A DNA stretch of 64,000 nucleotides from Candidatus Latescibacterota bacterium (GTDB lineage Bacteria > Latescibacterota > UBA2968 > UBA8231). Under the pieces are notes generated by a model. It did no database searches. It was not told the origin of the DNA and saw nothing but the letters and a program-made list of their open reading frames with translations. Below are positions 1-64,000 of the stretch, one piece after another. The position numbers and the translations under genes are program-made. The stretch's first letter is position 1; every line of letters starts with the position of its first letter. The stretch is taken from NCBI GenBank assembly GCA_965206595.1, contig OZ242214.1:4544001-4608000 (forward strand). Reading direction: 5' to 3'.

Positions 1-14
1 CGCTGCCGATACCC

Positions 15-827
15 ATGACAATTACGCAGTCGCTCGTGCTCGGGATCGTCCAGGGATTGACGGAATTCCTGCCGATCAGCAGCACCGCCCACCTCCTGAT
101 CGTCCCCTACTTTGTGGGATGGCAGGACCCCGGGACCGCGTTTTCCGCCGCCATTCAGCTCGGCACCCTGGCCGCGGTCTTCATCTATTTCGCCGGGGAC
201 ATAAAACGCCTGGCGTCGGCCGCCTGGGAGGGCCTGCGACGGCGCGACCTGCGCCACAGCCAGGACTCGCTGCTCGCCTGGGCGATCATCCCCGGCACCC
301 TGCCGATCGCGGTGCTGGGCCTGGGCTTTCGCGGTTTTATCGAGGACGAGGCGCGCGGTCTGTCGATCGTGGCCTCTGCGCTGATTGCGGGGGCGGTCCT
401 GCTTCTGTTTGCCGAAAAAACCGGGAAGCGCAACCGCGGTATGGAAGGCCTGCGCTTCTGGCACATCCAGTTCATCGGCGTCTGCCAGGCCCTGGCCCTG
501 ATTCCCGGAAGCTCGCGCTCCGGCGTAACCATCGCCGGGGGGATGCTCGCCGGACTCCGCCGGGAGGCGGCGGCCCGTTTCTCCTTTCTGCTCGGGCTCC
601 CCGCGATCGCCGCCAGCGGGCTGCTGCAGCTGATCGAGGTCATGCGCGGGGAGACCGGCGATCTCCTCGATCTCGCCGTCGGCATCGCCGCCGCGGGAAT
701 CAGCGGCTACCTGGCGATAGGTTTCCTGCTCCGTTTCCTCGAGCGCTACGGAACCCACGGCTTCGCCTGTTACCGACTGGCACTGGGGGCTGCGCTCCTT
801 GTGATGAATTTGGCGTGGCAGGGATGA
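15..827 (+). CDS. uppP: Undecaprenyl-diphosphatase (BacA/UppP)
   Basis: LGIVQGLTEFLPISSTAH and ALIPGSSRSGVT signature motifs; multi-TM protein. Confidence 0.95.
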   Translation: MTITQSLVLGIVQGLTEFLPISSTAHLLIVPYFVGWQDPGTAFSAAIQLGTLAAVFIYFAGDIKRLASAAWEGLRRRDLRHSQDSLLAWAIIPGTLPIAVLGLGFRGFIEDEARGLSIVASALIAGAVLLLFAEKTGKRNRGMEGLRFWHIQFIGVCQALALIPGSSRSGVTIAGGMLAGLRREAAARFSFLLGLPAIAASGLLQLIEVMRGETGDLLDLAVGIAAAGISGYLAIGFLLRFLERYGTHGFACYRLALGAALLVMNLAWQG

Positions 828-975
828 GTCGCCGCAAGCGGGTCTCTTGCGCACGCCGTCGCGTCCGTTTCAGCTCGGCTCGAAAACCATATTGAATGCC
901 CAACACAAGCCTAATCGTCTCCGCGACGGTACGGCATTGTGCCATCAATCTCACCAACCGCGATGAGAAAGGACC

Positions 976-1767
976 ATGTATCCGAATCCACTGAAGCAGA
1001 AACTGCAGGACGGAGAGCTGGTGCTCGGCACCGGTCTTTCCGCCTTCACGCCGCAGGTCGCCGGGATGACCTGCAACGCCGACATCGATTTCGTCTGGAT
1101 CTGCACCGAGCACTCTCCGTACTCGTTCGAGACTCTCGACGTCATCCCCTCGCTGATCCGTCAGCGCGGGGTGGCGCCGATGATTCGCGTCGCCAACAAC
1201 GACGCCGGGTTGATCAAAAAGGCGTATGACGTAGGGGCTGTGGCGGTGATGGTTCCGCAGGTCGACACGCCCGCAGAGGCCGCCGCGGCGGTGGAGCACG
1301 CCCACTACCCGCCCGAGGGGAAACGCGGCATCACCCCGAACTGGCCCTGGGTCGTCGGGGTCGACTGGACCCACGTCATCCGTACGGCAAACGAGGAGAC
1401 CGTGCTGATCCTGCAGCTGGAAAGCCGGAAAGCCTACGACAATCTCGACGCCATCGTCGAAGTCGGCGGTTTCGACGTCCTGCTGGTCGGGCCGATGGAC
1501 CTGTCCGCTTCCGTCGGACGCATCACCGAAACCGGCTGCGAAGAGGTGCAGGGCATCATGGAGGAGGTGCCCCGCAGAATCGCCGGATCCGGCATCGTCG
1601 CCGGCACCACCCTCGGCTTGGTCGCCGAAGTCCAGGAGAAGTACCGCTGGGGGTACCGCTTTCTCAACGTCGGCAATCCGCTGGCGTACGGCATGCAGGT
1701 GCTGAGCCGGAACCTCGCGACATTGCGCTCCGATCCGGCGGGGGAAAGGGGCGTACACGGGGGATGA
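976..1767 (+). CDS. HpcH/HpaI aldolase/citrate lyase family protein
   Basis: DFVWICTEH, MVPQVDT, YPPEGKRG, QLES, VGPMDLS motifs; RBS GAAAGGA upstream. Confidence 0.9.
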   Translation: MYPNPLKQKLQDGELVLGTGLSAFTPQVAGMTCNADIDFVWICTEHSPYSFETLDVIPSLIRQRGVAPMIRVANNDAGLIKKAYDVGAVAVMVPQVDTPAEAAAAVEHAHYPPEGKRGITPNWPWVVGVDWTHVIRTANEETVLILQLESRKAYDNLDAIVEVGGFDVLLVGPMDLSASVGRITETGCEEVQGIMEEVPRRIAGSGIVAGTTLGLVAEVQEKYRWGYRFLNVGNPLAYGMQVLSRNLATLRSDPAGERGVHGG

Positions 1768-1883
1768 CGGGCGGCCCGGTCCCCGGAAATTGGCGGCTGG
1801 GGGGGTACCGCGGATGCCTGAATAGCGATGAATTCCACCGTTCCAAGGGAAAATGTGGAAGAACCTCCGAAATGCACAGCCGA

Positions 1884-1892
1884 TGTGGATAA
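1884..1892 (-). promoter_or_regulatory. Perfect DnaA box (TTATCCACA) in a relatively AT-rich intergenic region
   Basis: TGTGGATAA at 1884-1892 on +, with near-matches at 1854-1862 and 1951-1959. Confidence 0.45.
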
Positions 1893-2338
1893 GTTGTGAG
1901 GGCAAATGTGAGTAGCGCGGGGTTTGCGGATTAAGACCGAAATAGGACTATGTAGAAAAGGCTTTTAATTGGAATTCCACCCTGGGTTTGGTCCTCGCCC
2001 TAGTGTCCTCTCCCATCCAAATCTTGCCATTCTTCCGCCGATCTTCAGGGTAAAATCGCGGTTCAATCCAACCCAGGTCATATGTGCGGTTTTTCTTCAA
2101 TCCCGGCTCGAGGCGTTGCCATTGTTCGCAGTACACCCCGGTACGACTCGTTTCGGGACGTCTTGGGAGCGGGCGGGGTGCCTCGGCCTTTCCATCCATT
2201 TCGGAACAGGAGGCCGATTCCAGCCGCGGTTCAGCCGGCTGGAGCGCCAGACGGTTTACCCTTGGGGTGGCGCTGCAGACCCTGCCCTTCAGGCAGTTGC
2301 GGCGCTGACAGGCATCGTACGGAAAGGAGATTTCGCTG

Positions 2339-3706
2339 GTGAGCAGCGCCTGGCATGAGATCGACCGCTACCTGATCGGCGAGGCCTGGGCGGGCTCCCG
2401 CATCGGTCCCCACCTGAAAAAGCTCTGTGACGAGATCGGCCCTCGCTGGGCATCGTCCGCTCAGGAGTGGCGGACGATCGACTACATCCGCGAGCAGTTT
2501 TCGGCCTGCGGCCTCGACGCAGTGGATGTCGAGGAGTACGAGATGGACACCTGGTCCTGGTCTGCCGCCGGGGCGACCCTCGAGAACGGACGCGAACTCG
2601 ATCTGCTGCCGGTGATCTGGTGCCCCTCGTTCGACGTCGAGGCGCCGGTGGTCGACGTCGGTTTCGGGACCGGGCGGGAAATCGCCGCGGCCGCGGGTTT
2701 GCCCGGAGCCGTCGCGGTGATGGCACTCGTCCACGCGCCCTTCACGAGGCCGTCTCCCCATGCCTGTCGCCTGCGCAACCTCGCCGACGCGGGGGCGGCC
2801 GCGGCGGTCGTCATCGACGTCAAGGAGGGCGGTCGCAAGGAGTACCACAGCGCCCACGACCTCGCGGATCCGGATTTTCCCGATCCGCCGCTCCCCGCAG
2901 TCACCGTCTCAAGGGAAGATGGGCAGTTGCTGCGCCGGCAGGCAGGCTCGCGCCTGCACTTGCGCGCCGAGACCAGCACCTTCCGGGCTCCGTCCGCCAA
3001 CGTCGTCGGCGAGCTCGAGGGGGCCGGAACGGGCGGCGAACACCTCGTCCTCGGCGCCCACCACGATACCGTGTACGGGGCCCCGGGCGGCAACGACAAC
3101 TCCTCGGGAGTCATCGCGGTTCTCGAGACGGCGCGGGTGCTGGCCGGTTTGCGCCGCGAAACCGGGGAGGCTCCGGGATGCTCCCTGCGTTTCGTCACCT
3201 ACAGCGCCGAGGAGCAGCGTTTCCAGGGATCCTTCGCCTTCGTCAACCGCCACTATGGTCCGGAGAGACCGCCGCGGCTGGCGCTCAATCTCGATGAGCT
3301 GAGCACCGGGCACATGAAGGGGGTCGTCCTCGGCTTCCCCCACCTGCAGCCGCTCCTGCAGCGGCAGCTCGACGACATGGGGGAAGGCCACCAGTGCCAC
3401 GTCATGTCACAGCTCGACGCCTCTTCCGACCACTTTCCCTACCTGGCGGCAGGGCTGGATGCGGGACACCTGTGGCGCTGGCGGTTCGTCGGCCGCCACG
3501 GCGACTCCGACTTCCACCACGAGCCGGGAGACAGCGCCGACAAGCTGAACGTCCGGGAACTGAAGGAGTACGTCGCCCACCTGGCGCGGCTGCTACTGCG
3601 GCTTTCGCGGGTACCGGCGCCGGAGTGGCCGCCGAATCCTGTGACCCCGGAGGAAGCCGCGGCCCGCCTCGAGCGGGAGCGCGGTTCCGTGGTCAGGGTG
3701 TTCTGA
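2339..3706 (+). CDS. M28-family Zn aminopeptidase with PA domain
   Basis: GAHHDT, GGNDNSSG, SAEEQ, NLDE, SSDH motifs; GTG start after GAAAGGAG. Confidence 0.85.
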   Translation: MSSAWHEIDRYLIGEAWAGSRIGPHLKKLCDEIGPRWASSAQEWRTIDYIREQFSACGLDAVDVEEYEMDTWSWSAAGATLENGRELDLLPVIWCPSFDVEAPVVDVGFGTGREIAAAAGLPGAVAVMALVHAPFTRPSPHACRLRNLADAGAAAAVVIDVKEGGRKEYHSAHDLADPDFPDPPLPAVTVSREDGQLLRRQAGSRLHLRAETSTFRAPSANVVGELEGAGTGGEHLVLGAHHDTVYGAPGGNDNSSGVIAVLETARVLAGLRRETGEAPGCSLRFVTYSAEEQRFQGSFAFVNRHYGPERPPRLALNLDELSTGHMKGVVLGFPHLQPLLQRQLDDMGEGHQCHVMSQLDASSDHFPYLAAGLDAGHLWRWRFVGRHGDSDFHHEPGDSADKLNVRELKEYVAHLARLLLRLSRVPAPEWPPNPVTPEEAAARLERERGSVVRVF

Positions 3707-3737
3707 GCCGGCGACCGCCACGGGATCGCCCGGCATT

Positions 3738-5198
3738 TCAGCGGGTGCTTTTTCCGGCGAGGACGAACCAGATCGTCCGCAGCATGATCTTGAAATCGAG
3801 AGCGAGGGATACGTTCTCGATGTAGTACAGATCGTACTCCAGGCGCTCCTGGGCGATCCCGTGCAGATCCTTCGAGTCGAGATCGAACTCATGCTTCGAC
3901 TGGGCCCATCCGAGCAGGCCCGGCTTGACGTTGAAGCGGCGCATGTAGAACGGGATTTCGCGGGAGAACTGGTCGACGAAAAAGGGCCGCTCCGGACGCG
4001 GACCGACCAGGCTCATGTCCCCCTTGAGGAAGTTGATGCACTGCGGGATCTCGTCGAAATGCAGGGCCCGCAGCAGGCGGCCGATCTGGGTGATCCTCGG
4101 ATCGTCGCTCCCAGCCCAGACCGGCCCGGTTTCCTCTTCGGCGTCGACCCGCATCGAGCGGAACTTGTACATCGTGAACACCCGGCCGCCGCGGCCGACC
4201 CGCTCCTGCCGGAACAGCACCGGACCCGGCGAGGACGCCTTTATGACCACAGCGGTCAGCACCCAGACCGGCAGCAGGCCGACCAGCACGACAAGGGCGA
4301 CGGCGACGTCGATCAAGCGCTTGGTCGCCTCCTGCCAGGGAGCCATCAGCCGGGGCTTCAGCTCCATCAGTGGCATACCGTAGATCTGGTTGGTGCGCAC
4401 GTGCCCGGTGACGATGTCGTACAGATCCGGGATGATGCTGAACGACACCGGGTGGTCGCCTCCGGCCTCGACGATCTCGAGGATTTCCTCGTGCGTGTTG
4501 GAGCGCAGGGCGATCAGCACCGCCTGCACGGAGCGTTCGCGCAGGATGCGGTCGAGATCTTCAACCTGCCCCAGCACCGGGACGTCGCCGACCGATGGAC
4601 GCTCCGCGTCGTTGCGGGCGCGCACGAATCCGATGACGTCGTGCACGCGTACGGTCCGCGAGTGAAGATCCTGCAGCAGCCGCTCGCCGCGCTCGTCGGT
4701 GCCGACGATCAGCGCCTTCAGGCGGCCGATCCCGGAAATCAGCAGGTGGCGCTGGAGAGACCGCAGGGCGAAGCGGCCTCCCCCGACCAGGCAGACCATG
4801 GAGAGCCAGTACGACACGAGGAGGAAACGCGTGAAGGAAAAGCCGCTCTCGAGGTCGAAGGTGGCGATCAGCAGTAGCAGGAATCCCGTGGTCACCACCT
4901 TGATCACGGCGAAGGTCTCATCGAGACGGGACAGCGGCTGCTCCAGGCGGTACATCCCGGAAAAGATGAACAGAACCAGCCAGCAGCAGTACACCAGCGG
5001 CAGGGCGTCGTAACTGTAATACTGCAGAGCGAAAGAGAACGGCATCTCCCCGTCGCCGCGCGCCTGCTCCTGCCAGGCGGCTGCGGCGCCGGCAAGCTTC
5101 CCGCCGGCGAACCGCAGCCAAAGGAGGGCCACGGTCGCCAGGTTGATGGCGGCGAGATCGATGGCGATCAGCAGCAGCTTTTCCTGGATTTTCGGCAT
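3738..5198 (-). CDS. Undecaprenyl-phosphate sugar phosphotransferase (WcaJ/WbaP family priming GT)
   Basis: N-terminal TM helices, CoA-binding-like domain, KRLID, YKFRSM, DEIPQ, MSLVGPRP, YDLYY. Confidence 0.93.
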   Translation of the reverse strand: MPKIQEKLLLIAIDLAAINLATVALLWLRFAGGKLAGAAAAWQEQARGDGEMPFSFALQYYSYDALPLVYCCWLVLFIFSGMYRLEQPLSRLDETFAVIKVVTTGFLLLLIATFDLESGFSFTRFLLVSYWLSMVCLVGGGRFALRSLQRHLLISGIGRLKALIVGTDERGERLLQDLHSRTVRVHDVIGFVRARNDAERPSVGDVPVLGQVEDLDRILRERSVQAVLIALRSNTHEEILEIVEAGGDHPVSFSIIPDLYDIVTGHVRTNQIYGMPLMELKPRLMAPWQEATKRLIDVAVALVVLVGLLPVWVLTAVVIKASSPGPVLFRQERVGRGGRVFTMYKFRSMRVDAEEETGPVWAGSDDPRITQIGRLLRALHFDEIPQCINFLKGDMSLVGPRPERPFFVDQFSREIPFYMRRFNVKPGLLGWAQSKHEFDLDSKDLHGIAQERLEYDLYYIENVSLALDFKIMLRTIWFVLAGKSTR

Positions 5199-5244
5199 CG
5201 AGGTTACTGGTTGATCCGCCCCGGAAGGGGCCGCTTCGGAGCGG

Positions 5245-6582
5245 TCAAGAGCGGATTACGCCCAGGACTTCGTCGCGCCTGGCAGTCATCGTCTCCTGCG
5301 ACCTGCCTTCCAGGTTCAGCCTCAATAGCGGCTCGGTGTTGGAGGACCGCACGTTGAAGTGCCAGTCGTCGAAGCTGACCGAGATGCCATCGATGTACTC
5401 GATCTCGCCTTCGCCGTAACGTTCGGCCAGCTCGGCGATCTTGGCCTGCGGGTCGGCCACCTCGGAGTTTAGCTCCCCTGAGATGAAGTAGCCGGACTCG
5501 AAAGGGGCAAGCAGCCGGGAAAGCTTGCCCCGCAGCGACAGGATTTCGAGCAACAGCAGCGAAGGCAGGATGCCTGAGTCGGCGCCGAAGAAATCGCGGA
5601 AGTAGAAATGGCCGCTCACCTCGCCGGCGAAGATCGCCCCTTCTTCGAACATCCGCGGTTTGATGAAGGCGTGGCCGACGCGCTCGACGAGGGCCTCCCC
5701 GCCGGCGGCGGAGATGAAGTCACGTACCGCCCAGGAGCAACGCACGTCGTAGAGAATCCGGGATCCCGGGTGGCGCTCCAGCAGATACCCCCCCATCAAC
5801 GCGGTCAGGAAGTCGCCCGGCACGAACTGCCCGCGGTCGTCGATGACGAAGAAGCGGTCGCCGTCGCCGTCGAAGGCAAACCCGACGTCGGCCTGCTCTT
5901 CCCGCACCCGCCGCACCAGATCGGCGCGGTTCTCCTCCTCCATGGGGTCGAGTCCGTGGTTCGGCAGGCGGCCGTCCGGTTCGAGGTACATCCCGATCAG
6001 CTCGACCGGCAGGGATTCGTACACCCGCTCGAGGATGGGGCCGACCATTCCGTTTGCCGTATCTGCGACCACTTTCAGCGGCCGCAGCCGGCTGGGATCG
6101 ATGAGGTCGAGGAGCTTGTCGACGAACTGGGAGCTGAGGTCGATCCGGCGCACTTCACCCCGCCTCGTCGCCGAAGCATAGCTCTCGTTTTCGACGATTC
6201 TCCGCAGGTCCTGAATGCCGGCGTCGCCGCTTAACAGGTAGGGCATGTCGCGCACCATCTTGAAGCCGGAGTAGGCCGCGGGGTTGTGCGACGCGGTGAC
6301 CATCATCCCCGGCCTGCAGAGGGTGGCGCAGGCGAAGTAGAACTGATCGGTGCTGACCATGCCGAGGTCGAGTACATCGGCGCCTTGCCGTGTCAGACCA
6401 TTGACGACGGCTTCGAATATCGTCGGGCTTGACAGGCGCATGTCGCGGCCGGCGACGACCTCTTGCGGCTGCAGGAACGTCGCGAAGGCGCGTCCGATCG
6501 CTTCGGCCGCCTCCTCGTTCAGCTGTTCCGGGTAGATGCCGCGAATGTCGTACGCTTTGAAAATCGACGGATCTACGTGCAT
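5245..6582 (-). CDS. manB: Phosphomannomutase/phosphoglucomutase
   Basis: FKAYDIRG, VTASHNP, FDGDGDR, GEVSGH, RSSNTEP; start taken at ATG 6582. Confidence 0.92.
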   Translation of the reverse strand: MHVDPSIFKAYDIRGIYPEQLNEEAAEAIGRAFATFLQPQEVVAGRDMRLSSPTIFEAVVNGLTRQGADVLDLGMVSTDQFYFACATLCRPGMMVTASHNPAAYSGFKMVRDMPYLLSGDAGIQDLRRIVENESYASATRRGEVRRIDLSSQFVDKLLDLIDPSRLRPLKVVADTANGMVGPILERVYESLPVELIGMYLEPDGRLPNHGLDPMEEENRADLVRRVREEQADVGFAFDGDGDRFFVIDDRGQFVPGDFLTALMGGYLLERHPGSRILYDVRCSWAVRDFISAAGGEALVERVGHAFIKPRMFEEGAIFAGEVSGHFYFRDFFGADSGILPSLLLLEILSLRGKLSRLLAPFESGYFISGELNSEVADPQAKIAELAERYGEGEIEYIDGISVSFDDWHFNVRSSNTEPLLRLNLEGRSQETMTARRDEVLGVIRS

Positions 6583-6658
6583 GGGACCTGTGGCGGGGAC
6601 GAAGCGCGTGGTGCCGTTTCTTCGACGCGCGCGGTTGCCGATGGGTTGCAGGTAAGTG

Positions 6659-7723
6659 CTAGTCGAATCTGGAGACCGTGACGTCGAGGTAGCGGACGCC
6701 GCATTCCGGACGGTGATGCTCAACGAGAATGGGGGTTTGGTAGGTGCCCTGGACGATCCGCTGGGGTCCTGTCTCGCTGCTGGAAGAGACCAGCAGGCTG
6801 ATCGATCTCTTGAGGAGGAGGCGGTAGGCAGGCGTCGACAGCACGGAAATAATGCGATCGACCACGGAGCGGCCGGTCGGCAGTATGTCCATGAACTCGT
6901 TGTAGAGGCGAATCAGGTCGTAGGTCGCGTAATCCAGCGTCTTCTCCGGGATGGGGCTCGGTTTCCCGAGCAGCTTGCGGCCTCGCCGCACCATGTAGCG
7001 CAGTGGATCCGCCAGTACTGCGGGCAGGTCCTTGCGGATCAGCAGAGTCTCGTACTCGTTTACCGTCAGGCCGGCGTTCTTTTCCCCGGGCGCCAGATGG
7101 ATCTCGATCCGGCCTTTTTCGATTCCGAATCGGTCGAGCCACTCCTCGAACTGTTGAAACAATCCGTAGCGGGGATCTTTCAGGTTGTGGGATTCGATCG
7201 GGTGATCGGCAGCAACCGGCAGCGCCAGGCGTTCGCGGTGGACGACCTGCTCGTCGTTGTATCCGAGCACCGTGGTGTGACGCCGGCGAACGATTTCCTT
7301 GTAGATACCATCGAGCTCGACGAAGTACACTGGTTCGGTCGGTTTGTGAAGATAGGTCACGCAGTTCTTGAGACCGGCGCTCATGAAAGTCAGATGGGAA
7401 TCGGCGTTTACCGGTTCAGTCTGCTTCTGGGAATCGCTCAACTCGTCGCGCAGCTGCATGCGGTCGTGGAAATACCCGGCGTCGTGGGGGAATATTCGCT
7501 GCAGAATACGGAAGAAGGGGGCCAGCTGTTTCCGGCTGTGCCCCAAGCGTGCACAAAATCCCTGCTCGAGGTAGCCGGCGGTGGTGTGGAACGAGCAGTA
7601 GACGGCTTTCCGGAAGGCATCGAGTGCGTCGCCGGCCTCTTCGCGTACATGTCCGGATACGTCGATCAGCTGAAAGCGGGACGTCGGGATCAGGTCGAGG
7701 TTGATTTCGAGGGGTTGCACCAT
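6659..7723 (-). CDS. Hypothetical protein with two tandem YjbQ (UPF0047)-like domains
   Basis: HTTAG, YFHD, NADSH, FVELDG in the first half; AGLTVNE and GTYQ..ILVE in the second half. Confidence 0.7.
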   Translation of the reverse strand: MVQPLEINLDLIPTSRFQLIDVSGHVREEAGDALDAFRKAVYCSFHTTAGYLEQGFCARLGHSRKQLAPFFRILQRIFPHDAGYFHDRMQLRDELSDSQKQTEPVNADSHLTFMSAGLKNCVTYLHKPTEPVYFVELDGIYKEIVRRRHTTVLGYNDEQVVHRERLALPVAADHPIESHNLKDPRYGLFQQFEEWLDRFGIEKGRIEIHLAPGEKNAGLTVNEYETLLIRKDLPAVLADPLRYMVRRGRKLLGKPSPIPEKTLDYATYDLIRLYNEFMDILPTGRSVVDRIISVLSTPAYRLLLKRSISLLVSSSSETGPQRIVQGTYQTPILVEHHRPECGVRYLDVTVSRFD

Positions 7724-7854
7724 GATTCGGGATGAAAGTGGTGCGATTGGAACAGCAGAAAAACGCGGACTTTTTTCAAAATCTAAACATAATACAAGAC
7801 CACATTTCAGGGACAAGACCAGGCAAGGTCAGTTGCTCCCGGGGAGAATTCCGC

Positions 7855-8361
7855 ATGCCTGCATTGTACGTATTGCGTCATGCCAAGTCCGATTGGACGG
7901 GTCCGGACACCAGTGATTTCGAGCGGCCACTCAACAAGCGGGGAGTGAAGGACGTTCCCCGGGTCGGCCGCGCCCTGCAGAGAACGGGGCTTCTTCCGCA
8001 GCGGGTGATCACATCCCCGGCGGCGCGGGCGCTGGCGACAGCCGAAGGAATCGCCGCCAGGCTGACCCCGGCGCCCGAGGTGGTTCCCGACGAGCGTCTC
8101 TACCACGCCGCTCCGCACGCCTTGAGCGCCGTGGTAGCCGAATTCGGCGCCGGAGCCGAATGTGTCATGGCGGTGGCACACAACCCCGGCATGGAGGAGT
8201 GGATCGGAATGCTGTGTGGAGGAGCGGCGGTGCGGCTGCCGACTGGCGGCCTTGCCCGGGTCGCGCTGGAGATCCGCGACTGGTCGGAGCTGAAGGGAGC
8301 GCTGGGGGAGCTTGAGTGGCTGGTAACCCCCCGGTTGCTGAAGGGGATGGGAGTCAGGTAG
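7855..8361 (+). CDS. sixA: SixA-type phosphohistidine phosphatase
   Basis: LRHAKS, DFERPLNKRG, SPAARALAT, AHNPG. Confidence 0.88.
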   Translation: MPALYVLRHAKSDWTGPDTSDFERPLNKRGVKDVPRVGRALQRTGLLPQRVITSPAARALATAEGIAARLTPAPEVVPDERLYHAAPHALSAVVAEFGAGAECVMAVAHNPGMEEWIGMLCGGAAVRLPTGGLARVALEIRDWSELKGALGELEWLVTPRLLKGMGVR

Positions 8362-8378
8362 GCCTGTGCGGCGCGGGA

Positions 8379-9344
8379 CTAGCGCTTGTAGTCCTCGACT
8401 ATTCGCCCCAGGGCCTCGTCCAGGTCGACCTTGGGATCGTACCCGACGAGGGAGCGGATTTTCTCCAGGTCCGGGGCGCGGTACGACAGGTCCTCGTAGC
8501 GCCCGTTACGGCGGGTCTGGTCGTAGGGAGTGAACTGGATCTCCGATTCGCTTCCGGTGATTTCTTTGATTTTGGAAGCAAGGTCCTTGATGCTGCTCTC
8601 GAAGTTCGATCCAAGGTTGACGATCTCGCCGATCGCATTGTCGCTGAGGGCGAGCCCGACAAACCCGTCGATGGCGTCATCGATGTAGGTCCAGCAGCGG
8701 CGCTGTTCGCCGCTGTCGTACACCGTAATCGGATGACCCAGCACAGCCTGTTTGATCAGACGCGGAACTACCATTCCGAAGTGCCCCGTCTGGCGCGGGC
8801 CGATCACGTTGAAGGGCCGTACGATGACTATCGGCAAACGCTTTTCCTTCCAGTAGGCCAAGGCAAGCAATTCGTCGACTGCCTTGGTCGTCGAATAGCT
8901 CCAACGCACGACCGTTGTGGGTCCCAGAATGCGGTCGCTGTCCTCCCGGAACGGGACGTTGCCGTTTTTCTTGCCGTAGATCTCCGAAGTCGAGGCGAGG
9001 ATGACCTTTTTCTTTTTTTCGTTTGCGAGCTCGAGGACGTGTTCGGTACCTCGGATGTTGGTAGCGAGCGTTTGCAGCGGATTCTCGAGCACGTATTCCA
9101 CCCCGACGGCCGCGGCGAGATGGTAGATCATGTCGCAGCTGTTCACGAGGGGGCGCAACGACTCGAAGTTGAGTATGTCGTCGATCTTGCAGGTGAATCT
9201 GTCGTTGCCCTCGAGATGCTGAACGTTGGTGATGTCGCTGGTGGAGAGATTGTCGATGACCGCCACCTCATCCCCCATCTGCAGATGCCGCTCTGCGAGA
9301 TGGGAACCGATGAACCCTGCCCCTCCCGTGATCAGTACTCTCAT
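8379..9344 (-). CDS. NAD-dependent nucleotide-sugar epimerase/dehydratase (extended SDR)
   Basis: ITGGAGFIG, HLAAAVG, ASTSEIYG, YSTTK, RPFNVIGP. Confidence 0.92.
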   Translation of the reverse strand: MRVLITGGAGFIGSHLAERHLQMGDEVAVIDNLSTSDITNVQHLEGNDRFTCKIDDILNFESLRPLVNSCDMIYHLAAAVGVEYVLENPLQTLATNIRGTEHVLELANEKKKKVILASTSEIYGKKNGNVPFREDSDRILGPTTVVRWSYSTTKAVDELLALAYWKEKRLPIVIVRPFNVIGPRQTGHFGMVVPRLIKQAVLGHPITVYDSGEQRRCWTYIDDAIDGFVGLALSDNAIGEIVNLGSNFESSIKDLASKIKEITGSESEIQFTPYDQTRRNGRYEDLSYRAPDLEKIRSLVGYDPKVDLDEALGRIVEDYKR

Positions 9345-9349
9345 ATGCG

Positions 9350-10003
9350 TCAGCGCGCCGTCGCGTGGACGAAGTAATCCCGACTCAGCCGGGTAACGGC
9401 GACATCGGTCCAGCCGGCGGCCGTCATCGTTTCCATCACTTGCCTCTCGTCGTAAAAGTGGACGGGACAGCGCCTCGAGGTCAGCCGCAGCCACCGCGGC
9501 AGCGAGCGCAATGTCCAGCGAATCGGAAAGCTGAAAACCCCTTGCCCCGTCGTCACCCCGCGCATTTTGGCAAGCACGTCATGAGGATCTGAAATGTAAT
9601 CAAACAAGCCGATACCGAGGGAAATATCGAATCGGTCCGGTGCCTGCCAATCCGTGAAGTCGGCCGTTTCCAGGCGAGTCCGCCCGCTGACGCCGGCTTC
9701 AACGGCGGCGGCGCGGGCAATTTCTATCATGGCCGGTGCGAGGTCGAGGCCCACGACCTCTGCCCCCCGCCGCGCAAATTCGACAATGTAACGTCCGGAG
9801 CCGCAACCCACCTCGAGAACCCGTTTACCCGCCACGGCCCCGCAATGTTCGAAAGTCAAGGCAAATCGTCTGTGGATGACGCGGTGAAAGAGCAGGTCGA
9901 CGATATGCTGGGGTAACTTCTTCCGATCCTCGTAGATCGCGTCGAAACGCTTCGCTTCGCCGTCGAAGTAGCGCCGAACCAAGTCTGCAGAGGTGAGTTC
10001 CAT
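9350..10003 (-). CDS. Class I SAM-dependent methyltransferase
   Basis: VLEVGCGSG and GLDLAPAM motifs; start at ATG 10003. Confidence 0.85.
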   Translation of the reverse strand: MELTSADLVRRYFDGEAKRFDAIYEDRKKLPQHIVDLLFHRVIHRRFALTFEHCGAVAGKRVLEVGCGSGRYIVEFARRGAEVVGLDLAPAMIEIARAAAVEAGVSGRTRLETADFTDWQAPDRFDISLGIGLFDYISDPHDVLAKMRGVTTGQGVFSFPIRWTLRSLPRWLRLTSRRCPVHFYDERQVMETMTAAGWTDVAVTRLSRDYFVHATAR

Positions 10004-10014
10004 GGTCGGGTCTT

Positions 10015-10857
10015 TCACACCGCCTCCTGCGGCCTTTCCCGGATATCCGTTGCTCCGAGAACTTGGCTCACCGTGCCGAACCGGAAGTCCTGCAGCAGGT
10101 TCCGCAGGCGAGAGACTGTCTGGCTCAGGCCCCGGTAATGGGGAACGCGGATACGGAGGGCCAGGTTCAAACGCGGGTGATCGGGATCGAGTTCCCACGG
10201 ATGGATATAAAACACCGCAGCCTGCCCGGATCGATTGATCCGCCGCAAGCCGAACCTCGTAAGAGTATAAGGAAATAACCGGAAATAGGCACCTCCGGCG
10301 ATCGGAATGTTGCGTCCTCCGAGGCGGTAGGTGGAGAGGGGATACTCGACCAATCCGGGGCGAATCCGATGGATTTCTCTCGGGGCTCCGGGGAAGCCGT
10401 AGCGGTAGTTGGCAACCGGAAAGAGGCTGGAATCGAAACGGATACCGCATTCGCAAAGAACCTCGAGGGCCCACTCCGATTGGGGGGTAATCGAGAAATA
10501 GGGGGCTCGGTGGCCGACGACCGGCGCCTCGGCGAGAGGTTCGAGGATGGCGATCGATCGCTTCAAATCCTCTCGGAAACGGTCCGGGGTCAGCTTGTAC
10601 ACGAACTGGTGGCCGTACCCGTGGGTGGCGATCTCGTGGCCGAGGCCCATGATCTCGCGAATCAGTCCGGGAGCCCGCTCTGCGGCGTATCCGAGGACGA
10701 AAAAGGTGGCCCGGACCCCGACTTCGTCGAGCAGACCGAGGAGCCGCCGGGTGCCGATCTCGATACGGTCCTCGTACCTTTCCCACTGGTCGCAGTCGAT
10801 CTCGAGCCCCTGGTACCAGTCCTCGAGATCGACGGTGAATGCGTTGAGCACGGTCAC
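10015..10857 (-). CDS. Polysaccharide deacetylase (NodB + DUF3473, XrtA/PEP-CTERM-associated type)
   Basis: NAFTVDLEDWY, ATFFVLG, HEIATHG, RAPYFSI, YIHPWELDP. Confidence 0.9.
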   Translation of the reverse strand: MTVLNAFTVDLEDWYQGLEIDCDQWERYEDRIEIGTRRLLGLLDEVGVRATFFVLGYAAERAPGLIREIMGLGHEIATHGYGHQFVYKLTPDRFREDLKRSIAILEPLAEAPVVGHRAPYFSITPQSEWALEVLCECGIRFDSSLFPVANYRYGFPGAPREIHRIRPGLVEYPLSTYRLGGRNIPIAGGAYFRLFPYTLTRFGLRRINRSGQAAVFYIHPWELDPDHPRLNLALRIRVPHYRGLSQTVSRLRNLLQDFRFGTVSQVLGATDIRERPQEAV

Positions 10858-11072
10858 CCTCCGCGGCCGCTGGGATGACCCGATTTCCAGTCAGGTTCCT
10901 GTGTCGAGCCGGTCGAATGCGGGAATGGCGCGGTCGGATGGGGATGTGATGCTTGGCCGCTGCTTCCTCCGGGTTCGAGTTCCGGAAGGTGCCGGGATAC
11001 TCTGAAAAAACAGCATGCCGCCGGGAAACCGTGCCTGGAGACGGAGAGAACGGACATCGGGGCGCCGCCGGT

Positions 11073-12236
11073 TTACCTACGGCGCTTGGAGACGAAACTG
11101 AGCACCGCGGCGATCACCCGGTCCTGTTGCTCTTCGCTCAGCTCGGGGTGCAGCGGCAGCACCAGAATGCGTTCCCATTCGCTTTCGGTCACCGGGAGAC
11201 GCGTGGTGTAGGGTTTGAAAATGCCCATCAGGTGGTTCGGATAGAAATGGACGTTGGAATCGATGCCCTGTTCGTCGAGGTGGCGGTAGAGTTCGTCGCG
11301 ATCCCCGACCTTGATTACGGCACTGTAGCAGGCGCTGAGGGCGTAATCCCGGTTCGGCAGCACCTCGACCCCATCGACGCCGGCGAACCCTTCGCGGTAC
11401 CGCTGAAGGAGGTTTCGGCGCCGCGCGTTCAGGGCTTCGAGCTTGTCGAGCTGCACCAGCCCTATCGCCGCGGCGAGGTCGTTCATCTCGTACTTGTACC
11501 CGATCTCCTCGACTTCGTAGATCCAGGAGCGATGCGGTTCTCCCGAACGAAAGCGCTCCCAGGTCGGCCTGGAAATGCCCGCCCAGCGCAGCTTGCGGAC
11601 CCGGTCGGCAACCGCGGGGTCGTCGGTCACGAGCATGCCGCCGTCGCCTGTAGTCAGGTTTTTCGTCGCCTGAAAGCTGAAACAGCCGATGTCCCCGAGA
11701 GCGCCGAGCATGCGCCCCTTGTAGCGGCCACCGCAACCGTGGGCGGAGTCCTCGATAACCGTGAGGCCGTGCTCGCCCGCAAGCGCCAGAATCGGGTCCA
11801 TGTCGCAAGCGTGTCCGCCGTAGTGGACGACCATGATCGCCCGCGTGGTCGGTGTGATCTTCTTGCGCAGCTCGCCGGCGGTGACGTTGAGGGTGCCGGG
11901 ATCGATGTCGCAGAACACCGGACGCCCCCCGGCGTGGAGGATGGCCTGGGTCGCGGAGACGAAGGTCATCGAGCTGGTCAACACTTCCTGCCCCTCGACC
12001 TGTGCGGCGATCATGGCCAGGTGCAGGGCCGCGGTAGCGGAGTTGAGGGATACGGCGTGGCGGACACCGAGGTAATCGGCAAAGCGCTCCTCGAACGCGA
12101 GCGTTCTGGGACCGCGTCCGATCCAGCCTCCGGCCAGAACCTCGGTTACGGCGCGGCGCTCCTCCTCTCCGAATGCCGGCTTGAACAGCCGCAAGCGTTC
12201 CCCGTACGCAGCCCTCGAAGCTTCCGATTCCGACAT
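11073..12236 (-). CDS. DegT/DnrJ/EryC1/StrS PLP-dependent sugar aminotransferase
   Basis: NSATAALH, IEDSAH, FSFQATKNLTTGDGG. Confidence 0.93.
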   Translation of the reverse strand: MSESEASRAAYGERLRLFKPAFGEEERRAVTEVLAGGWIGRGPRTLAFEERFADYLGVRHAVSLNSATAALHLAMIAAQVEGQEVLTSSMTFVSATQAILHAGGRPVFCDIDPGTLNVTAGELRKKITPTTRAIMVVHYGGHACDMDPILALAGEHGLTVIEDSAHGCGGRYKGRMLGALGDIGCFSFQATKNLTTGDGGMLVTDDPAVADRVRKLRWAGISRPTWERFRSGEPHRSWIYEVEEIGYKYEMNDLAAAIGLVQLDKLEALNARRRNLLQRYREGFAGVDGVEVLPNRDYALSACYSAVIKVGDRDELYRHLDEQGIDSNVHFYPNHLMGIFKPYTTRLPVTESEWERILVLPLHPELSEEQQDRVIAAVLSFVSKRRR

Positions 12237-12253
12237 CTAACGGTCCTTTCCGG

Positions 12254-13222
12254 TCAATCCCGGCGAGTCCCCGGTGATAGCGGCGCCCAGTAGGATCGGT
12301 CCGTCACGGTGCGCCGCAGGATCCTCCAGTACGCCCGGAGCCGCTGTGCTCCCTCGTTCCTGCGGCGAGACGACAACAAGGCGGGAACGATCCACAAGGC
12401 GGATCGCAACAGCATCTCGACCACCGTGAGCAGCCTGAGGGCGTGCAGGCGGCCCTTTCCGAAGTGTTTTTCGAACAGGTAGAACAGACTTTGCTGACTG
12501 ACAACCAGCATCTCACCGAGGTTTTTGCGGATGCTTTGGCCGTCGTGATGGACGACGCGGCTCGACGGCAGGTATACCACCGACCAGCCCTTTTTCCTCA
12601 GTCGCATACACCAGTCGAGATCCTCGAAGCACATGAAAATGTTGGGATCGAGGAATCCCGTTTGGGCGGCTGCCTCTCGGCGCACCATCAGGCAGGCCCC
12701 CGTCACCCATCCGACGCGGCGGCGCTCCCCATGGTGCCAGCGGCCCAATCTAAAAAAGGGGAACATTCTGTGCAATAACAGTTTATGCACGATTTCGGAG
12801 TGTAAGCCCGGGGTCCTTCCGCACGACAATTGCAGCGATCCGTCAGGGTAGACCAGCCGGGGGCCGACGGCTCCCGCATTGGGATCGGAGTCGAGGTAGT
12901 CGACGAGCCCTCCGAGGGCTCCGACCTCGACCGCGCTGTCGGAATTGAGCAACAGGAAGCAGCGGCCGGTGGCGCGTTCCAGTGCGAGGTTGTTGCCGCG
13001 GCTGAAGCCGAGATTCTCCGAGGAGCGAATCAGCTCGACCTGGGGAAAGCGTTCTTCCACCATGTCCGGGCTGCCGTCGCTCGAGGCGTTGTCGACAACC
13101 AGCACCTGCCATCCGGCGCTGTCCGGGTCCGCGTAGACGGAACGCAGGCAGTCCTCGAGAAGGTCTCGGGTGTTCCAGCTGACGATGCAGATGGACAGCG
13201 AAATCTCACCCGTTCCTGTCAC
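12254..13222 (-). CDS. GT2 glycosyltransferase (rhamnosyltransferase-like)
   Basis: SICIVSWNT, VDNASSDGS, LLLNSD, GACLMVR, EDLDWC; GTG start overlaps upstream TGA. Confidence 0.88.
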   Translation of the reverse strand: MTGTGEISLSICIVSWNTRDLLEDCLRSVYADPDSAGWQVLVVDNASSDGSPDMVEERFPQVELIRSSENLGFSRGNNLALERATGRCFLLLNSDSAVEVGALGGLVDYLDSDPNAGAVGPRLVYPDGSLQLSCGRTPGLHSEIVHKLLLHRMFPFFRLGRWHHGERRRVGWVTGACLMVRREAAAQTGFLDPNIFMCFEDLDWCMRLRKKGWSVVYLPSSRVVHHDGQSIRKNLGEMLVVSQQSLFYLFEKHFGKGRLHALRLLTVVEMLLRSALWIVPALLSSRRRNEGAQRLRAYWRILRRTVTDRSYWAPLSPGTRRD

Positions 13223-14538
13223 TTGAGCCCACCCGCTTCCAGGAGGCCGAGCAGCGCGGTGCGGGCCCGGCCTTCCCACAACCAGACGAAACCGTTGGCG
13301 GCAACCAGGCACGCCAGCAAGGCCGCGGTTCGCGCGGCCCCCCAGCGCTGCCAGGCGAAGTGCGCGAAGGCGGAAGCAAACAGGATAAACAACGGCTCCA
13401 GAGGCAGGCGGAAGCGCGCCGAGCCGTACAGGAGGGTCGAGAAGGTGAAGACGAAGGCGACGATGGCAGCGGCCAGCAGATCGAACCCCGGGCGTCTCCA
13501 GAACAGGAGAAAGCCCGCGGCGAACAGCGGCAGGATCACCATGAAGGAGAGGTTGTACCCGGGCTCGAAAAAGTACCAGAAACGCAGCAAACGCTCCCCC
13601 ACCCGGTGCAGGTAGAGAGCGGGGTCCCCGGAGACGAGCCGCATCCCCTGGGCGAGCCAGTAGCGGTCGCGCTCGACCTCTTCCGGAATGCGCTCGAAGG
13701 TGAGTTTCTCGATCCGCCAGCCGTCCGCCTGTTTCCAGTCCGGACTCGGTCCGTTGCTGCGGGCGAACACGAAGCCGCCGTGCGTCGATATCGGCACAAA
13801 GGCGGAGTGCACGTGGAAGTTCCGCGCCGTCCAGGGGGCCACGGTGGCGGCGATCCCGAGGGATATCCACAGGCACCGGCGCCAGCGGCCCCTGCCGGTG
13901 AACTGCGAGTGCAGCATTTCGACCGGCCACAGGACGAGGGCCACTGGTCTGGTCAGGGCCGCGAGACCGATCGCCACCCCGGTCGCCATCAGCCGCGGGC
14001 GGCCGGCATCGGCGGTGAGGCGGGTGGAGATCGACAGGTAGAGGGCCAACACCAGCAGAAACGCGAACAGCGTCTCCGTCATCACCTCGCTGGCACTCGC
14101 CACCAGCGGCATGTAGAGAGAGGCTGCCACTCCCGCTATCAGCGACGCCTGCGGGCAGATCGCCCTGGCGGTCGCGTACACGGTTACCGCCGTGCCCGCG
14201 CCGAGCAGTGACTGCGCGACTTTGACGGCGCCGTGAGAAAAACCGAAAAGACCGTACACCCCCGCCAGAAAGCCGGGGAACAGCGGGGCCCTCCATGATC
14301 TCATGTCGTAGCCGAACCAGTTTTCCCGCGCCACGAAACCTTCCCCGGCGAGCAGGTTGGCGGCGATCTCGTCGTAGTCGGGCGTGTCCTGCGCGGGTAC
14401 CTCCATGCCGAGGGAGGCGTATCCCAGCCGCATGGCCGCGGCCAGGGCGAAGAGCGCGATCCCCCATTGGCGCGGGGTCAGGCCCCGGTTCTTTTCCCGG
14501 GACACCGCCGGTCCGGAAGGCGGGTCGGGGCGGTTCAC
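13219..14538 (-). CDS. GT-C fold membrane glycosyltransferase (ArnT/PMT, GT39/83-like)
   Basis: DTPDY..IA.NL..G.G, RAPLFP, MTETLF, ALTRP, PWTARN, RFRLP; multi-TM; GTG start coupled to upstream stop. Confidence 0.8.
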   Translation of the reverse strand: MNRPDPPSGPAVSREKNRGLTPRQWGIALFALAAAMRLGYASLGMEVPAQDTPDYDEIAANLLAGEGFVARENWFGYDMRSWRAPLFPGFLAGVYGLFGFSHGAVKVAQSLLGAGTAVTVYATARAICPQASLIAGVAASLYMPLVASASEVMTETLFAFLLVLALYLSISTRLTADAGRPRLMATGVAIGLAALTRPVALVLWPVEMLHSQFTGRGRWRRCLWISLGIAATVAPWTARNFHVHSAFVPISTHGGFVFARSNGPSPDWKQADGWRIEKLTFERIPEEVERDRYWLAQGMRLVSGDPALYLHRVGERLLRFWYFFEPGYNLSFMVILPLFAAGFLLFWRRPGFDLLAAAIVAFVFTFSTLLYGSARFRLPLEPLFILFASAFAHFAWQRWGAARTAALLACLVAANGFVWLWEGRARTALLGLLEAGGLK

Positions 14539-15911
14539 CTGATTCCCAGGACGCGGTCGAAACAGGCAGCGAGCCGTCGCGTCAGCTCGCGCCGGTGAAA
14601 CGGCCTGAGCGCCGCCGGGTCGGCACCTTGGGCGGCGCCATCGCGGCACTCGCGGTATAGCCGCACCAGGGCGCCGCGGATAGCCTCTACGTCGTCCGGG
14701 GGAACGCAGATACCGGCATGCAGTCCTGTCATCATGCGAGCAACCATACCCTCCCCGCACAGGGCGAGAATGGGGCGGCCCGTCGCCGCGTACTCGAAGA
14801 ACTTGCCGGGAACGTTCGACGACGGCCACGGGCGCGCGTGATCGACGAGCAGCAGGACGTCGGCCCGGCGCTGAAGCTCGAGCGCCAACTCCCGGTCCAC
14901 CTCACCGGGAATCGCGGCCATTCCGGCGCGCAGCAGCGGCCCTGCCGCCTCCCGCTCCGGCGTGCTCAGGCTGCCGACCAGCTCGAGCCGGATGCGCCTG
15001 CGCCACTCCGCGTCCTCTTGAAGCAGGGACTCCAGGGCAGCGAACAACGCCAGCGGCGATCGCTGCGGATGGCTCCCGGAAAAACTGCCGGTGTGAAGGA
15101 CACGCATCGGACCTGGGCCGCACTCGTCCGGCGCGGTCGACCCCGGATCCTGGGTGCCCGGGGCTCCCTTGGACAGGGGCCATGCAGGCCCAGGGCTGTC
15201 CTCTCCAGTCTCCCGGGGATCGAAACCGTTGGTTATCACCTCGATTTTGCCTCCACTGTCCGGATACGCGGCGCCCAAATACTCGGCGCTGATCTCCGTC
15301 GTCGCGATTACCGCGTCGGCGGCGCTGACGACCAGTTCCTCGAGCCGGCGTTCGAGCCCGCGGCGGATCGGCCTTTCGTCGAGCCTCGGGTCAAGCGGGT
15401 CGTATATCCAGCTGTCGCGGAAATCGGCTACCCAGGGCAGGGCTGTCCACCGTTGAAGAAACAGGCCGGCCAGGTGGGCGCTTGCCGGCGGCGACGTCGT
15501 GTAGATCAGGTCGACCTCGTGCCGGCGCAGGTAGCGGAGTGCCTTTACGGCCGCGGCCGGAGCCCAGGTGATCTGGCCATCGGGAACCAGCAGCCGGCGT
15601 CCCAGCAGCCGAATGGCGTCTGTCAGGGGGGATCGGGTCCTCGCCGTCGATGGCGGAGGTTGGCCGCCGGTGCCGCGGTTGAAAAGAAACCGGTAGGCGT
15701 GGAGCGGTTCCCAGGCCCGCAACGTCCCGTCCTCCCTATCCGGGCGGCCGAAAGCGGTGGTAGTGAGCACTACCGGCCTGTACCCGAATTCCGGCAGGTA
15801 TCGGGTGAATTTGAGAGTGCGTTCGACGCCCCCCGACCTGATCGGGGGATAGTGGTAGGCGACAAAGAGAACGGTTCTCGCGGCGGGAACTCTCTCCTGC
15901 CGATCGGTCAT
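14535..15911 (-). CDS. GT4 glycosyltransferase
   Basis: AYHYPP..SGGVER, TTSPP, WVADFRDSW, PGKFFEY. Confidence 0.88.
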   Translation of the reverse strand: MTDRQERVPAARTVLFVAYHYPPIRSGGVERTLKFTRYLPEFGYRPVVLTTTAFGRPDREDGTLRAWEPLHAYRFLFNRGTGGQPPPSTARTRSPLTDAIRLLGRRLLVPDGQITWAPAAAVKALRYLRRHEVDLIYTTSPPASAHLAGLFLQRWTALPWVADFRDSWIYDPLDPRLDERPIRRGLERRLEELVVSAADAVIATTEISAEYLGAAYPDSGGKIEVITNGFDPRETGEDSPGPAWPLSKGAPGTQDPGSTAPDECGPGPMRVLHTGSFSGSHPQRSPLALFAALESLLQEDAEWRRRIRLELVGSLSTPEREAAGPLLRAGMAAIPGEVDRELALELQRRADVLLLVDHARPWPSSNVPGKFFEYAATGRPILALCGEGMVARMMTGLHAGICVPPDDVEAIRGALVRLYRECRDGAAQGADPAALRPFHRRELTRRLAACFDRVLGIR

Positions 15912-16042
15912 GAATTGCTCGCTCTCGAAGGGGAACCTGCGCGAACTCCCGGAAAATGGAGAGGGAAAAAAATAAGCGGCTTAGACTTTCCAGCCTCAAG
16001 GAATCGGCGCACAGACCGATGGCCGCCCGCCGGTGATTGGGT

Positions 16043-16048
16043 TATAAT
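16043..16048 (+). promoter_or_regulatory. Candidate -10 element for the PTS IIA gene
   Basis: Perfect TATAAT about 35 nt upstream of the ATG in a divergent intergenic region; no clear -35. Confidence 0.4.
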
Positions 16049-16082
16049 TTGGTAACCTCGTTTTGCAGGAGTCGAGCCGAAA

Positions 16083-16556
16083 ATGACCTTGCTGGAAATC
16101 CTGTCTTCCGAGACCATGATCGTCGGTCTCAAAGGCAACAGCAAAGAAGAAATCATCGAGGAACTGGTCGATTGTCTCGATGCCGGTGATGCGATCTCTG
16201 ATCGCGACAAGGTGTTGCAGGCGGTAGTCGAGCGCGAAAAAATCATGAGTACGGGGATAGGCGACGGGATCGCCATCCCCCACGGGAAGTCGGATGCCGT
16301 TCAACGGCTCGTCGCTGCTTTGGGAACCCATCGGCGTGGCGTCGATTTCGAGGCCCTCGACGGCGAGCCGGCCTTCGTGTTCTTCCTGCTGGTCTCACCC
16401 GCCAACGTCTCCGGTCCGCACATCAAGGCGCTGGCGCGCATCTCCCGGCTGCTGAAAAACGACGAGTTCAAGAAGAGCTTGACCGAGGCTTCGACACCCG
16501 CAGAGGTGCTCGAAGCGATTGCAGAAGAAGAGAAGCAGTACCCTGCTTCCGGATAG
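16083..16556 (+). CDS. PTS IIA component, fructose/nitrogen-regulatory (PtsN-like)
   Basis: EREKIMSTGIGDGIAIPH phospho-His motif; HIKALARISRLL. Confidence 0.9.
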   Translation: MTLLEILSSETMIVGLKGNSKEEIIEELVDCLDAGDAISDRDKVLQAVVEREKIMSTGIGDGIAIPHGKSDAVQRLVAALGTHRRGVDFEALDGEPAFVFFLLVSPANVSGPHIKALARISRLLKNDEFKKSLTEASTPAEVLEAIAEEEKQYPASG

Positions 16557-16646
16557 CTCCGCCCGGGAGACCGCAGCCCGCCGCGGCCCCGGATCCCCTC
16601 CCTTTCCCGCTTCCAGCAGTACAAGGATCCCCGCCGGTCGGGTGCC

Positions 16647-18713
16647 GTGCAGTTCCTCAATCCCGCGGCGCTGATCGCACTGGCGGCCGCGGCAGTTCCC
16701 CTGGCCGTTCACCTGCTGCATCGCGGCAGTTCCGAGCCCCTTCCGTTTAGCAACCTCCGTTTCCTGCGCCACCTGCACCAGAGCCGGATGCGCAGCATCC
16801 GCCTGCGCCAGTGGCTGGTTCTCCTGCTGCGCACTCTCGCTGTGGCCGCACTCGTCCTCGCCTTCGCGCGTCCTGCCTTGCGCGGCGGAGAGGGGGGATG
16901 GTTCGGCCGGCCGGCCCCGGTGGCTGCGGCGATCCTGCTCGACGTCTCGTACAGCACGGGATACCGGCCGGGATCGGTGCGCAACTTCGATCGCCTGCGG
17001 TCCCAGGCGATCGACCTGCTGGAGCTGTTTACCCCCGGGGACGAGGTTGGCGTCATTCCATTCGCCTCCGAGGTGGCCCCGATCGACGGGGAGCTGCCGC
17101 AGGCGCTGCGGGAGCTTGCGGTGCGCCAGGAAGGGACCGACATCGAGGCGGCGCTGCGCGCCGCCGAGCGCCACTTCGAGGAGGCCGGCCTGCAGCGAGA
17201 GCTCTTCATCTGTTCCGATCTCGCGGTCCCGGGCTGGCTGGAGGTCACCGCCAGACGGTCCGCGGAATGGTCGCAAACCGCGATTTACACCACCGATCTC
17301 CAGCTCTCCGGCCGCGGCAATCGCTATCTCTCGGCCGTGGACGCCGGCATCTGGCTGGCCGCTCCGGGCGGCGGATGGCGGATCCGGGCGGAGGTGATCA
17401 ACGCCTCGGAAAACCACTCGGAGGAATTGAGCGCCGACCTTTTCATCGACGGGGAGAGGGTGCAACGGCGCGCGGTCGAGCTTCAACCCGGCGAGCGCTC
17501 CGAGCTGGAGTTCTCAACCACTCCCCGCCGCGACGGTTTCACGAGCGGCTACGTAGAAATCGAAGAGGATGCCTTGACGCTCGACGACAGGCGCTACTTC
17601 ACCGCCTTCATACCGCGGCATGTCCGCGTGGTGGTGGCTGGCGATCCCGGAGATCTCTACTTCCCGCAGCAGGCGCTGGCAGCCGCCGCCACTGGCGATC
17701 CCAGCCTGGAGCTCGACAGCATTTCCCCCGGTTCTCTCGGTTCCGGGGTTCTGGACGAGGCCGGGGTGCTGATCCTGTGCAACGTCTCGCGGCTCGGCAG
17801 CGAGCAGATCGGGGCCGTTCGCGATTTCGCGGCGCGGGGAGGGGGGGTCGTTGTATTTCCCGGCCCGGACGCCGACATCAGCTACCTCAACCGCCATCTC
17901 CTTTCCACCTTGATTCCGGCCTCGATCGTGAAAGCGGTCGGGCGCCCGGGGCCCGCGGGCCGGAGACCGGCTTCCTTCCTCCGGCTCGATCCCGCGGCCT
18001 CGGATGAGGTCCTGCTCGAGGGTCTGACCGAGGCTGCTGCCAGGCCTCGTTTCTTCGCCGCCTTCTCTCTGATGACCAACCCCGGCGTTTCGGCGCTGCT
18101 CTCTTTCGGGGATGGCTCCCCGGCCGCGGCCATGGCCTGGCGCCGGATGGGGCGCGTCGTCCTGTTCGCGGTCCCGCTGTCGCTCGAGTGGAGCGAGCTG
18201 CCGTCGAGCGCGCTGTTCGCCCCGTTGCTTCAGCGTCTCTGCCGGCTGCTGGGCACTCCCTCGCAGGGCGGACGCGGTTACCTGGTCGGTCAGACGGTTC
18301 GCCGCCGTCTCCTCGGGGTAGTTCCCGGCGACCGTGTCGAGGTCCGGACTCCGAGCGGCCGGCGCTACTTCCAGTCGGCCGAGGCGAACTCCGAGGGGAC
18401 CTTCTGGACCGGGCGTCCTGCCGAAGCGGGGGTGTGGCGTCTCGAAAAAGGGGGCGAGGTCGTCGACCGCTTCGCCGTCAATGTCGACACCCGCGAGTCG
18501 AATCTGGAGGAGGTCTCTCCCGGCCAGCTCGAGCGCATCTTCGGCCCGGCGCGGGTCGTGCCGCTAGCGTCGGACGCGGACCTGCGCGAACAGGTTCTTG
18601 TTCGGCGTTATGGCCGCGAACTGTGGCGGGAGTTCCTGCTCGCCGCCCTGGCGCTCCTGCTTGCGGAATCCTGGCTCGCGCGAGCGCCCCCGATCGGCAA
18701 GCCAGACGGCTGA
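16647..18713 (+). CDS. BatA-domain/vWA membrane protein
   Basis: MQFLNP..L..HL N-terminus, LLRTL..LAFARP, LLDVSYST MIDAS-like motif, C-terminal TM. Confidence 0.85.
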   Translation: MQFLNPAALIALAAAAVPLAVHLLHRGSSEPLPFSNLRFLRHLHQSRMRSIRLRQWLVLLLRTLAVAALVLAFARPALRGGEGGWFGRPAPVAAAILLDVSYSTGYRPGSVRNFDRLRSQAIDLLELFTPGDEVGVIPFASEVAPIDGELPQALRELAVRQEGTDIEAALRAAERHFEEAGLQRELFICSDLAVPGWLEVTARRSAEWSQTAIYTTDLQLSGRGNRYLSAVDAGIWLAAPGGGWRIRAEVINASENHSEELSADLFIDGERVQRRAVELQPGERSELEFSTTPRRDGFTSGYVEIEEDALTLDDRRYFTAFIPRHVRVVVAGDPGDLYFPQQALAAAATGDPSLELDSISPGSLGSGVLDEAGVLILCNVSRLGSEQIGAVRDFAARGGGVVVFPGPDADISYLNRHLLSTLIPASIVKAVGRPGPAGRRPASFLRLDPAASDEVLLEGLTEAAARPRFFAAFSLMTNPGVSALLSFGDGSPAAAMAWRRMGRVVLFAVPLSLEWSELPSSALFAPLLQRLCRLLGTPSQGGRGYLVGQTVRRRLLGVVPGDRVEVRTPSGRRYFQSAEANSEGTFWTGRPAEAGVWRLEKGGEVVDRFAVNVDTRESNLEEVSPGQLERIFGPARVVPLASDADLREQVLVRRYGRELWREFLLAALALLLAESWLARAPPIGKPDG

Positions 18714-18725
18714 GGAGGAGCCGGT

Positions 18726-19061
18726 TCAGCCGGCCTCCCGCAGCGCCTCGAAGGTGTAGATCCCGGTGTCGTGGCCGTCGGCCCAGGTGATGCGGATGCC
18801 GTAGCGGCCGACGTGCTCGAACCTCAATGCCTCGGCGGTCGCGGTCTCCGCCTCTCCCTCCAGTACCGGCAGCTCCCCGGTTGCGGACGGCTCGCTGTCC
18901 CGGCGCGCCTCCCGGCACATCGCACAGGGACAGCTGCGGCGCAGCTCGCTCAGGAGGGCCTGCGAGCTGGTTCCGTCGCTCCAGGCGATTTCCAGGTGCT
19001 CCCCTGTCAGGGTGATGGCGGTGGGTCGCGTCCTCCTCTGCCTGGCCACGGGCAGCCTCAC
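18726..19061 (-). CDS. DUF971 (GBBH-like N-terminal) protein
   Basis: WSDG, LRRSCPCAMC, VGRYGI..WADGHDTGIY. Confidence 0.88.
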   Translation of the reverse strand: MRLPVARQRRTRPTAITLTGEHLEIAWSDGTSSQALLSELRRSCPCAMCREARRDSEPSATGELPVLEGEAETATAEALRFEHVGRYGIRITWADGHDTGIYTFEALREAG

Positions 19062-20389
19062 CAGACAGGGCCGAGGGCGCGCGCAGTCAACTCGTACGGG
19101 TAGGCCCCGGTGATCTCGACTTCCGCAAAATTCCCCGGTCGCAGCTCTGTTTCGCCGGCGTCGATGCCGACGCTGCCGTCGATCTCGGGGGCGTCGCGCT
19201 GCAGGCGGCCGTTGAAATGGCCCTCTGCCTCGGCATCCCGCTCGTCGATCAGCGCGGTGTGACGGGTGCCGACGTGGCCGAGGTTGATCTCCGCGGAGAT
19301 GCGGTCCTGAAGCTCGGTCAGGCGGCGGTAGCGCTCCTCCTTCACCTCCTCGAGGACCGGCTGGTCGAGGTCCGCCCCCGCGGTTCCCTCTTCCGGCGAG
19401 TAGATGAAACAGGTCGCGTTGTCGAAGCGGCTGTCCTCGATGAATTGGAGCAGCTCCTCGAACTGGGCGTCGGTTTCGCCGGGAAAGCCGACGATGAACG
19501 ACGATCGCAGTCCAACTCCGGGCAGGCGGGTGCGCAGCTTTTCAAGCAACTCGAGGGTCTTGCGCCGGGTGGTCGCCCGCTTCATGCGCGCCAGCACCGG
19601 GTCCGAGATGTGCTGCAACGGCATGTCGATGTAGTTGCACATGACTGGCGTGGCGGCGAAAAAATCGATCAGCTCATCGCTCCAGAACGCCGGGTAGGTG
19701 TACATCAGGCGCATCCACTCGAGGCCCTCGACCGCGGCCAACTTGCGCAGCAGGGGCAGCAGCTCGAAACGGCCGTAGAGATCCTTGCCGTAGCGCACCG
19801 AGTCCTGGGAGACGAGCACCAGCTCGCGCGCACCGCCGGCGGTCAACCGCTCCGCCTCGGCCACGAGGGCTTCCACCGGCTCGCTGCGGTGTCTGCCCTT
19901 GATCAGCGGGATCGCACAGAAGGCGCACTGATGGTCGCAGCCGTCGGAGATGCGGAGATAGGCCCAGTGGCGGGGGGTCGTCTGCAGCCGCGGGGCGCTG
20001 TCGATGTAGCGCTCTCGCGCCCGCCCGAGCAAGCGGTCGACGTAGCGGGCGATCTCCTTCTCCTGGCTGAGTGTCAGGATCTCGTCCGCTTCCTCGGCGA
20101 GTTCCCTGCGCAAATCAGGGCGGTAACGCTCGGCGAGGCAGCCGGTGACGATGACCCCCTTGCAGACCCCGGTCTCCCTGAGCTCGTGAGCTGCGAGGAT
20201 GGCATCTATCGACTCCTCCTTGGCGGGGCCGATGAACCCGCAGGTGTTGACGATGACGACATCGGCAACCTGCGGGTCGGAGGTCGTTTCGTAGCCGTTG
20301 CCGTCGAGCAGTCCCAGCATGCGTTCGGAATCGACGGTGTTCTTGGGACACCCGAGGCTGACGAGGTGGATTTTGGCTCTGGCGGTCAT
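19058..20389 (-). CDS. rimO: Ribosomal protein S12 methylthiotransferase
   Basis: SLGCPKNTVDSE, VNTCGFI, CDHQCAFC radical-SAM motif, APEIDG TRAM domain. Confidence 0.95.
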   Translation of the reverse strand: MTARAKIHLVSLGCPKNTVDSERMLGLLDGNGYETTSDPQVADVVIVNTCGFIGPAKEESIDAILAAHELRETGVCKGVIVTGCLAERYRPDLRRELAEEADEILTLSQEKEIARYVDRLLGRARERYIDSAPRLQTTPRHWAYLRISDGCDHQCAFCAIPLIKGRHRSEPVEALVAEAERLTAGGARELVLVSQDSVRYGKDLYGRFELLPLLRKLAAVEGLEWMRLMYTYPAFWSDELIDFFAATPVMCNYIDMPLQHISDPVLARMKRATTRRKTLELLEKLRTRLPGVGLRSSFIVGFPGETDAQFEELLQFIEDSRFDNATCFIYSPEEGTAGADLDQPVLEEVKEERYRRLTELQDRISAEINLGHVGTRHTALIDERDAEAEGHFNGRLQRDAPEIDGSVGIDAGETELRPGNFAEVEITGAYPYELTARALGPVW

Positions 20390-20399
20390 GTCGTTGTAA

Positions 20400-21500
20400 T
20401 CAGGGATACACCTCCTGAATGTACTCGACCCCGGCGCTTGCCACTCCCTCGTCGACGTCCTCGACCAGGCTCACCTCGCCGATGCGGCGGCCGAGAACGA
20501 AGCGCAGCCTGCCGTCGCGGCGCTTCTTGTCGGCATGGGTGCGGTCGACGATGCTCGCGGCTGGGACCTGACTGATTCCGGGCGGCACTCCCAGGCGCTC
20601 GAGCAGCGCGTCCTGGCGCCGCTGCTCCGCTGTCGACCAGGTGCCGAGCAGCGTGGCGATCTGTCCGGCCGCGGCCATGCCGAGAATCACGGCCTCGCCG
20701 TGACTGTACCCCTGGTAGCCGGTCGCCGCTTCGATCGCGTGGCCGATGGTGTGGCCGTAGTTGAGAATGGCACGCAGGCCGCCCTCCTTCTCGTCGCCCG
20801 AGACCACGGAAGCCTTGATGGCGGCGTTGCGGGCAATCAGCCAGTCGAGTTCCCCTGAATCGATCTCCAGGGCGACGACTTTTTCGATGTTTCGTTCGAG
20901 ATACTCGAAGAGCTCGGCGTCGCGAATGACCGCGTGCTTGACGACCTCCGACATTCCGGCGACGCGATCGGAAACCGGCAGGGTTCGCAGGGTGGAGGTG
21001 TCGGCCAGCACCAGTCGCGGCTGGTGGAAGGCGCCGATCGTGTTCTTGCCGAGTGCGTGATTGACCGCGGTTTTTCCCCCGATGCTGGCGTCGACCTGGG
21101 CGACGATCGTCGTCGGCACCTGCACGAAGTCGACGCCGCGCAGAAAGGTCGCCGCGACAAAGCCCGCGAGATCGCCGGCGACGCCGCCCCCGAGGGCGGC
21201 GATCCAGCAGCCGCGGTCCATGCGCGCTTCGATCAGCTGCCCGAAGATGCGCTCCGCAGCAGCGAGGTTTTTCTCCGAGTCGCCGCCGGGGAAGAGGATT
21301 TCGGTCACTCGAAAGCCGGCGCCGCGCAGACTCTCCGAAAGAATTGGAACGCAACTGTCCGCAAGGGCGGTGTCGGCGATCACCGCGGCGCGGTTGCCGA
21401 GGCCGAGTTCCCCGCAGCGCCGCCCGATCTCCGGGAGGATGCCGCTGCCGACCACGACCTCGTAGCCGCGTTCCCCCAGCTCGACGGTTACGGACGGCAT
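20400..21500 (-). CDS. aroB: 3-dehydroquinate synthase
   Basis: LGGGVAGDLAGF, QVPTT, DASIGGKT, LNYGHTIGHAIE, HGEAV. Confidence 0.95.
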   Translation of the reverse strand: MPSVTVELGERGYEVVVGSGILPEIGRRCGELGLGNRAAVIADTALADSCVPILSESLRGAGFRVTEILFPGGDSEKNLAAAERIFGQLIEARMDRGCWIAALGGGVAGDLAGFVAATFLRGVDFVQVPTTIVAQVDASIGGKTAVNHALGKNTIGAFHQPRLVLADTSTLRTLPVSDRVAGMSEVVKHAVIRDAELFEYLERNIEKVVALEIDSGELDWLIARNAAIKASVVSGDEKEGGLRAILNYGHTIGHAIEAATGYQGYSHGEAVILGMAAAGQIATLLGTWSTAEQRRQDALLERLGVPPGISQVPAASIVDRTHADKKRRDGRLRFVLGRRIGEVSLVEDVDEGVASAGVEYIQEVYP

Positions 21501-22027
21501 GGCGGCTTCCGCTCGAGAAATCGGTGAATTTCCTCCGCGGCCTCTTCGGGGGTCCGTTCCCGGCACGACTGCACCGTCATGTCGGCGGCGGCGTAGAAAG
21601 GGGCCCGCTCGATCAGCATGCGCACGATTCTTTCCCGTTTCTGCTCCATGGTCAGCCCGGCGAGCAAGGGGCGGGTCTCCTTGCGGCCGACCCGCTCTAG
21701 TATCGTGTCAGCGTCCGCTTGAAGACAGACGAGAAGGCCCGGCGATTCGCGAATGGCGTCGCGGTTGCGCTCCTGGGTGATGGCGCCGCCGCCGAGGGCG
21801 ACGACGACATCGCGGCGCGAAGCGACCTCGACTACGCAGGCGTGCTCGATATTCCGGAACCAGTCCTCCCCTTTTTCCGCAAAAATTTCCGCGATCGCCA
21901 TGCCGGCGCGCTCCTCCGCCATGTCGTCGGTATCGATGAACCAGCGTCCCATGCGCCGGGCGAGCAGGCGTCCCACCTTGCTCTTGCCGGTCGCCATGAA
22001 ACCGGTGAGGAAAACCGGGCCGTTCAC
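21488..22027 (-). CDS. aroK: Shikimate kinase
   Basis: GFMATGKS P-loop, FIDTD, LGGG, RPLL; start uncertain (GTG 22027 or 22036). Confidence 0.92.
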   Translation of the reverse strand: MNGPVFLTGFMATGKSKVGRLLARRMGRWFIDTDDMAEERAGMAIAEIFAEKGEDWFRNIEHACVVEVASRRDVVVALGGGAITQERNRDAIRESPGLLVCLQADADTILERVGRKETRPLLAGLTMEQKRERIVRMLIERAPFYAAADMTVQSCRERTPEEAAEEIHRFLERKPPCRP

Positions 22028-22181
22028 GGGTAGCACCGGCTCCCCGCCGGCAGAAGCCGGGCTCGCGCATGGTACCACCGGGGCGTACTGGGAAAGACAC
22101 TGTCTTGTGAGCCGAAGCCGTGCCCGAACGGCTTCTCCCGCCGCCTGCAAACGCCGATGGTCAGCTGCGCCAAGCCCATTT

Positions 22182-23885
22182 TCACATCTCCTCCGGGGCT
22201 TTCATTCCGACCAGCTCCAGCCCCGTGCGCAGCACCGCGCGCACTGCGTCGACCAGCCTGATCCGCGCCTCGGCCAGCTCGGGGTCGCCGGGTACCAGCA
22301 CCTGAAGTTCGTTGTACATCTTGTTGGCGACCGCGGCCAATTCGAGCAGATAGGTGGTGATACAGGAAGGTTCGTCCTCGTCCGCGGCCTGTGCTACCTG
22401 TGCGGGAAACTCTGCGAGCTTTCGGGCGACTCGCATCTCGGCCTGTTCCCCCAGTCTGGCCGCGTCGCCGCGGTCCGGCGGTTTGCCGAATCGCCGCAGG
22501 ATGCTGCAGAAGCGCGCATGAGTGTACTGCAGGTAAGGCCCGGTCTCGCCGTCAAAGTTGAGGACCTCCTCCAGGGAAAAGCTCACGTCGCGAGTGCGCC
22601 GGTTGCTGACGTCGGCGAACACCACAGCCCCTATGCCCACCTGCCGCGCGACTTCTTCCCTGCCGGCGAGCTGCGGGTTCTTCTCGGAGATGATGCCCCG
22701 GGCAAGCTCGACGGCGCGCCCGAGCACGTCTTCGAGCAACAGCGCGTTCCCCTTGCGGGTTCCCATCGCTTCCCCTTTGAAGGAGAGCAACCCGAAGGGG
22801 GCGTGCACGCAGCGGCTGATCCAGTCGGCGCCGACCCGTTCCAGGGAGCCGAAAACCTGGCGGAAGTGCAGCTGCTGCCGGATGTCGGTGACGTATACCA
22901 TCTTGTCGAACCGGTAGCGCTCCCAGCGGTAGCGCAGGGCGGCCAGATCGCGGCTGTGGTAGGTGCTCGTACCGGCGCTGGTTCGCAGCATGCAGGGGGG
23001 AATGTCCTCTCCGAGGCGGACGATCAGCGCCCCCTCGCTCTCTTCGGCGAGCCCCTTTTCCGCGAAGAAGGCGATCGTCTCGTCGAGCCGGTCGGCGAAG
23101 TGGCTCTCGCCGAGGTAGTCGTCGAACTCCACTTCGAGAATGCGGTACATGCGCTCCGCTTCGCGGCGCCCTTCCTCTACGAAGTACCGCCACAGGGAGA
23201 CCATCTTCTCGTCGCCGGCGGCTAGGCGGACGAGTCGTGCCCGAGCTTCCTGGGCGAGCTCGGGATGGCTTTTCACCTCTTCGTTGAAGCGCACGTACAG
23301 GTTGGACAGCTCCGCCACCGGGTTGATTCTGACCTTGCCGGGATCGGCCCACAAGGTGTAGGCGGCGAGGAGCTGCCCGAAGTTGGCGCCGTAGTCGCCG
23401 TAGTAGTTGATGCCGACGCATTTCCATCCGAGGAAGGCGTGGATGCGGCGGATGGCGTTGCCGATTGCGGTCGAGCGCAGGTGCTGGATGCCGAACGGCT
23501 TGGCGAGATTCGGAGCGCCGAAGTCGATGGCGAGGGTCTTGCCCCGCCCCTGATTCCCGGACCCGAAGCAGTCCCCCGTGGCGGCGATTTCCTCGAGGGT
23601 GTGGCGAATGAAGGCGGTGCGGTTCAGCCTGAAGTTGACGTATCCCCCGGCTGCCTCGACGCCGTCGATCCGGTCGCTTGCGGTGCCGCTGAGCCGGGAG
23701 GCCACCTCGCCGGCGATCTGGGCAGGGTTCCGGCGCAGCTGCTTGGCCAGCGTGAAGCAGGGGAGCGCGTAGTCCCCCATTTCCTCCGCCGGCGGTACGG
23801 AAAGCAGTTCCCGCAAGGTCTCGGAGTCGACGCCGGTCGCCGACGCGGCACCTTCAAGTATTTCCTCTACGAACGGATTGGTCAC
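22182..23885 (-). CDS. argS: Arginine--tRNA ligase
   Basis: GDYALPCF, PNLAKPFGIQHLRST (HIGH variant), MGTRKG, GETGPYLQYTHAR, C-terminal APEEM. Confidence 0.95.
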   Translation of the reverse strand: MTNPFVEEILEGAASATGVDSETLRELLSVPPAEEMGDYALPCFTLAKQLRRNPAQIAGEVASRLSGTASDRIDGVEAAGGYVNFRLNRTAFIRHTLEEIAATGDCFGSGNQGRGKTLAIDFGAPNLAKPFGIQHLRSTAIGNAIRRIHAFLGWKCVGINYYGDYGANFGQLLAAYTLWADPGKVRINPVAELSNLYVRFNEEVKSHPELAQEARARLVRLAAGDEKMVSLWRYFVEEGRREAERMYRILEVEFDDYLGESHFADRLDETIAFFAEKGLAEESEGALIVRLGEDIPPCMLRTSAGTSTYHSRDLAALRYRWERYRFDKMVYVTDIRQQLHFRQVFGSLERVGADWISRCVHAPFGLLSFKGEAMGTRKGNALLLEDVLGRAVELARGIISEKNPQLAGREEVARQVGIGAVVFADVSNRRTRDVSFSLEEVLNFDGETGPYLQYTHARFCSILRRFGKPPDRGDAARLGEQAEMRVARKLAEFPAQVAQAADEDEPSCITTYLLELAAVANKMYNELQVLVPGDPELAEARIRLVDAVRAVLRTGLELVGMKAPEEM

Positions 23886-24733
23886 GGTTCCACCTGGCCG
23901 AGCAGGGCCTGTTTCATTTCCTCCACCGGCGCGGCCACACCGGTCCAGATCTCGAAGGCGCGCGCTCCCTGGTGAACGAGCATTCCGAGCCCGTCGACGG
24001 TGCGCGCCCCGGCCTTTTCGGCCTGGGCCAGCAGGCGCGTGTGCCGCGGCTTGTAGACGATGTCGAGGACTGTGAGGCGGTCGTGCAATACCGACGGATC
24101 GGGTAGCGGGGAAGCATCCGGCCGCGGATGCATTCCGACCGAAGTCGCGTTTATCAGCAGGCCCGCTTCGCCCATGGCGCCCCCCCCGCCAAGAGTTCCG
24201 ACGCGCACGCGGCGGGCCTCCGGGTCGAGATCGGCAGCCAGGGCATCGGCTTTTTCCGCGGTGCGGTTGAGGAGCAGGACATCTTCTACTTCTTCGGCCT
24301 GCAGCAAGGCGTAGAGGATTGCCCGGGCGGCGCCCCCTGCCCCGAGCAGCACCACCGCCGCCGGCAGGGAATCGAGTCCGCCGTCGGCGCAGAGGCTGGC
24401 GATGACGCCTTCCGCATCGGTGTTGTACCCGGTCAGGCGCCCATCCTTGTTGGCGATCGTGTTCACCGCCCCGATGGCCCGGGCTTCTTCCGAGATCTCG
24501 TCCAGTCCCTCCATCACCGCCACCTTGTGCGGCACCGTTACGTTCAGGCCGCGGATGCCGAGCGTCCGCATAGCCACCGGAACCTCGGCGACGCGGTCCG
24601 GGGGGACGGCGAACGGCAGGTAGGCGAAATCGAGTTCCGTCCTGGCGAGCGCGGCGTTGTGCATCGCCGGAGAGAAGCTGTGCTCGACGGGGTACCCGAT
24701 CACCCCGAGCAGGCCGGTTCTCGAGGTGATCAA
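23882..24733 (-). CDS. aroE: Shikimate dehydrogenase
   Basis: HSFSPAMHN, GLNVTVPHK, GAVNT, NTD, GAGGAA, GMLVHQG. Confidence 0.95.
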   Translation of the reverse strand: MITSRTGLLGVIGYPVEHSFSPAMHNAALARTELDFAYLPFAVPPDRVAEVPVAMRTLGIRGLNVTVPHKVAVMEGLDEISEEARAIGAVNTIANKDGRLTGYNTDAEGVIASLCADGGLDSLPAAVVLLGAGGAARAILYALLQAEEVEDVLLLNRTAEKADALAADLDPEARRVRVGTLGGGGAMGEAGLLINATSVGMHPRPDASPLPDPSVLHDRLTVLDIVYKPRHTRLLAQAEKAGARTVDGLGMLVHQGARAFEIWTGVAAPVEEMKQALLGQVEP

Positions 24734-24870
24734 CCGAGGAGATCCTCGATGAACTGGTCGGCTATCTCCAGACTCTCGCTCCAGCTCGCACCGTAGAGGA
24801 GCTTGATAAACAACACGCCGCCTCCGAACAGCAGGGCGAGCAGCGCGAACAAGCGTATGAACCCACTCAT
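24730..24870 (-). CDS. 46-aa single-TM small protein (not in ORF track)
   Basis: MSGFIRLFALLALLFGGGVLFIKLLYGASWSESLEIADQFIEDLLG; RBS AAAGGAGAGG; ATGA overlap with aroA' stop and TTGA overlap with aroE start. Confidence 0.8.
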   Translation of the reverse strand: MSGFIRLFALLALLFGGGVLFIKLLYGASWSESLEIADQFIEDLLG

Positions 24871-26153
24871 GTCACCTCTCCTTTCTTGTCCTGCAAAGCC
24901 TGCAACAGATCGCAGAAGCCGGGAAAAATCTCTTGCAGACAGCCGCTGTCTGCGAGAACCATCTCCCCTTCGGCGAGCAGTCCCGCAACCGCGAACGCCA
25001 TCGCGAGTCCGGAATTGTTCCTGCAGTCGATCTCCCCCCCTGTCAGGGGCCTGCCCCCTTCTATGACGATCCCCTCGGGATACTCCCCGACTTTCGCCCC
25101 GATTCTGCGCAGAGCGGAAACCAGGTGAGCGACCAGATCGTGGCTCCCCTGCCGCAGGGGGGCGATGTCACGAATGATGAATTCACCCTCCACCTGGGTC
25201 GCCAGCACCGCCAGCATCGCCATCTGATCGAGGAGGCGTTCGCTGCGCCCCCCGGCGACGCGAGTTCCCTTGAGCCTGGCGGCCCCGACAACGAGGTCCG
25301 CCGCACCGTCTTCCCGCTCTTCGACCGCGGCCTCGCCGCCGATCTGCCTGAGAAGGTCGAGGAACGGGCGCTGTGGCGAGCGCAGCTCGACGTTGCGGAT
25401 GCGGACCTTCGAGCCCTTCAGACTCGAAGCGGCGACAACAAGCGGCAACGCCAACCGCAGCTCACCCGGCACGGAGACCCGAACTGCCCGCAGGTGCGTT
25501 CCCCCCTCCACGGCAATCGCGCGCGCGCCCTCCCGCCGGCTCCGTGAAATTCCGCCGCAGCGGCGATCCAACAGCTCGTCGACGCGGTCCCTGGAGGAAG
25601 GCGGTTCCCTGACCTCGGTGGCGCCCTTTCCGTACAGGCCGGCGATCAGCAGCGCCAGCTTCACCGGTGCCTCGAGGTCGGTCTCGGGATGTGAAGCCCC
25701 CTTCATGCCGTCGCCGCGGTCGAAGGCGACTACATCGCCGGCTGCGAGACGGCCTGCCGCTCCCATTCTGCCGAGGAGCTCGAGGAGCCGGGTGCAGGAC
25801 TCCTGCTGAGCCGCGGGAATCCGGGCCCGAAAGGGAATGCCCTGCCCGGCGAGCACGGCCAGCGCCGGCAGAGCCGTTGCTCCGGTGTCGGTGAGATCGA
25901 CGATGCCTTCAACGCGGCGCAGGGCATGCGGGCCTGCCCCTCGAATCGCCAGGGTGGAGTTTTCCCGCCTGGTTTCGATGCCCGCCCTGTGCAGCCAGGA
26001 GACCAGGCGCTCCGAGCCCGGAGGGAGGTTGTCGACTTCCGAGTCCCCCTCGGCAACTGCGGCCAGCAGCAGAGCCAGGGCGGCTCCGTCCCGGTCGCCC
26101 GGGACGCGCGCCTCCCCCTCGAGCCTGTGCGCTGCGGCTACTCGCTGCCGCAT
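24867..26153 (-). CDS. EPSP synthase (AroA)-fold protein, catalytic motifs degenerate
   Basis: Colinear with class II AroA (VPGD, VK..LLIAGL, SRD, VPG, LAMAFAVAGL, FPGF) but key residues replaced. Confidence 0.85.
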   Translation of the reverse strand: MRQRVAAAHRLEGEARVPGDRDGAALALLLAAVAEGDSEVDNLPPGSERLVSWLHRAGIETRRENSTLAIRGAGPHALRRVEGIVDLTDTGATALPALAVLAGQGIPFRARIPAAQQESCTRLLELLGRMGAAGRLAAGDVVAFDRGDGMKGASHPETDLEAPVKLALLIAGLYGKGATEVREPPSSRDRVDELLDRRCGGISRSRREGARAIAVEGGTHLRAVRVSVPGELRLALPLVVAASSLKGSKVRIRNVELRSPQRPFLDLLRQIGGEAAVEEREDGAADLVVGAARLKGTRVAGGRSERLLDQMAMLAVLATQVEGEFIIRDIAPLRQGSHDLVAHLVSALRRIGAKVGEYPEGIVIEGGRPLTGGEIDCRNNSGLAMAFAVAGLLAEGEMVLADSGCLQEIFPGFCDLLQALQDKKGEVT

Positions 26154-26181
26154 CTGTCAATCGGTTGGCGGGAAATGCGGA

Positions 26182-27312
26182 TCACGGCAATCGAGCCTGG
26201 TAGCCGAGGGAGTTGAGCACCACCAGCGACTGCTCGGCTGCCTCGGGGCTGTCGAACCCCAGGCGGATGGTGCCGCCTTCACCCTCGCGCACCTTCATCA
26301 CCTCGATGTCGTTGATGTTGAGATTCTCCGCGGCCAGACCGCCGGCAATTTCGGCAATCACTCCCGGTTTGTCCTCGGCGACGACGAGAATCTCGTGCAG
26401 GCGGTGCAGAAACCCCTTGGCGTCGCGCGGGATCGAGGCCCGCATTTCATTGGCGAAATCGAAATCCCGTTGCAGGCTCTCGTCCCCAACGCGTTCCCGG
26501 ACATCGCGCAGCATGGCCGAGAAACGGTCGATCAGCTCGCGAATGCTGTCGGCGTTGGTCCTGCATATGTCCTCCCACACAGGGGCGAAGGGACTGGAGG
26601 CGATGCGCGTCAGGTCGCGGAAACCTCCCGCTGCCAGCGGCAGATACAGGCCTCCTTCTTCCTCGTCCATGCGTCCCACCATCTCGACGAGCGAGGTCGC
26701 CAGCATCTGCGGCAAGTGCGAAATCGCCGCGACCACGCGGTCGTGCATCTCGGCGGACAACTCGACGACCCTGGCACCAATGCGCCCCAGCAGCAGCTGC
26801 AGGTCGGCATAGAGCCGTTCCGGGACGCGCTCATCCGGTATCAGGATGTAGATCGCATTCTGAAAAAGGAACGGATCGGCGGCGCGGACTCCCGATCGTT
26901 CGGAGCCTGCCATCGGGTGTCCGCCTATGAAGTATGCCTTCTCTCTGCCTGCGGCGCGCGCGGTTTGCGCGATCACCCGCTTGGTGCTGCCTACATCCGT
27001 TATCAGGGCATTTTCGCGGGCGAGGCGCATCACCTCGGGGAGGAGTTCCACGATGCGCCGGATCGGAGTGCAGAGCAGGACCAGATCGGCATCAGCGATC
27101 CCCCTGTCGAGCTCTTCGTAGGAATACCCTTCGTCGAGCACTCCCAGATCGAGGGCCTTGGCGATGGTCTCGTTGCGGCTGATGCCGACAACGCGCGTCG
27201 AGGGGGCGGCCTGCCTGACTGCGAGTCCAAGGGAACCGCCGATCAGGCCGACGCCGACTATGGCGATACGCTCGAAGACGTCAGCTCTCCTCGCGTCCTG
27301 GCTGCGGGCCAT
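26182..27312 (-). CDS. tyrA: Prephenate/arogenate dehydrogenase with C-terminal ACT domain
   Basis: GVGLIGGS, TDVGSTK, GGHPMAGSE, HD...SHLPQ, GFRDLTRIA, EDKPGVIA ACT. Confidence 0.93.
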   Translation of the reverse strand: MARSQDARRADVFERIAIVGVGLIGGSLGLAVRQAAPSTRVVGISRNETIAKALDLGVLDEGYSYEELDRGIADADLVLLCTPIRRIVELLPEVMRLARENALITDVGSTKRVIAQTARAAGREKAYFIGGHPMAGSERSGVRAADPFLFQNAIYILIPDERVPERLYADLQLLLGRIGARVVELSAEMHDRVVAAISHLPQMLATSLVEMVGRMDEEEGGLYLPLAAGGFRDLTRIASSPFAPVWEDICRTNADSIRELIDRFSAMLRDVRERVGDESLQRDFDFANEMRASIPRDAKGFLHRLHEILVVAEDKPGVIAEIAGGLAAENLNINDIEVMKVREGEGGTIRLGFDSPEAAEQSLVVLNSLGYQARLP

Positions 27313-27324
27313 TCGACATTCCGG

Positions 27325-27582
27325 TCACTGCTGTTCGAGGTCGCGAGCTGCGGCGATAATGCGCGTGAAAACGTCGACCAATGCCCTGTCTCCCAGGGGG
27401 CCCTGGTTGTACTCCCGCAGCCGTTGCAACAGGTCGCGTTCCCGTTGCGGGTCGCGGACCTCCAACCCTTCCGCGCGCTTGATCTTCCCGATCTCCACGG
27501 CGTACTCGAGCCGCTTGTTGATAAGATCGACCAGCTCTTCGTCGACCTCGTCGATGCGGGCACGCCACTCACTGAGGTCCAT
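27325..27582 (-). CDS. Chorismate mutase (AroQ, type II)
   Basis: WRARIDEVD..LVDLINKR, IGKIK, RDPQRE. Confidence 0.9.
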   Translation of the reverse strand: MDLSEWRARIDEVDEELVDLINKRLEYAVEIGKIKRAEGLEVRDPQRERDLLQRLREYNQGPLGDRALVDVFTRIIAAARDLEQQ

Positions 27583-27634
27583 TCGCAACTGCGCTCCTGT
27601 TCGGGACACCCCGTTTCCCGGCCGCGATCCCGGA

Positions 27635-28621
27635 CTAGCGAAAACCCATGACCGAGCGCACGCGATCCATCGTCCGCTCGACGACAGGGCCTGCCTTTCC
27701 CGCCCCCTGTTCCAGGATCCCGTCCAGGTAGTGCGGATCTGCGGTAATCTCGCGGTACTTCTCCTGCAGCGGTGCCAGCGACTCGGTCACGAGGTCGGCG
27801 AGCTCCCCCTTGAGGTCTCCGTACCCCTTGCCCTGGAACCGGGCTTCGATCTCCTCCTCGCTGCGTCCGGAAAGGGCCTGGTATATCGTCAGCAGGTTGA
27901 AGAGCCCGGGGCGCTGGGGATTGAAGACGATATCCCGCTCCGAGTCGGTGACCGCCCGCGCCAACTTCTTGCGTATAACCTTGGGGGCGTCGAGGAGGCC
28001 TATTGCGTGATTCCTGCCCGTTTCGGATTTCGACATCTTCCTGGTGGGGTCGTCCAGTCCCATTACGCGCGCCCCGACGGGCCGAATCAGCGGCTCGGGT
28101 ACGGTGAACACCTTTCCGAAGCGATTGTTGAAGCGATTGGCGATGTCGCGGGCGAGCTCGACGTGCTGCTTCTGGTCCTCCCCGACGGGGACCGCGTCAG
28201 CCTGGTAGATGAGGATGTCGGCAGCCATGAGCACGGGGTAGGCGAAGAGTCCGGTGCCGGTCGCCTCGTCGCGGCCTCCGGCCTTGTCCTTGAACTGCGT
28301 CATCCGCTGCAGCCAGCCCATCGGCGTCACGCAGGTGAGAAGCCAGGTGAGCTCGGTGTGTTCGGGGACGTGCGACTGCACGAAAAGGACGCTACGCTCC
28401 GGGTCGATGCCGGCAGCCAGGAGAACGGCGGCCATCATCCGGGTGTTCGCCCTGAGCTCTTCGGGATCGTAGTCGACGGTGATGGCGTGCTGATCGACGA
28501 TACAGAAGTAGTTCTCGTACTTCTCCTGGTCGGTTACCCAGTGAGCGATGGCACCGATGAGGTTGCCGATGTGGGGCTCGCCGCTCGGCTGGATGCCGGA
28601 AAGGACTCTTTTGCTTGCCAC
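27635..28621 (-). CDS. trpS: Tryptophan--tRNA ligase
   Basis: SGIQPSG, HIGN, YPVLMAADIL, VPVGEDQ, KMSKS. Confidence 0.96.
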   Translation of the reverse strand: MASKRVLSGIQPSGEPHIGNLIGAIAHWVTDQEKYENYFCIVDQHAITVDYDPEELRANTRMMAAVLLAAGIDPERSVLFVQSHVPEHTELTWLLTCVTPMGWLQRMTQFKDKAGGRDEATGTGLFAYPVLMAADILIYQADAVPVGEDQKQHVELARDIANRFNNRFGKVFTVPEPLIRPVGARVMGLDDPTRKMSKSETGRNHAIGLLDAPKVIRKKLARAVTDSERDIVFNPQRPGLFNLLTIYQALSGRSEEEIEARFQGKGYGDLKGELADLVTESLAPLQEKYREITADPHYLDGILEQGAGKAGPVVERTMDRVRSVMGFR

Positions 28622-28629
28622 CTCGATTC

Positions 28630-29424
<795 letters not shown>

Positions 29425-29581
29425 GTTTCCTGGAACAATCCCGACAACCCCGCCGGGCGCCTTGTCCCCGAAACGGGTTGCCGAAGTTCGACCGCGGGGT
29501 CGCCCGGCTCGCAAGGAACCTGAGCGGGTCGCGGCGGGGTCGTACTGCGGGCGAATGGCCGGAAATGGATGAGACGGAACA

Positions 29582-30589
29582 CTAGGAGTTGCTGATTTCG
29601 ACGAGCTTTTCGAGCGCGGCGAGGGCCGCGCCGGAGGCGATGCTCTCCTCGGCCACGGGGGTCCCGGAAGGCAGATCCTCCGCAAGGTCTCCGGCGGCAA
29701 CGGCCGCTGCGGCGTTCATCACGACGACGTCCTTGGCCGGCCCCGGCTTGCCTTCGAGCACGGACCGCAGAATGGCGGCGTTGTCGGCAGCCGTCCCCCC
29801 CAGGAGATCGGCGGCTGTCGTCGTCTCGAAGCCAAAACAGCCCGGGGCGACCTCGAAGGTTCTCAGGACTCCGTTTTTCAGCTCGGTGACCTGCGAAGGC
29901 CCGGTCGACGTGATCTCGTCGAGGCCGTCGCTGCCGTGAACCACGTAGGCGCGCTCGGAACCCAGCATCTGCAGCACTCCGGCCAACTTCTCGGTGAGGC
30001 TGGCGTCGAAAACGCCGAGCAGCTGCCGCCTGGCCCCGGCGGGATTGGTCAGGGGTCCGAGGATGTTGAACACGGTGCGGGTGCCGATCTCCCTGCGAGG
30101 GCCGATGGCGTGCTTCATCGCCCCGTGCAACAACGGGGCGAAAAGAAAGCCGATGCCCGCTTCATCGAGACACTCGGCGACCTTCTCAGGGCCGGCCTCG
30201 ATGTTGACCCCCAGCTCCAGCAGCACATCGGCGGAGCCGCACCTGCTCGACATTGCCCGGTTTCCGTGCTTGGCAACGCAGAGCCCGGCGCCGGCGGCGA
30301 CGAAGGCGACCGCTGTAGAGATGTTGAAGGTCCCCGAACCGTCCCCTCCGGTGCCGCAGGTGTCGATCTTCGTTCCCCTGCCGCCGCCGATGCGCGTCGC
30401 CTTCTCCCGCATCACCTCGGCGAAGCCCGCCACCTCGGTCACGGTCTCGCCCTTGCAGCGCAGGGCGATCAGGAAGGCTCCTATCTGGGCGTCGGTCGCC
30501 TGACCGCTCATGATCTGGTCCATCGCCCCGCGGGCGCTATCGCGGTCGAAATCCACCCCGTCGAGCAGCTGTTGAATTACGGTCTGCAT
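29582..30589 (-). CDS. trpD: Anthranilate phosphoribosyltransferase
   Basis: DTCGTGGDG, FNIST, KHGNR, GSAD, GPLTNP, DGLDE. Confidence 0.96.
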   Translation of the reverse strand: MQTVIQQLLDGVDFDRDSARGAMDQIMSGQATDAQIGAFLIALRCKGETVTEVAGFAEVMREKATRIGGGRGTKIDTCGTGGDGSGTFNISTAVAFVAAGAGLCVAKHGNRAMSSRCGSADVLLELGVNIEAGPEKVAECLDEAGIGFLFAPLLHGAMKHAIGPRREIGTRTVFNILGPLTNPAGARRQLLGVFDASLTEKLAGVLQMLGSERAYVVHGSDGLDEITSTGPSQVTELKNGVLRTFEVAPGCFGFETTTAADLLGGTAADNAAILRSVLEGKPGPAKDVVVMNAAAAVAAGDLAEDLPSGTPVAEESIASGAALAALEKLVEISNS

Positions 30590-30620
30590 CGCTCGCGCCC
30601 TTTCTCCTGGTCGGTGAGGG

Positions 30621-31170
30621 TCAGTTCTGGTTGAGAAAATTGGCGAGCAGCCGCTTACCGGCCCCGGTCAGGATGGATTCGGGGTGGAATTGGACTCCCT
30701 GAACCGGGAAGTCGCGGTGGCGGATGCCCATGATGACGCCGTCGCCGGTTTCGGCCACTACCTCAAGGCAGTCGGGCAGGGTCTCGCGCTCGACGACGAG
30801 CGAGTGGTAACGCGTAGCGGTGAAGGGGTTGGGCAAGGCGGCGAAGAGGCGCTGACCGTCGTGGTGGATTTCCGACGTCTTTCCGTGCATGATGCAGGGC
30901 GCGCGCAGGACGATACCGCCGAAGGCCTGGCCGATCGCCTGGTGCCCGAGACAGACGCCGAGCAGGGGTATTTTTGGGCCGAGTCGAATCGCCAGTTCCA
31001 TCGAGATGCCCGCCTCGTTCGGCGTACAGGGGCCAGGCGAGATGACGATCTTCTCAGGCTGGAGAGCGGCCACTTCATCGACGCTGATCTTGTCGTTCCG
31101 GTGCACCTGCAACTCGGCGCCGAGCTCTCCCAGGTACTGAACGAGATTGTATGTAAAGGAATCGTAGTTA

Positions 31171-31187
<17 letters not shown>
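30621..31187 (-). CDS. trpG: Anthranilate synthase component II (glutamine amidotransferase)
   Basis: [33 protein letters not shown]. Confidence 0.94.
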
Positions 31188-32757
<1,570 letters not shown>

Positions 32758-32838
32758 CGAAGTGCTCTTCAGGTGGCTTTGGCTTCGGTTTTTTTGTGTA
32801 ACGGCTCTGCTGCCCGGCTGCTCAGGTCGGGGTCCGGC

Positions 32839-32871
32839 AAAAAAAAACCGCGGACGCTGATGCGTCCGCGG
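32839..32871 (-). terminator. Intrinsic terminator of the trp attenuator
   Basis: On the minus strand: CCGCGGACGC-ATCA-GCGTCCGCGG (perfect 10-bp stem) followed by T9. Confidence 0.93.
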
Positions 32872-32893
32872 CGACTCTTCGATATTTGTTGTG

Positions 32894-33004
32894 TCAGGCC
32901 CCGGCGGGCCATCTGGTGGACGCATCCATTTCGCGCTTGTGATATCGGAACCGCCACCAGTAGCGGCGGCCTGCGATCAAACCTGCGTCCATGAGTCTCG
33001 TCAT
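32894..33004 (-). CDS. trpL: trp leader peptide
   Basis: MTRLMDAGLIAGRRYWWRFRYHKREMDASTRWPAGA (alternative start ATG 32992); tandem Trp codons immediately upstream of the terminator. Confidence 0.88.
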   Translation of the reverse strand: MTRLMDAGLIAGRRYWWRFRYHKREMDASTRWPAGA

Positions 33005-33025
33005 TTCGTCACCTGCAACGGAGGT

Positions 33026-33054
33026 ATTCTAGGCCGCCGTTTTGAAACTGTCAA
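33026..33054 (-). promoter_or_regulatory. Sigma70 promoter of the trp/aro operon
   Basis: TTGACA (33054-33049), 17-nt spacer, TAGAAT (33031-33026). Confidence 0.85.
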
Positions 33055-33082
33055 CAGCCTGGCCGGCCATTCCGGCTTGCGC

Positions 33083-33871
33083 CTATTGCTCTTCGTCGCC
33101 GACCGAAACGGTCTCGATCTCGAGATCCTCGCGAAGTGCGATGCGGTCGACCTGACCGTCGGAGATCCAGACGACGCGGTCCGATACGCTGAGCATCTTG
33201 TGATCGTGGGTCGCCGAAATCACGGTAACTCCCGATGTCTGGTTCATGGAGCGCAGCAGCTCGATGATTTCGGTGCCGGTACGGAGATCGAGGTTGGCTG
33301 TCGGCTCGTCGGCGAGCACGACGGCCGGATCGTTGGCCAGGGCGCGGGCGACGGCGACGCGCTGCTGCTGGCCGCCGGAGAGCTCGAAGGGTTTGTGCGA
33401 ATGCCGGTCTCCCAGGCCCACCTTGCCGAGAAGGTCCATGCCCTTGTCGCGGGATTCGTCGCTGGTGAGGCCGGCGAAGACCATGGGAAGAGTCACGTTT
33501 TCGAGCGCCGTCATCACCGGAATCAGGTTGAAGGACTGAAAGATGTAGCCGATCTTGCGGCAGCGCAGCCAAGCGAGCTCATATGCGTCGAGTTGGGCGA
33601 CGTCCACTTCGTCGATGTAAACCTTGCCTTCCGACGGCTTGTCGAGTCCGCCGACCATGTTGAAGAGAGTGCTCTTTCCGGAACCGGAGGGCCCCATGAT
33701 GGACATGTACTCGCCGGAGTAGATCTCGAGATCCACCCCCCGCAAGGCGTGCACCTCCGTCGCCCCCATCTGGTACATCTTCTTGACCTTCTGAGTGCGC
33801 ACGACGGTGCGCTTCTCTTCGGCGGTCGTCACGCCTGCGTCGACAGCTGCCAGGGTATCTTCGCTTGCCAT
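33083..33871 (-). CDS. ABC transporter ATP-binding protein (LolD/MacB-like)
   Basis: GPSGSGKST, LSGGQQQRV, LADEPT, ATHD. Confidence 0.93.
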   Translation of the reverse strand: MASEDTLAAVDAGVTTAEEKRTVVRTQKVKKMYQMGATEVHALRGVDLEIYSGEYMSIMGPSGSGKSTLFNMVGGLDKPSEGKVYIDEVDVAQLDAYELAWLRCRKIGYIFQSFNLIPVMTALENVTLPMVFAGLTSDESRDKGMDLLGKVGLGDRHSHKPFELSGGQQQRVAVARALANDPAVVLADEPTANLDLRTGTEIIELLRSMNQTSGVTVISATHDHKMLSVSDRVVWISDGQVDRIALREDLEIETVSVGDEEQ

Positions 33872-33902
33872 GAATAGTCTCGTCGGTGATAGGCGGAGAG
33901 GC

Positions 33903-34607
33903 TCAGGTGTCGGAGCGCATCGCTTCGACAGGCTCCATCTTCGCCGCCTTGTAGGCCGGCAACATGGCGCCGATGAGAGACAGCAGCGTTCCGCAGACGA
34001 TCGCAGCGCCGCCGGACCGCACGACGTCGATCGTCGGAAAATAATCGAAGACGAATTCGCCGTAGTCGAAGAGGGCGAGAAGAACAGTCAACAGGAGGCC
34101 GATGAGGATACCGGCGACGGTGCCCGCAGCTCCCTGGAACGTCGATTCGAGCAGAAACAGCTTGATGATGAAGGAGTCGAGAGCGCCGAGACACTTCATC
34201 GTACCGATCTCGCGGAATCGCTCCGTCACCGACATCAGCATGGCGTTGGCGATGCCGACGACGCAGACCAGAAGCGACAGGCTTATCAGCCAGGTCTGCT
34301 TGGAGCGCTCTTCCGCAATTCGCGCCTGGGCTTCGCTGGAAGCCTCGGCCATCTCGGCGGTCACCGTCTCGATGCCGTTCTTCTGCAACAGCAGGTTCAG
34401 TTCGCTCTTGTTGGCATCGCGCATGCTGGCGACGAGGTCGTTGCTGCTCCACACCGACATCAGGAAGGCAATGGCCAGCACTATGCCGCTGGTGGTTATC
34501 AGCGAACGGCCGAAGCGGATTTTGAGGCTGCGCAGGCTGATCTCGATCGCCTTGCTGAACGGAAGGACGATCTCGCGCCCCCCTGCTATCTGGATGCTCT
34601 GTGTCAT
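33903..34607 (-). CDS. FtsX-like ABC permease (short extracytoplasmic loop)
   Basis: GIANAMLMSVTERFREIGTMKCLGA, FLLES, PAYKAAKMEPVEAMR. Confidence 0.9.
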   Translation of the reverse strand: MTQSIQIAGGREIVLPFSKAIEISLRSLKIRFGRSLITTSGIVLAIAFLMSVWSSNDLVASMRDANKSELNLLLQKNGIETVTAEMAEASSEAQARIAEERSKQTWLISLSLLVCVVGIANAMLMSVTERFREIGTMKCLGALDSFIIKLFLLESTFQGAAGTVAGILIGLLLTVLLALFDYGEFVFDYFPTIDVVRSGGAAIVCGTLLSLIGAMLPAYKAAKMEPVEAMRSDT

Positions 34608-34777
34608 TTCAGGACCATGATTTCGGCAAGCTGCTCAACATCTTTCGGTGTAATTGACTAGCGAACGTTGGACTCGTCAAGTCAATCCGGCATTCGGCAC
34701 GCGATCCGGCGAGCCGTGCCGGACGCGTTTTCCCGGATCCACTGGTGGTTGAGGTGCGGTTTCACCGCCCGGAGCCA

Positions 34778-36517
34778 CTATCCTCTGGAGCGGATTTCGA
34801 CCAGCGGCAAGTCGTCCATCGATTGCGGTTCGATTTCCCCGGCCAGACGGGGGAAAGAGGCCGGCACCATACGCACGTGGACGGAGCGCATCCCGCGGCC
34901 CCCGAGAGGTTTGAGCGAGTGGGATATGGTCGCCGACGTGAAGATGACTTCGTCGACCGAGTACTCGGCGACGAGCTCCTCCAACTGGTCAATTGAACCG
35001 ACGATCTGGATGCCTTCGAGGACGCGGCCGGCACTGTCTCTGTCCGGACCGACGACGCCGATCAGTTCGCAGTCGAGGTAGTTCGTCTTGCGGAAGTAGT
35101 CGAGCAATTCCCGGGCGCTTTCGTCCACTCCCACCACCAGTGTGCGCCTGCCCTTGCGGACGTGGCGCGACTGGAGCAGCCGGCGCCAACCGATACGCCA
35201 GCCGGCTACCAGAATCGTGTTGAAGACCCACGCCGCTCCCACTGCCAGCCGCGAAAAATTGTAGGCCTTGAAAAAAAAGACGCTGGTCACGATGACGGCG
35301 AATCCGAGGGCGACCCCGGCGACCGCCCAGGCTGCGGAGAGGCGGCGGCGGTCGTACAGCCCAACGAGGAAAAACGAGGATACCCAGATGAAGGTTGGAA
35401 GCGCGTGGAGCACCTGCCATTCCATGTCGCTGTACGGAGGCGGAGTCAGCCAGCGCGTCGGATTGACGTCGAGGGCGATGCGATTGGCGATCGCTTCGAG
35501 GTCGCCAATCAGCGGCATCGCCTCGGGATGGTAACGTACGGCCAGCCCCAGTTTCAGGCCGAGGAGAACCAGTAGCGCATCGAGCGCCGGCACGGTCAGG
35601 CGGCGGGCAAGGGGGCCGAGGAAGGAGAACAGTCCGTACAAGAGGATGCCGAGGTTCAGCAGCAGCAGGGGTGAGAGGCGGTAGCGCTGCTTCAGGTGCT
35701 TGCGCACGAAAATCGCCATCGCCTCGTTCTTCCGGTACTGGGTGCGCATCTCGACCTTCTTGCCGCTCTCCCCCCTGAAATGGATGATCTCGGTGTCCGG
35801 CACGTAGTAGATCTTCCACCCTGCCTGCTGCATGCGGTAACACCAGTCGATGTCCTCTCCATACATGAAGTAGTCTTCGTCGAGGGGGCCGACCTCGTCG
35901 ATGACGCGACGGCGCACCATCATGCAGGAGCCGGAGAGGGCGTCGACTTCGCTGACCTGCTCTTCGTCGAGGTAGGTCAGGTTGTAGCGGCCGAACCGGC
36001 GGCTGTCGGGAAACAACCGGCTCAGGCCGCTGAGCTTGTAGAAGGCGGCCATCGGCGTCGGGAAACTTCGCCGCGACTCCAGCTGCAGGGTGCCGTCGGG
36101 ATTGAGAATTTTGCAGCCCGCGGCCGCCGCCTCGGGATGATCGTCGAGAAACTGCACCAGGCAGCGGAGGGTGTCGGGGCGCACGATGGTATCGGAGTTC
36201 AGGAGCAGGGCGTAGCGCCCGCGCGAGCGCCGGAAGGCGATGTTGTTGGCCGCGGCGAAGCCGAGGTTGCGCTCGTTCCGGATCAGCTCGACCTCGGGGA
36301 ATTTCCGCTCCACCATCTCGACGCTGTCGTCGCGGGAGGCGTTGTCGACTACGATCACCTCCACCTCCAGCCCGGCGGAGGCCTCCAGTACCGTGCGCAG
36401 CGTCTGCTCCATCAGGTCGCGCGTGTTGTAGCTCGGTACAACCACGGTGAGATCGATTTCAGGGGCCTGGACGCCCCGCCCGCCACGGGCGGCTTCCCTG
36501 CCGACGGTATCAGTCAT
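34778..36517 (-). CDS. GT2 glycosyltransferase fused to TM and CoA-binding-like domain
   Basis: VDNASRDDS, LLNSDT, SGSCMM, YGEDIDWC; C-terminal TM segments and RTLVVG Rossmann-like region. Confidence 0.88.
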   Translation of the reverse strand: MTDTVGREAARGGRGVQAPEIDLTVVVPSYNTRDLMEQTLRTVLEASAGLEVEVIVVDNASRDDSVEMVERKFPEVELIRNERNLGFAAANNIAFRRSRGRYALLLNSDTIVRPDTLRCLVQFLDDHPEAAAAGCKILNPDGTLQLESRRSFPTPMAAFYKLSGLSRLFPDSRRFGRYNLTYLDEEQVSEVDALSGSCMMVRRRVIDEVGPLDEDYFMYGEDIDWCYRMQQAGWKIYYVPDTEIIHFRGESGKKVEMRTQYRKNEAMAIFVRKHLKQRYRLSPLLLLNLGILLYGLFSFLGPLARRLTVPALDALLVLLGLKLGLAVRYHPEAMPLIGDLEAIANRIALDVNPTRWLTPPPYSDMEWQVLHALPTFIWVSSFFLVGLYDRRRLSAAWAVAGVALGFAVIVTSVFFFKAYNFSRLAVGAAWVFNTILVAGWRIGWRRLLQSRHVRKGRRTLVVGVDESARELLDYFRKTNYLDCELIGVVGPDRDSAGRVLEGIQIVGSIDQLEELVAEYSVDEVIFTSATISHSLKPLGGRGMRSVHVRMVPASFPRLAGEIEPQSMDDLPLVEIRSRG

Positions 36518-37245
36518 GCTCCGCCCTTTCCTGGAATCCTTCCGAACATCCGGGAAAGCCCGAAGACCAGTATCTGCTTGGCGAACAGCAGGTACTCGCG
36601 AGAGTCGAGCTTGCTGGCGCTGAACTGGCGGTTGCGGAACACGAACGGGGTCGATCGATGCGAGGCGTACCTGCCTTTCATCAGAATCTCCAGCAGGATC
36701 TTGTAACCTCCGGAGGTCAGCTCGAATTCCCCGTCGATGACCTCGCGGCGCAGGAAGAAGTATCCCGACAGGGGGTCCTCGACTCCGGTGATCAACCGCG
36801 CCGCGCCCACCCCCACCAGGGAGATCATCTTCCGGTGCAGCGCCCACCTTTCGACCTCGCTGGTTTCGCCGAAACGACTGCCCATGGTCAGGTCGTGCTC
36901 GCGCAGACCGCGAATCAACTCCGGCAGGATCGCCGGATCGTGGCTGAGGTCGGCGTCGATTACGCCGAGGAAGGGCCGCTCGCTCCGGGCGAATCCCGCC
37001 ATTACCGCGGAGCCGAGACCGAGCTTGCCGCTCCGGTGCACGACTTTGACCGGGTAATGGTCCCTGAGCGCTTCGGCCGCCTCACCGGTGCCGTCGGGGG
37101 AGTTGTCGTCCACGACGATCAGCTCGAGATCGATGTCGTCTGCTCCGGCCAGCACCGCGAACAGCTCCTCGGCGAGCAGGGCGATGTTCTCGCGCTCGTT
37201 GTAGGTCGGGGTGATCAGCGAAACGCTGAATTCAGCGTGCGACAT
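36514..37245 (-). CDS. Polyprenol-phosphate mannose synthase (DPM1-like GT2)
   Basis: PTYNERENI, VDDNSPDGT, GKLGLGSA, DADLSHDP, DPLSGYF. Confidence 0.9.
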   Translation of the reverse strand: MSHAEFSVSLITPTYNERENIALLAEELFAVLAGADDIDLELIVVDDNSPDGTGEAAEALRDHYPVKVVHRSGKLGLGSAVMAGFARSERPFLGVIDADLSHDPAILPELIRGLREHDLTMGSRFGETSEVERWALHRKMISLVGVGAARLITGVEDPLSGYFFLRREVIDGEFELTSGGYKILLEILMKGRYASHRSTPFVFRNRQFSASKLDSREYLLFAKQILVFGLSRMFGRIPGKGGA

Positions 37246-38146
37246 CGGAGAAGATATCCTCGAATTCGGCGCGGAAGCAGGGTTCGGCTCTCATCTCGTC
37301 CAATCCGGCGCACAGGCCCAGCATGGGGCGTTCCAGCTCGGCCTCTGTTTTCGCGGTCTTCAGGCCAGAGCGCAGCGGCCGCTCGGCGAGCTGGCCGATT
37401 GCCGTTGTGGGAACGGAGACAATCCCCCCGGTATCGAACCCGAAGGTGGATGCGAGTTTTTCGACCAGCTCGAGGCGGGTCATGAAGTCGGCGCCCCCCA
37501 CGTGGTAGAGCCCGTGGCAATCCCTTCTGCACAGGTCGAGAATGGCGCGCGCAAGGTCGGGTGCGAACGTCGGGTTGCCCCATTGGTCGTCGGCGATTCT
37601 GAGGGTGGCCCCGCGGGCGAAGGAGTGCAATGGCCAGGTGACGAGATTGCGGCGCACCCCGGGGGCATGGCCGTAGAGCCACAAGGTGCGCACGACCAGA
37701 CCCGCGGGATCCCCCGCGAGGGCGACCCGCTCGCTCTCGAGCTTGATGCGCCCATAGTGGGACAGCGGGTTGGGCTCGTCCGCCTCGGAGTATGGTCCGC
37801 CGCGGCCGTCGAAGACGTAATCCGTCGACAGCTGCACGAGCCTGGTCCCCGCAGCCGTACAGACCGCGGCAAGGACTTTGACGAGCCCGAGGTTGATCCG
37901 GCGGGCGCGGTCGGGGTCCGCTTCGCAGCCGTCGACGTCGGTCCAGGCCGCGGTGTGGATCACCCAGTCCGGTGACGTGCCGGCGATCAGGTTCTCTACC
38001 GCGGCGGCGTCCGCGAGGTCGATCCGGTGATAGGCCGGGCCGACCGGCTCCTCCCGGCGACCGCAGGATATCAGCTCGACACCGCCGGCCGCCTGCAACA
38101 GCGACCTGCCGAGCAGGCCGTGGGCGCCTGTGACGAGAACCTTCAC
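37232..38146 (-). CDS. rmlD: dTDP-4-dehydrorhamnose reductase
   Basis: VTGAHGLLG, AAWTDVDGCE, STDYVFDG, YGRIK, DQWGNPT. Confidence 0.9.
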   Translation of the reverse strand: MKVLVTGAHGLLGRSLLQAAGGVELISCGRREEPVGPAYHRIDLADAAAVENLIAGTSPDWVIHTAAWTDVDGCEADPDRARRINLGLVKVLAAVCTAAGTRLVQLSTDYVFDGRGGPYSEADEPNPLSHYGRIKLESERVALAGDPAGLVVRTLWLYGHAPGVRRNLVTWPLHSFARGATLRIADDQWGNPTFAPDLARAILDLCRRDCHGLYHVGGADFMTRLELVEKLASTFGFDTGGIVSVPTTAIGQLAERPLRSGLKTAKTEAELERPMLGLCAGLDEMRAEPCFRAEFEDIFSDVAR

Positions 38147-39681
38147 GGCTGGGCTCCGCTCATCTGCGCCCGGCGCACCATGGCCGCGGCGAACCCTGCG
38201 TGGGTGCGGGAGGCGGAGCCGGCGATTCGCGCCGCCGCGGCGACCGCTGCGGCATCGTCCAGTCTGCCGCGGTCGAGGTAGACCTCGACCGCGATGGCGT
38301 TCCCGGAAGGATGGATGTCATCCTCGAAGGGAATCTGCTCCTCCCAGACGGGCAGTGGGGCGCTGGCGGGCAAGACGTCCCTGAAGCCGCCGGCCCGGTA
38401 ATCGTAGAGGTTTTCCTCGGTCCATCTCAACGTGCGTTCCGCTGCATGAAGGAAACGATCCTCCCCGCTCCACCGGTGGGCCCGCCACATGGCGCGGCTC
38501 ACCAGCAGCTGGTCCGCAAGCAGGCCGGAGGCGCAGCCGGCGAGCCTGCAGTGAACCACCCGGCCGTCCTCGTCGACCAGCGCCGCCAGCAGCGCCGCGG
38601 CCGCGCTTGCCGCCAGCTCCCCCCATTCCCGCTGCCCGAGCTGCTCGGCGGCATCGAACAGGGCGAGGAAGAGCCGGGCATTGCGGCCAGCGTATGCCGT
38701 CCGGTCCGTCCACCAGACCGCTTCCCCGGTGCCGGTCTCCACACGTACCTGGCGCCCGTGGAAAAGGCGCCGCTCGGCGTCGTAGAGCTCCCGGCGAACG
38801 AAAGCGAGTTGCGTGTCCAGAAGAGGGTTGAAAGCCTCCGGATCCGCCTCGCGGATCGCGAGCAACAGCTGCACCAGGCCGGCCTGATCGGCCGCGTCCC
38901 TGGCTCCCGACGGCGTCGTCCAGTCCGGGGTGTGGGAAAACGAGTGTATGCCACCGGCTTCGGCATCCCACATCGGGGACCGCAGCATGGTCTCGACCGT
39001 CGCCTGCCACATCTCGCGGGCCGTCTCGTCCCCGGTATATCTATTGTAGCCCAACAGGAAGTGGAGAACCAACAGCCCGGGGAACTTCCCGGAGCCGCCG
39101 AAACCCCCGTGCGCCGAGTCGTAGTCGGCGGCAACCGCGGCGAACACGTCCGCCGGGGACAGCCGGGTGCGGCCAGGATCCATCTTTACTTCAGCGGCCT
39201 TTTCAATCAGCACTTCGCGCCTTTTTTCGAAGTGGTCGACCATGTGCATCAGCCAGGTGCGCGCGTTCCGCGCCGGCAGATCGGTAGCCGTCGCTACGGC
39301 GCTGCCGTCGGGGAGGAGAAGGGCGAGGGCAGGCCAGCCGCGCGGGGCGTAGCGGCGCGCCAGGTCGGGGCGCTGAAAGGGATTCGCCCGGAAGGCGGTG
39401 AATTTCTGCTCGATCAGATAGCGCACCGAGGCGTCGTCGTTGGCGAAAACCCCGTCGGCTCCCTCGGCGGCGAAGTAGAGCAGCAGGGGAAGATCCCGAT
39501 CCTGCGCCCGCTGAAAAGTCTGCCGGTCCCAGGAGTTCCAGGGGATGCCGGCGGAATCCCTTGCCGGAGCCGCGGCCGCATCCGGCGCCCGTCCGTCCGT
39601 TGTGGCGGTGTCCTCACCGGACTGCCCGCCGCAGGCCAGCATCAGCGCCGGCAGGAACCACCAGCCCTGGGACAGGTTCAT
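38143..39681 (-). CDS. YyaL/SSP411-like thioredoxin + six-hairpin protein, putative lipoprotein
   Basis: LMLACG lipobox, IPW..W...F..A...D.P, RPDL..RY, GWP, GGFG..GKFP, PSGN. Confidence 0.75.
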   Translation of the reverse strand: MNLSQGWWFLPALMLACGGQSGEDTATTDGRAPDAAAAPARDSAGIPWNSWDRQTFQRAQDRDLPLLLYFAAEGADGVFANDDASVRYLIEQKFTAFRANPFQRPDLARRYAPRGWPALALLLPDGSAVATATDLPARNARTWLMHMVDHFEKRREVLIEKAAEVKMDPGRTRLSPADVFAAVAADYDSAHGGFGGSGKFPGLLVLHFLLGYNRYTGDETAREMWQATVETMLRSPMWDAEAGGIHSFSHTPDWTTPSGARDAADQAGLVQLLLAIREADPEAFNPLLDTQLAFVRRELYDAERRLFHGRQVRVETGTGEAVWWTDRTAYAGRNARLFLALFDAAEQLGQREWGELAASAAAALLAALVDEDGRVVHCRLAGCASGLLADQLLVSRAMWRAHRWSGEDRFLHAAERTLRWTEENLYDYRAGGFRDVLPASAPLPVWEEQIPFEDDIHPSGNAIAVEVYLDRGRLDDAAAVAAAARIAGSASRTHAGFAAAMVRRAQMSGAQP

Positions 39682-39830
39682 GGCGCCCATGCCCCCTGGT
39701 GCCCCAACCCGGAAACAGCTCGAAGACATCCCACCGCGGAACAGAGTGAATCGCGGGCAGGAACGGCCCTCGGGACCGGCGAGGTATCGGCGAGACAGAA
39801 CCCCGGCTGCGATGGCACTATGTCGGCCGC

Positions 39831-41411
39831 TCACCCTTGAAATTCTAGGACGTAGGTGTCGGGGTTCTTCCGGTGCCAGACGATGCGGAAGAGATCGGGA
39901 TATTTCCCGATCGCCGGCACCAGGTAACGCGACGTCGAGGGGAAGGGAAGCTGGTCGACGACAACGAAATCCGCCCCCCTGCTGCGCAGGTCGGCGAGCA
40001 CGGTGTCGGGGTCCTTGAACTTGTAGCCGACCGTCCGCCGTCCGGACACCACGTGCATCCAGAAACCCTTGCGGCAGGAAATCACCGAGTCTGCAGGCAG
40101 GTTGTTGCGGATCCACAGGCCGGCGTCGTAGTAGCGCTGCCATCCCGGCTGATACCGCCCGCGGGCGTACCGGGCCTGGCTCTGCAGTCCGTCGAGCTGC
40201 GAGTTGAGCAGGAGCAGCAGGGCGGTGGTCCCCAGAACCGCGGAAAGCGGCCGCCCGGCGATGGCGCCGAGCCTGGTCAGGAGGTCCCCGGCGACCCGCA
40301 CGGCAAAGAACAGCAGCACCGGAATGGCGGGCAGAAGGAAGCGGTCTCCTATCCAGGGCCACAGGAACATCAGGCCCAGGAACAGCACCCCGTAAATCCA
40401 GATCAGCAGATTCTCGCGCCTGCGAATGCAGAGGAAGCTGGCGTACAAGGCGACGGCTGCGATTGCGAGAGTCACCGGGTTGAAGAGCGACTGGGCTCCA
40501 GGAAAGGAGGGCCACAGCGTCTTCGGCATTATGTGGACGAGATAGGCCTGGAGGTTGCCCCCGAGGCGTTCGAAAAAGCCGGCGGCGTCGAGGTATCCGC
40601 GGTCGGGATGATAGGGGTTCACCTGCAGAAACTGGGTCACGTACACGCCGCCGCGGCCGCTGAAATGGTTGCGCAGCGACCAGGGCAGGGCCACGGCGAA
40701 AGCCCCCGCAGCCAAGACCAGGGCGCGCCGGTACTGCCGGTCGAAGGCGAGGAAGAGCAGGACCGCGGCCACCAGCAGGACGCCGACGCTGCGGACGTAG
40801 TACGCCCACATCATGCAGATGAACCCGGCGGTCAGCCAGGGATTCGTCAGTCCCTCGCGGCAACGGGCGCCGCGCCGCACCAGGAACAGGGTTGCCAGCG
40901 AAAACAGGGTGTAGGGGATTTCCGACATCACCTGGCTGCCGTACTCGACCAGCTTGGGCTGGGCAGCGCACAGCAGGGCGGCGGCCCAGGCGGACACCTC
41001 CCCCAGGCAGTCCCTGGCGAGGAGGTAGGCAGCCACAGGAACGCCGGCGAAGAGCACGGCAACCAGCCACTTCATCGAGATGAAGTCCCGCACCGGTTCC
41101 CCGCCGCCAGCGGCATCCTGTTCAGAGCCGGGGCCGAAGATCCAGGCCAGCGGCGACAGCATCAGAGGGAAGCCGAAAGGGTACTTCGTCGCCGGCTTCA
41201 TGTCGGGGTCGTTGATGTAGTGCAGTCCCTCCCCCTGGGCCAGGGAACGGGCGAGGATGACGAACTCGGTATTGTCGCCGCTGAGAGAGAGCTTTTCGTC
41301 GAAGCACCAGGCCGCGGCGACGAACCCGACGATCCCCCAGATCGCCGCAACCGCGGTACGGCCGCGTCGCGAGCCGATAAAGGCCGCGACCGAGGTCGGT
41401 ACCGCGCTCAG
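39831..41411 (-). CDS. GT-C fold membrane glycosyltransferase (ArnT/PMT-like); probable CTG start
   Basis: SGDNTEF..LARSLAQGEG, YPFGFP, MSEIPY, RFLLP; GGAGG 7 nt upstream of in-frame CTG 41411. Confidence 0.78.
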   Translation of the reverse strand: MSAVPTSVAAFIGSRRGRTAVAAIWGIVGFVAAAWCFDEKLSLSGDNTEFVILARSLAQGEGLHYINDPDMKPATKYPFGFPLMLSPLAWIFGPGSEQDAAGGGEPVRDFISMKWLVAVLFAGVPVAAYLLARDCLGEVSAWAAALLCAAQPKLVEYGSQVMSEIPYTLFSLATLFLVRRGARCREGLTNPWLTAGFICMMWAYYVRSVGVLLVAAVLLFLAFDRQYRRALVLAAGAFAVALPWSLRNHFSGRGGVYVTQFLQVNPYHPDRGYLDAAGFFERLGGNLQAYLVHIMPKTLWPSFPGAQSLFNPVTLAIAAVALYASFLCIRRRENLLIWIYGVLFLGLMFLWPWIGDRFLLPAIPVLLFFAVRVAGDLLTRLGAIAGRPLSAVLGTTALLLLLNSQLDGLQSQARYARGRYQPGWQRYYDAGLWIRNNLPADSVISCRKGFWMHVVSGRRTVGYKFKDPDTVLADLRSRGADFVVVDQLPFPSTSRYLVPAIGKYPDLFRIVWHRKNPDTYVLEFQG

Positions 41412-42154
41412 AAGTCTGCCTCCGCGTTGTCCAGGGGGGCGAAGCCGAGTCGGGCTACCGTGTCCCCGAGATCGAAGACGCGGCGGTCGTTGGCGCTGAT
41501 CGCGTAGGCGAGCAGGAACCGCGCGTCGACCTCGAGGGCGCGGCGGAAGGCCTGCACGCAGTCCTGGTGACTGAGGTGCATGGCCCGCATGTAGTCCTCG
41601 GCCGCGGTTCCCCGCATCAGGGCGGCGTCGTTCTGCTTCGTGATCCAGCCGATGCGCAGGCCGATGAAACGGAGTCCATGCCTCTCGCTGAAGTACTTGC
41701 CGAGGTTCTCGCCGAACAGCTTCGAAACGGCGTAGAGGGAGTCGGGATTCGGGGGGTCGGTCAGGCGCAGGTTTCTTCTTTTGGCAGGGTCCAGTGTTTC
41801 CGGGGTAGTGGCGATGGTGTCGCCGTGCTGTGTGTGGTTGGTGGTCGCGAAAACGATGCGCTCGACGCCGCTGTTGCGGCACTCCTCGAATACCTGGTAG
41901 GTCGCTTCGATGTTGTTGTCGCGGACCGAATCCCACATTGCGCCCGGATTCGGATCGGCGGCGAGGTGGATGACCGCGTCCAGTCCTCCAAAGATGCCCT
42001 GTACCTGGCCGGCCTCTGCCAGGTCGACAACGAACGCGGTGCGCGGACCTTCCTCGCGGTCGAAGCCGATGACCTCGTAGTCTTCGCCGAGGCCGGTGGC
42101 GAGCACGCCGCCGATGGTGCCGTTGGCGCCGGTTATTCCAATCCGCTTAGCCAA
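41408..42154 (-). CDS. NAD-dependent epimerase/dehydrogenase (uronate dehydrogenase-like SDR)
   Basis: ITGANGTIG, VIHLAA, PDSLYAVSK, LRIG; TTG start inferred. Confidence 0.85.
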   Translation of the reverse strand: MAKRIGITGANGTIGGVLATGLGEDYEVIGFDREEGPRTAFVVDLAEAGQVQGIFGGLDAVIHLAADPNPGAMWDSVRDNNIEATYQVFEECRNSGVERIVFATTNHTQHGDTIATTPETLDPAKRRNLRLTDPPNPDSLYAVSKLFGENLGKYFSERHGLRFIGLRIGWITKQNDAALMRGTAAEDYMRAMHLSHQDCVQAFRRALEVDARFLLAYAISANDRRVFDLGDTVARLGFAPLDNAEADF

Positions 42155-42463
42155 TGAAGGTTCCTTTCCGAGCCGGGGGAGAGCTGCCTTGACGGTTGTG
42201 CCAATGTAGCGATTCGCCCCTCTGCCGCAACGAATCAGCCCCGGGGTGCGCTGGCGGCCGGGTTTGTTGCCAGGGGTGGGGGATTGCGCAACCTTACCAG
42301 CGTTTTCCGGGGGCATGCTGATGTTTTGGGCGTGCTGGTCTCCACCATATCCGTTGCACAATCCGTTCGTACGCCTGTCTTCGGGACAGGGCGCCGGGAT
42401 TGTCTTTGCTGCTTGTGATTCCGTTCTCACACCTGCCTCTGCTTCGAACCAAAGGAGGTCCAT

Positions 42464-43039
42464 ATGACCGTTCACACACCGCGTTCATTCATGACTGCGG
42501 AAGAGCTGTTCGATCTGGCGGATGACGGCGGTCGATTTGAGCTGGTAGAAGGAGACCTTGTCCACATGACCCCGACCGGCGGCACACATGGCGCACTGAC
42601 GGTTCGCATAGGGCGCCTGCTCGACGAGTACGTAGAAGCGCACGACCTCGGCGTCTGCTGCGGCGCCGAGACCGGGTTCATTCTCCAGCGGGAACCCGAT
42701 ACGGTGCGCGCCCCGGACCTCGCCGTCGTGGTGAAATCCCGCGTTCCATCCACGGGCATCCCCGGCACCTACTGGCCGTTCGCTCCCGACCTCGCCGTCG
42801 AAGTCGTTTCCCCGTCGGACCGCCTGGCCGACGTTCACGTCAAGATTGCCGAGTACTTCGCGGCCGGGACCCGCCTGGTCTGGCTCCTGGAACCCGAAAC
42901 CCGAATGGTCCACGTATACCGTTCCCTGCAGCACGTCGAAGTAGTGGGAACGGAGGAGGACCTCGATGGCGGCGATGTGCTGCCTGGGTTCAGCTGTCCG
43001 GTGCGGCGACTTTTTCCTTCGGACCGTTCGTCGCGATGA
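42464..43039 (+). CDS. Uma2 (DUF820) family endonuclease-like protein
   Basis: ELVEG, RAPDLA, APDLAVEVVSPSD, YFAAGTRLVW, DVLPGF; RBS AAGGAGG. Confidence 0.92.
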   Translation: MTVHTPRSFMTAEELFDLADDGGRFELVEGDLVHMTPTGGTHGALTVRIGRLLDEYVEAHDLGVCCGAETGFILQREPDTVRAPDLAVVVKSRVPSTGIPGTYWPFAPDLAVEVVSPSDRLADVHVKIAEYFAAGTRLVWLLEPETRMVHVYRSLQHVEVVGTEEDLDGGDVLPGFSCPVRRLFPSDRSSR

Positions 43040-44394
43040 GCTTCGAATTCGCTCTCTCGCCTGCCTTCGTCAAGTACTACTGCATTGGTATTGGCGTATT
43101 CCTGGTTGTTTCCGTCTTGCTGCTGGTCTGGCAACTCGGTCCGCTGTGGTTCAAGCTGCGCCGAGTAAAAGGAGACCTGAAGAATCTGAATGGAGAAGAA
43201 GGATTTGCCAGGGGCTTCGAAGGCTATGATCGCAAGGTCAAAGAGATCCTTGGCCTGCCGTGGACGGAATTCGTGGAGACTTTGGTTCTACCTGAATCTG
43301 AGTCTGATGATCCGATTCGCAACACCAGCGAGGTTTCTCGGTACCTCAACGACGCCACCATCGTTTCTCCCAAGATTTCTTCAGGTTTCTACCAAGCTGT
43401 ACCAAATCTGCTGACCGGCGTCGGCATCCTCGGTACGTTCCTCGGTCTGGCCGCCGGGGTCGGTGCGGCAAGTTCCGGTCTTTCTTCCAGCAAACCCGCT
43501 GAGATCACCGCGGCTCTACAGCAGCTTCTGGGTGGGGCATCCCTGGCGTTCTGGACGTCCATTGCCGGTATCTCCGCATCCATCCTGTTCGTGTTAGTCG
43601 AACGCTTTTCCTCGCGACGTCTCCACGTTGAACTCGACAAGTGGGTCGGAGCCATCGAATCCCGGCTCGAGCGCGTCACGTCGGAAGGCGTCGCTCTAAA
43701 ACAACTCGACCAAGCGCAACGCGCGACGACGCAACTCGAACGATTCAACTCCGAGTTGATATTCTCTCTTGAACAGGCGCTCGAGGAGAAGATCGCGGGC
43801 CGTCTGTCCCCGCAACTCGAGCGGCTCCTGGAAGCGGTCGAAGGACTACGCGAGGATCGGGCAACCGACAGCGGTCAGATGATCGAACAGGCGCTTGTCC
43901 GGTTCACCGATGCGCTTCAGGAAAGGACCGGCTCGCAGTTCGAGGATATGGCGGCAACCGTCGAAGCCCTGAATCGCACCCTGAAAGAATCCGCCGACGC
44001 CCAGGCGCAAACGCAGCGCGATGTCCGCGGCGCGCTCGATTCGGTCCTGAATGCAGTCAGGACTGCAATGGATACCGGCGCCACGGCCATGACCGAGACG
44101 TTGCAACAGTCACTGGGTGAGGTAACCGGTGTTCTCGCCAGCGCGTCGGAACAACTGGCGAATCGGCTTACCGCTTCCACCAATGCCGCCGCGGACGAAC
44201 TCAGGAGCACGCTCGGTTCCGCCAGCCAGGAGTTGGCCAGGACAGGCACTGAAGCCGCATCGAAGATCACTGGTTCGTTACAGGGCCTGCTTTTTCATTA
44301 TCCGAGGACGTGCTTGTCATCAACGGGACGGTGGCCGGCAGGATCCGCAAAGCCCGGGTCGACACGTTCCAAGACCGGGCCGGGTTCGACGTAA
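43036..44394 (+). pseudogene. zorA: ZorA-like (MotA/ExbB family) Zorya protein, C-terminally truncated near 44290
   Basis: W.EF.ETL, PNLLTGVGILGTFLGL, GASLAFWTS, long amphipathic helical tail that ends abruptly in an out-of-character FHYPRTC... read-through. Confidence 0.8.
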
Positions 44395-45129
44395 TGATTC
44401 TGTCCCCGCGTGCCGGCGGCGTCGGACTGACACTAACGGCAGCAAACCATGTCATTCACCTCTCGCGCTGGTGGAACCCGGCGGTCGAGGATCAGTGTAC
44501 CGACAGGGTCTTTCGTATCGGCCAGCGGCGGACGGTGCACGTGTACCTGCCCATCGCTCGTCACCCGGACTTCGGAGACTACAGCTTCGACATCAAGCTC
44601 GACAGCCTGATGGAGGTAAAGCGGGAGACCAACCGTCGCGTGCTCGCGCCGACCGCGGCGACGAAAGCGGACGTGGGTGATCTCTACCGCACCACCATGA
44701 TGGAGGCGCGGGGCAGCGATGCGGCGTCTGACGTACCGTTAGACCAGATCAATATGATGGAGCCGGAGGCCTTCGAACGAATGGGTGCTCGGAGAGCTTG
44801 GCAAGGCCGGCTACGACACCCGGAAAACTCCTCGGAGCGGCGACTGCGGAGCTGACGGCTTGGCAATTTTCGCTACAGGAGGTAATCGGCACACCATCGT
44901 GGTTCAGTGCAAACACACCCAGCAGCAGGACGCCAAGTGCGGCCGGACCGCCGTCGAGGAAGTGCTGCGTTCAATTCCCGCGTACGAAGACGCGATCCAA
45001 GGCGACGCACGGCCAATGGTCGTGACGAATGCGGCCGGCTTCACCAACGATGCCATGCTCTTGGCAAAACGGGAAGGCGTGCAGCTTTTCGCCCGTGACC
45101 GCCTTCGGCAACTCCGATCTGTGAATTAA
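44292..45129 (+). pseudogene. zorD: C-terminal remnant of ZorD-like SNF2 helicase + Mrr nuclease, frameshifted near 44781
   Basis: [41 protein letters not shown] (SNF2 HelicC); after removing one A: FERWVLGEL..GY..T..SGDCGAD..VQCK (Mrr_cat). Confidence 0.8.
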
Positions 45130-45148
45130 CTGTCTGCTTTCTCTCAAA

Positions 45149-46642
45149 ATGTCCGAGCCCCCAAATCTCCTCTACATCCACTCCGATCAGCACAGTCCGT
45201 TCGTCTCCGGCTGTTACGGCGACCCGCTGGTGCGGACGCCCCATCTCGATGCCCTGGCAGCGGAGGGGGTCCTGCTCGAAAACGCGTACTGCCCCTCGCC
45301 GATCTGCGTGCCGTCGCGGATGTCGATGCTCAGTGGCCGGCACCCGTTCGAAAACCGCGTCTGGACCAACAGCCACATCCTCAGCTCGGCGATACCGACG
45401 CTCGCCCACGCCATGGGAGCGGCCGGGTACCGGCCGCTGCTGGTCGGGCGCATGCATGCGCTGGGGTCGGACCAGCTTCACGGCTACGCCGAGCGCCTCG
45501 TGGGAGATCACGGGCCCAACCACCTCGGAGGCGAGGGCGGTGCCGACCGCGGCGATCTCCAGGGCTGCGCCGGCCCGGCCCGCATCAGTCTGACCAACTC
45601 GGGGCCGGGCCAGAGCTCCTACCAGGTCCACGACGAAGACGTCACCGCGGCGACGGTCGACTACCTGAACCGCCTCGGAGTGAAGAGGCGTGCCGGGGTG
45701 GACGGCTCCCCGTTCTCGATATCGGTCGGGTTCATGCTGCCGCACCAGCCGTTCGTGGCGCGCCGCGAGGATTACGAGCTGTACGACGGGCGCATGACGA
45801 TGCCGCGCACCCCGGAGCCGTTCGGCGACCACCTGCATCCCCACATTGCCCGCTGGCGGCAGGATACCGGCACCGTCGAGGTTCCCGACGAGGAAATACT
45901 TCGTGCGCGCACGGCGTACTGGGCGCTGGTTACGCGGATGGACGCGATGATCGGCGAGATTTTCGAGGCTCTGCGCCGCAACGACCTGGCCGGCAACACC
46001 CTGATCCTCTACACCTCCGACCACGGCGAGCAGGCCGGCGAGCACGGACTCTGGTGGAAACAGACGTTCTACGAAGACTCGGTGAAAGTCCCGGCCATAC
46101 TGGCCTGGCCCGGTGGGCTGCCGCAAGGAGGGCGCTGCGATCGCGTCGTCAGCTCGCTCGATCTCAACGCGACCATGCTCGAGGCCCTCGGGGCGCCGCC
46201 GCTGCCCTACTCGCGCGGACGCAGCATGCTGGCGCTGCTGCGCGACCCCGAGGCTCCCTGGGAAGACGTCGCCTACTCGGAGTTCTGCCTCGACGGCGTG
46301 GGGGCCGGGGGTCCGTTTTCCGGGCACGGGGTGTTCCAGCGCATGATCCGCCGGGGGGAATGGAAGCTCAACTACTACCACGGCATGCCCTGCCAGCTGT
46401 TCAACCTGCGCGACGACCCGCGCGAAATGGAGGACCGCGCCGCCGATCCCGGGTGCGGGGAGATCCGCGACGAGTTGCTCAACCGGGTGCTCCGCGACTG
46501 GGACCCGGAGTGGGTGATGGCCCGCATGGCGGCCCTGCGGGAAGACCAGAAGATCCTCGGGGCCTGGGCGAGGCAGGTGAAGCCGCCGGACCGCTACCGG
46601 TGGCCGCTGCTCAGCGGCATGGATTACCTCGATGAGGACTGA
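45149..46642 (+). CDS. Sulfatase (choline-sulfatase-like, Cys-type)
   Basis: SDQH, CVPSR formylglycine motif, GRMH, PHQPF, TSDHG. Confidence 0.92.
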   Translation: MSEPPNLLYIHSDQHSPFVSGCYGDPLVRTPHLDALAAEGVLLENAYCPSPICVPSRMSMLSGRHPFENRVWTNSHILSSAIPTLAHAMGAAGYRPLLVGRMHALGSDQLHGYAERLVGDHGPNHLGGEGGADRGDLQGCAGPARISLTNSGPGQSSYQVHDEDVTAATVDYLNRLGVKRRAGVDGSPFSISVGFMLPHQPFVARREDYELYDGRMTMPRTPEPFGDHLHPHIARWRQDTGTVEVPDEEILRARTAYWALVTRMDAMIGEIFEALRRNDLAGNTLILYTSDHGEQAGEHGLWWKQTFYEDSVKVPAILAWPGGLPQGGRCDRVVSSLDLNATMLEALGAPPLPYSRGRSMLALLRDPEAPWEDVAYSEFCLDGVGAGGPFSGHGVFQRMIRRGEWKLNYYHGMPCQLFNLRDDPREMEDRAADPGCGEIRDELLNRVLRDWDPEWVMARMAALREDQKILGAWARQVKPPDRYRWPLLSGMDYLDED

Positions 46643-46799
46643 CCTTTCTTTTTTTACCTGGGAGGAGTTCAGGAGCCGTCCGTGCGATTATTGCGCTTTA
46701 CCGTAGCAGAAACCGCCTGACCACAGTCAGTTTGCTCTGATATGCTCATTGCCGGCAGGTATCGTCATGCCTTTCGGCCGAACCCTTGGAGACACTCAC

Positions 46800-47453
46800 A
46801 TGGCACTCGAGGTGTACGACTTCCGCAACGACGAGCACATCTGCCAGATGCTGGTGCGTCCCGAGATCCGCTGCCGCTTCATGAGGGCGGAGCCCGGCAC
46901 CGTGCAGACGGTGCAGCACAGCCACGACCTGGGCCACGAGATATTCCTGATCCTGCAGGGACGCTGCGAGTTCCAGGTCTCCGGGGACACCGCGGTGCTG
47001 GGGCCGGGGCAGCTGTGCCTTGCCCTGGCGGACGAACCGCACAAGATCCGCGTCGTCGGCGACGAACCGGTGATCATGTACCTGTCGGTGACGCCCCATA
47101 TCCAGCCGACACATACCGGACGCGACGACGACGGCACCCGGCACCCGTTGAGATTTGCGCCCAACAGCTCGTACGGCGTCGAAACCGACACCGCCACACC
47201 GGCGGCAGAGCTGGTCGACAGTTTCGTCGAGGCCTCGGCAGACTTCGCGCGAACCGTGCGCGCCGCCGCGGACAGACAGACCGAGGTGTCCGTCGAGCTG
47301 AAGGCCGCCCTGGCTGCCGGCGACTACGACAAGGTCGAGGAGCTTCGCGACCAGCTGTGGGAAGGGGTGTACCGGGGATTCAAGGAGATCCACGCGCTCG
47401 GCGATCTGTGGAACACGGTGGCCCCGCGCATCAGCCGCTTCGACGGGAAGTGA
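46800..47453 (+). CDS. Cupin domain protein
   Basis: HSHDLGHEIFLILQG and EPH cupin metal motifs; RBS GGAGA. Confidence 0.8.
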   Translation: MALEVYDFRNDEHICQMLVRPEIRCRFMRAEPGTVQTVQHSHDLGHEIFLILQGRCEFQVSGDTAVLGPGQLCLALADEPHKIRVVGDEPVIMYLSVTPHIQPTHTGRDDDGTRHPLRFAPNSSYGVETDTATPAAELVDSFVEASADFARTVRAAADRQTEVSVELKAALAAGDYDKVEELRDQLWEGVYRGFKEIHALGDLWNTVAPRISRFDGK

Positions 47454-47460
47454 GGGGGAC

Positions 47461-48525
47461 ATGCCTGCCATCAGAATCGGTGTCGTCGGCTGCGGCGCGA
47501 TCGCCCAGGTCCACCACCTTCCCAACCTCGCCCTGCTGCAGGACCTTTTCGAGGTCCCGGTGATCTGCGACATCTCACCGGACCTCGCCGAAGCGGTCGC
47601 GGCGCAGTTCCACGTTCCGCGATACGTCACCGACTACCGGGAGCTTCTGGACGCCGGCGTCGACGCCGTGCTGCTGTGCCACGGCGACCCCAAGACCGAG
47701 GCCGGCCTCGCGGTGCTGGAGGCGGGGAAGCACCTGTTCATCGAAAAACCGGTCTGCTTCACCCTGTCGGACGCCGATGCCATGATCACCGCGGCGCGCA
47801 GCGCCGGAGTGGTGGCGCAGGCGGGGTACATGAAGGCCCACGACCCCGCCTTCGAGCTGCTCGCGCGCGAGGTCGGGTCGATGGGGCCGGTTCGCTTCAT
47901 CCAGGTCAACCACCTGCACACCGACAACAGCCATCACCTGGTGCATTTCGGGGTCAGGCGGGCAGGGGGCCTGCCTTCCGCGGCGAACGTCAAGAGGGCG
48001 GACGATGTCGCCGAAGCCCTGGGAAGCGGAATCCCTGAGGAGGCGAGGCGGATCTTCTTCGTCCTCGCTGGCAGCATGATACACGATCTCTACGGTCTGA
48101 GGATTCTGTTCGGGCAGCCGGAGCGGGTCTTGAGCACCGAGGTCTGGAACGGAGGCATGGGGGTAACGGCCATCCTCGCGTACGGTTCGGGAGCCCGCTG
48201 CGCCGCGACCTGGGTGGAGCTTTCGGGGATCAAGGATTTCGTCGAGACCCTCGAGGTCTACAGCGACGACCGCGGCGCCCTGTTGTCGTACCCGACCGGG
48301 TTCTCGCGCGGCATACCGTCGCAGCTCGAAATCCGCGGCGTCGACGGCAGCGGCCGTCCCTTTCGCCGGCAGCCGTTCGTCGACTGGGAGATCCCGTTCG
48401 TGCGCGAACTTCGTCATTTCCACGCCTGCATCGCGGAAGGAGTCGAGTGCCGCACATCGCTGGAGGGGGCGCGGGACGATGTCGCCCTCGTGATCGACAT
48501 CGTGCGCGCCTACCTCGACCGGTGA
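47461..48525 (+). CDS. Gfo/Idh/MocA oxidoreductase
   Basis: GVVGCGAIA, GKHLFIEKP, MIHD. Confidence 0.9.
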   Translation: MPAIRIGVVGCGAIAQVHHLPNLALLQDLFEVPVICDISPDLAEAVAAQFHVPRYVTDYRELLDAGVDAVLLCHGDPKTEAGLAVLEAGKHLFIEKPVCFTLSDADAMITAARSAGVVAQAGYMKAHDPAFELLAREVGSMGPVRFIQVNHLHTDNSHHLVHFGVRRAGGLPSAANVKRADDVAEALGSGIPEEARRIFFVLAGSMIHDLYGLRILFGQPERVLSTEVWNGGMGVTAILAYGSGARCAATWVELSGIKDFVETLEVYSDDRGALLSYPTGFSRGIPSQLEIRGVDGSGRPFRRQPFVDWEIPFVRELRHFHACIAEGVECRTSLEGARDDVALVIDIVRAYLDR

Positions 48526-48658
48526 AGGCTCGGCCCGGGGAACGGCACCCACCAGGTCCGAAGCGGTCCAGGTCGAGCAGACGGTGCGGCCGCTGCTTGA
48601 TTTTCTGCGGTTGCCAGCTGATGCCGTGGCACCTGGCAACCGGGATCCGCCTCCTGCC

Positions 48659-49537
48659 TCACCTCCGCTCGCGGGCAGCCACCCAGGCTTCCCGGAACCG
48701 GGCCATGGTCGGGAACCGCTCTGCCGGATCCATGCGGCAGGCCTGTTCGACGACCTCGAACAGGCCGTCGCCGTCGACGAATCTCGCTCGTTCCACTTCT
48801 CCCTGGGCGAGAAAGACCGCGGCGGCGCGCCCCATGGTGAACACCGTGGTACGCTCATCGATGCGGGCCCCCAGCTCGAACTCCTCGGGGGCCATGAATC
48901 GCGACGAGCCGAACATGCGTCCCATGTCGTTGTCGAAGGGACCCTGCCTGTACAGGTCGAGATCGACGAGGTGCACGGCTCTTCGCTCGAAGTCGTAGAT
49001 CACGGAACCGTCGTAGAAGTCGCAGGCGATCCAACCCCGGTCGGCAAGCCGGACGTGGACGTCGAAAATTTCATCCAGGGCAAGCAGAATCCCCTCCGGC
49101 GACTGGTGTACGAACCGGTAGAATGGGGAACCTGGGCGGGTCCGCTCTTCGGGCTCGACCCGCAGTAGCTCGCCGTCGACCCAGTCGTACACGAGCAGGG
49201 GACCATCCGGGGACTCGACGAGGTTGTGAAGGGTCGGCAGGGCCCTGTGAGCGAATGAACGGGCAAGGGACGCGGCGTTGTGCAGGAGGTCGCTCCTGGC
49301 GCGGTGGTCGGCATGTGGGGTGGAGAATTCGGGCTCCCCCGCGGTCTTGACGAAAAACCTCAGCCCGGAGACGTCTACCCCGTACGACACGTTGCCGGAA
49401 TCCTGGGTCGCCTCATCGAAACGGGCGAACAGCTCTCCGCAGGAACCCAGGAAATCGACGGCCCGGAGTGAGATCTCGCTTGCCGTTACCAGCGGCGTCG
49501 AGGGTTCCGGAAGCTTGCTTGAGTCGCTGCTCGTCAT
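48659..49537 (-). CDS. Protein kinase-like phosphotransferase
   Basis: FFVK, IACDFYDG catalytic-loop variant, VDLD, FGSSRFMAPEEF. Confidence 0.75.
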   Translation of the reverse strand: MTSSDSSKLPEPSTPLVTASEISLRAVDFLGSCGELFARFDEATQDSGNVSYGVDVSGLRFFVKTAGEPEFSTPHADHRARSDLLHNAASLARSFAHRALPTLHNLVESPDGPLLVYDWVDGELLRVEPEERTRPGSPFYRFVHQSPEGILLALDEIFDVHVRLADRGWIACDFYDGSVIYDFERRAVHLVDLDLYRQGPFDNDMGRMFGSSRFMAPEEFELGARIDERTTVFTMGRAAAVFLAQGEVERARFVDGDGLFEVVEQACRMDPAERFPTMARFREAWVAARERR

Positions 49538-49662
49538 TTCACCCGATTCCGGGGGCGTTGATGCGGAAGATCATGGCGCCGGAGCACTGCGGGGAGGCAT
49601 CGGCTTGACCCATCCTCTTTGAGAGCGGGAGCGGTATCGCTTCGGTACGGCGCTTCCTGCCC

Positions 49663-51213
49663 TCACTCCCAGATCGAGTTCATCTGCCAGGCGTCGAGCG
49701 ACCTGAGCCAGGCCTCGCTCCCCTGGGCGCGCAGCGATACCCCGATGCTGTCGGCGCGCTCCGGATAGACGCGTACCGCCAGGCACTGCCTGCCGTTTGC
49801 GAACAGCTCGACCACGCTGCGGTCGACGAACACCCGCAGCTCGAGAAGCTCCCCGTCGCCGAGCAGCACCGGGGCGGTTTCCGGGGCCCGGGAGAGTACA
49901 TCGGGGGCGACCGAGGAGTAGGAGGAATCGATGGTCAGCAGGCTCTGCCGGGCGTCCATGCCGAAAACCCGCCGCAGGGAAAAGCCGCGGTCCCTGAAGA
50001 AGGCGATGCGCGTGAACTCCTCGCGGTCCGGGGAGCGCAGCAGGTTCAGCTCGACCATGGGGGCCTCGCGCGGATCGATTTCCGCGATGATCTCGAGCGC
50101 GTTTCCCGCCACCGAGTCGAGCACGATTTCCCGGTTGGCCGGCAGGCTCATGTTCTCGATCCGCTCGTGGAACCCGCGCACCGACTCGATGTCGCCGGCC
50201 GGGGTCATCGAGAGATCGTCGCCGTCGACGGACAGCCGCCTCGGCAGCGTCATGATCTGATCCCAGCCCTCCGTCGGCTTGCCCGGGTTCATGTTGAATA
50301 TGACGATCACGTCCCCGCTTCCGTCGGGGGTGGCCGACGGCGCGTGCACCCCTGAAGGGGTGGAGGCGCCGAAGTTGAACTTCTGTCCGTGGGTGACGAC
50401 GAACTTGTCCCGCTCGCGGTCGTAGTCGCCGAGCAAGTACTGGCCGCCGCTCATGTGGCTGAAGAAGAGGAGGATATGGCGGTCGCCGAGCGGCCAGAAG
50501 TAGGGGCAGGCGCCGTCGTCACCGACGAGGGTGAAGGCGTCGTCCTCGACGAAGGGGTGCAGGTACTCCCAGTGCTCGAGGTCGTCCGAACGCAGCAGGA
50601 AGTTTGCGCGCACCGGTTTTCCCGCGGGTCCCTCCGGCTTGGTCCCGGCCGACAGCGAGTAGTAGGTGCCGTCCTTCTTCCAGATGCAGGGGTCGAACAC
50701 CCTGTACGGCAGCTGGGAACCGTCGGGGGCCCGAATCGGGATCACCGCCCTGTCTGCCACCTTCTCCCAGTTGAGCAGCAGCGGATCGCTCGAAACCGCG
50801 ACCATGTTGCCGGCCTGCGTGCCGTGGTAGATGGCGATGACGCGGTCCTCCTCGACCAGGGTGGCCCCGGAGAAGCACCTCTCCTCCGGGTCGGGGTAGA
50901 TGCAGTAGGGCAGGTCGCGCCAGTGGATGAGGTCGTCGGAGACGGCGTGGCCCCAGTGCTGGCGGGTGTCCTCTGGCGGGTAGGCCTGGTAGAACAGGTG
51001 CCAGCGGTCCTGCCAGCGGCAGAGGCCGTTCGGATCGTTCAGCATCGCCTCGGGATTGACGTAGTGGTAGAGCGGCCGGTGGGGGTCCCCGGCGTAGGTC
51101 TGGCGCGACGCGAGCAACCGCTGCATCAGCGGGTTGGAGGCCAGGGCCGCTTCCTGCTCCGCGAGGGTGTCGGGGAACCTGTACCGGGGAACCTTCGATG
51201 TGAGATCGGTCAT
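49663..51213 (-). CDS. GH32-family glycoside hydrolase (atypical active site)
   Basis: LNDPNG, WHLFYQ, WGHAVSDDLIHW, FSG, FDP, C-terminal VFVDRSVVELF beta-sandwich. Confidence 0.88.
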   Translation of the reverse strand: MTDLTSKVPRYRFPDTLAEQEAALASNPLMQRLLASRQTYAGDPHRPLYHYVNPEAMLNDPNGLCRWQDRWHLFYQAYPPEDTRQHWGHAVSDDLIHWRDLPYCIYPDPEERCFSGATLVEEDRVIAIYHGTQAGNMVAVSSDPLLLNWEKVADRAVIPIRAPDGSQLPYRVFDPCIWKKDGTYYSLSAGTKPEGPAGKPVRANFLLRSDDLEHWEYLHPFVEDDAFTLVGDDGACPYFWPLGDRHILLFFSHMSGGQYLLGDYDRERDKFVVTHGQKFNFGASTPSGVHAPSATPDGSGDVIVIFNMNPGKPTEGWDQIMTLPRRLSVDGDDLSMTPAGDIESVRGFHERIENMSLPANREIVLDSVAGNALEIIAEIDPREAPMVELNLLRSPDREEFTRIAFFRDRGFSLRRVFGMDARQSLLTIDSSYSSVAPDVLSRAPETAPVLLGDGELLELRVFVDRSVVELFANGRQCLAVRVYPERADSIGVSLRAQGSEAWLRSLDAWQMNSIWE

Positions 51214-51484
51214 CTTCTGCTCCTGTTTGGTATTGCTGCTTTCAGCGGGTGGTTTGGGAATTCGCGGACGCTTATACCGGTTCGCTACCGGTTGCGCCCG
51301 GGCCTCCGGGAGATCGGGAAGTTGAGGCTGGCCTCGTGCCCCCACCAGATTCTAACCGGACACGCCGTCCATTTCCGACCGGTTCTCTCGGCAGCGCGTC
51401 CAGCAGGGTACGCCTTGCAAACCAGCTCCCGGGGGATATCTGAATTGCGGCCCCCCAACACGGGAATCGCCGGGCATGCGATGC

Positions 51485-52798
51485 TCACAGGCAATCCCGG
51501 TCTTCGAGAAACGAGAGTGCCTCGTCGAGGGGTCCGTACAGGTGATGAAAGCCGTTAGTCACCACCGTGTCGACATCCGGCGCCGATGCCGCCGCGCCGT
51601 CGCTGACCAGCCGCGAGGCAATCTTCCGCGACTCGGCGGCGTACTCCAGGGCCATGGCGGCGCCTCTCCCGTCCGCTTCCCCCAGGCGCTGGAAGTGGGC
51701 CCGGATCAGGGCCGAAGGGTGGCCGGCGGCGCGAACATCGCTCCAGCCCCTGCCCGCTTCCGCCAGGGCTCCGAGGGCGCCGTCGACCGCCGGCAACCTG
51801 CCGTCTTCCAGCGGTCGGTACGCCCCGGCGCCGAAGTCGTAAACCCCGGAGCGGCCGCGTCCGTCGTACTGGAAGAAGCCGTCCTTCTGGCTGCCGTCCC
51901 CGCGCTGGCCCCCGAGCCGGCCTTCGGCAACCATGTGAGAGAACAGCGGCGACGAAAATGCTTCCCCTTCGATGTAGCGATCCATCACCTCGAGAATCGC
52001 GGCGAAGATTTCGATGCCGGCGTAGTCGATGACCTGGAAAATTCCCATCGGGCGCAGGAGTCCGATCTCGCTGATCGCGTTCACGGCGTAGATCGCTTCC
52101 GGCTCGCCGAATTCGCTCCGCAGGCGGGCGACGCAGGCGGCAGCGTACAGACCCTCGCGAATGAAATGGCCGTTGCCGATGAAGCCGGCGACGTCGCGCG
52201 AGCGCACGACCGTCTTGCCGAACCGGCGGGCGAGCTCCCCGGCAAAGCGGACGAGCCCGGGACGGGTGTCCTCGGCCGGGATCAGCTCGAGGAGCTTCTG
52301 GACCGCGGGCGGGTTGTAGAAGTGAAAGCCGACGACGCGGCCGTCGAGCCCGGCGGCTTCGTCGAGCCGGCGGATCGGAATGGAGGATGTGTTGGACAGG
52401 AAAAGCGCCTCCGGCGGACAGGTCTCCCGCAGCCGCCGCAGCAGGCCGGTCTTCAGGTCTTCGGACTCGGGAACCGCTTCGAACAGCAGGGTGCAGTCCC
52501 GCGCGGCCTCGAGCCTGGTGGCGGTAGAAACCAGGGCCATGGCCCGATCGGTGAAACTCCGCGCCTCCCGTTCGTCACCGAGACGGCGCCGGGCGCGCCG
52601 CAGGAGGTGTTTCTGCAGATAGGCCCGCAGGGGCTCGATCGACTGCGGGCGGCTGTCGATCAGGATCAGCCCGCCGGTCCGGTGGCCGTCGACCTCCAGC
52701 CGGGCCATGAGCTCCGCGGCGAGGAGAGCGATGCCGCTGCCCATCTTGCCGCCGGCGCCGATCACCGCGGCGCTGCCGAGTACGCTTTCGATCTGCAC
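51485..52798 (-). CDS. 3-hydroxyacyl-CoA dehydrogenase family protein
   Basis: GAGGKMGSGIA, EAVPE, SNTSS, GFHFYNP, GFIGN, PMG. Confidence 0.85.
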   Translation of the reverse strand: MQIESVLGSAAVIGAGGKMGSGIALLAAELMARLEVDGHRTGGLILIDSRPQSIEPLRAYLQKHLLRRARRRLGDEREARSFTDRAMALVSTATRLEAARDCTLLFEAVPESEDLKTGLLRRLRETCPPEALFLSNTSSIPIRRLDEAAGLDGRVVGFHFYNPPAVQKLLELIPAEDTRPGLVRFAGELARRFGKTVVRSRDVAGFIGNGHFIREGLYAAACVARLRSEFGEPEAIYAVNAISEIGLLRPMGIFQVIDYAGIEIFAAILEVMDRYIEGEAFSSPLFSHMVAEGRLGGQRGDGSQKDGFFQYDGRGRSGVYDFGAGAYRPLEDGRLPAVDGALGALAEAGRGWSDVRAAGHPSALIRAHFQRLGEADGRGAAMALEYAAESRKIASRLVSDGAAASAPDVDTVVTNGFHHLYGPLDEALSFLEDRDCL

Positions 52799-52948
52799 GG
52801 CTTGTTTCGCAGGAAGGATGTCGAGATTGTGGGAACGGAGGGTCAGGAAAACAGGGGTGGCGTCCGCAAGCCCGATTTATCGCGTCTTCAGAATATGACG
52901 GCATCCGTCCGGGGGGAACCGGATCTGATGTTCCAGATCAGGGCTTGG

Positions 52949-53851
52949 CTATGGTCTGTCAGGAGCCTGCGCGAGCCTGACGTCGTATTCCGGAATAGAT
53001 TGCGCGAATGATTCCAGGATAGGGGAATCCGGCGACCACTCGATTCGGGCGGTCTTGGACTTGAGATCCGGCGCACTGTAAACGAAGCGTTCGTCATAGC
53101 GCAAGTACAGCGTTTCAAAGAACTTTTCGAGGCGGAGTGGGCTCTCGCGCGGCGGGAAGTCGGGAAGCATTTGGCCGGAACGGTCGTTGCGCGTGTCGAT
53201 CAGCGCCAACGATATTGCTTCGTATCGGCTGACGTCGTTACGAATGCCCACGCGATCCGTGAGAGCCCTCAATGCCGAATGGAAACGGCGGATCGATTCA
53301 ACGGGCTCGCCGTCATCGGACATCGCCATATCGTTCGGGGCCAAGGCGGCATCTTGGCCAGGCCAATTCGCACGGATCAGAAATAGGTATCCGAAGACAA
53401 GGGCCGGGTAAGTGATGTGCAGGTTCGTACACTCGCCGATCGTCTCTTCCATGCGATTCGTGAGATTGCGGAAGGCGCCGGTCATGCCTTTACAGGAGAC
53501 GGCCAGGACTGGTCCACGGCCGTTCTTGTTAACTACGATATCGACGCTCTTTGTCTTCAAGCCTCCGAGAACGGTCGCTTCGGCCCCGGTAGCGGTCGTT
53601 GGATCGTGTTGGATGAGGTATTGACCGCGGCGCTCAGATACGATGAAGGGAGGTCGCGGCTTGATCTCGTCCGGCCGGAAACCACCCTCCAGGACAAGGC
53701 GGCAGGCTACATACCAGTGGAGAGGCTTGATGTGTTCTTGGCTTTGGGTCCGCCCTTGGTAGCCTGCGAAATGCTCTAACGCGTCAGCTTGACTCACCCA
53801 TTGACAGGGCCGTGGGGAACCTGTGGTGCCCTCGCTACTCCTTGGCGGCAT
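52949..53851 (-). CDS. Putative type II restriction endonuclease (PD-(D/E)xK, XhoI/PaeR7I-like)
   Basis: TKSVDIVV...AVSCK...NLTNRMEETIG; overlaps the upstream MTase; RBS GGAGA. Confidence 0.7.
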   Translation of the reverse strand: MPPRSSEGTTGSPRPCQWVSQADALEHFAGYQGRTQSQEHIKPLHWYVACRLVLEGGFRPDEIKPRPPFIVSERRGQYLIQHDPTTATGAEATVLGGLKTKSVDIVVNKNGRGPVLAVSCKGMTGAFRNLTNRMEETIGECTNLHITYPALVFGYLFLIRANWPGQDAALAPNDMAMSDDGEPVESIRRFHSALRALTDRVGIRNDVSRYEAISLALIDTRNDRSGQMLPDFPPRESPLRLEKFFETLYLRYDERFVYSAPDLKSKTARIEWSPDSPILESFAQSIPEYDVRLAQAPDRP

Positions 53852-55304
53852 AATGTCTCCAACTAAGCATCGTTGAAACGGCTTCCAGAATCTCGGCGCT
53901 TGACAGAGCGAACTTCGTGGAGGCCGGTGGGAACAGGATCTGCGTGGCCTCCCGAGGCTCAAGCTTCAGCATTCCGCCGCCCAGAGGATGTCCTTCGAGC
54001 TCGCAGCTCAGCCGAAGGAAGGGTGTGTCCCAGTACTTCGCCAGTTGACGAACAGCATTCTTGTCGCGGGCACGAATACTGTGGACGGCATTTGTACAGG
54101 TCGCACCCGCGGCGTTTCGGACCAAGTGCGGCATGCGCCCCGACATGTAGGTCAGGAAGAAATCGGGCACATGCACATCCGGAACTGAATACCAAGGCTC
54201 ACGCATTCGGCATTTGTATGCTGCCTGGGCGCGCCTTCCCCGATCGGTATCTAGATATCTGGCAACGCCCAACGGCAATCTACCCCTCTTCGGAATCCGC
54301 AGGAGCATCATGGGATCATCGGATTGCCACCACTGTTCTATGGTCCTCGTGGTGAGTTCTTTGGGCGGCAAGACCCGACCGTTCCGCACCGTCGGGTGGA
54401 GGAGCCTGTCTGGGATGCTCCACTCCTCGGCCTGGGAAGGACGTAGATGGAAGAATTCGTTCGCTCCGCTGACGTATCCGATCCCAATGGTCGCGATGTC
54501 CCCGAAACGGATCGCATCCGAGCTTGACGCGGCTACCTTGTAAAGCTCTCGCACGCTGCTTGGCAACAAGTAGGGCCGTAGTCGACGGTTCCAGGAATTG
54601 CGCCACTCGTGAACCGACACCCGGATGCCGTCGCGAGGTGGTGTTGCAGATGGGATGAAGTGATCGCATACCGAGAACCGCAATTCTGCGGTGCGGCCGC
54701 CAAAGCCACTGGCATAGAGCAACCAGCAGTCCTCGGATAGCTGTGGAAAGAGCTTTCTACGTACGGCAATGATTTGTACGGTGGAGAAATGCTTAACGAG
54801 GTAGTCCAGCAGCGGCGCAGCATAGGGAGCATGGCCGATGGCTGCGGGCACGACAAACGCCATTCGGCCATCGGGCTCTAGCATGTTCGCGGTCGCTACA
54901 AGGAAGGGCGCCCAAGACGCAGTGAGTCCGGAAAACCTCACCCCTAAAGATGCACACAGCTTCAGGGCGCGTGCGCGGACCTCACCCTTGAAAGTCTGAT
55001 AACGAATGAAGGGAGGATTGCCAGCGGCACACTCGAAGCGTTCATCTGAACTTGCAGCCCAAGCGAAGAAGTCAGCCTCGCAGACGACTCCCCAGGGAGC
55101 ACGGCGCATCGCCACGCGCACAGCTACGGGGTCTTGTTCGACCCCGTAGCTGTTCTGGTGGGCAGCAATGAAACGGCCATCTCCGCATGACGGATCGAGA
55201 AGCCGGTCGGACTCCTTTCGAACGGCCCAACGAACGAGATTGGCCACGACAGGTTCCGGGGTATAGTAGGCGCCGGAATGCTTTTGCGAGAGGATAGCCA
55301 TCAA
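53835..55304 (-). CDS. N6-adenine DNA methyltransferase (gamma class, TaqI/Eco57I-like)
   Basis: GAYYTP, LLDPSCGDG (motif I), GNPPF (motif IV), GGGMLKLEP. Confidence 0.9.
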   Translation of the reverse strand: MMAILSQKHSGAYYTPEPVVANLVRWAVRKESDRLLDPSCGDGRFIAAHQNSYGVEQDPVAVRVAMRRAPWGVVCEADFFAWAASSDERFECAAGNPPFIRYQTFKGEVRARALKLCASLGVRFSGLTASWAPFLVATANMLEPDGRMAFVVPAAIGHAPYAAPLLDYLVKHFSTVQIIAVRRKLFPQLSEDCWLLYASGFGGRTAELRFSVCDHFIPSATPPRDGIRVSVHEWRNSWNRRLRPYLLPSSVRELYKVAASSSDAIRFGDIATIGIGYVSGANEFFHLRPSQAEEWSIPDRLLHPTVRNGRVLPPKELTTRTIEQWWQSDDPMMLLRIPKRGRLPLGVARYLDTDRGRRAQAAYKCRMREPWYSVPDVHVPDFFLTYMSGRMPHLVRNAAGATCTNAVHSIRARDKNAVRQLAKYWDTPFLRLSCELEGHPLGGGMLKLEPREATQILFPPASTKFALSSAEILEAVSTMLSWRHYAAKE

Positions 55305-55643
55305 GCAACTCCTAAGGGCTTAAGACCTCCATCATGGGTGATAACCGCCTCCCCGGACCATCTTCAGAGTTTCTTCTTGAGGCCGGATCGCCGTGGTCTG
55401 TCGATCCTTGGTGTCCAGCACCCAACCTCGCATTCAGGCTGCCAGTCCCGTGGTGGTTCTTTAACCATCCCCTGTTATTTCAGCGGGAATGTGGATGACG
55501 TATGGCAGTTCAACCTGATCGGGATTGGGGTCCCGCCTGGAGATCGTCCAGACAGTCGGTCAGGGGGCGGTTTTTCAAGGCAAGCCAATCCAAATCGGCC
55601 CGGATTGGAAAATCCGCCACCATAATCATAACAACCGAAGGCC

Positions 55644-55667
55644 GCAGGCGCCGAAAACCGCGCCTGC
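55644..55667 (-). terminator. Possible terminator hairpin after the lactonase gene
   Basis: GCAGGCG-N10-CGCCTGC stem followed on the minus strand by a weak T-rich tract. Confidence 0.35.
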
Positions 55668-55689
55668 GCCCCGGCAGTATTTCCAGCTG

Positions 55690-56778
55690 CTACGGCGACG
55701 GCAGCTGGTACCCCTCCACCTCGACCTCGATCTTCGCCAGCACCGACTTCTGTCCATCCATGCCGATTCCGTAGGTCATGTAGAGCGTCTTCGCCGTCTC
55801 GCCGCGGCCGAAGGCGACGTTGGTCGGAACCGGTGTCGGGATGTAGACGAGCTCCTCACCATTCGGAGAATAGCAGACGATTCCGGGCCGCTTCGCGTCA
55901 CGCACCGCTACCCAGAGATTCCCCTCGACGTCGCACACCAGCCCGTCGGGGCCGTCTTCAGGCAGATAGTCTACCAGCACCTCGCGGAAGGTGGCGCTGC
56001 CGTCTTCTGCGAGGTCGTAGGCCAGCAGCGCCATTCTGCCTTTGTGCGAGGGATCCTCGGCAGTTAGCCCGCCGAGGTCGGACGCGGCCAGCGGCAAGCC
56101 CGTGGAGCCGTTGTCGTTGGAGACTACGTAGAGCGACTTCTGGTCCGGCGACACGGCGACGCCGTTCGGTTTGCCGGCGTCGGTGATGATGCGGTGTATC
56201 GATCCGTCCGGATCGATGCGGTAGACGGCGAAGACCCCCATCTCCATGGACTCGTGCCCGAGGTAGCGCGGATCGCTGAAATAGATCCGCCCCTTCTCGT
56301 CGAGGGTGACATCGTTGGGGGAGTTGAATTTCCTGCCGTTGTAGGTGCCGGCGATGATCTCGGCCTTGCCGGTGGTCAGGTCGGTGCGCGTCACCCGCCG
56401 CCCGCCGAAGTCCGCCCCTTCGCAGGCGATCAGCCGCCCCATGGCGTCGAACTTGAGGCCGTTCGACATGCCGCTCGGCGAGCGGAAGACCGCGGCTTCT
56501 CCGGTCTTGGGATCGTAGCGCCAGATGTGGCCGGCCTGCATGCCGGAGACGCCGCTGAAAGTGATGTCGCTGAAGTAGACCGACCCGTCCAGGGCAACCG
56601 CCGGCCCCTCGGTGAAGAAGGCGCCGTCGAAGACCACCTCGACGCGGGCGTCCTTCGAGATGATGTCCGGATGCCCGGACGGTGGGGCGAGCTCGTGCTG
56701 GTCGGCCCGGACTCCTGCAGCCAGCAGCAGGACGCCGCTGATCGTCGAGATTCGCGAAAACAGGGTGCGTGTACGCAT
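55690..56778 (-). CDS. SMP-30/gluconolactonase family protein, secreted
   Basis: Signal peptide, FTEGP, SNGL, NSPND, PNGV, GPDG, PTN. Confidence 0.92.
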   Translation of the reverse strand: MRTRTLFSRISTISGVLLLAAGVRADQHELAPPSGHPDIISKDARVEVVFDGAFFTEGPAVALDGSVYFSDITFSGVSGMQAGHIWRYDPKTGEAAVFRSPSGMSNGLKFDAMGRLIACEGADFGGRRVTRTDLTTGKAEIIAGTYNGRKFNSPNDVTLDEKGRIYFSDPRYLGHESMEMGVFAVYRIDPDGSIHRIITDAGKPNGVAVSPDQKSLYVVSNDNGSTGLPLAASDLGGLTAEDPSHKGRMALLAYDLAEDGSATFREVLVDYLPEDGPDGLVCDVEGNLWVAVRDAKRPGIVCYSPNGEELVYIPTPVPTNVAFGRGETAKTLYMTYGIGMDGQKSVLAKIEVEVEGYQLPSP

Positions 56779-56908
56779 GTCCCTCTCCTTTGTTTGCTGA
56801 GGGTGTGCAAGCGGCCACCCTCTCTGTTTGTTGGCCGCCTCGTCGAGGCCGCGCGGTCTCGACAAGGCGGAGCGCCGCGGACGGGGCGATGCTTCCGTTT
56901 CGCTGTCC

Positions 56909-58105
56909 CTACCGCTGCCAGACTTCGGTCGACGCGCCGGTGGGATGCGGGGCGGTCGGCCGCCAGCGCAGCTCCCGGTACGACTCGTACTCGATCTGCA
57001 GCCAGTCGGTCTGCACCCGCACGTGCCCGGCGTGTCGCGAATCCATCGCCGCGGCCAGGATGCCGCTGGTCAACAGGGTCCGTTCCACCGGGTACGCCGG
57101 CACCCCGGTGAGAAACATCTCCTCGATGTTCAGGCCGAGGTAGCTGAAGTGGGCGTTAGCGTTCTGCATCGGGTCGATGGCCTTGAAGTGGTTGAACTCC
57201 GTGGCCGTCACCTCACCCCCGGACGCACGCGCCGCGTACGCCCAGTCGCCGACGATTCCCTTCGTAAGGATCAGCACCGCCGACCTGAGCCCGTCCCGGT
57301 ACTCGATCAGGAAAAGCGCCGGTTCCGGGCACAGCTCCTCGACCGCTCCCGACGGCTTCTCCGAGATGGCGTCCCACGCCGCCTGCAACAGCTCGCGGGA
57401 CCAGTCCCCGCGCCTGGCCGCCTCCCATACCGCTTCTCCTTCGAGGCAGGTGACCGCAGAGACCCCGGTCTCCCCTCCCCGGCGCCGCTCGACCATCGCC
57501 TGCATCGGCTCGAGGGCGTGGATTCCGTACGTCTCCAGTCCAGAGAAACCGATGGTCACGGTTTCGCGCAGGTCGTCGCCGTCGTGCTCGAGCCAGGGGT
57601 TGCGCCACAGCAGCGGCACCGAGGACCCGGCCATGAACGGCGCCCCGAGCTCGCGGGCGCGGTCGTACATCCACCGGGCGTCGGGCCAACTCCAGGACAG
57701 GTGCTTGTCGTTGAACACCGGCACGGCGCGGCCGCTCGTCGCCATGACGCCGCAGATCTGCTCCATGAAGTGCCGCCGCGGATACAGGTACTGTTCCTTT
57801 TCGCTCCAGGCGTACTTGCCGTGCTCGCAGATGCTGAGGACTCCATCCACGGCCAGCTGATCGCCCCCCAGAGTCAGGGCATCGATCATGATGTCGAAGA
57901 TCGGCACGCCGTGGGCGGCCGCCATTTCGCGGCCGAGATCGCTGTTGCCCGGTTGATCGAAGTGAAGAGAGGCGATCTCCACGCGCGGCTCGATCCAGCC
58001 GTCGTCGGTGGGAAACCCCCTGAGGAATTTCGAGACGATGACGTCGGCGTGAGAGCGGGGCCGGTACTCCGAGACGATCGCGGCGATTTTCTTCTTTGCG
58101 GTCAT
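56909..58105 (-). CDS. Uncharacterised oxidoreductase-like protein, paralog B
   Basis: SHADVI, DGVL..EHG.Y, PVFNDKHLS, MAGSS.P, YGIHALE, PVERTLLTSG. Confidence 0.8.
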   Translation of the reverse strand: MTAKKKIAAIVSEYRPRSHADVIVSKFLRGFPTDDGWIEPRVEIASLHFDQPGNSDLGREMAAAHGVPIFDIMIDALTLGGDQLAVDGVLSICEHGKYAWSEKEQYLYPRRHFMEQICGVMATSGRAVPVFNDKHLSWSWPDARWMYDRARELGAPFMAGSSVPLLWRNPWLEHDGDDLRETVTIGFSGLETYGIHALEPMQAMVERRRGGETGVSAVTCLEGEAVWEAARRGDWSRELLQAAWDAISEKPSGAVEELCPEPALFLIEYRDGLRSAVLILTKGIVGDWAYAARASGGEVTATEFNHFKAIDPMQNANAHFSYLGLNIEEMFLTGVPAYPVERTLLTSGILAAAMDSRHAGHVRVQTDWLQIEYESYRELRWRPTAPHPTGASTEVWQR

Positions 58106-58116
58106 GGCGGTCGCCC

Positions 58117-59313
58117 TCAGGCTGGAGGCGGCCAGGGGTCGAGACAGGCGCCGGCCGGCCGCGGTCCGAGCGGACGCCACGGCAGCTCGTCGTAGGATTC
58201 GTAGGCGACGTCGAGCCAACCGGTCTCGAGCCGGCGGTACCCCTCGTGGCGCGACGTCAATGCCGCCTCGAGCACCCCGCTCGTCAGCAGGGTGCGCTCC
58301 ACCGGCCAAACGGGACTCCCGGTGAGGAACATCTCCTCGATGTTGAGGCCGAGGTAGCTGAAATGGGCGTGCACGCCGTTGCCGCCGTGACCCTGGCAGT
58401 GGAACTCCGAGGCTTGGACGCTGCCGTCGCCCAGGCGGGCGGCGTAGGCGAGGTCGGTGACGTAGCCGTTCAGCATCAGCGCCGATCCCCTGAGACCGTC
58501 GTGGTACTCGACGACGAACAGCGCCGGGTTGCGGCAGTGTTCCTCCATGCCGCCCTGCGGCTTGTCGGGAATCGCCGCGCATGCGGCCTCCGCCAGCTCC
58601 CGCGACCACACCCCCCGTTCGGCCGCTTCCCAGACGGCATCCCCCTCGAAGCAGGTGACCGCGGCGACCCCGGATTCCCCTCCGCGCCGGCGTTCCACCA
58701 TGCACTGCAGCACCTCGAGGGTGTGGAACCCGTAGATGTCCAGGCCGGAGAAACCGACGGCCAGCGCTTCCTCGAGCTCCACCCCCTTCTCGTGCTCGAG
58801 CCAGGGGCTGCGCCAGGCCACCGGCAGGGAAGAGCCGGCCATCAGCGGTGCTTGAAGACCCGCCGCCCGCTCGCACATCCAGCGGCAGTCGTGCCAGTTG
58901 TAGGAGAGGTGCTTGTCGTTGAAGACCGGGACGCCGCGACCGCTCGTCGCCATGACGCCGCAGATCTGCTCCATGAAATAGCGGCGCGGGTAGAGCTGCT
59001 GCTGCTTCTCGTTCCAGGCGTAGTCCCCGTGCTCGCCGATCAGCAGCACGCCGTCGACGGCCAGGGAATCGCCCCCCAGGGTCAGGGCCCCGGGAATGCT
59101 GTGGTAGATGGGGACCCCGTGCTCGGCGGCGATGTCCCTGCCGATGTCGGTGGCGGGAAACTGGTCGATGTACATCGAGGCGACCTCGACGCGCGGCGCG
59201 ATCAGGCCATCGTCGGTCGGGAAGCCCTTGAGGAACTTGCCGACGAGCACGTCGGCGTGAGAGCCGCGGAAGTACTGGGTGATGACCGCGGCGATGCGCT
59301 TGCGGGTGGACAA
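58117..59313 (-). CDS. Uncharacterised oxidoreductase-like protein, paralog A
   Basis: Same motifs as 56909-58105; colinear along the full length. Confidence 0.8.
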   Translation of the reverse strand: MSTRKRIAAVITQYFRGSHADVLVGKFLKGFPTDDGLIAPRVEVASMYIDQFPATDIGRDIAAEHGVPIYHSIPGALTLGGDSLAVDGVLLIGEHGDYAWNEKQQQLYPRRYFMEQICGVMATSGRGVPVFNDKHLSYNWHDCRWMCERAAGLQAPLMAGSSLPVAWRSPWLEHEKGVELEEALAVGFSGLDIYGFHTLEVLQCMVERRRGGESGVAAVTCFEGDAVWEAAERGVWSRELAEAACAAIPDKPQGGMEEHCRNPALFVVEYHDGLRGSALMLNGYVTDLAYAARLGDGSVQASEFHCQGHGGNGVHAHFSYLGLNIEEMFLTGSPVWPVERTLLTSGVLEAALTSRHEGYRRLETGWLDVAYESYDELPWRPLGPRPAGACLDPWPPPA

Positions 59314-59329
59314 GGGAGGATGCGGAAGC

Positions 59330-60286
59330 TCAGGCGACCGCGGTAAGGGCGGCCAGCAGCGCCTTGATGTAGCCGACCGAGTAGGCGAGGCCGTGCTGGC
59401 CGCCGTCGCCGTCGCCCTCGAGAGCGGGGATGTGGTCGGGGTTGAGACAGCCGTCGAAGCCGAGCCGTTTCAGCTTCAGCAGCACCTTGAACATGTTGAT
59501 GTCGCCGTCGTCGAGGAGCACTTCCTCGAAAGCGCTCGCGGTCGCCAGGGAGCCGCGCACGTTGCGCAGATGCACCATGAAGATGCGCCCCTTGCGCCCG
59601 TAGTTGTCGATCTCGTCCATGATCAGCGGCCCGCCTCCCGCCTCGGCGCGGGTGCCGCAACAGTAGAGGTATCCCACCTGCGGGCTCGGAAAGGCGTCTA
59701 TGACGCGGTGAAACCCCAGCCCTCCGAGCGGGGTGTCGGCGTTCGGTGTGTCCGACGGGTGCATCGCCAGCCTGATGCCGGTCTCTTCGGCGACAGGCAC
59801 CAGCTCCCCGTACAGGACGCAGAACCGTTCCCACCAGAAATCCAGCTCCTCCGGCGCCGGCGGAGGAGGCGGATTGCGCGTCATCGCCAGGCTCTCGCCG
59901 CGCGACTCGTAGCCGCCGCGGTGTTTCGAGCGGTAGCGCGTCATCATGGCGGAGAAGGTGTCTCCGGCGACGCGCTGTCTCGCGATCGGGACTCCGGCCT
60001 CGGCGAACACCCGCAGTGCCCGGCAGCTGTTCTCCAGCTCCTTGCCGCCGCCCTCCCGGTCCTTCATGAACTCCTCGGTGATGTCGGGAAGGGTGACGCG
60101 ATTGATGTCCATGCCCCAGGACTGGATTTTCCGGCGGATCGCGACGACCTCGTCGAGGTCGGGGTACCCCTGCTCCCTGACGCCGGGGAAGTAGTCGCCG
60201 CCGCCGAAGTCGAGGCAGTCGACCCCGAGCTGAGAGGCTCTTCGCAGGTGGCTATCGGAGGTATCGCCCCAGATGGAAATCCGCAT
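59330..60286 (-). CDS. Mannonate dehydratase (UxuA)-like protein
   Basis: PVAEETGIRLAMHPSD, LYCCGT, VHLRNV, F.E...D.GD, PDHIP, AYSVGY. Confidence 0.85.
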   Translation of the reverse strand: MRISIWGDTSDSHLRRASQLGVDCLDFGGGDYFPGVREQGYPDLDEVVAIRRKIQSWGMDINRVTLPDITEEFMKDREGGGKELENSCRALRVFAEAGVPIARQRVAGDTFSAMMTRYRSKHRGGYESRGESLAMTRNPPPPPAPEELDFWWERFCVLYGELVPVAEETGIRLAMHPSDTPNADTPLGGLGFHRVIDAFPSPQVGYLYCCGTRAEAGGGPLIMDEIDNYGRKGRIFMVHLRNVRGSLATASAFEEVLLDDGDINMFKVLLKLKRLGFDGCLNPDHIPALEGDGDGGQHGLAYSVGYIKALLAALTAVA

Positions 60287-60512
60287 CGCGATTGCAGTGA
60301 CCTTTCGGGAAGGCGGCGAATCAGCGGGCTCGTCGCGCCGCGACAGGCTGCCTGTTTCCCTTGCTAAAGGCGGGGACGGTGAGGATTTCCGGCGTGTCGC
60401 CGCTGCGTTGTTTAGGCTGTCCGGTTCTCTCTTGCCCCGAGGGAGCAGCAAGATAACTTGACCGGCATCCGTCTACAACCGGCGCAAAGCGCGAAAAAAC
60501 AGGTGCGGCAGA

Positions 60513-60911
60513 ATGTCCGGGAACGGCTGTTTCGAGCTGGAATTCGAGGTGCGGGACTACGAGTGCGACTTGCAGGGAATCGTCAACAACGCCGTCTATC
60601 TCAACTACCTGGAGCACGCCCGCCACCGGTATCTCAAGAGCATCGGCATCGACTTCGCGGCATTGCACGAGCGCGGCTGCGACCTCGTTGTCACGCGCTC
60701 CGAGATCGACTACGAGAGCCCGCTGCGCAGCGGCGACCGCTTCGTCGTGCGCTCGCGGATGCGGCGGCAGCGGCGGATCCGTTTCCTGTTCGAGCAGGAG
60801 GTCGTCAAGCTGCCGGGACAGGAGCGGGTGCTTCAGGCCGTCATCACCGGCACCGGTGTGATCGACGGCAGGATCGGCTTGCCCCCGGAACTGCAGCAGC
60901 TGCCCGGATAG
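60513..60911 (+). CDS. Acyl-CoA thioesterase (YbgC/4HBT hot-dog family)
   Basis: VRDYECDLQGIVNNAVYLNYLEHAR. Confidence 0.92.
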   Translation: MSGNGCFELEFEVRDYECDLQGIVNNAVYLNYLEHARHRYLKSIGIDFAALHERGCDLVVTRSEIDYESPLRSGDRFVVRSRMRRQRRIRFLFEQEVVKLPGQERVLQAVITGTGVIDGRIGLPPELQQLPG

Positions 60912-61009
60912 CAGTTCCGGCGAGGGCGCGACCCCACCCCGTCACCCGGCTGTCCCCGCGACTCAGGGAAGCGGTCGCATCTTCCAACCAAACTGAAAGG
61001 AGGTCCCCG

Positions 61010-61789
61010 ATGAAAGAGAAGGTCTGGCTCTGGTGTCACCCGACGGGAGTTCACGATGGGCGCTGGAACCTGCCCGCTTCCTCCGCGGCTCCGGCGGAGG
61101 CCCTCGACTACCTCGGTATCGAGAACGCGATCTACGTCGTCTTCAACAATATCCCGCAGCCCCCCTTCGCTCCCCACATCGGCGGCCTCAAGGAAGCGCG
61201 CCGGCTCGTTTGGTCGATCGTCGGCGATTCGAGCAGCGACCGGAACGACGACCGCGCCGACCTGGAGCCGGTGCTCGAGCTCGCCCGCGACTGCCCCAAT
61301 CTCACCGGCGCGATCACGGACGACTTCTTCCTGCCCCAACCGGGTCCCAATGGGGAGCAGGCGCGGCTTTCTCTCGACGAGCTCGCCGGCTGCGGCGACG
61401 CCCTCGGACGCTGCGAGCCGGCGCTGGAGCTGTGGACGGTCGTCTACGACATGATTCTCGGCCGGCCCCTGAAGCCGTATCTCGACCTGTGCGACGTGGT
61501 GACCTACTGGACCTGGGAGGCGAAGAATCTCGTCGATCTCGAGGGAAACTTTGCCGCGGTCGAGGCGGTTGCCCCGGACTGCCGCAAGCTTCTCGGCTGC
61601 TACATGTGGGACTACGGCTCCGGGGGGGCCGAGGTTCCGCCCGAGCTCATGGAGAAGCAGTGTCGCCTTGCCGAGTCGTGGATCGACTCCGGGCGCATCG
61701 ACGGGGTGATTTTCCTGGCCGGCAACCTCCACGGCACGAGAACCGCGGGAATCGAGTACGTCAGGGACTGGCTCGCCGATCGCTGGTAA
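61010..61789 (+). CDS. Hypothetical protein (possible TIM-barrel)
   Basis: Strong RBS GAAAGGAGG, host-like codon usage, TGAITDDFF and GCYMWDY motifs. Confidence 0.75.
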   Translation: MKEKVWLWCHPTGVHDGRWNLPASSAAPAEALDYLGIENAIYVVFNNIPQPPFAPHIGGLKEARRLVWSIVGDSSSDRNDDRADLEPVLELARDCPNLTGAITDDFFLPQPGPNGEQARLSLDELAGCGDALGRCEPALELWTVVYDMILGRPLKPYLDLCDVVTYWTWEAKNLVDLEGNFAAVEAVAPDCRKLLGCYMWDYGSGGAEVPPELMEKQCRLAESWIDSGRIDGVIFLAGNLHGTRTAGIEYVRDWLADRW

Positions 61790-61839
61790 GGTATCGCGGC
61801 ACATCATCCTGATAAGCTGGCGGATTCCGTGTTCGTCCG

Positions 61840-64000
61840 TCAGATGCCGCCTGTCGCCCCAGGCAGGGACCGGGTTCGCCTTGAAGGCAACCCCTCGTCC
61901 GCGCCGCCGCCCCGGGAAATGCCTCTTCCGGAAACGGCGGCAGCCACCTGTTCGCCCCAGGAGACCGGCACGCGCATGCGGCCCTCGTTCTTGCGGTCGA
62001 AGAGCAGGAACCCCTGGTCGAGGCCGTGGCGGAAGAGATCGCGGGTGAGTTGGACGTCGTGGCGGCAGTACTCCTCGATGAGGTCGAGGCGGCCCTGTTT
62101 CCACCAGCGCAGCGCCTGCAGGCCGTCGGCCGTTTTCGCGGCGTTGAGGGTCGCCGCCGCCAGCCCCTGGAGACTGACGCGGTAGTTGAGGTGGGCGTGC
62201 ACCTCGCGCAGGATGTCGAGGGTGTTGAGCTCGCGGAAGTCGTAACGGGAGTAACCGCGCAGGACGCTGTAGTCGAAGCCGATGACGTTGAAGCCGACGA
62301 CGAGGTCGGCTCTCCGAAGCAGCCCGATCAGCTCGTCGATGCGGTCCTCGAAGAAGGTGAGGAAGCGGTCCTCGCGGCTGTCCCAGGCGATGCCGCACGA
62401 CACCCGCATCAGGCTGGTCTTGTTCCAGCCCCCTACTTCCGCGGCGCTGAGCTGGGTTTCGAGATCGAACACCACGACGTGCGGGCTCTCCTCTGTTTCC
62501 GCCCGACTTTCCTCTCCTTCCCGGTCCTCCCCCAGCTCCCAGTCGGCGAACAGGGGCGGCTCCTCCTCGATGGCGCTGACCGCCAGCGATTCCTCGTCGA
62601 GGCCGCGGCGCCCGCTGAGTATCTCGAGGAGGTGGATGCAGCCGGCCTTGTCGAGGGGATGGTTGCCGGCGCCGCAGCTGGGGAAGTGGATGCAGGAGGG
62701 ACAGCCCTCGTCGCAGTCGCAGCCGGCGACCATTTCCAGGGTGAGCTCGAACAGGCGGTCGAGCATGTCGTACCCGGTCTCGGCGAGGCCGATGCCCCCG
62801 GGGTACTGGTCGTAGATGAAGATGGCGCCCTTTGCGAGCTGCGGGTGCAGCGGGTAGCAGATGCCGCCGACGTCGGTCTGCTTGCTCAGCGCCAGCATCG
62901 GGAACAGCGATTTAACCGCGTGCTCGACGGCGTGCAGCGATCCCATGTGGTGAAAGCCGTGGCGCTTGAGCTGCTTCTTGAAGGGGGCGTCCATCTCGAT
63001 CCAGAAGCCGACGGTTTCGAACTGCTGCACCGGGTTTTCGAGGGCATGGCGGCCGAGGATGGCCTGGTCGCCGACACGCACCTTCTCGTAGGCGATCACC
63101 TGTGAGCTGACCAGCAGCCGGCCGAGCCTGGCCATGTACCCGTGCATCGGCCTGGCGCGCTGCTCTTCGATGATCTCCGTCTCCTTTTCGTACTTGGGGC
63201 GGGTGTAGTAGGGGACGTCGACGGCCTCGGCCTCGATCTGCCGTTTGGCGGGATTGCGCGCGCCGATCAGGTACTGGCGCCCGCGGTGCAGGTAGATGGC
63301 CCCCTCGTAGCACTCGCCGTAGAGCTGGCCGCCGCTCACCGAACCGATGGTCCGCTGCCGGTGCACGATGTTCCAGGACTCGCCGATGGAGCGCATGTTG
63401 ACCAGGCGGTGCGGCTGCCTGCGCGCCGCGAACCAGGCGTCGCCGTCGGCGCTGCGCAGCAGCGTCCCCGCGGCGGTGAGCTCGTCGAGCGCCTCGCGGT
63501 AGCCGTCGATGGCGTACTCCGGTTCGTCGGCGGCAAGCGGCAACTCCCGCGCCGCGCAGGCGAGGTGGTCCTGGAGGATGTAGCGGTTCGAGGGGTCGGC
63601 GACGGCGTTCTCGACCCGGCGCTGGAAAACGTGGTGCGGGTTGGCCATGAAGAACTGGTCGAGGGCGTCGCGGCCGGCGATGAGGAGCACCAGCGACTCG
63701 CGCCCGGAACGCCCGACGCGCCCGGCGCGCTGCCAGGTGTTGACGATGCTCCCCGGGTAGCCGACGAGCACGCAGACGTCGAGGCCCCCGATATCGATGC
63801 CGAGCTCCAGCGCCGAGGTGGAGACGACGCCGAGCAGGTCGCCGGAGACCAGCCGGGCTTCGATCTCGCGGCGCTCCTCCGGCATGTACCCGGCGCGGTA
63901 CGAGCTGATGCGGTCGCGCAGGTCGGGGCGCGCCTGCGTGGCCCAGCGGTAGATGAGCTCGGTGACGACGCGGGCGCGCGTGAACACGATGGAGCGGAAT
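61840..64000 (-). CDS. MrfA/YprA-type DEAH helicase + DUF1998 Zn domain + DEDD/RNase H-like exonuclease fusion (5' end outside window)
   Basis: TSALELGIDIG, QRAGRVGR, YEGAIYLH, CDCDEGCPSC, FDLETQ, GFNVIGFD, YCRHDV. Confidence 0.9.
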   Translation of the reverse strand, partial: FRSIVFTRARVVTELIYRWATQARPDLRDRISSYRAGYMPEERREIEARLVSGDLLGVVSTSALELGIDIGGLDVCVLVGYPGSIVNTWQRAGRVGRSGRESLVLLIAGRDALDQFFMANPHHVFQRRVENAVADPSNRYILQDHLACAARELPLAADEPEYAIDGYREALDELTAAGTLLRSADGDAWFAARRQPHRLVNMRSIGESWNIVHRQRTIGSVSGGQLYGECYEGAIYLHRGRQYLIGARNPAKRQIEAEAVDVPYYTRPKYEKETEIIEEQRARPMHGYMARLGRLLVSSQVIAYEKVRVGDQAILGRHALENPVQQFETVGFWIEMDAPFKKQLKRHGFHHMGSLHAVEHAVKSLFPMLALSKQTDVGGICYPLHPQLAKGAIFIYDQYPGGIGLAETGYDMLDRLFELTLEMVAGCDCDEGCPSCIHFPSCGAGNHPLDKAGCIHLLEILSGRRGLDEESLAVSAIEEEPPLFADWELGEDREGEESRAETEESPHVVVFDLETQLSAAEVGGWNKTSLMRVSCGIAWDSREDRFLTFFEDRIDELIGLLRRADLVVGFNVIGFDYSVLRGYSRYDFRELNTLDILREVHAHLNYRVSLQGLAAATLNAAKTADGLQALRWWKQGRLDLIEEYCRHDVQLTRDLFRHGLDQGFLLFDRKNEGRMRVPVSWGEQVAAAVSGRGISRGGGADEGLPSRRTRSLPGATGGI

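Follow-up and report, generated by a model that had tools for sequence, protein, structure and literature searches.

A probably inactive descendant of EPSP synthase retained in the tyrA–aroA–aroE slot of a Latescibacterota supraoperon

The locus and its EPSP synthase homologue

The window that we analyzed, by which we mean the whole stretch of 64,000 nucleotides at positions 4544001–4608000 of its contig, carries a supraoperon on the minus strand (as are all genes of the window given below). Its upstream part comprises trpE, trpG, trpD, trpC, and trpS (27635..32925; Pfam Chorismate_bind/Anth_synt_I_N, GATase, Glycos_transf_3, IGPS, and tRNA-synt_1b). These genes are followed by tyrA, which encodes a prephenate dehydrogenase with a C-terminal ACT domain (26182..27312; PDH_N, PDH_C, and ACT), by a gene for a degenerate EPSP synthase paralogue, which we call pAroA (24867..26153), and by a micro-ORF of 46 amino acids (24730..24870). 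Downstream lie aroE, encoding shikimate dehydrogenase (23882..24733; Shikimate_dh_N and SDH_C), argS, encoding arginyl-tRNA synthetase and belonging to the same conserved gene string (22182..23885, assigned by Pfam), aroK, encoding shikimate kinase (21488..22150; SKI), and aroB, encoding 3-dehydroquinate synthase (20400..21566; DHQ_synthase and DHQS_C).

The preliminary description of this DNA had placed an intact reading frame of 428 amino acids in the aroA slot, and the pAroA frame does run through 428 codons plus a stop with zero internal stops. The Pfam EPSP_synthase profile (PF00275) matches the product with 139 bits (cut-off 22.8), and because the alignment extends from end to end (residues 7–416 on profile positions 3–416 of 417) with an E value of 2.4e-40, the match is far above chance. 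A phmmer comparison with solved class II AroA structures gave an E value of 4.9e-51 at ~30% identity, and the best solved relatives were all class II (Coxiella, B. halodurans, S. pneumoniae, and CP4). An AlphaFold2 model (pLDDT 93.4, pTM 0.90) predicts that the two-lobe inside-out alpha/beta barrel and its hinge have been kept, and a Foldseek search with this model returned only AroA proteins as top matches, with Coxiella AroA first (E ~1e-39, TM up to 0.83). The comparison with the Pfam family and with structures that the preliminary description had proposed thus yielded an end-to-end profile match and colinearity with Coxiella AroA.

Mapped onto the gene, this fold divides into three segments. 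Residues 1–20 (26094..26153) form the N-terminal strand of lobe 1, close with the first VPGD repeat, and are kept in the shortened homologues described below; residues 21–231 (25461..26093) form lobe 2, which is the part missing from those homologues; and residues 232–428 (24867..25460) form the main body of lobe 1, the best-conserved part of the protein, in which R262, T297, R298, R303, T319, Q320, G323, R328, and D329 are invariant.

The surrounding gene order is stable: tyrA–pAroA–aroE–argS was found in 20/20 family loci, so that the synteny with tyrA and aroE that had been singled out for checking is indeed maintained. In the window, 28 nt separate the tyrA stop codon from the pAroA start downstream of it, and the corresponding gaps range from −1 to 211 nt among loci of the window's family (f1), with many loci having 3 nt or less. 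At the other end, the pAroA stop shares bases with the micro-ORF ATG (ATGA), and the micro-ORF TGA with the TTG start of aroE (TTGA), with such stop/start overlaps among the three genes recurring in most family loci. The micro-ORF product, for which one membrane helix is predicted and whose C terminus carries the motif SWxESxEIADQFxEDLL, was present in 57 of the 59 loci scanned and had no match in Pfam or NCBIfam; its nearest ESM Atlas cluster was a 46-amino-acid hypothetical protein (score 0.90). The micro-ORF and the slot gene can each occur without the other. Open frames of 656–837 amino acids suggested a TyrA–pAroA fusion, a candidate that we rejected because every locus examined has the tyrA stop ahead of the slot gene; frames of this size are usual in GC-rich DNA. 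Scanning positions 18000–34000 with Rfam revealed no leader or riboswitch around pAroA, and a DicF match at 32768–32815 (21.5 bits against a threshold of 48) was taken as chance. Co-folding TyrA with pAroA, run without controls, gave a score of 0.00 (mark 0.32), a value that weighs on neither side of the question of binding.

Loss of the active site and a second aroA

Every motif substitution reported in the preliminary description was reproduced in a HMMER alignment of pAroA to the class II AroA of Coxiella burnetii (3tr1). In this alignment GDKSISHR became GDRDGAAL, GNSGT became TDTGA, SAQVKS became EAPVKL, SRDHTE became SRDRVD, GDISSA became GELRLA, IDEF became LDQM, LRVKETDR became LRQGSHDL, and DDHRIAM became NNSGLAM, such that the class II motifs PGDKSISHR, GNSGT..R, RPM, SAQVKS, LRVKETDR, and DHR are all degenerate. 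For individual sites we used E. coli numbering, transferred through an alignment with E. coli K-12 AroA from NC_000913.3. In lobe 2, K22 is replaced by R21, R27 by L26, R100 by L95, R124 by S119, S169 by E161, and Q171 by P163; in lobe 1, K340 is replaced by G336, E341 by S337, R344 by L340, H385 by S381, and R386 by G382. Among K22, R27, R124, S169/Q171, D313, K340, E341, R344, H385, and R386, which we take to be the S3P- and PEP-binding and catalytic residues of AroA, only D313 is retained (as D309, which is present in 83 of 119 homologues), whereas canonical slot enzymes of other families and the aroA products encoded elsewhere keep these residues. That the Asp of the ID-E motif was the sole survivor, as first proposed, proved too strict, because pAroA also retains K165, R188-D189, and the class II 'RD' at R328-D329.

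The same losses extend across the relatives. In the 119 full-length homologues (121 minus two short fragments), K22, R100, Q171, K340, and H385 were never kept, and each homologue retained at most 4 of the 12 canonical residues. The old ligand positions differ from one relative to the next (L/R/V/A at 21, Y/L/H/R at 340, and P/A/S at 381), which does not bear out the idea that the active site had undergone targeted loss; these positions are instead unconstrained. The K22-to-R change is conservative in the pAroA of the window, and relatives have L, V, A, or Q at this position. Consistent with the degenerate site, pAroA scored 154.5 bits against TIGR01356, the equivalog profile for 3-phosphoshikimate 1-carboxyvinyltransferase, falling below its cut-off of 287.25, and it also scored below the cut-off for MurA (51.3 bits against 392.7 for TIGR01072).

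The preliminary description had noted that the window contains no catalytic aroA and had recommended searching the rest of the genome for one. Both points were borne out: PF00275 matches three places in the 7.05-Mb genome, namely murA (at 602805, 442 bits), pAroA (at 4568906), and a second aroA at C1:1290057–1291304, outside the window and 3.3 Mb from pAroA. The product of this second gene scored 360.6 bits against TIGR01356, has intact motifs, is class-I-like, and keeps all of the S3P- and PEP-binding residues. An aroA above the TIGR01356 cut-off was likewise found in 36 of 41 relatives. We infer both the inactivity of pAroA and the activity of the other AroA from sequence, and it is presumably the class-I-like enzyme that makes EPSP.

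That pAroA might nevertheless be a working EPSP synthase with non-canonical residues would agree with its full fold, its correct operon position, and the conservative R21 (the last found in the window's protein alone). We consider this exceedingly improbable, because eleven positions for binding or catalysis have been substituted and vary among orthologues, the TIGR01356 score is below the equivalog cut-off, the genome has a canonical aroA, and some orthologues lack a whole lobe and so cannot form the active site. The earlier conclusion that the protein is non-catalytic therefore held on each sequence feature considered.

Descent, constraint, and reduction of the slot gene

Canonical counterparts of the slot gene survive in more distant families, from other classes of the phylum. 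In loci from six of these (f5, f6, f7, f9, f11, and f12), the best match to a profile of the dead copies has all of the canonical class II motifs (6/6 loci); aroE adjoins it in four, and tyrA is on the locus in two. In five genomes from five of those families (four of them the same as in the set of loci, and one a congener), this slot gene alone exceeded the TIGR01356 cut-off (5/5). In a quick tree of 30 rows, the canonical and dead slot genes formed one clade (SH-aLRT 97), apart from the aroA genes located elsewhere (95), with the dead slot genes all to one side of a branch with an SH-aLRT of 86. By its place in a clade with enzymes of the PGDKSISHR type in the same slot, pAroA is of class II descent.

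The slot gene has also been retained under constraint. Pairwise dN/dS values were 0.22–0.28 for pAroA, compared with 0.13–0.18 for TyrA and 0.15–0.28 for AroE, and both pAroA lobes were constrained when considered separately (0.16–0.42). Of the 75 family genomes, 72 had a profile match to pAroA and the three lacking it were 58–86% complete, and the reading frame was intact among homologues down to 38% identity. Across the family, pAroA identity is 40–50%, whereas that of TyrA and AroE is 60–70%, indicating that pAroA evolves faster than its neighbors. Five apparent pseudogenes did not withstand inspection: the internal stops flagged in three genomes (G151, G145, and G050) were the natural stop codon, overrun by the match, and a profile query showed no internal stop in two others (G010 and G023). 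The slot gene is nonetheless dispensable in places. G087 lacks it between tyrA and the micro-ORF (14 of the 15 genomes of this genus have a profile match), and G048 also lacks it, with tyrA abutting aroE, which together imply that the role of pAroA is not required everywhere.

These observations bear on whether pAroA is an ordinary pseudogene in slow decay after its displacement by the second aroA. The existence of that gene, the faster evolution of the slot gene relative to its neighbors, and the observed truncations and single loss would all fit such decay. However, frames intact in 72/75 family genomes and down to 38% identity, dN/dS well below 1, and confident AlphaFold2 models are not what decay leaves behind, and we regard this reading as very improbable and already contradicted by the selection data. 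Decay, as the preliminary description had reasoned, would show as a canonical gene in close relatives combined with dN/dS near 1 on this branch; we found the canonical gene in distant relatives and dN/dS on the branch far below 1. Its proposal that selection has kept the protein is thus upheld. With its catalytic residues lost, its fold retained, and its sequence held for long by purifying selection, pAroA has the features of a pseudoenzyme.

In three sister families (f2, represented by genus g19; f3; and f4, represented by G077), the same slot holds mini forms of 214–224 amino acids (~216), in which the N-terminal strand is joined to the C-terminal half and lobe 2 is deleted. The junction is consistent with a deletion between two internal VPG(D/E) repeats. 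Modeled alone, a mini form is predicted with high confidence (pLDDT 93.5), and the model superimposes on a single lobe of AroA from Coxiella (rmsd 2.3 over 212 aligned residues; Z 28.7), the VIA alignment placing it on chain residues 2..428. The mini form had a dN/dS of 0.10, compared with 0.09 for TyrA, at dS values near saturation (pS 0.60–0.63). A difference between the lobes is also evident in full-length dead copies, whose mean pairwise identity among 84 family members was 0.55 in lobe 1 and 0.41 in lobe 2 (with lobe 2 boundaries set at 26–235), compared with 0.63 and 0.59, respectively, in canonical slot enzymes. The slot gene has been shortened repeatedly and stepwise, with its 5′ and 3′ ends kept.

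The residues conserved across dead forms are those common to canonical slot enzymes, and hence provide no positive signature of new function; no polar residue was found that is conserved in all dead forms yet differs from the canonical ancestors. A candidate motif comprising T297-R298 and R303 was set aside because canonical slot enzymes are basic there in 5/6 cases and R303 is specific to the window's family. The lack of new conserved polar residues speaks against the pAroA cleft being put to use in ligand sensing or in a new enzymatic reaction, and thereby weakens the sensor reading offered in the preliminary description. A neofunctionalized pAroA, binding some other small molecule in its cleft or on the exposed face of lobe 1 as a sensor or an enzyme with new chemistry, would be in keeping with the high model confidence of the preserved two-lobe fold and hinge, with the persistence of some cleft residues (D309 in 83/119 homologues, and the invariant R328-D329), and with the retention of the E341, R344, and D384 equivalents in most mini forms. 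Those three residues are lost in the window's family, however, so that there is no common site, and with the variation at former ligand positions and the deletion of lobe 2, and hence of the cleft, in sister lineages, we judge neofunctionalization to be quite improbable.

The shrinkage of the gene with both ends preserved raises another explanation, in which the frame is held open only so that translation can proceed through to the coupled micro-ORF and aroE, the protein being a harmless foldable by-product whose constraint reflects no function of its own. Such a relic of operon architecture would account for the stop/start overlaps and the tight tyrA–pAroA junctions, for the stepwise shortening, for the outright loss of the gene in G087, and for the absence of new conserved residues in dead forms. 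The constraint, however, is stronger than we would expect of a spacer, with the mini form at 0.10 resembling TyrA and the full-length protein at 0.22–0.28 resembling its housekeeping neighbors. Moreover, in genus g19 a distance of 78–384 nt between the micro-ORF and aroE has already abolished this coupling, yet the mini form is still conserved; and excision has left exactly one lobe, which is predicted to fold by itself. We therefore think it unlikely that pAroA persists only as such a relic.

A probable non-catalytic role and its relation to known systems

Taken together, the dead site, the synteny, the dN/dS values, and the canonical slot genes of other families lead us to the reading that pAroA is a selected pseudoenzyme descended from the operon's original aroA. 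In our judgment pAroA probably descends, without its catalytic activity, from a class II EPSP synthase that was the first occupant of the tyrA–aroA–aroE slot, and it is probably kept for a non-catalytic role. The preliminary description had gone further in reading the protein as repurposed, which is unproven given that its conserved residues are ancestral, that sister lineages lack one lobe, and that one genome lacks the gene. This combination makes more likely an old secondary role that lobe 1 carries and that some backgrounds can do without. The job would then have been held already by the ancestral enzyme and be carried mainly by lobe 1, and it may be one that some backgrounds can forgo. 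Our best guess is a partner function of lobe 1, most plausibly as a partner, structural or regulatory and in stoichiometric amounts, of the proteins co-translated with it: TyrA upstream, and the 46-amino-acid membrane peptide and AroE downstream.

A broader form of this proposal is more speculative, and we offer it tentatively as something that could be so: one lobe of EPSP synthase might be a module that stands on its own and can be selected for, its non-catalytic function being linked to the enzymes of tyrosine or shikimate synthesis and older than the loss of catalysis. If true, it would explain why the same remnant stands beside TyrA both in this phylum and in Pseudomonas syringae after takeover by a foreign aroA, and it would mean that bacterial EPSP synthase moonlights, as subunit or as regulator, in a TyrA-centered assembly, possibly anchored by the 46-amino-acid membrane peptide.

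EPSP synthase is among the best-studied bacterial enzymes, is the target of glyphosate, and is generally viewed as a monomer that works alone at a single task. A lineage-wide dead copy in the original operon slot, reducible to a lobe constrained like TyrA, would point to a second use of its fold. The slot genes carry the public annotation '3-phosphoshikimate 1-carboxyvinyltransferase', and pathway reconstructions may therefore pick the wrong gene; for the same reason, the sensitivity of these uncultured bacteria to glyphosate may be wrongly predicted. The locus also displays a full natural series, from canonical enzyme through full-length dead copy and one-lobe remnant to loss, and because this series lies in a fixed gene neighborhood it offers a clean system for studying why dead enzymes are retained.

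Literature searches brought up no published description of an EPSP synthase pseudoenzyme from a bacterium and no relevant work on catalytically inactive paralogues of the enzyme. Among the papers listed for bacterial pseudoenzymes of the shikimate pathway, none was relevant by title and abstract, and searches on the shikimate pathway in Latescibacter and on aroA in Gemmatimonadota found no relevant literature. A preprint on EPSPS classification (10.1101/2020.05.27.118265) has an 'unclassified' bin, and passages of it leave non-functional copies unmentioned.

Compared with known systems, pAroA shares the two-lobe fold and colinear sequence of class II EPSP synthases (Coxiella burnetii 3roi/3slh/3tr1 and Agrobacterium CP4 2gg4); it differs from them in lacking eleven site residues, in falling below the TIGR01356 cut-off, and in coexisting with a separate canonical aroA. 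It resembles pseudoenzymes in general, a class of dead paralogues that serve as regulators or scaffolds, in being homologous to an enzyme and having lost catalytic residues while keeping its fold under purifying selection. Its best NCBIfam match is the AroA half (profile positions 305–724) of the bifunctional prephenate dehydrogenase/EPSP synthase (PRK14806, NF011381), in which the order of tyrA then aroA matches that of the window's operon. In contrast to that enzyme, pAroA is unfused, scores 170.4 bits against a cut-off of 902, and has a catalytically degenerate AroA part.

The nearest published precedent that we found is, by our comparison, the truncated TyrA–AroF fusion of Pseudomonas syringae. 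Passages of Song et al. (2005, BMC Biol 3:13, PMC1173090) describe how this fusion lost ~200 residues of its AroF domain after the gain of a stand-alone aroF, the stand-alone aroA/aroF having probably been acquired laterally, and report the authors' suggestion that the remnant might be a regulatory domain; the deletion is termed N-terminal in two of these passages and C-terminal in one. As far as that account goes, the two cases are alike in that an EPSP synthase beside TyrA loses catalysis after a stand-alone enzyme takes over and a remnant persists (PMC1173090), and the one-lobe forms of the sister families represent a remnant of this kind, with the P. syringae side taken from the published description. 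Unlike the remnant described there, pAroA is a separate polypeptide, with the tyrA stop kept in every locus checked, and is full length in the window's genome; and whereas the P. syringae case, as described, concerns one species, the dead slot gene is ancient and spans several families.

An EPSP synthase fold with its active-site residues replaced

The 428-amino-acid ORF at 24867–26153 on the minus strand, here called pAroA, is covered along its entire length by the Pfam EPSP_synthase family (139 bits, E = 2.4e-40), and it falls below the cut-off of the curated aroA equivalog TIGR01356 (154.5 versus 287.25 bits). The preliminary description had read this ORF as an AroA-fold protein with most of its substrate-binding and catalytic motifs replaced, and that reading was borne out. 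All of the motif changes it listed were visible in a HMMER alignment with Coxiella burnetii AroA, and an AlphaFold2 model made with 84 homologues as input (pLDDT 93.4, pTM 0.90) retrieved EPSP synthases as its top structures in Foldseek, Coxiella AroA first (E about 1e-39, TM up to 0.83). We then aligned pAroA and its relatives with E. coli K-12 AroA (from NC_000913.3), which served as the numbering reference. In pAroA, K22, R27 and R100 of the E. coli enzyme have become R21, L26 and L95; R124, S169 and Q171 have become S119, E161 and P163; K340, E341 and R344 have become G336, S337 and L340; and H385 and R386 have become S381 and G382, with D313 retained as D309. In the E. coli enzyme these residues serve to bind shikimate-3-phosphate (S3P) and PEP. 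To judge from its sequence, pAroA cannot bind S3P and PEP in the manner of an EPSP synthase.

A search of 5.8 billion proteins returned 445 pAroA homologues with E-values no higher than 1e-10; the top 120 showed 39–92% identity. Among the 119 proteins of at least 400 amino acids (pAroA and homologues from these best 120 of 445, with two fragments dropped), K22, R100, Q171, K340 and H385 were retained in none and R386 in one, and no single protein kept more than 4 of the 12 canonical residues. The former active-site positions were variable, with no new conserved set (L, R, V or A at 21; H, Y, L, R or F at 340). We also surveyed motifs in 80 representative loci from a search across 185,579 species genomes: 52 had none of the three test motifs, all with at least 38% identity to pAroA; 26 were fully canonical, all with at most 35% identity; and two were intermediate. 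Most of the degenerate loci come from records titled Candidatus Latescibacterota, and some from records labelled Gemmatimonadetes.

Within the GTDB family of the window's genome (f1), the family profile matched a gene in 72 of 75 genomes, the other three being 58%, 73% and 86% complete. Synteny with tyrA and aroE, proposed earlier as a check, held in 20 of 20 f1 loci (19 besides that of the window's own genome), which share the order tyrA, slot gene, aroE, argS, where the slot gene is whatever fills the position between tyrA and aroE. Across these loci pAroA was 40–50% identical, whereas TyrA and AroE were 58–70% identical. pAroA thus belongs to a conserved family and is not a lone accident. 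Stops inside some family matches, considered as a sign of pseudogenes, proved to be natural stop codons. Several public sources apply the name '3-phosphoshikimate 1-carboxyvinyltransferase' to full-length dead copies as well as to one-lobe forms, and NCBI names other homologues 'hypothetical protein'; where pathways of these organisms are called automatically, the wrong gene may be counted as aroA.

Pairwise Nei-Gojobori comparisons among three genomes of the window's genus gave dN/dS of 0.22–0.28 for pAroA, 0.13–0.18 for TyrA, and 0.15–0.28 for both AroE and the N-terminal part of ArgS. Taken by lobe (lobe 1, residues 1–20 and 232–428; lobe 2, residues 21–231), the pAroA ratio was 0.16–0.42, indicating constraint on both. 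pAroA is not a decaying pseudogene, and the earlier proposal of a selected non-catalytic protein rather than ordinary decay is supported.

A second aroA and the ancestry of the slot gene

The genome that contains the window is a single contig of 7.05 Mb, in which a PF00275 search found three genes: pAroA, murA at 602805 (TIGR01072, 442 bits), and a canonical aroA at 1290057–1291304 of contig C1 of this genome, G000 (locus L001, 1477–2781), whose TIGR01356 score of 360.6 bits exceeds the cut-off. The second canonical copy that the first reading had suggested looking for is therefore present. It retains K22, R27, Q171, D313, K340, E341, R344, H385 and R386, and is flanked by ORFs that we named by eye as epimerase-like and enolase-superfamily-like, with no aromatic pathway genes nearby. 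An aroA above the cut-off also lies elsewhere in the genome in 36 of 41 relatives; of the other five, three have contig-end fragments, one has a split match and one (G007, 90% complete) has none. The copy at 1290057 is of an unusual, long-branched type (end branch 1.64), with PSSKNYTTRY in place of PGSKS..NR, the motif that marks the new aroA as class-I-like. A more ordinary type (TIGR01356 413–469 bits) occurs in three f1 genomes (G003, G015 and G018) and in the other families of the class. Because of this long branch and the ordinary type in relatives, the 'replacement' aroA of G000 may have been replaced once more or have diverged fast.

In six other families of the phylum (f5, f6, f7, f9, f11 and f12), the best match to the dead-copy profile carried all of the canonical class II motifs (PGDKSISHRA, GNSGT..R, RPM, SAQVKS, SRDHTERM, PGDISSA, LIDEIP, LRKKETDRI and DHRIAMAF), apart from minor variants in individual sequences. 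This canonical slot gene directly adjoins aroE in four of the six loci, and two of the loci include tyrA, the remaining contigs being too short to show it. It was the sole match above the aroA cut-off in all five genomes checked, which represent five of these families; four of them are genomes whose loci were examined, and one is a congener. A quick maximum-likelihood tree search on 30 rows, with MurA as outgroup, placed canonical and dead slot genes in one clade (SH-aLRT 97) and the aroAs found elsewhere in the genomes in a separate clade (95); the dead slot genes, on long stems, all fell to the same side of a branch (86).

This topology fits a single loss of catalysis, with moderate support, and one very long branch makes a second, independent loss possible in family f10. 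The f10 locus L077 (genome G055) has a very divergent degenerate slot gene at 3455–4141 between tyrA and aroE (449-amino-acid frame, end branch 3.28); it belongs to another class of the phylum, which possesses a canonical aroA of its own at other loci (L078 and L079). In the simplest history, a working class II aroA would have stood in the ancestral operon, a class-I-like aroA would have arisen elsewhere in the genome, and the operon copy would then have lost its active site. One canonical locus, L069 (G050), has an insert of ~1.5 kb between tyrA and the slot aroA; in almost every other full-length locus of the scan, the two genes are no more than about 210 nt apart.

Reduction to a single lobe

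The slot gene takes four forms in the class of the window's genome: full-length dead (f1, most of f4 and part of f2), shortened to 214–224 amino acids (f3 and genus g19 of f2), shortened to about 150–174 amino acids (G077), and absent (G087, in which about 270 nt separate tyrA from a 46-amino-acid micro-ORF, with aroE next). The profile matched in 14 of 15 genomes of G087's genus, and in G048, from another family, tyrA directly abuts aroE. The 216-amino-acid mini form corresponds to residues 1–20 and 232–428 of pAroA, and its junction lies at two internal VPG(D/E) repeats (residues 17–20 and 228–231), so a deletion from repeat to repeat would excise lobe 2 exactly.

Modelled alone, the mini form reached pLDDT 93.5 and matched a single lobe of Coxiella AroA in superposition (rmsd 2.3 Å over 212 of 216 residues, Z 28.7, chain range 2..428). 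It is constrained to the same degree as TyrA (dN/dS 0.10 versus 0.09 between two g19 species, with dS near saturation). Mean pairwise identity among full-length dead copies was 0.55 for lobe 1 versus 0.41 for lobe 2; among canonical slot enzymes the lobes were alike (0.63 and 0.59).

Operon junctions, a possible partner role and precedent

On the minus strand the genes run trpE, trpG, trpD, trpC, trpS, tyrA (which encodes an ACT domain), pAroA, micro-ORF, aroE, argS, aroK, aroB. The micro-ORF (24730–24870, minus strand) overlaps both neighbours: its ATG overlaps the pAroA stop (ATGA), and its TGA the TTG start of aroE. Its product would be a single hydrophobic helix followed by a conserved SWxESxEIADQFxEDLL tail; it matched no Pfam or NCBIfam family, and the closest ESM Atlas cluster was an unnamed 46-amino-acid protein. 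Of 59 loci scanned in the phylum, 57 contain the micro-ORF (L070 and L072 do not); among them are two whose slot aroA is canonical and that of G087, which has lost the slot gene. Two aminoacyl-tRNA synthetase genes lie inside this aromatic supraoperon, argS (22182–23885, minus strand) between aroE and aroK, a position conserved across f1, and trpS (27635–28621, minus strand) between trpC and tyrA.

In the one-lobe orthologues the cleft is missing altogether, and a cleft-based sensor role for pAroA appears unlikely. We found no residue conserved in all dead forms yet different from the canonical ancestors, and thus nothing that points to a new active site or ligand site; the residues conserved in dead forms (R262, R269, K/R295, R/K298, G323-E324, R328-D329, R349 and a PEG/PDG turn) are inherited. 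Because S3P and PEP binding appears lost, no new site is evident and the conserved residues are inherited, we infer that pAroA may retain a non-catalytic role that was already present in the ancestral enzyme and resides in lobe 1. Only 28 nt separate the tyrA stop from the pAroA start, and this close spacing, together with the overlaps at the micro-ORF and aroE, would fit proteins made in fixed proportion, which makes a role as partner of one of these neighbours (TyrA, the micro-ORF product or AroE) the most likely reading. Its main rival is that the ORF is merely a translated spacer required for coupling; the strength of the constraint speaks against this, and so does the fact that the mini form has been kept in loci that have already lost the coupling to aroE.

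We found no account of the pAroA family in print, although supplementary tables of EPSPS classification might list such sequences as 'unclassified'. The closest printed precedent that we found is the truncated TyrA-AroF fusion of Pseudomonas syringae, whose EPSP synthase domain lost about 200 residues after gain of a stand-alone aroF; the authors propose that the AroF remnant is possibly a regulatory domain (PMC1173090). New here are the canonical ancestors that occupy this slot, one-lobe forms constrained like TyrA and predicted to fold on their own, the deletion junction at internal repeats, and one genome from which the slot gene has been lost.
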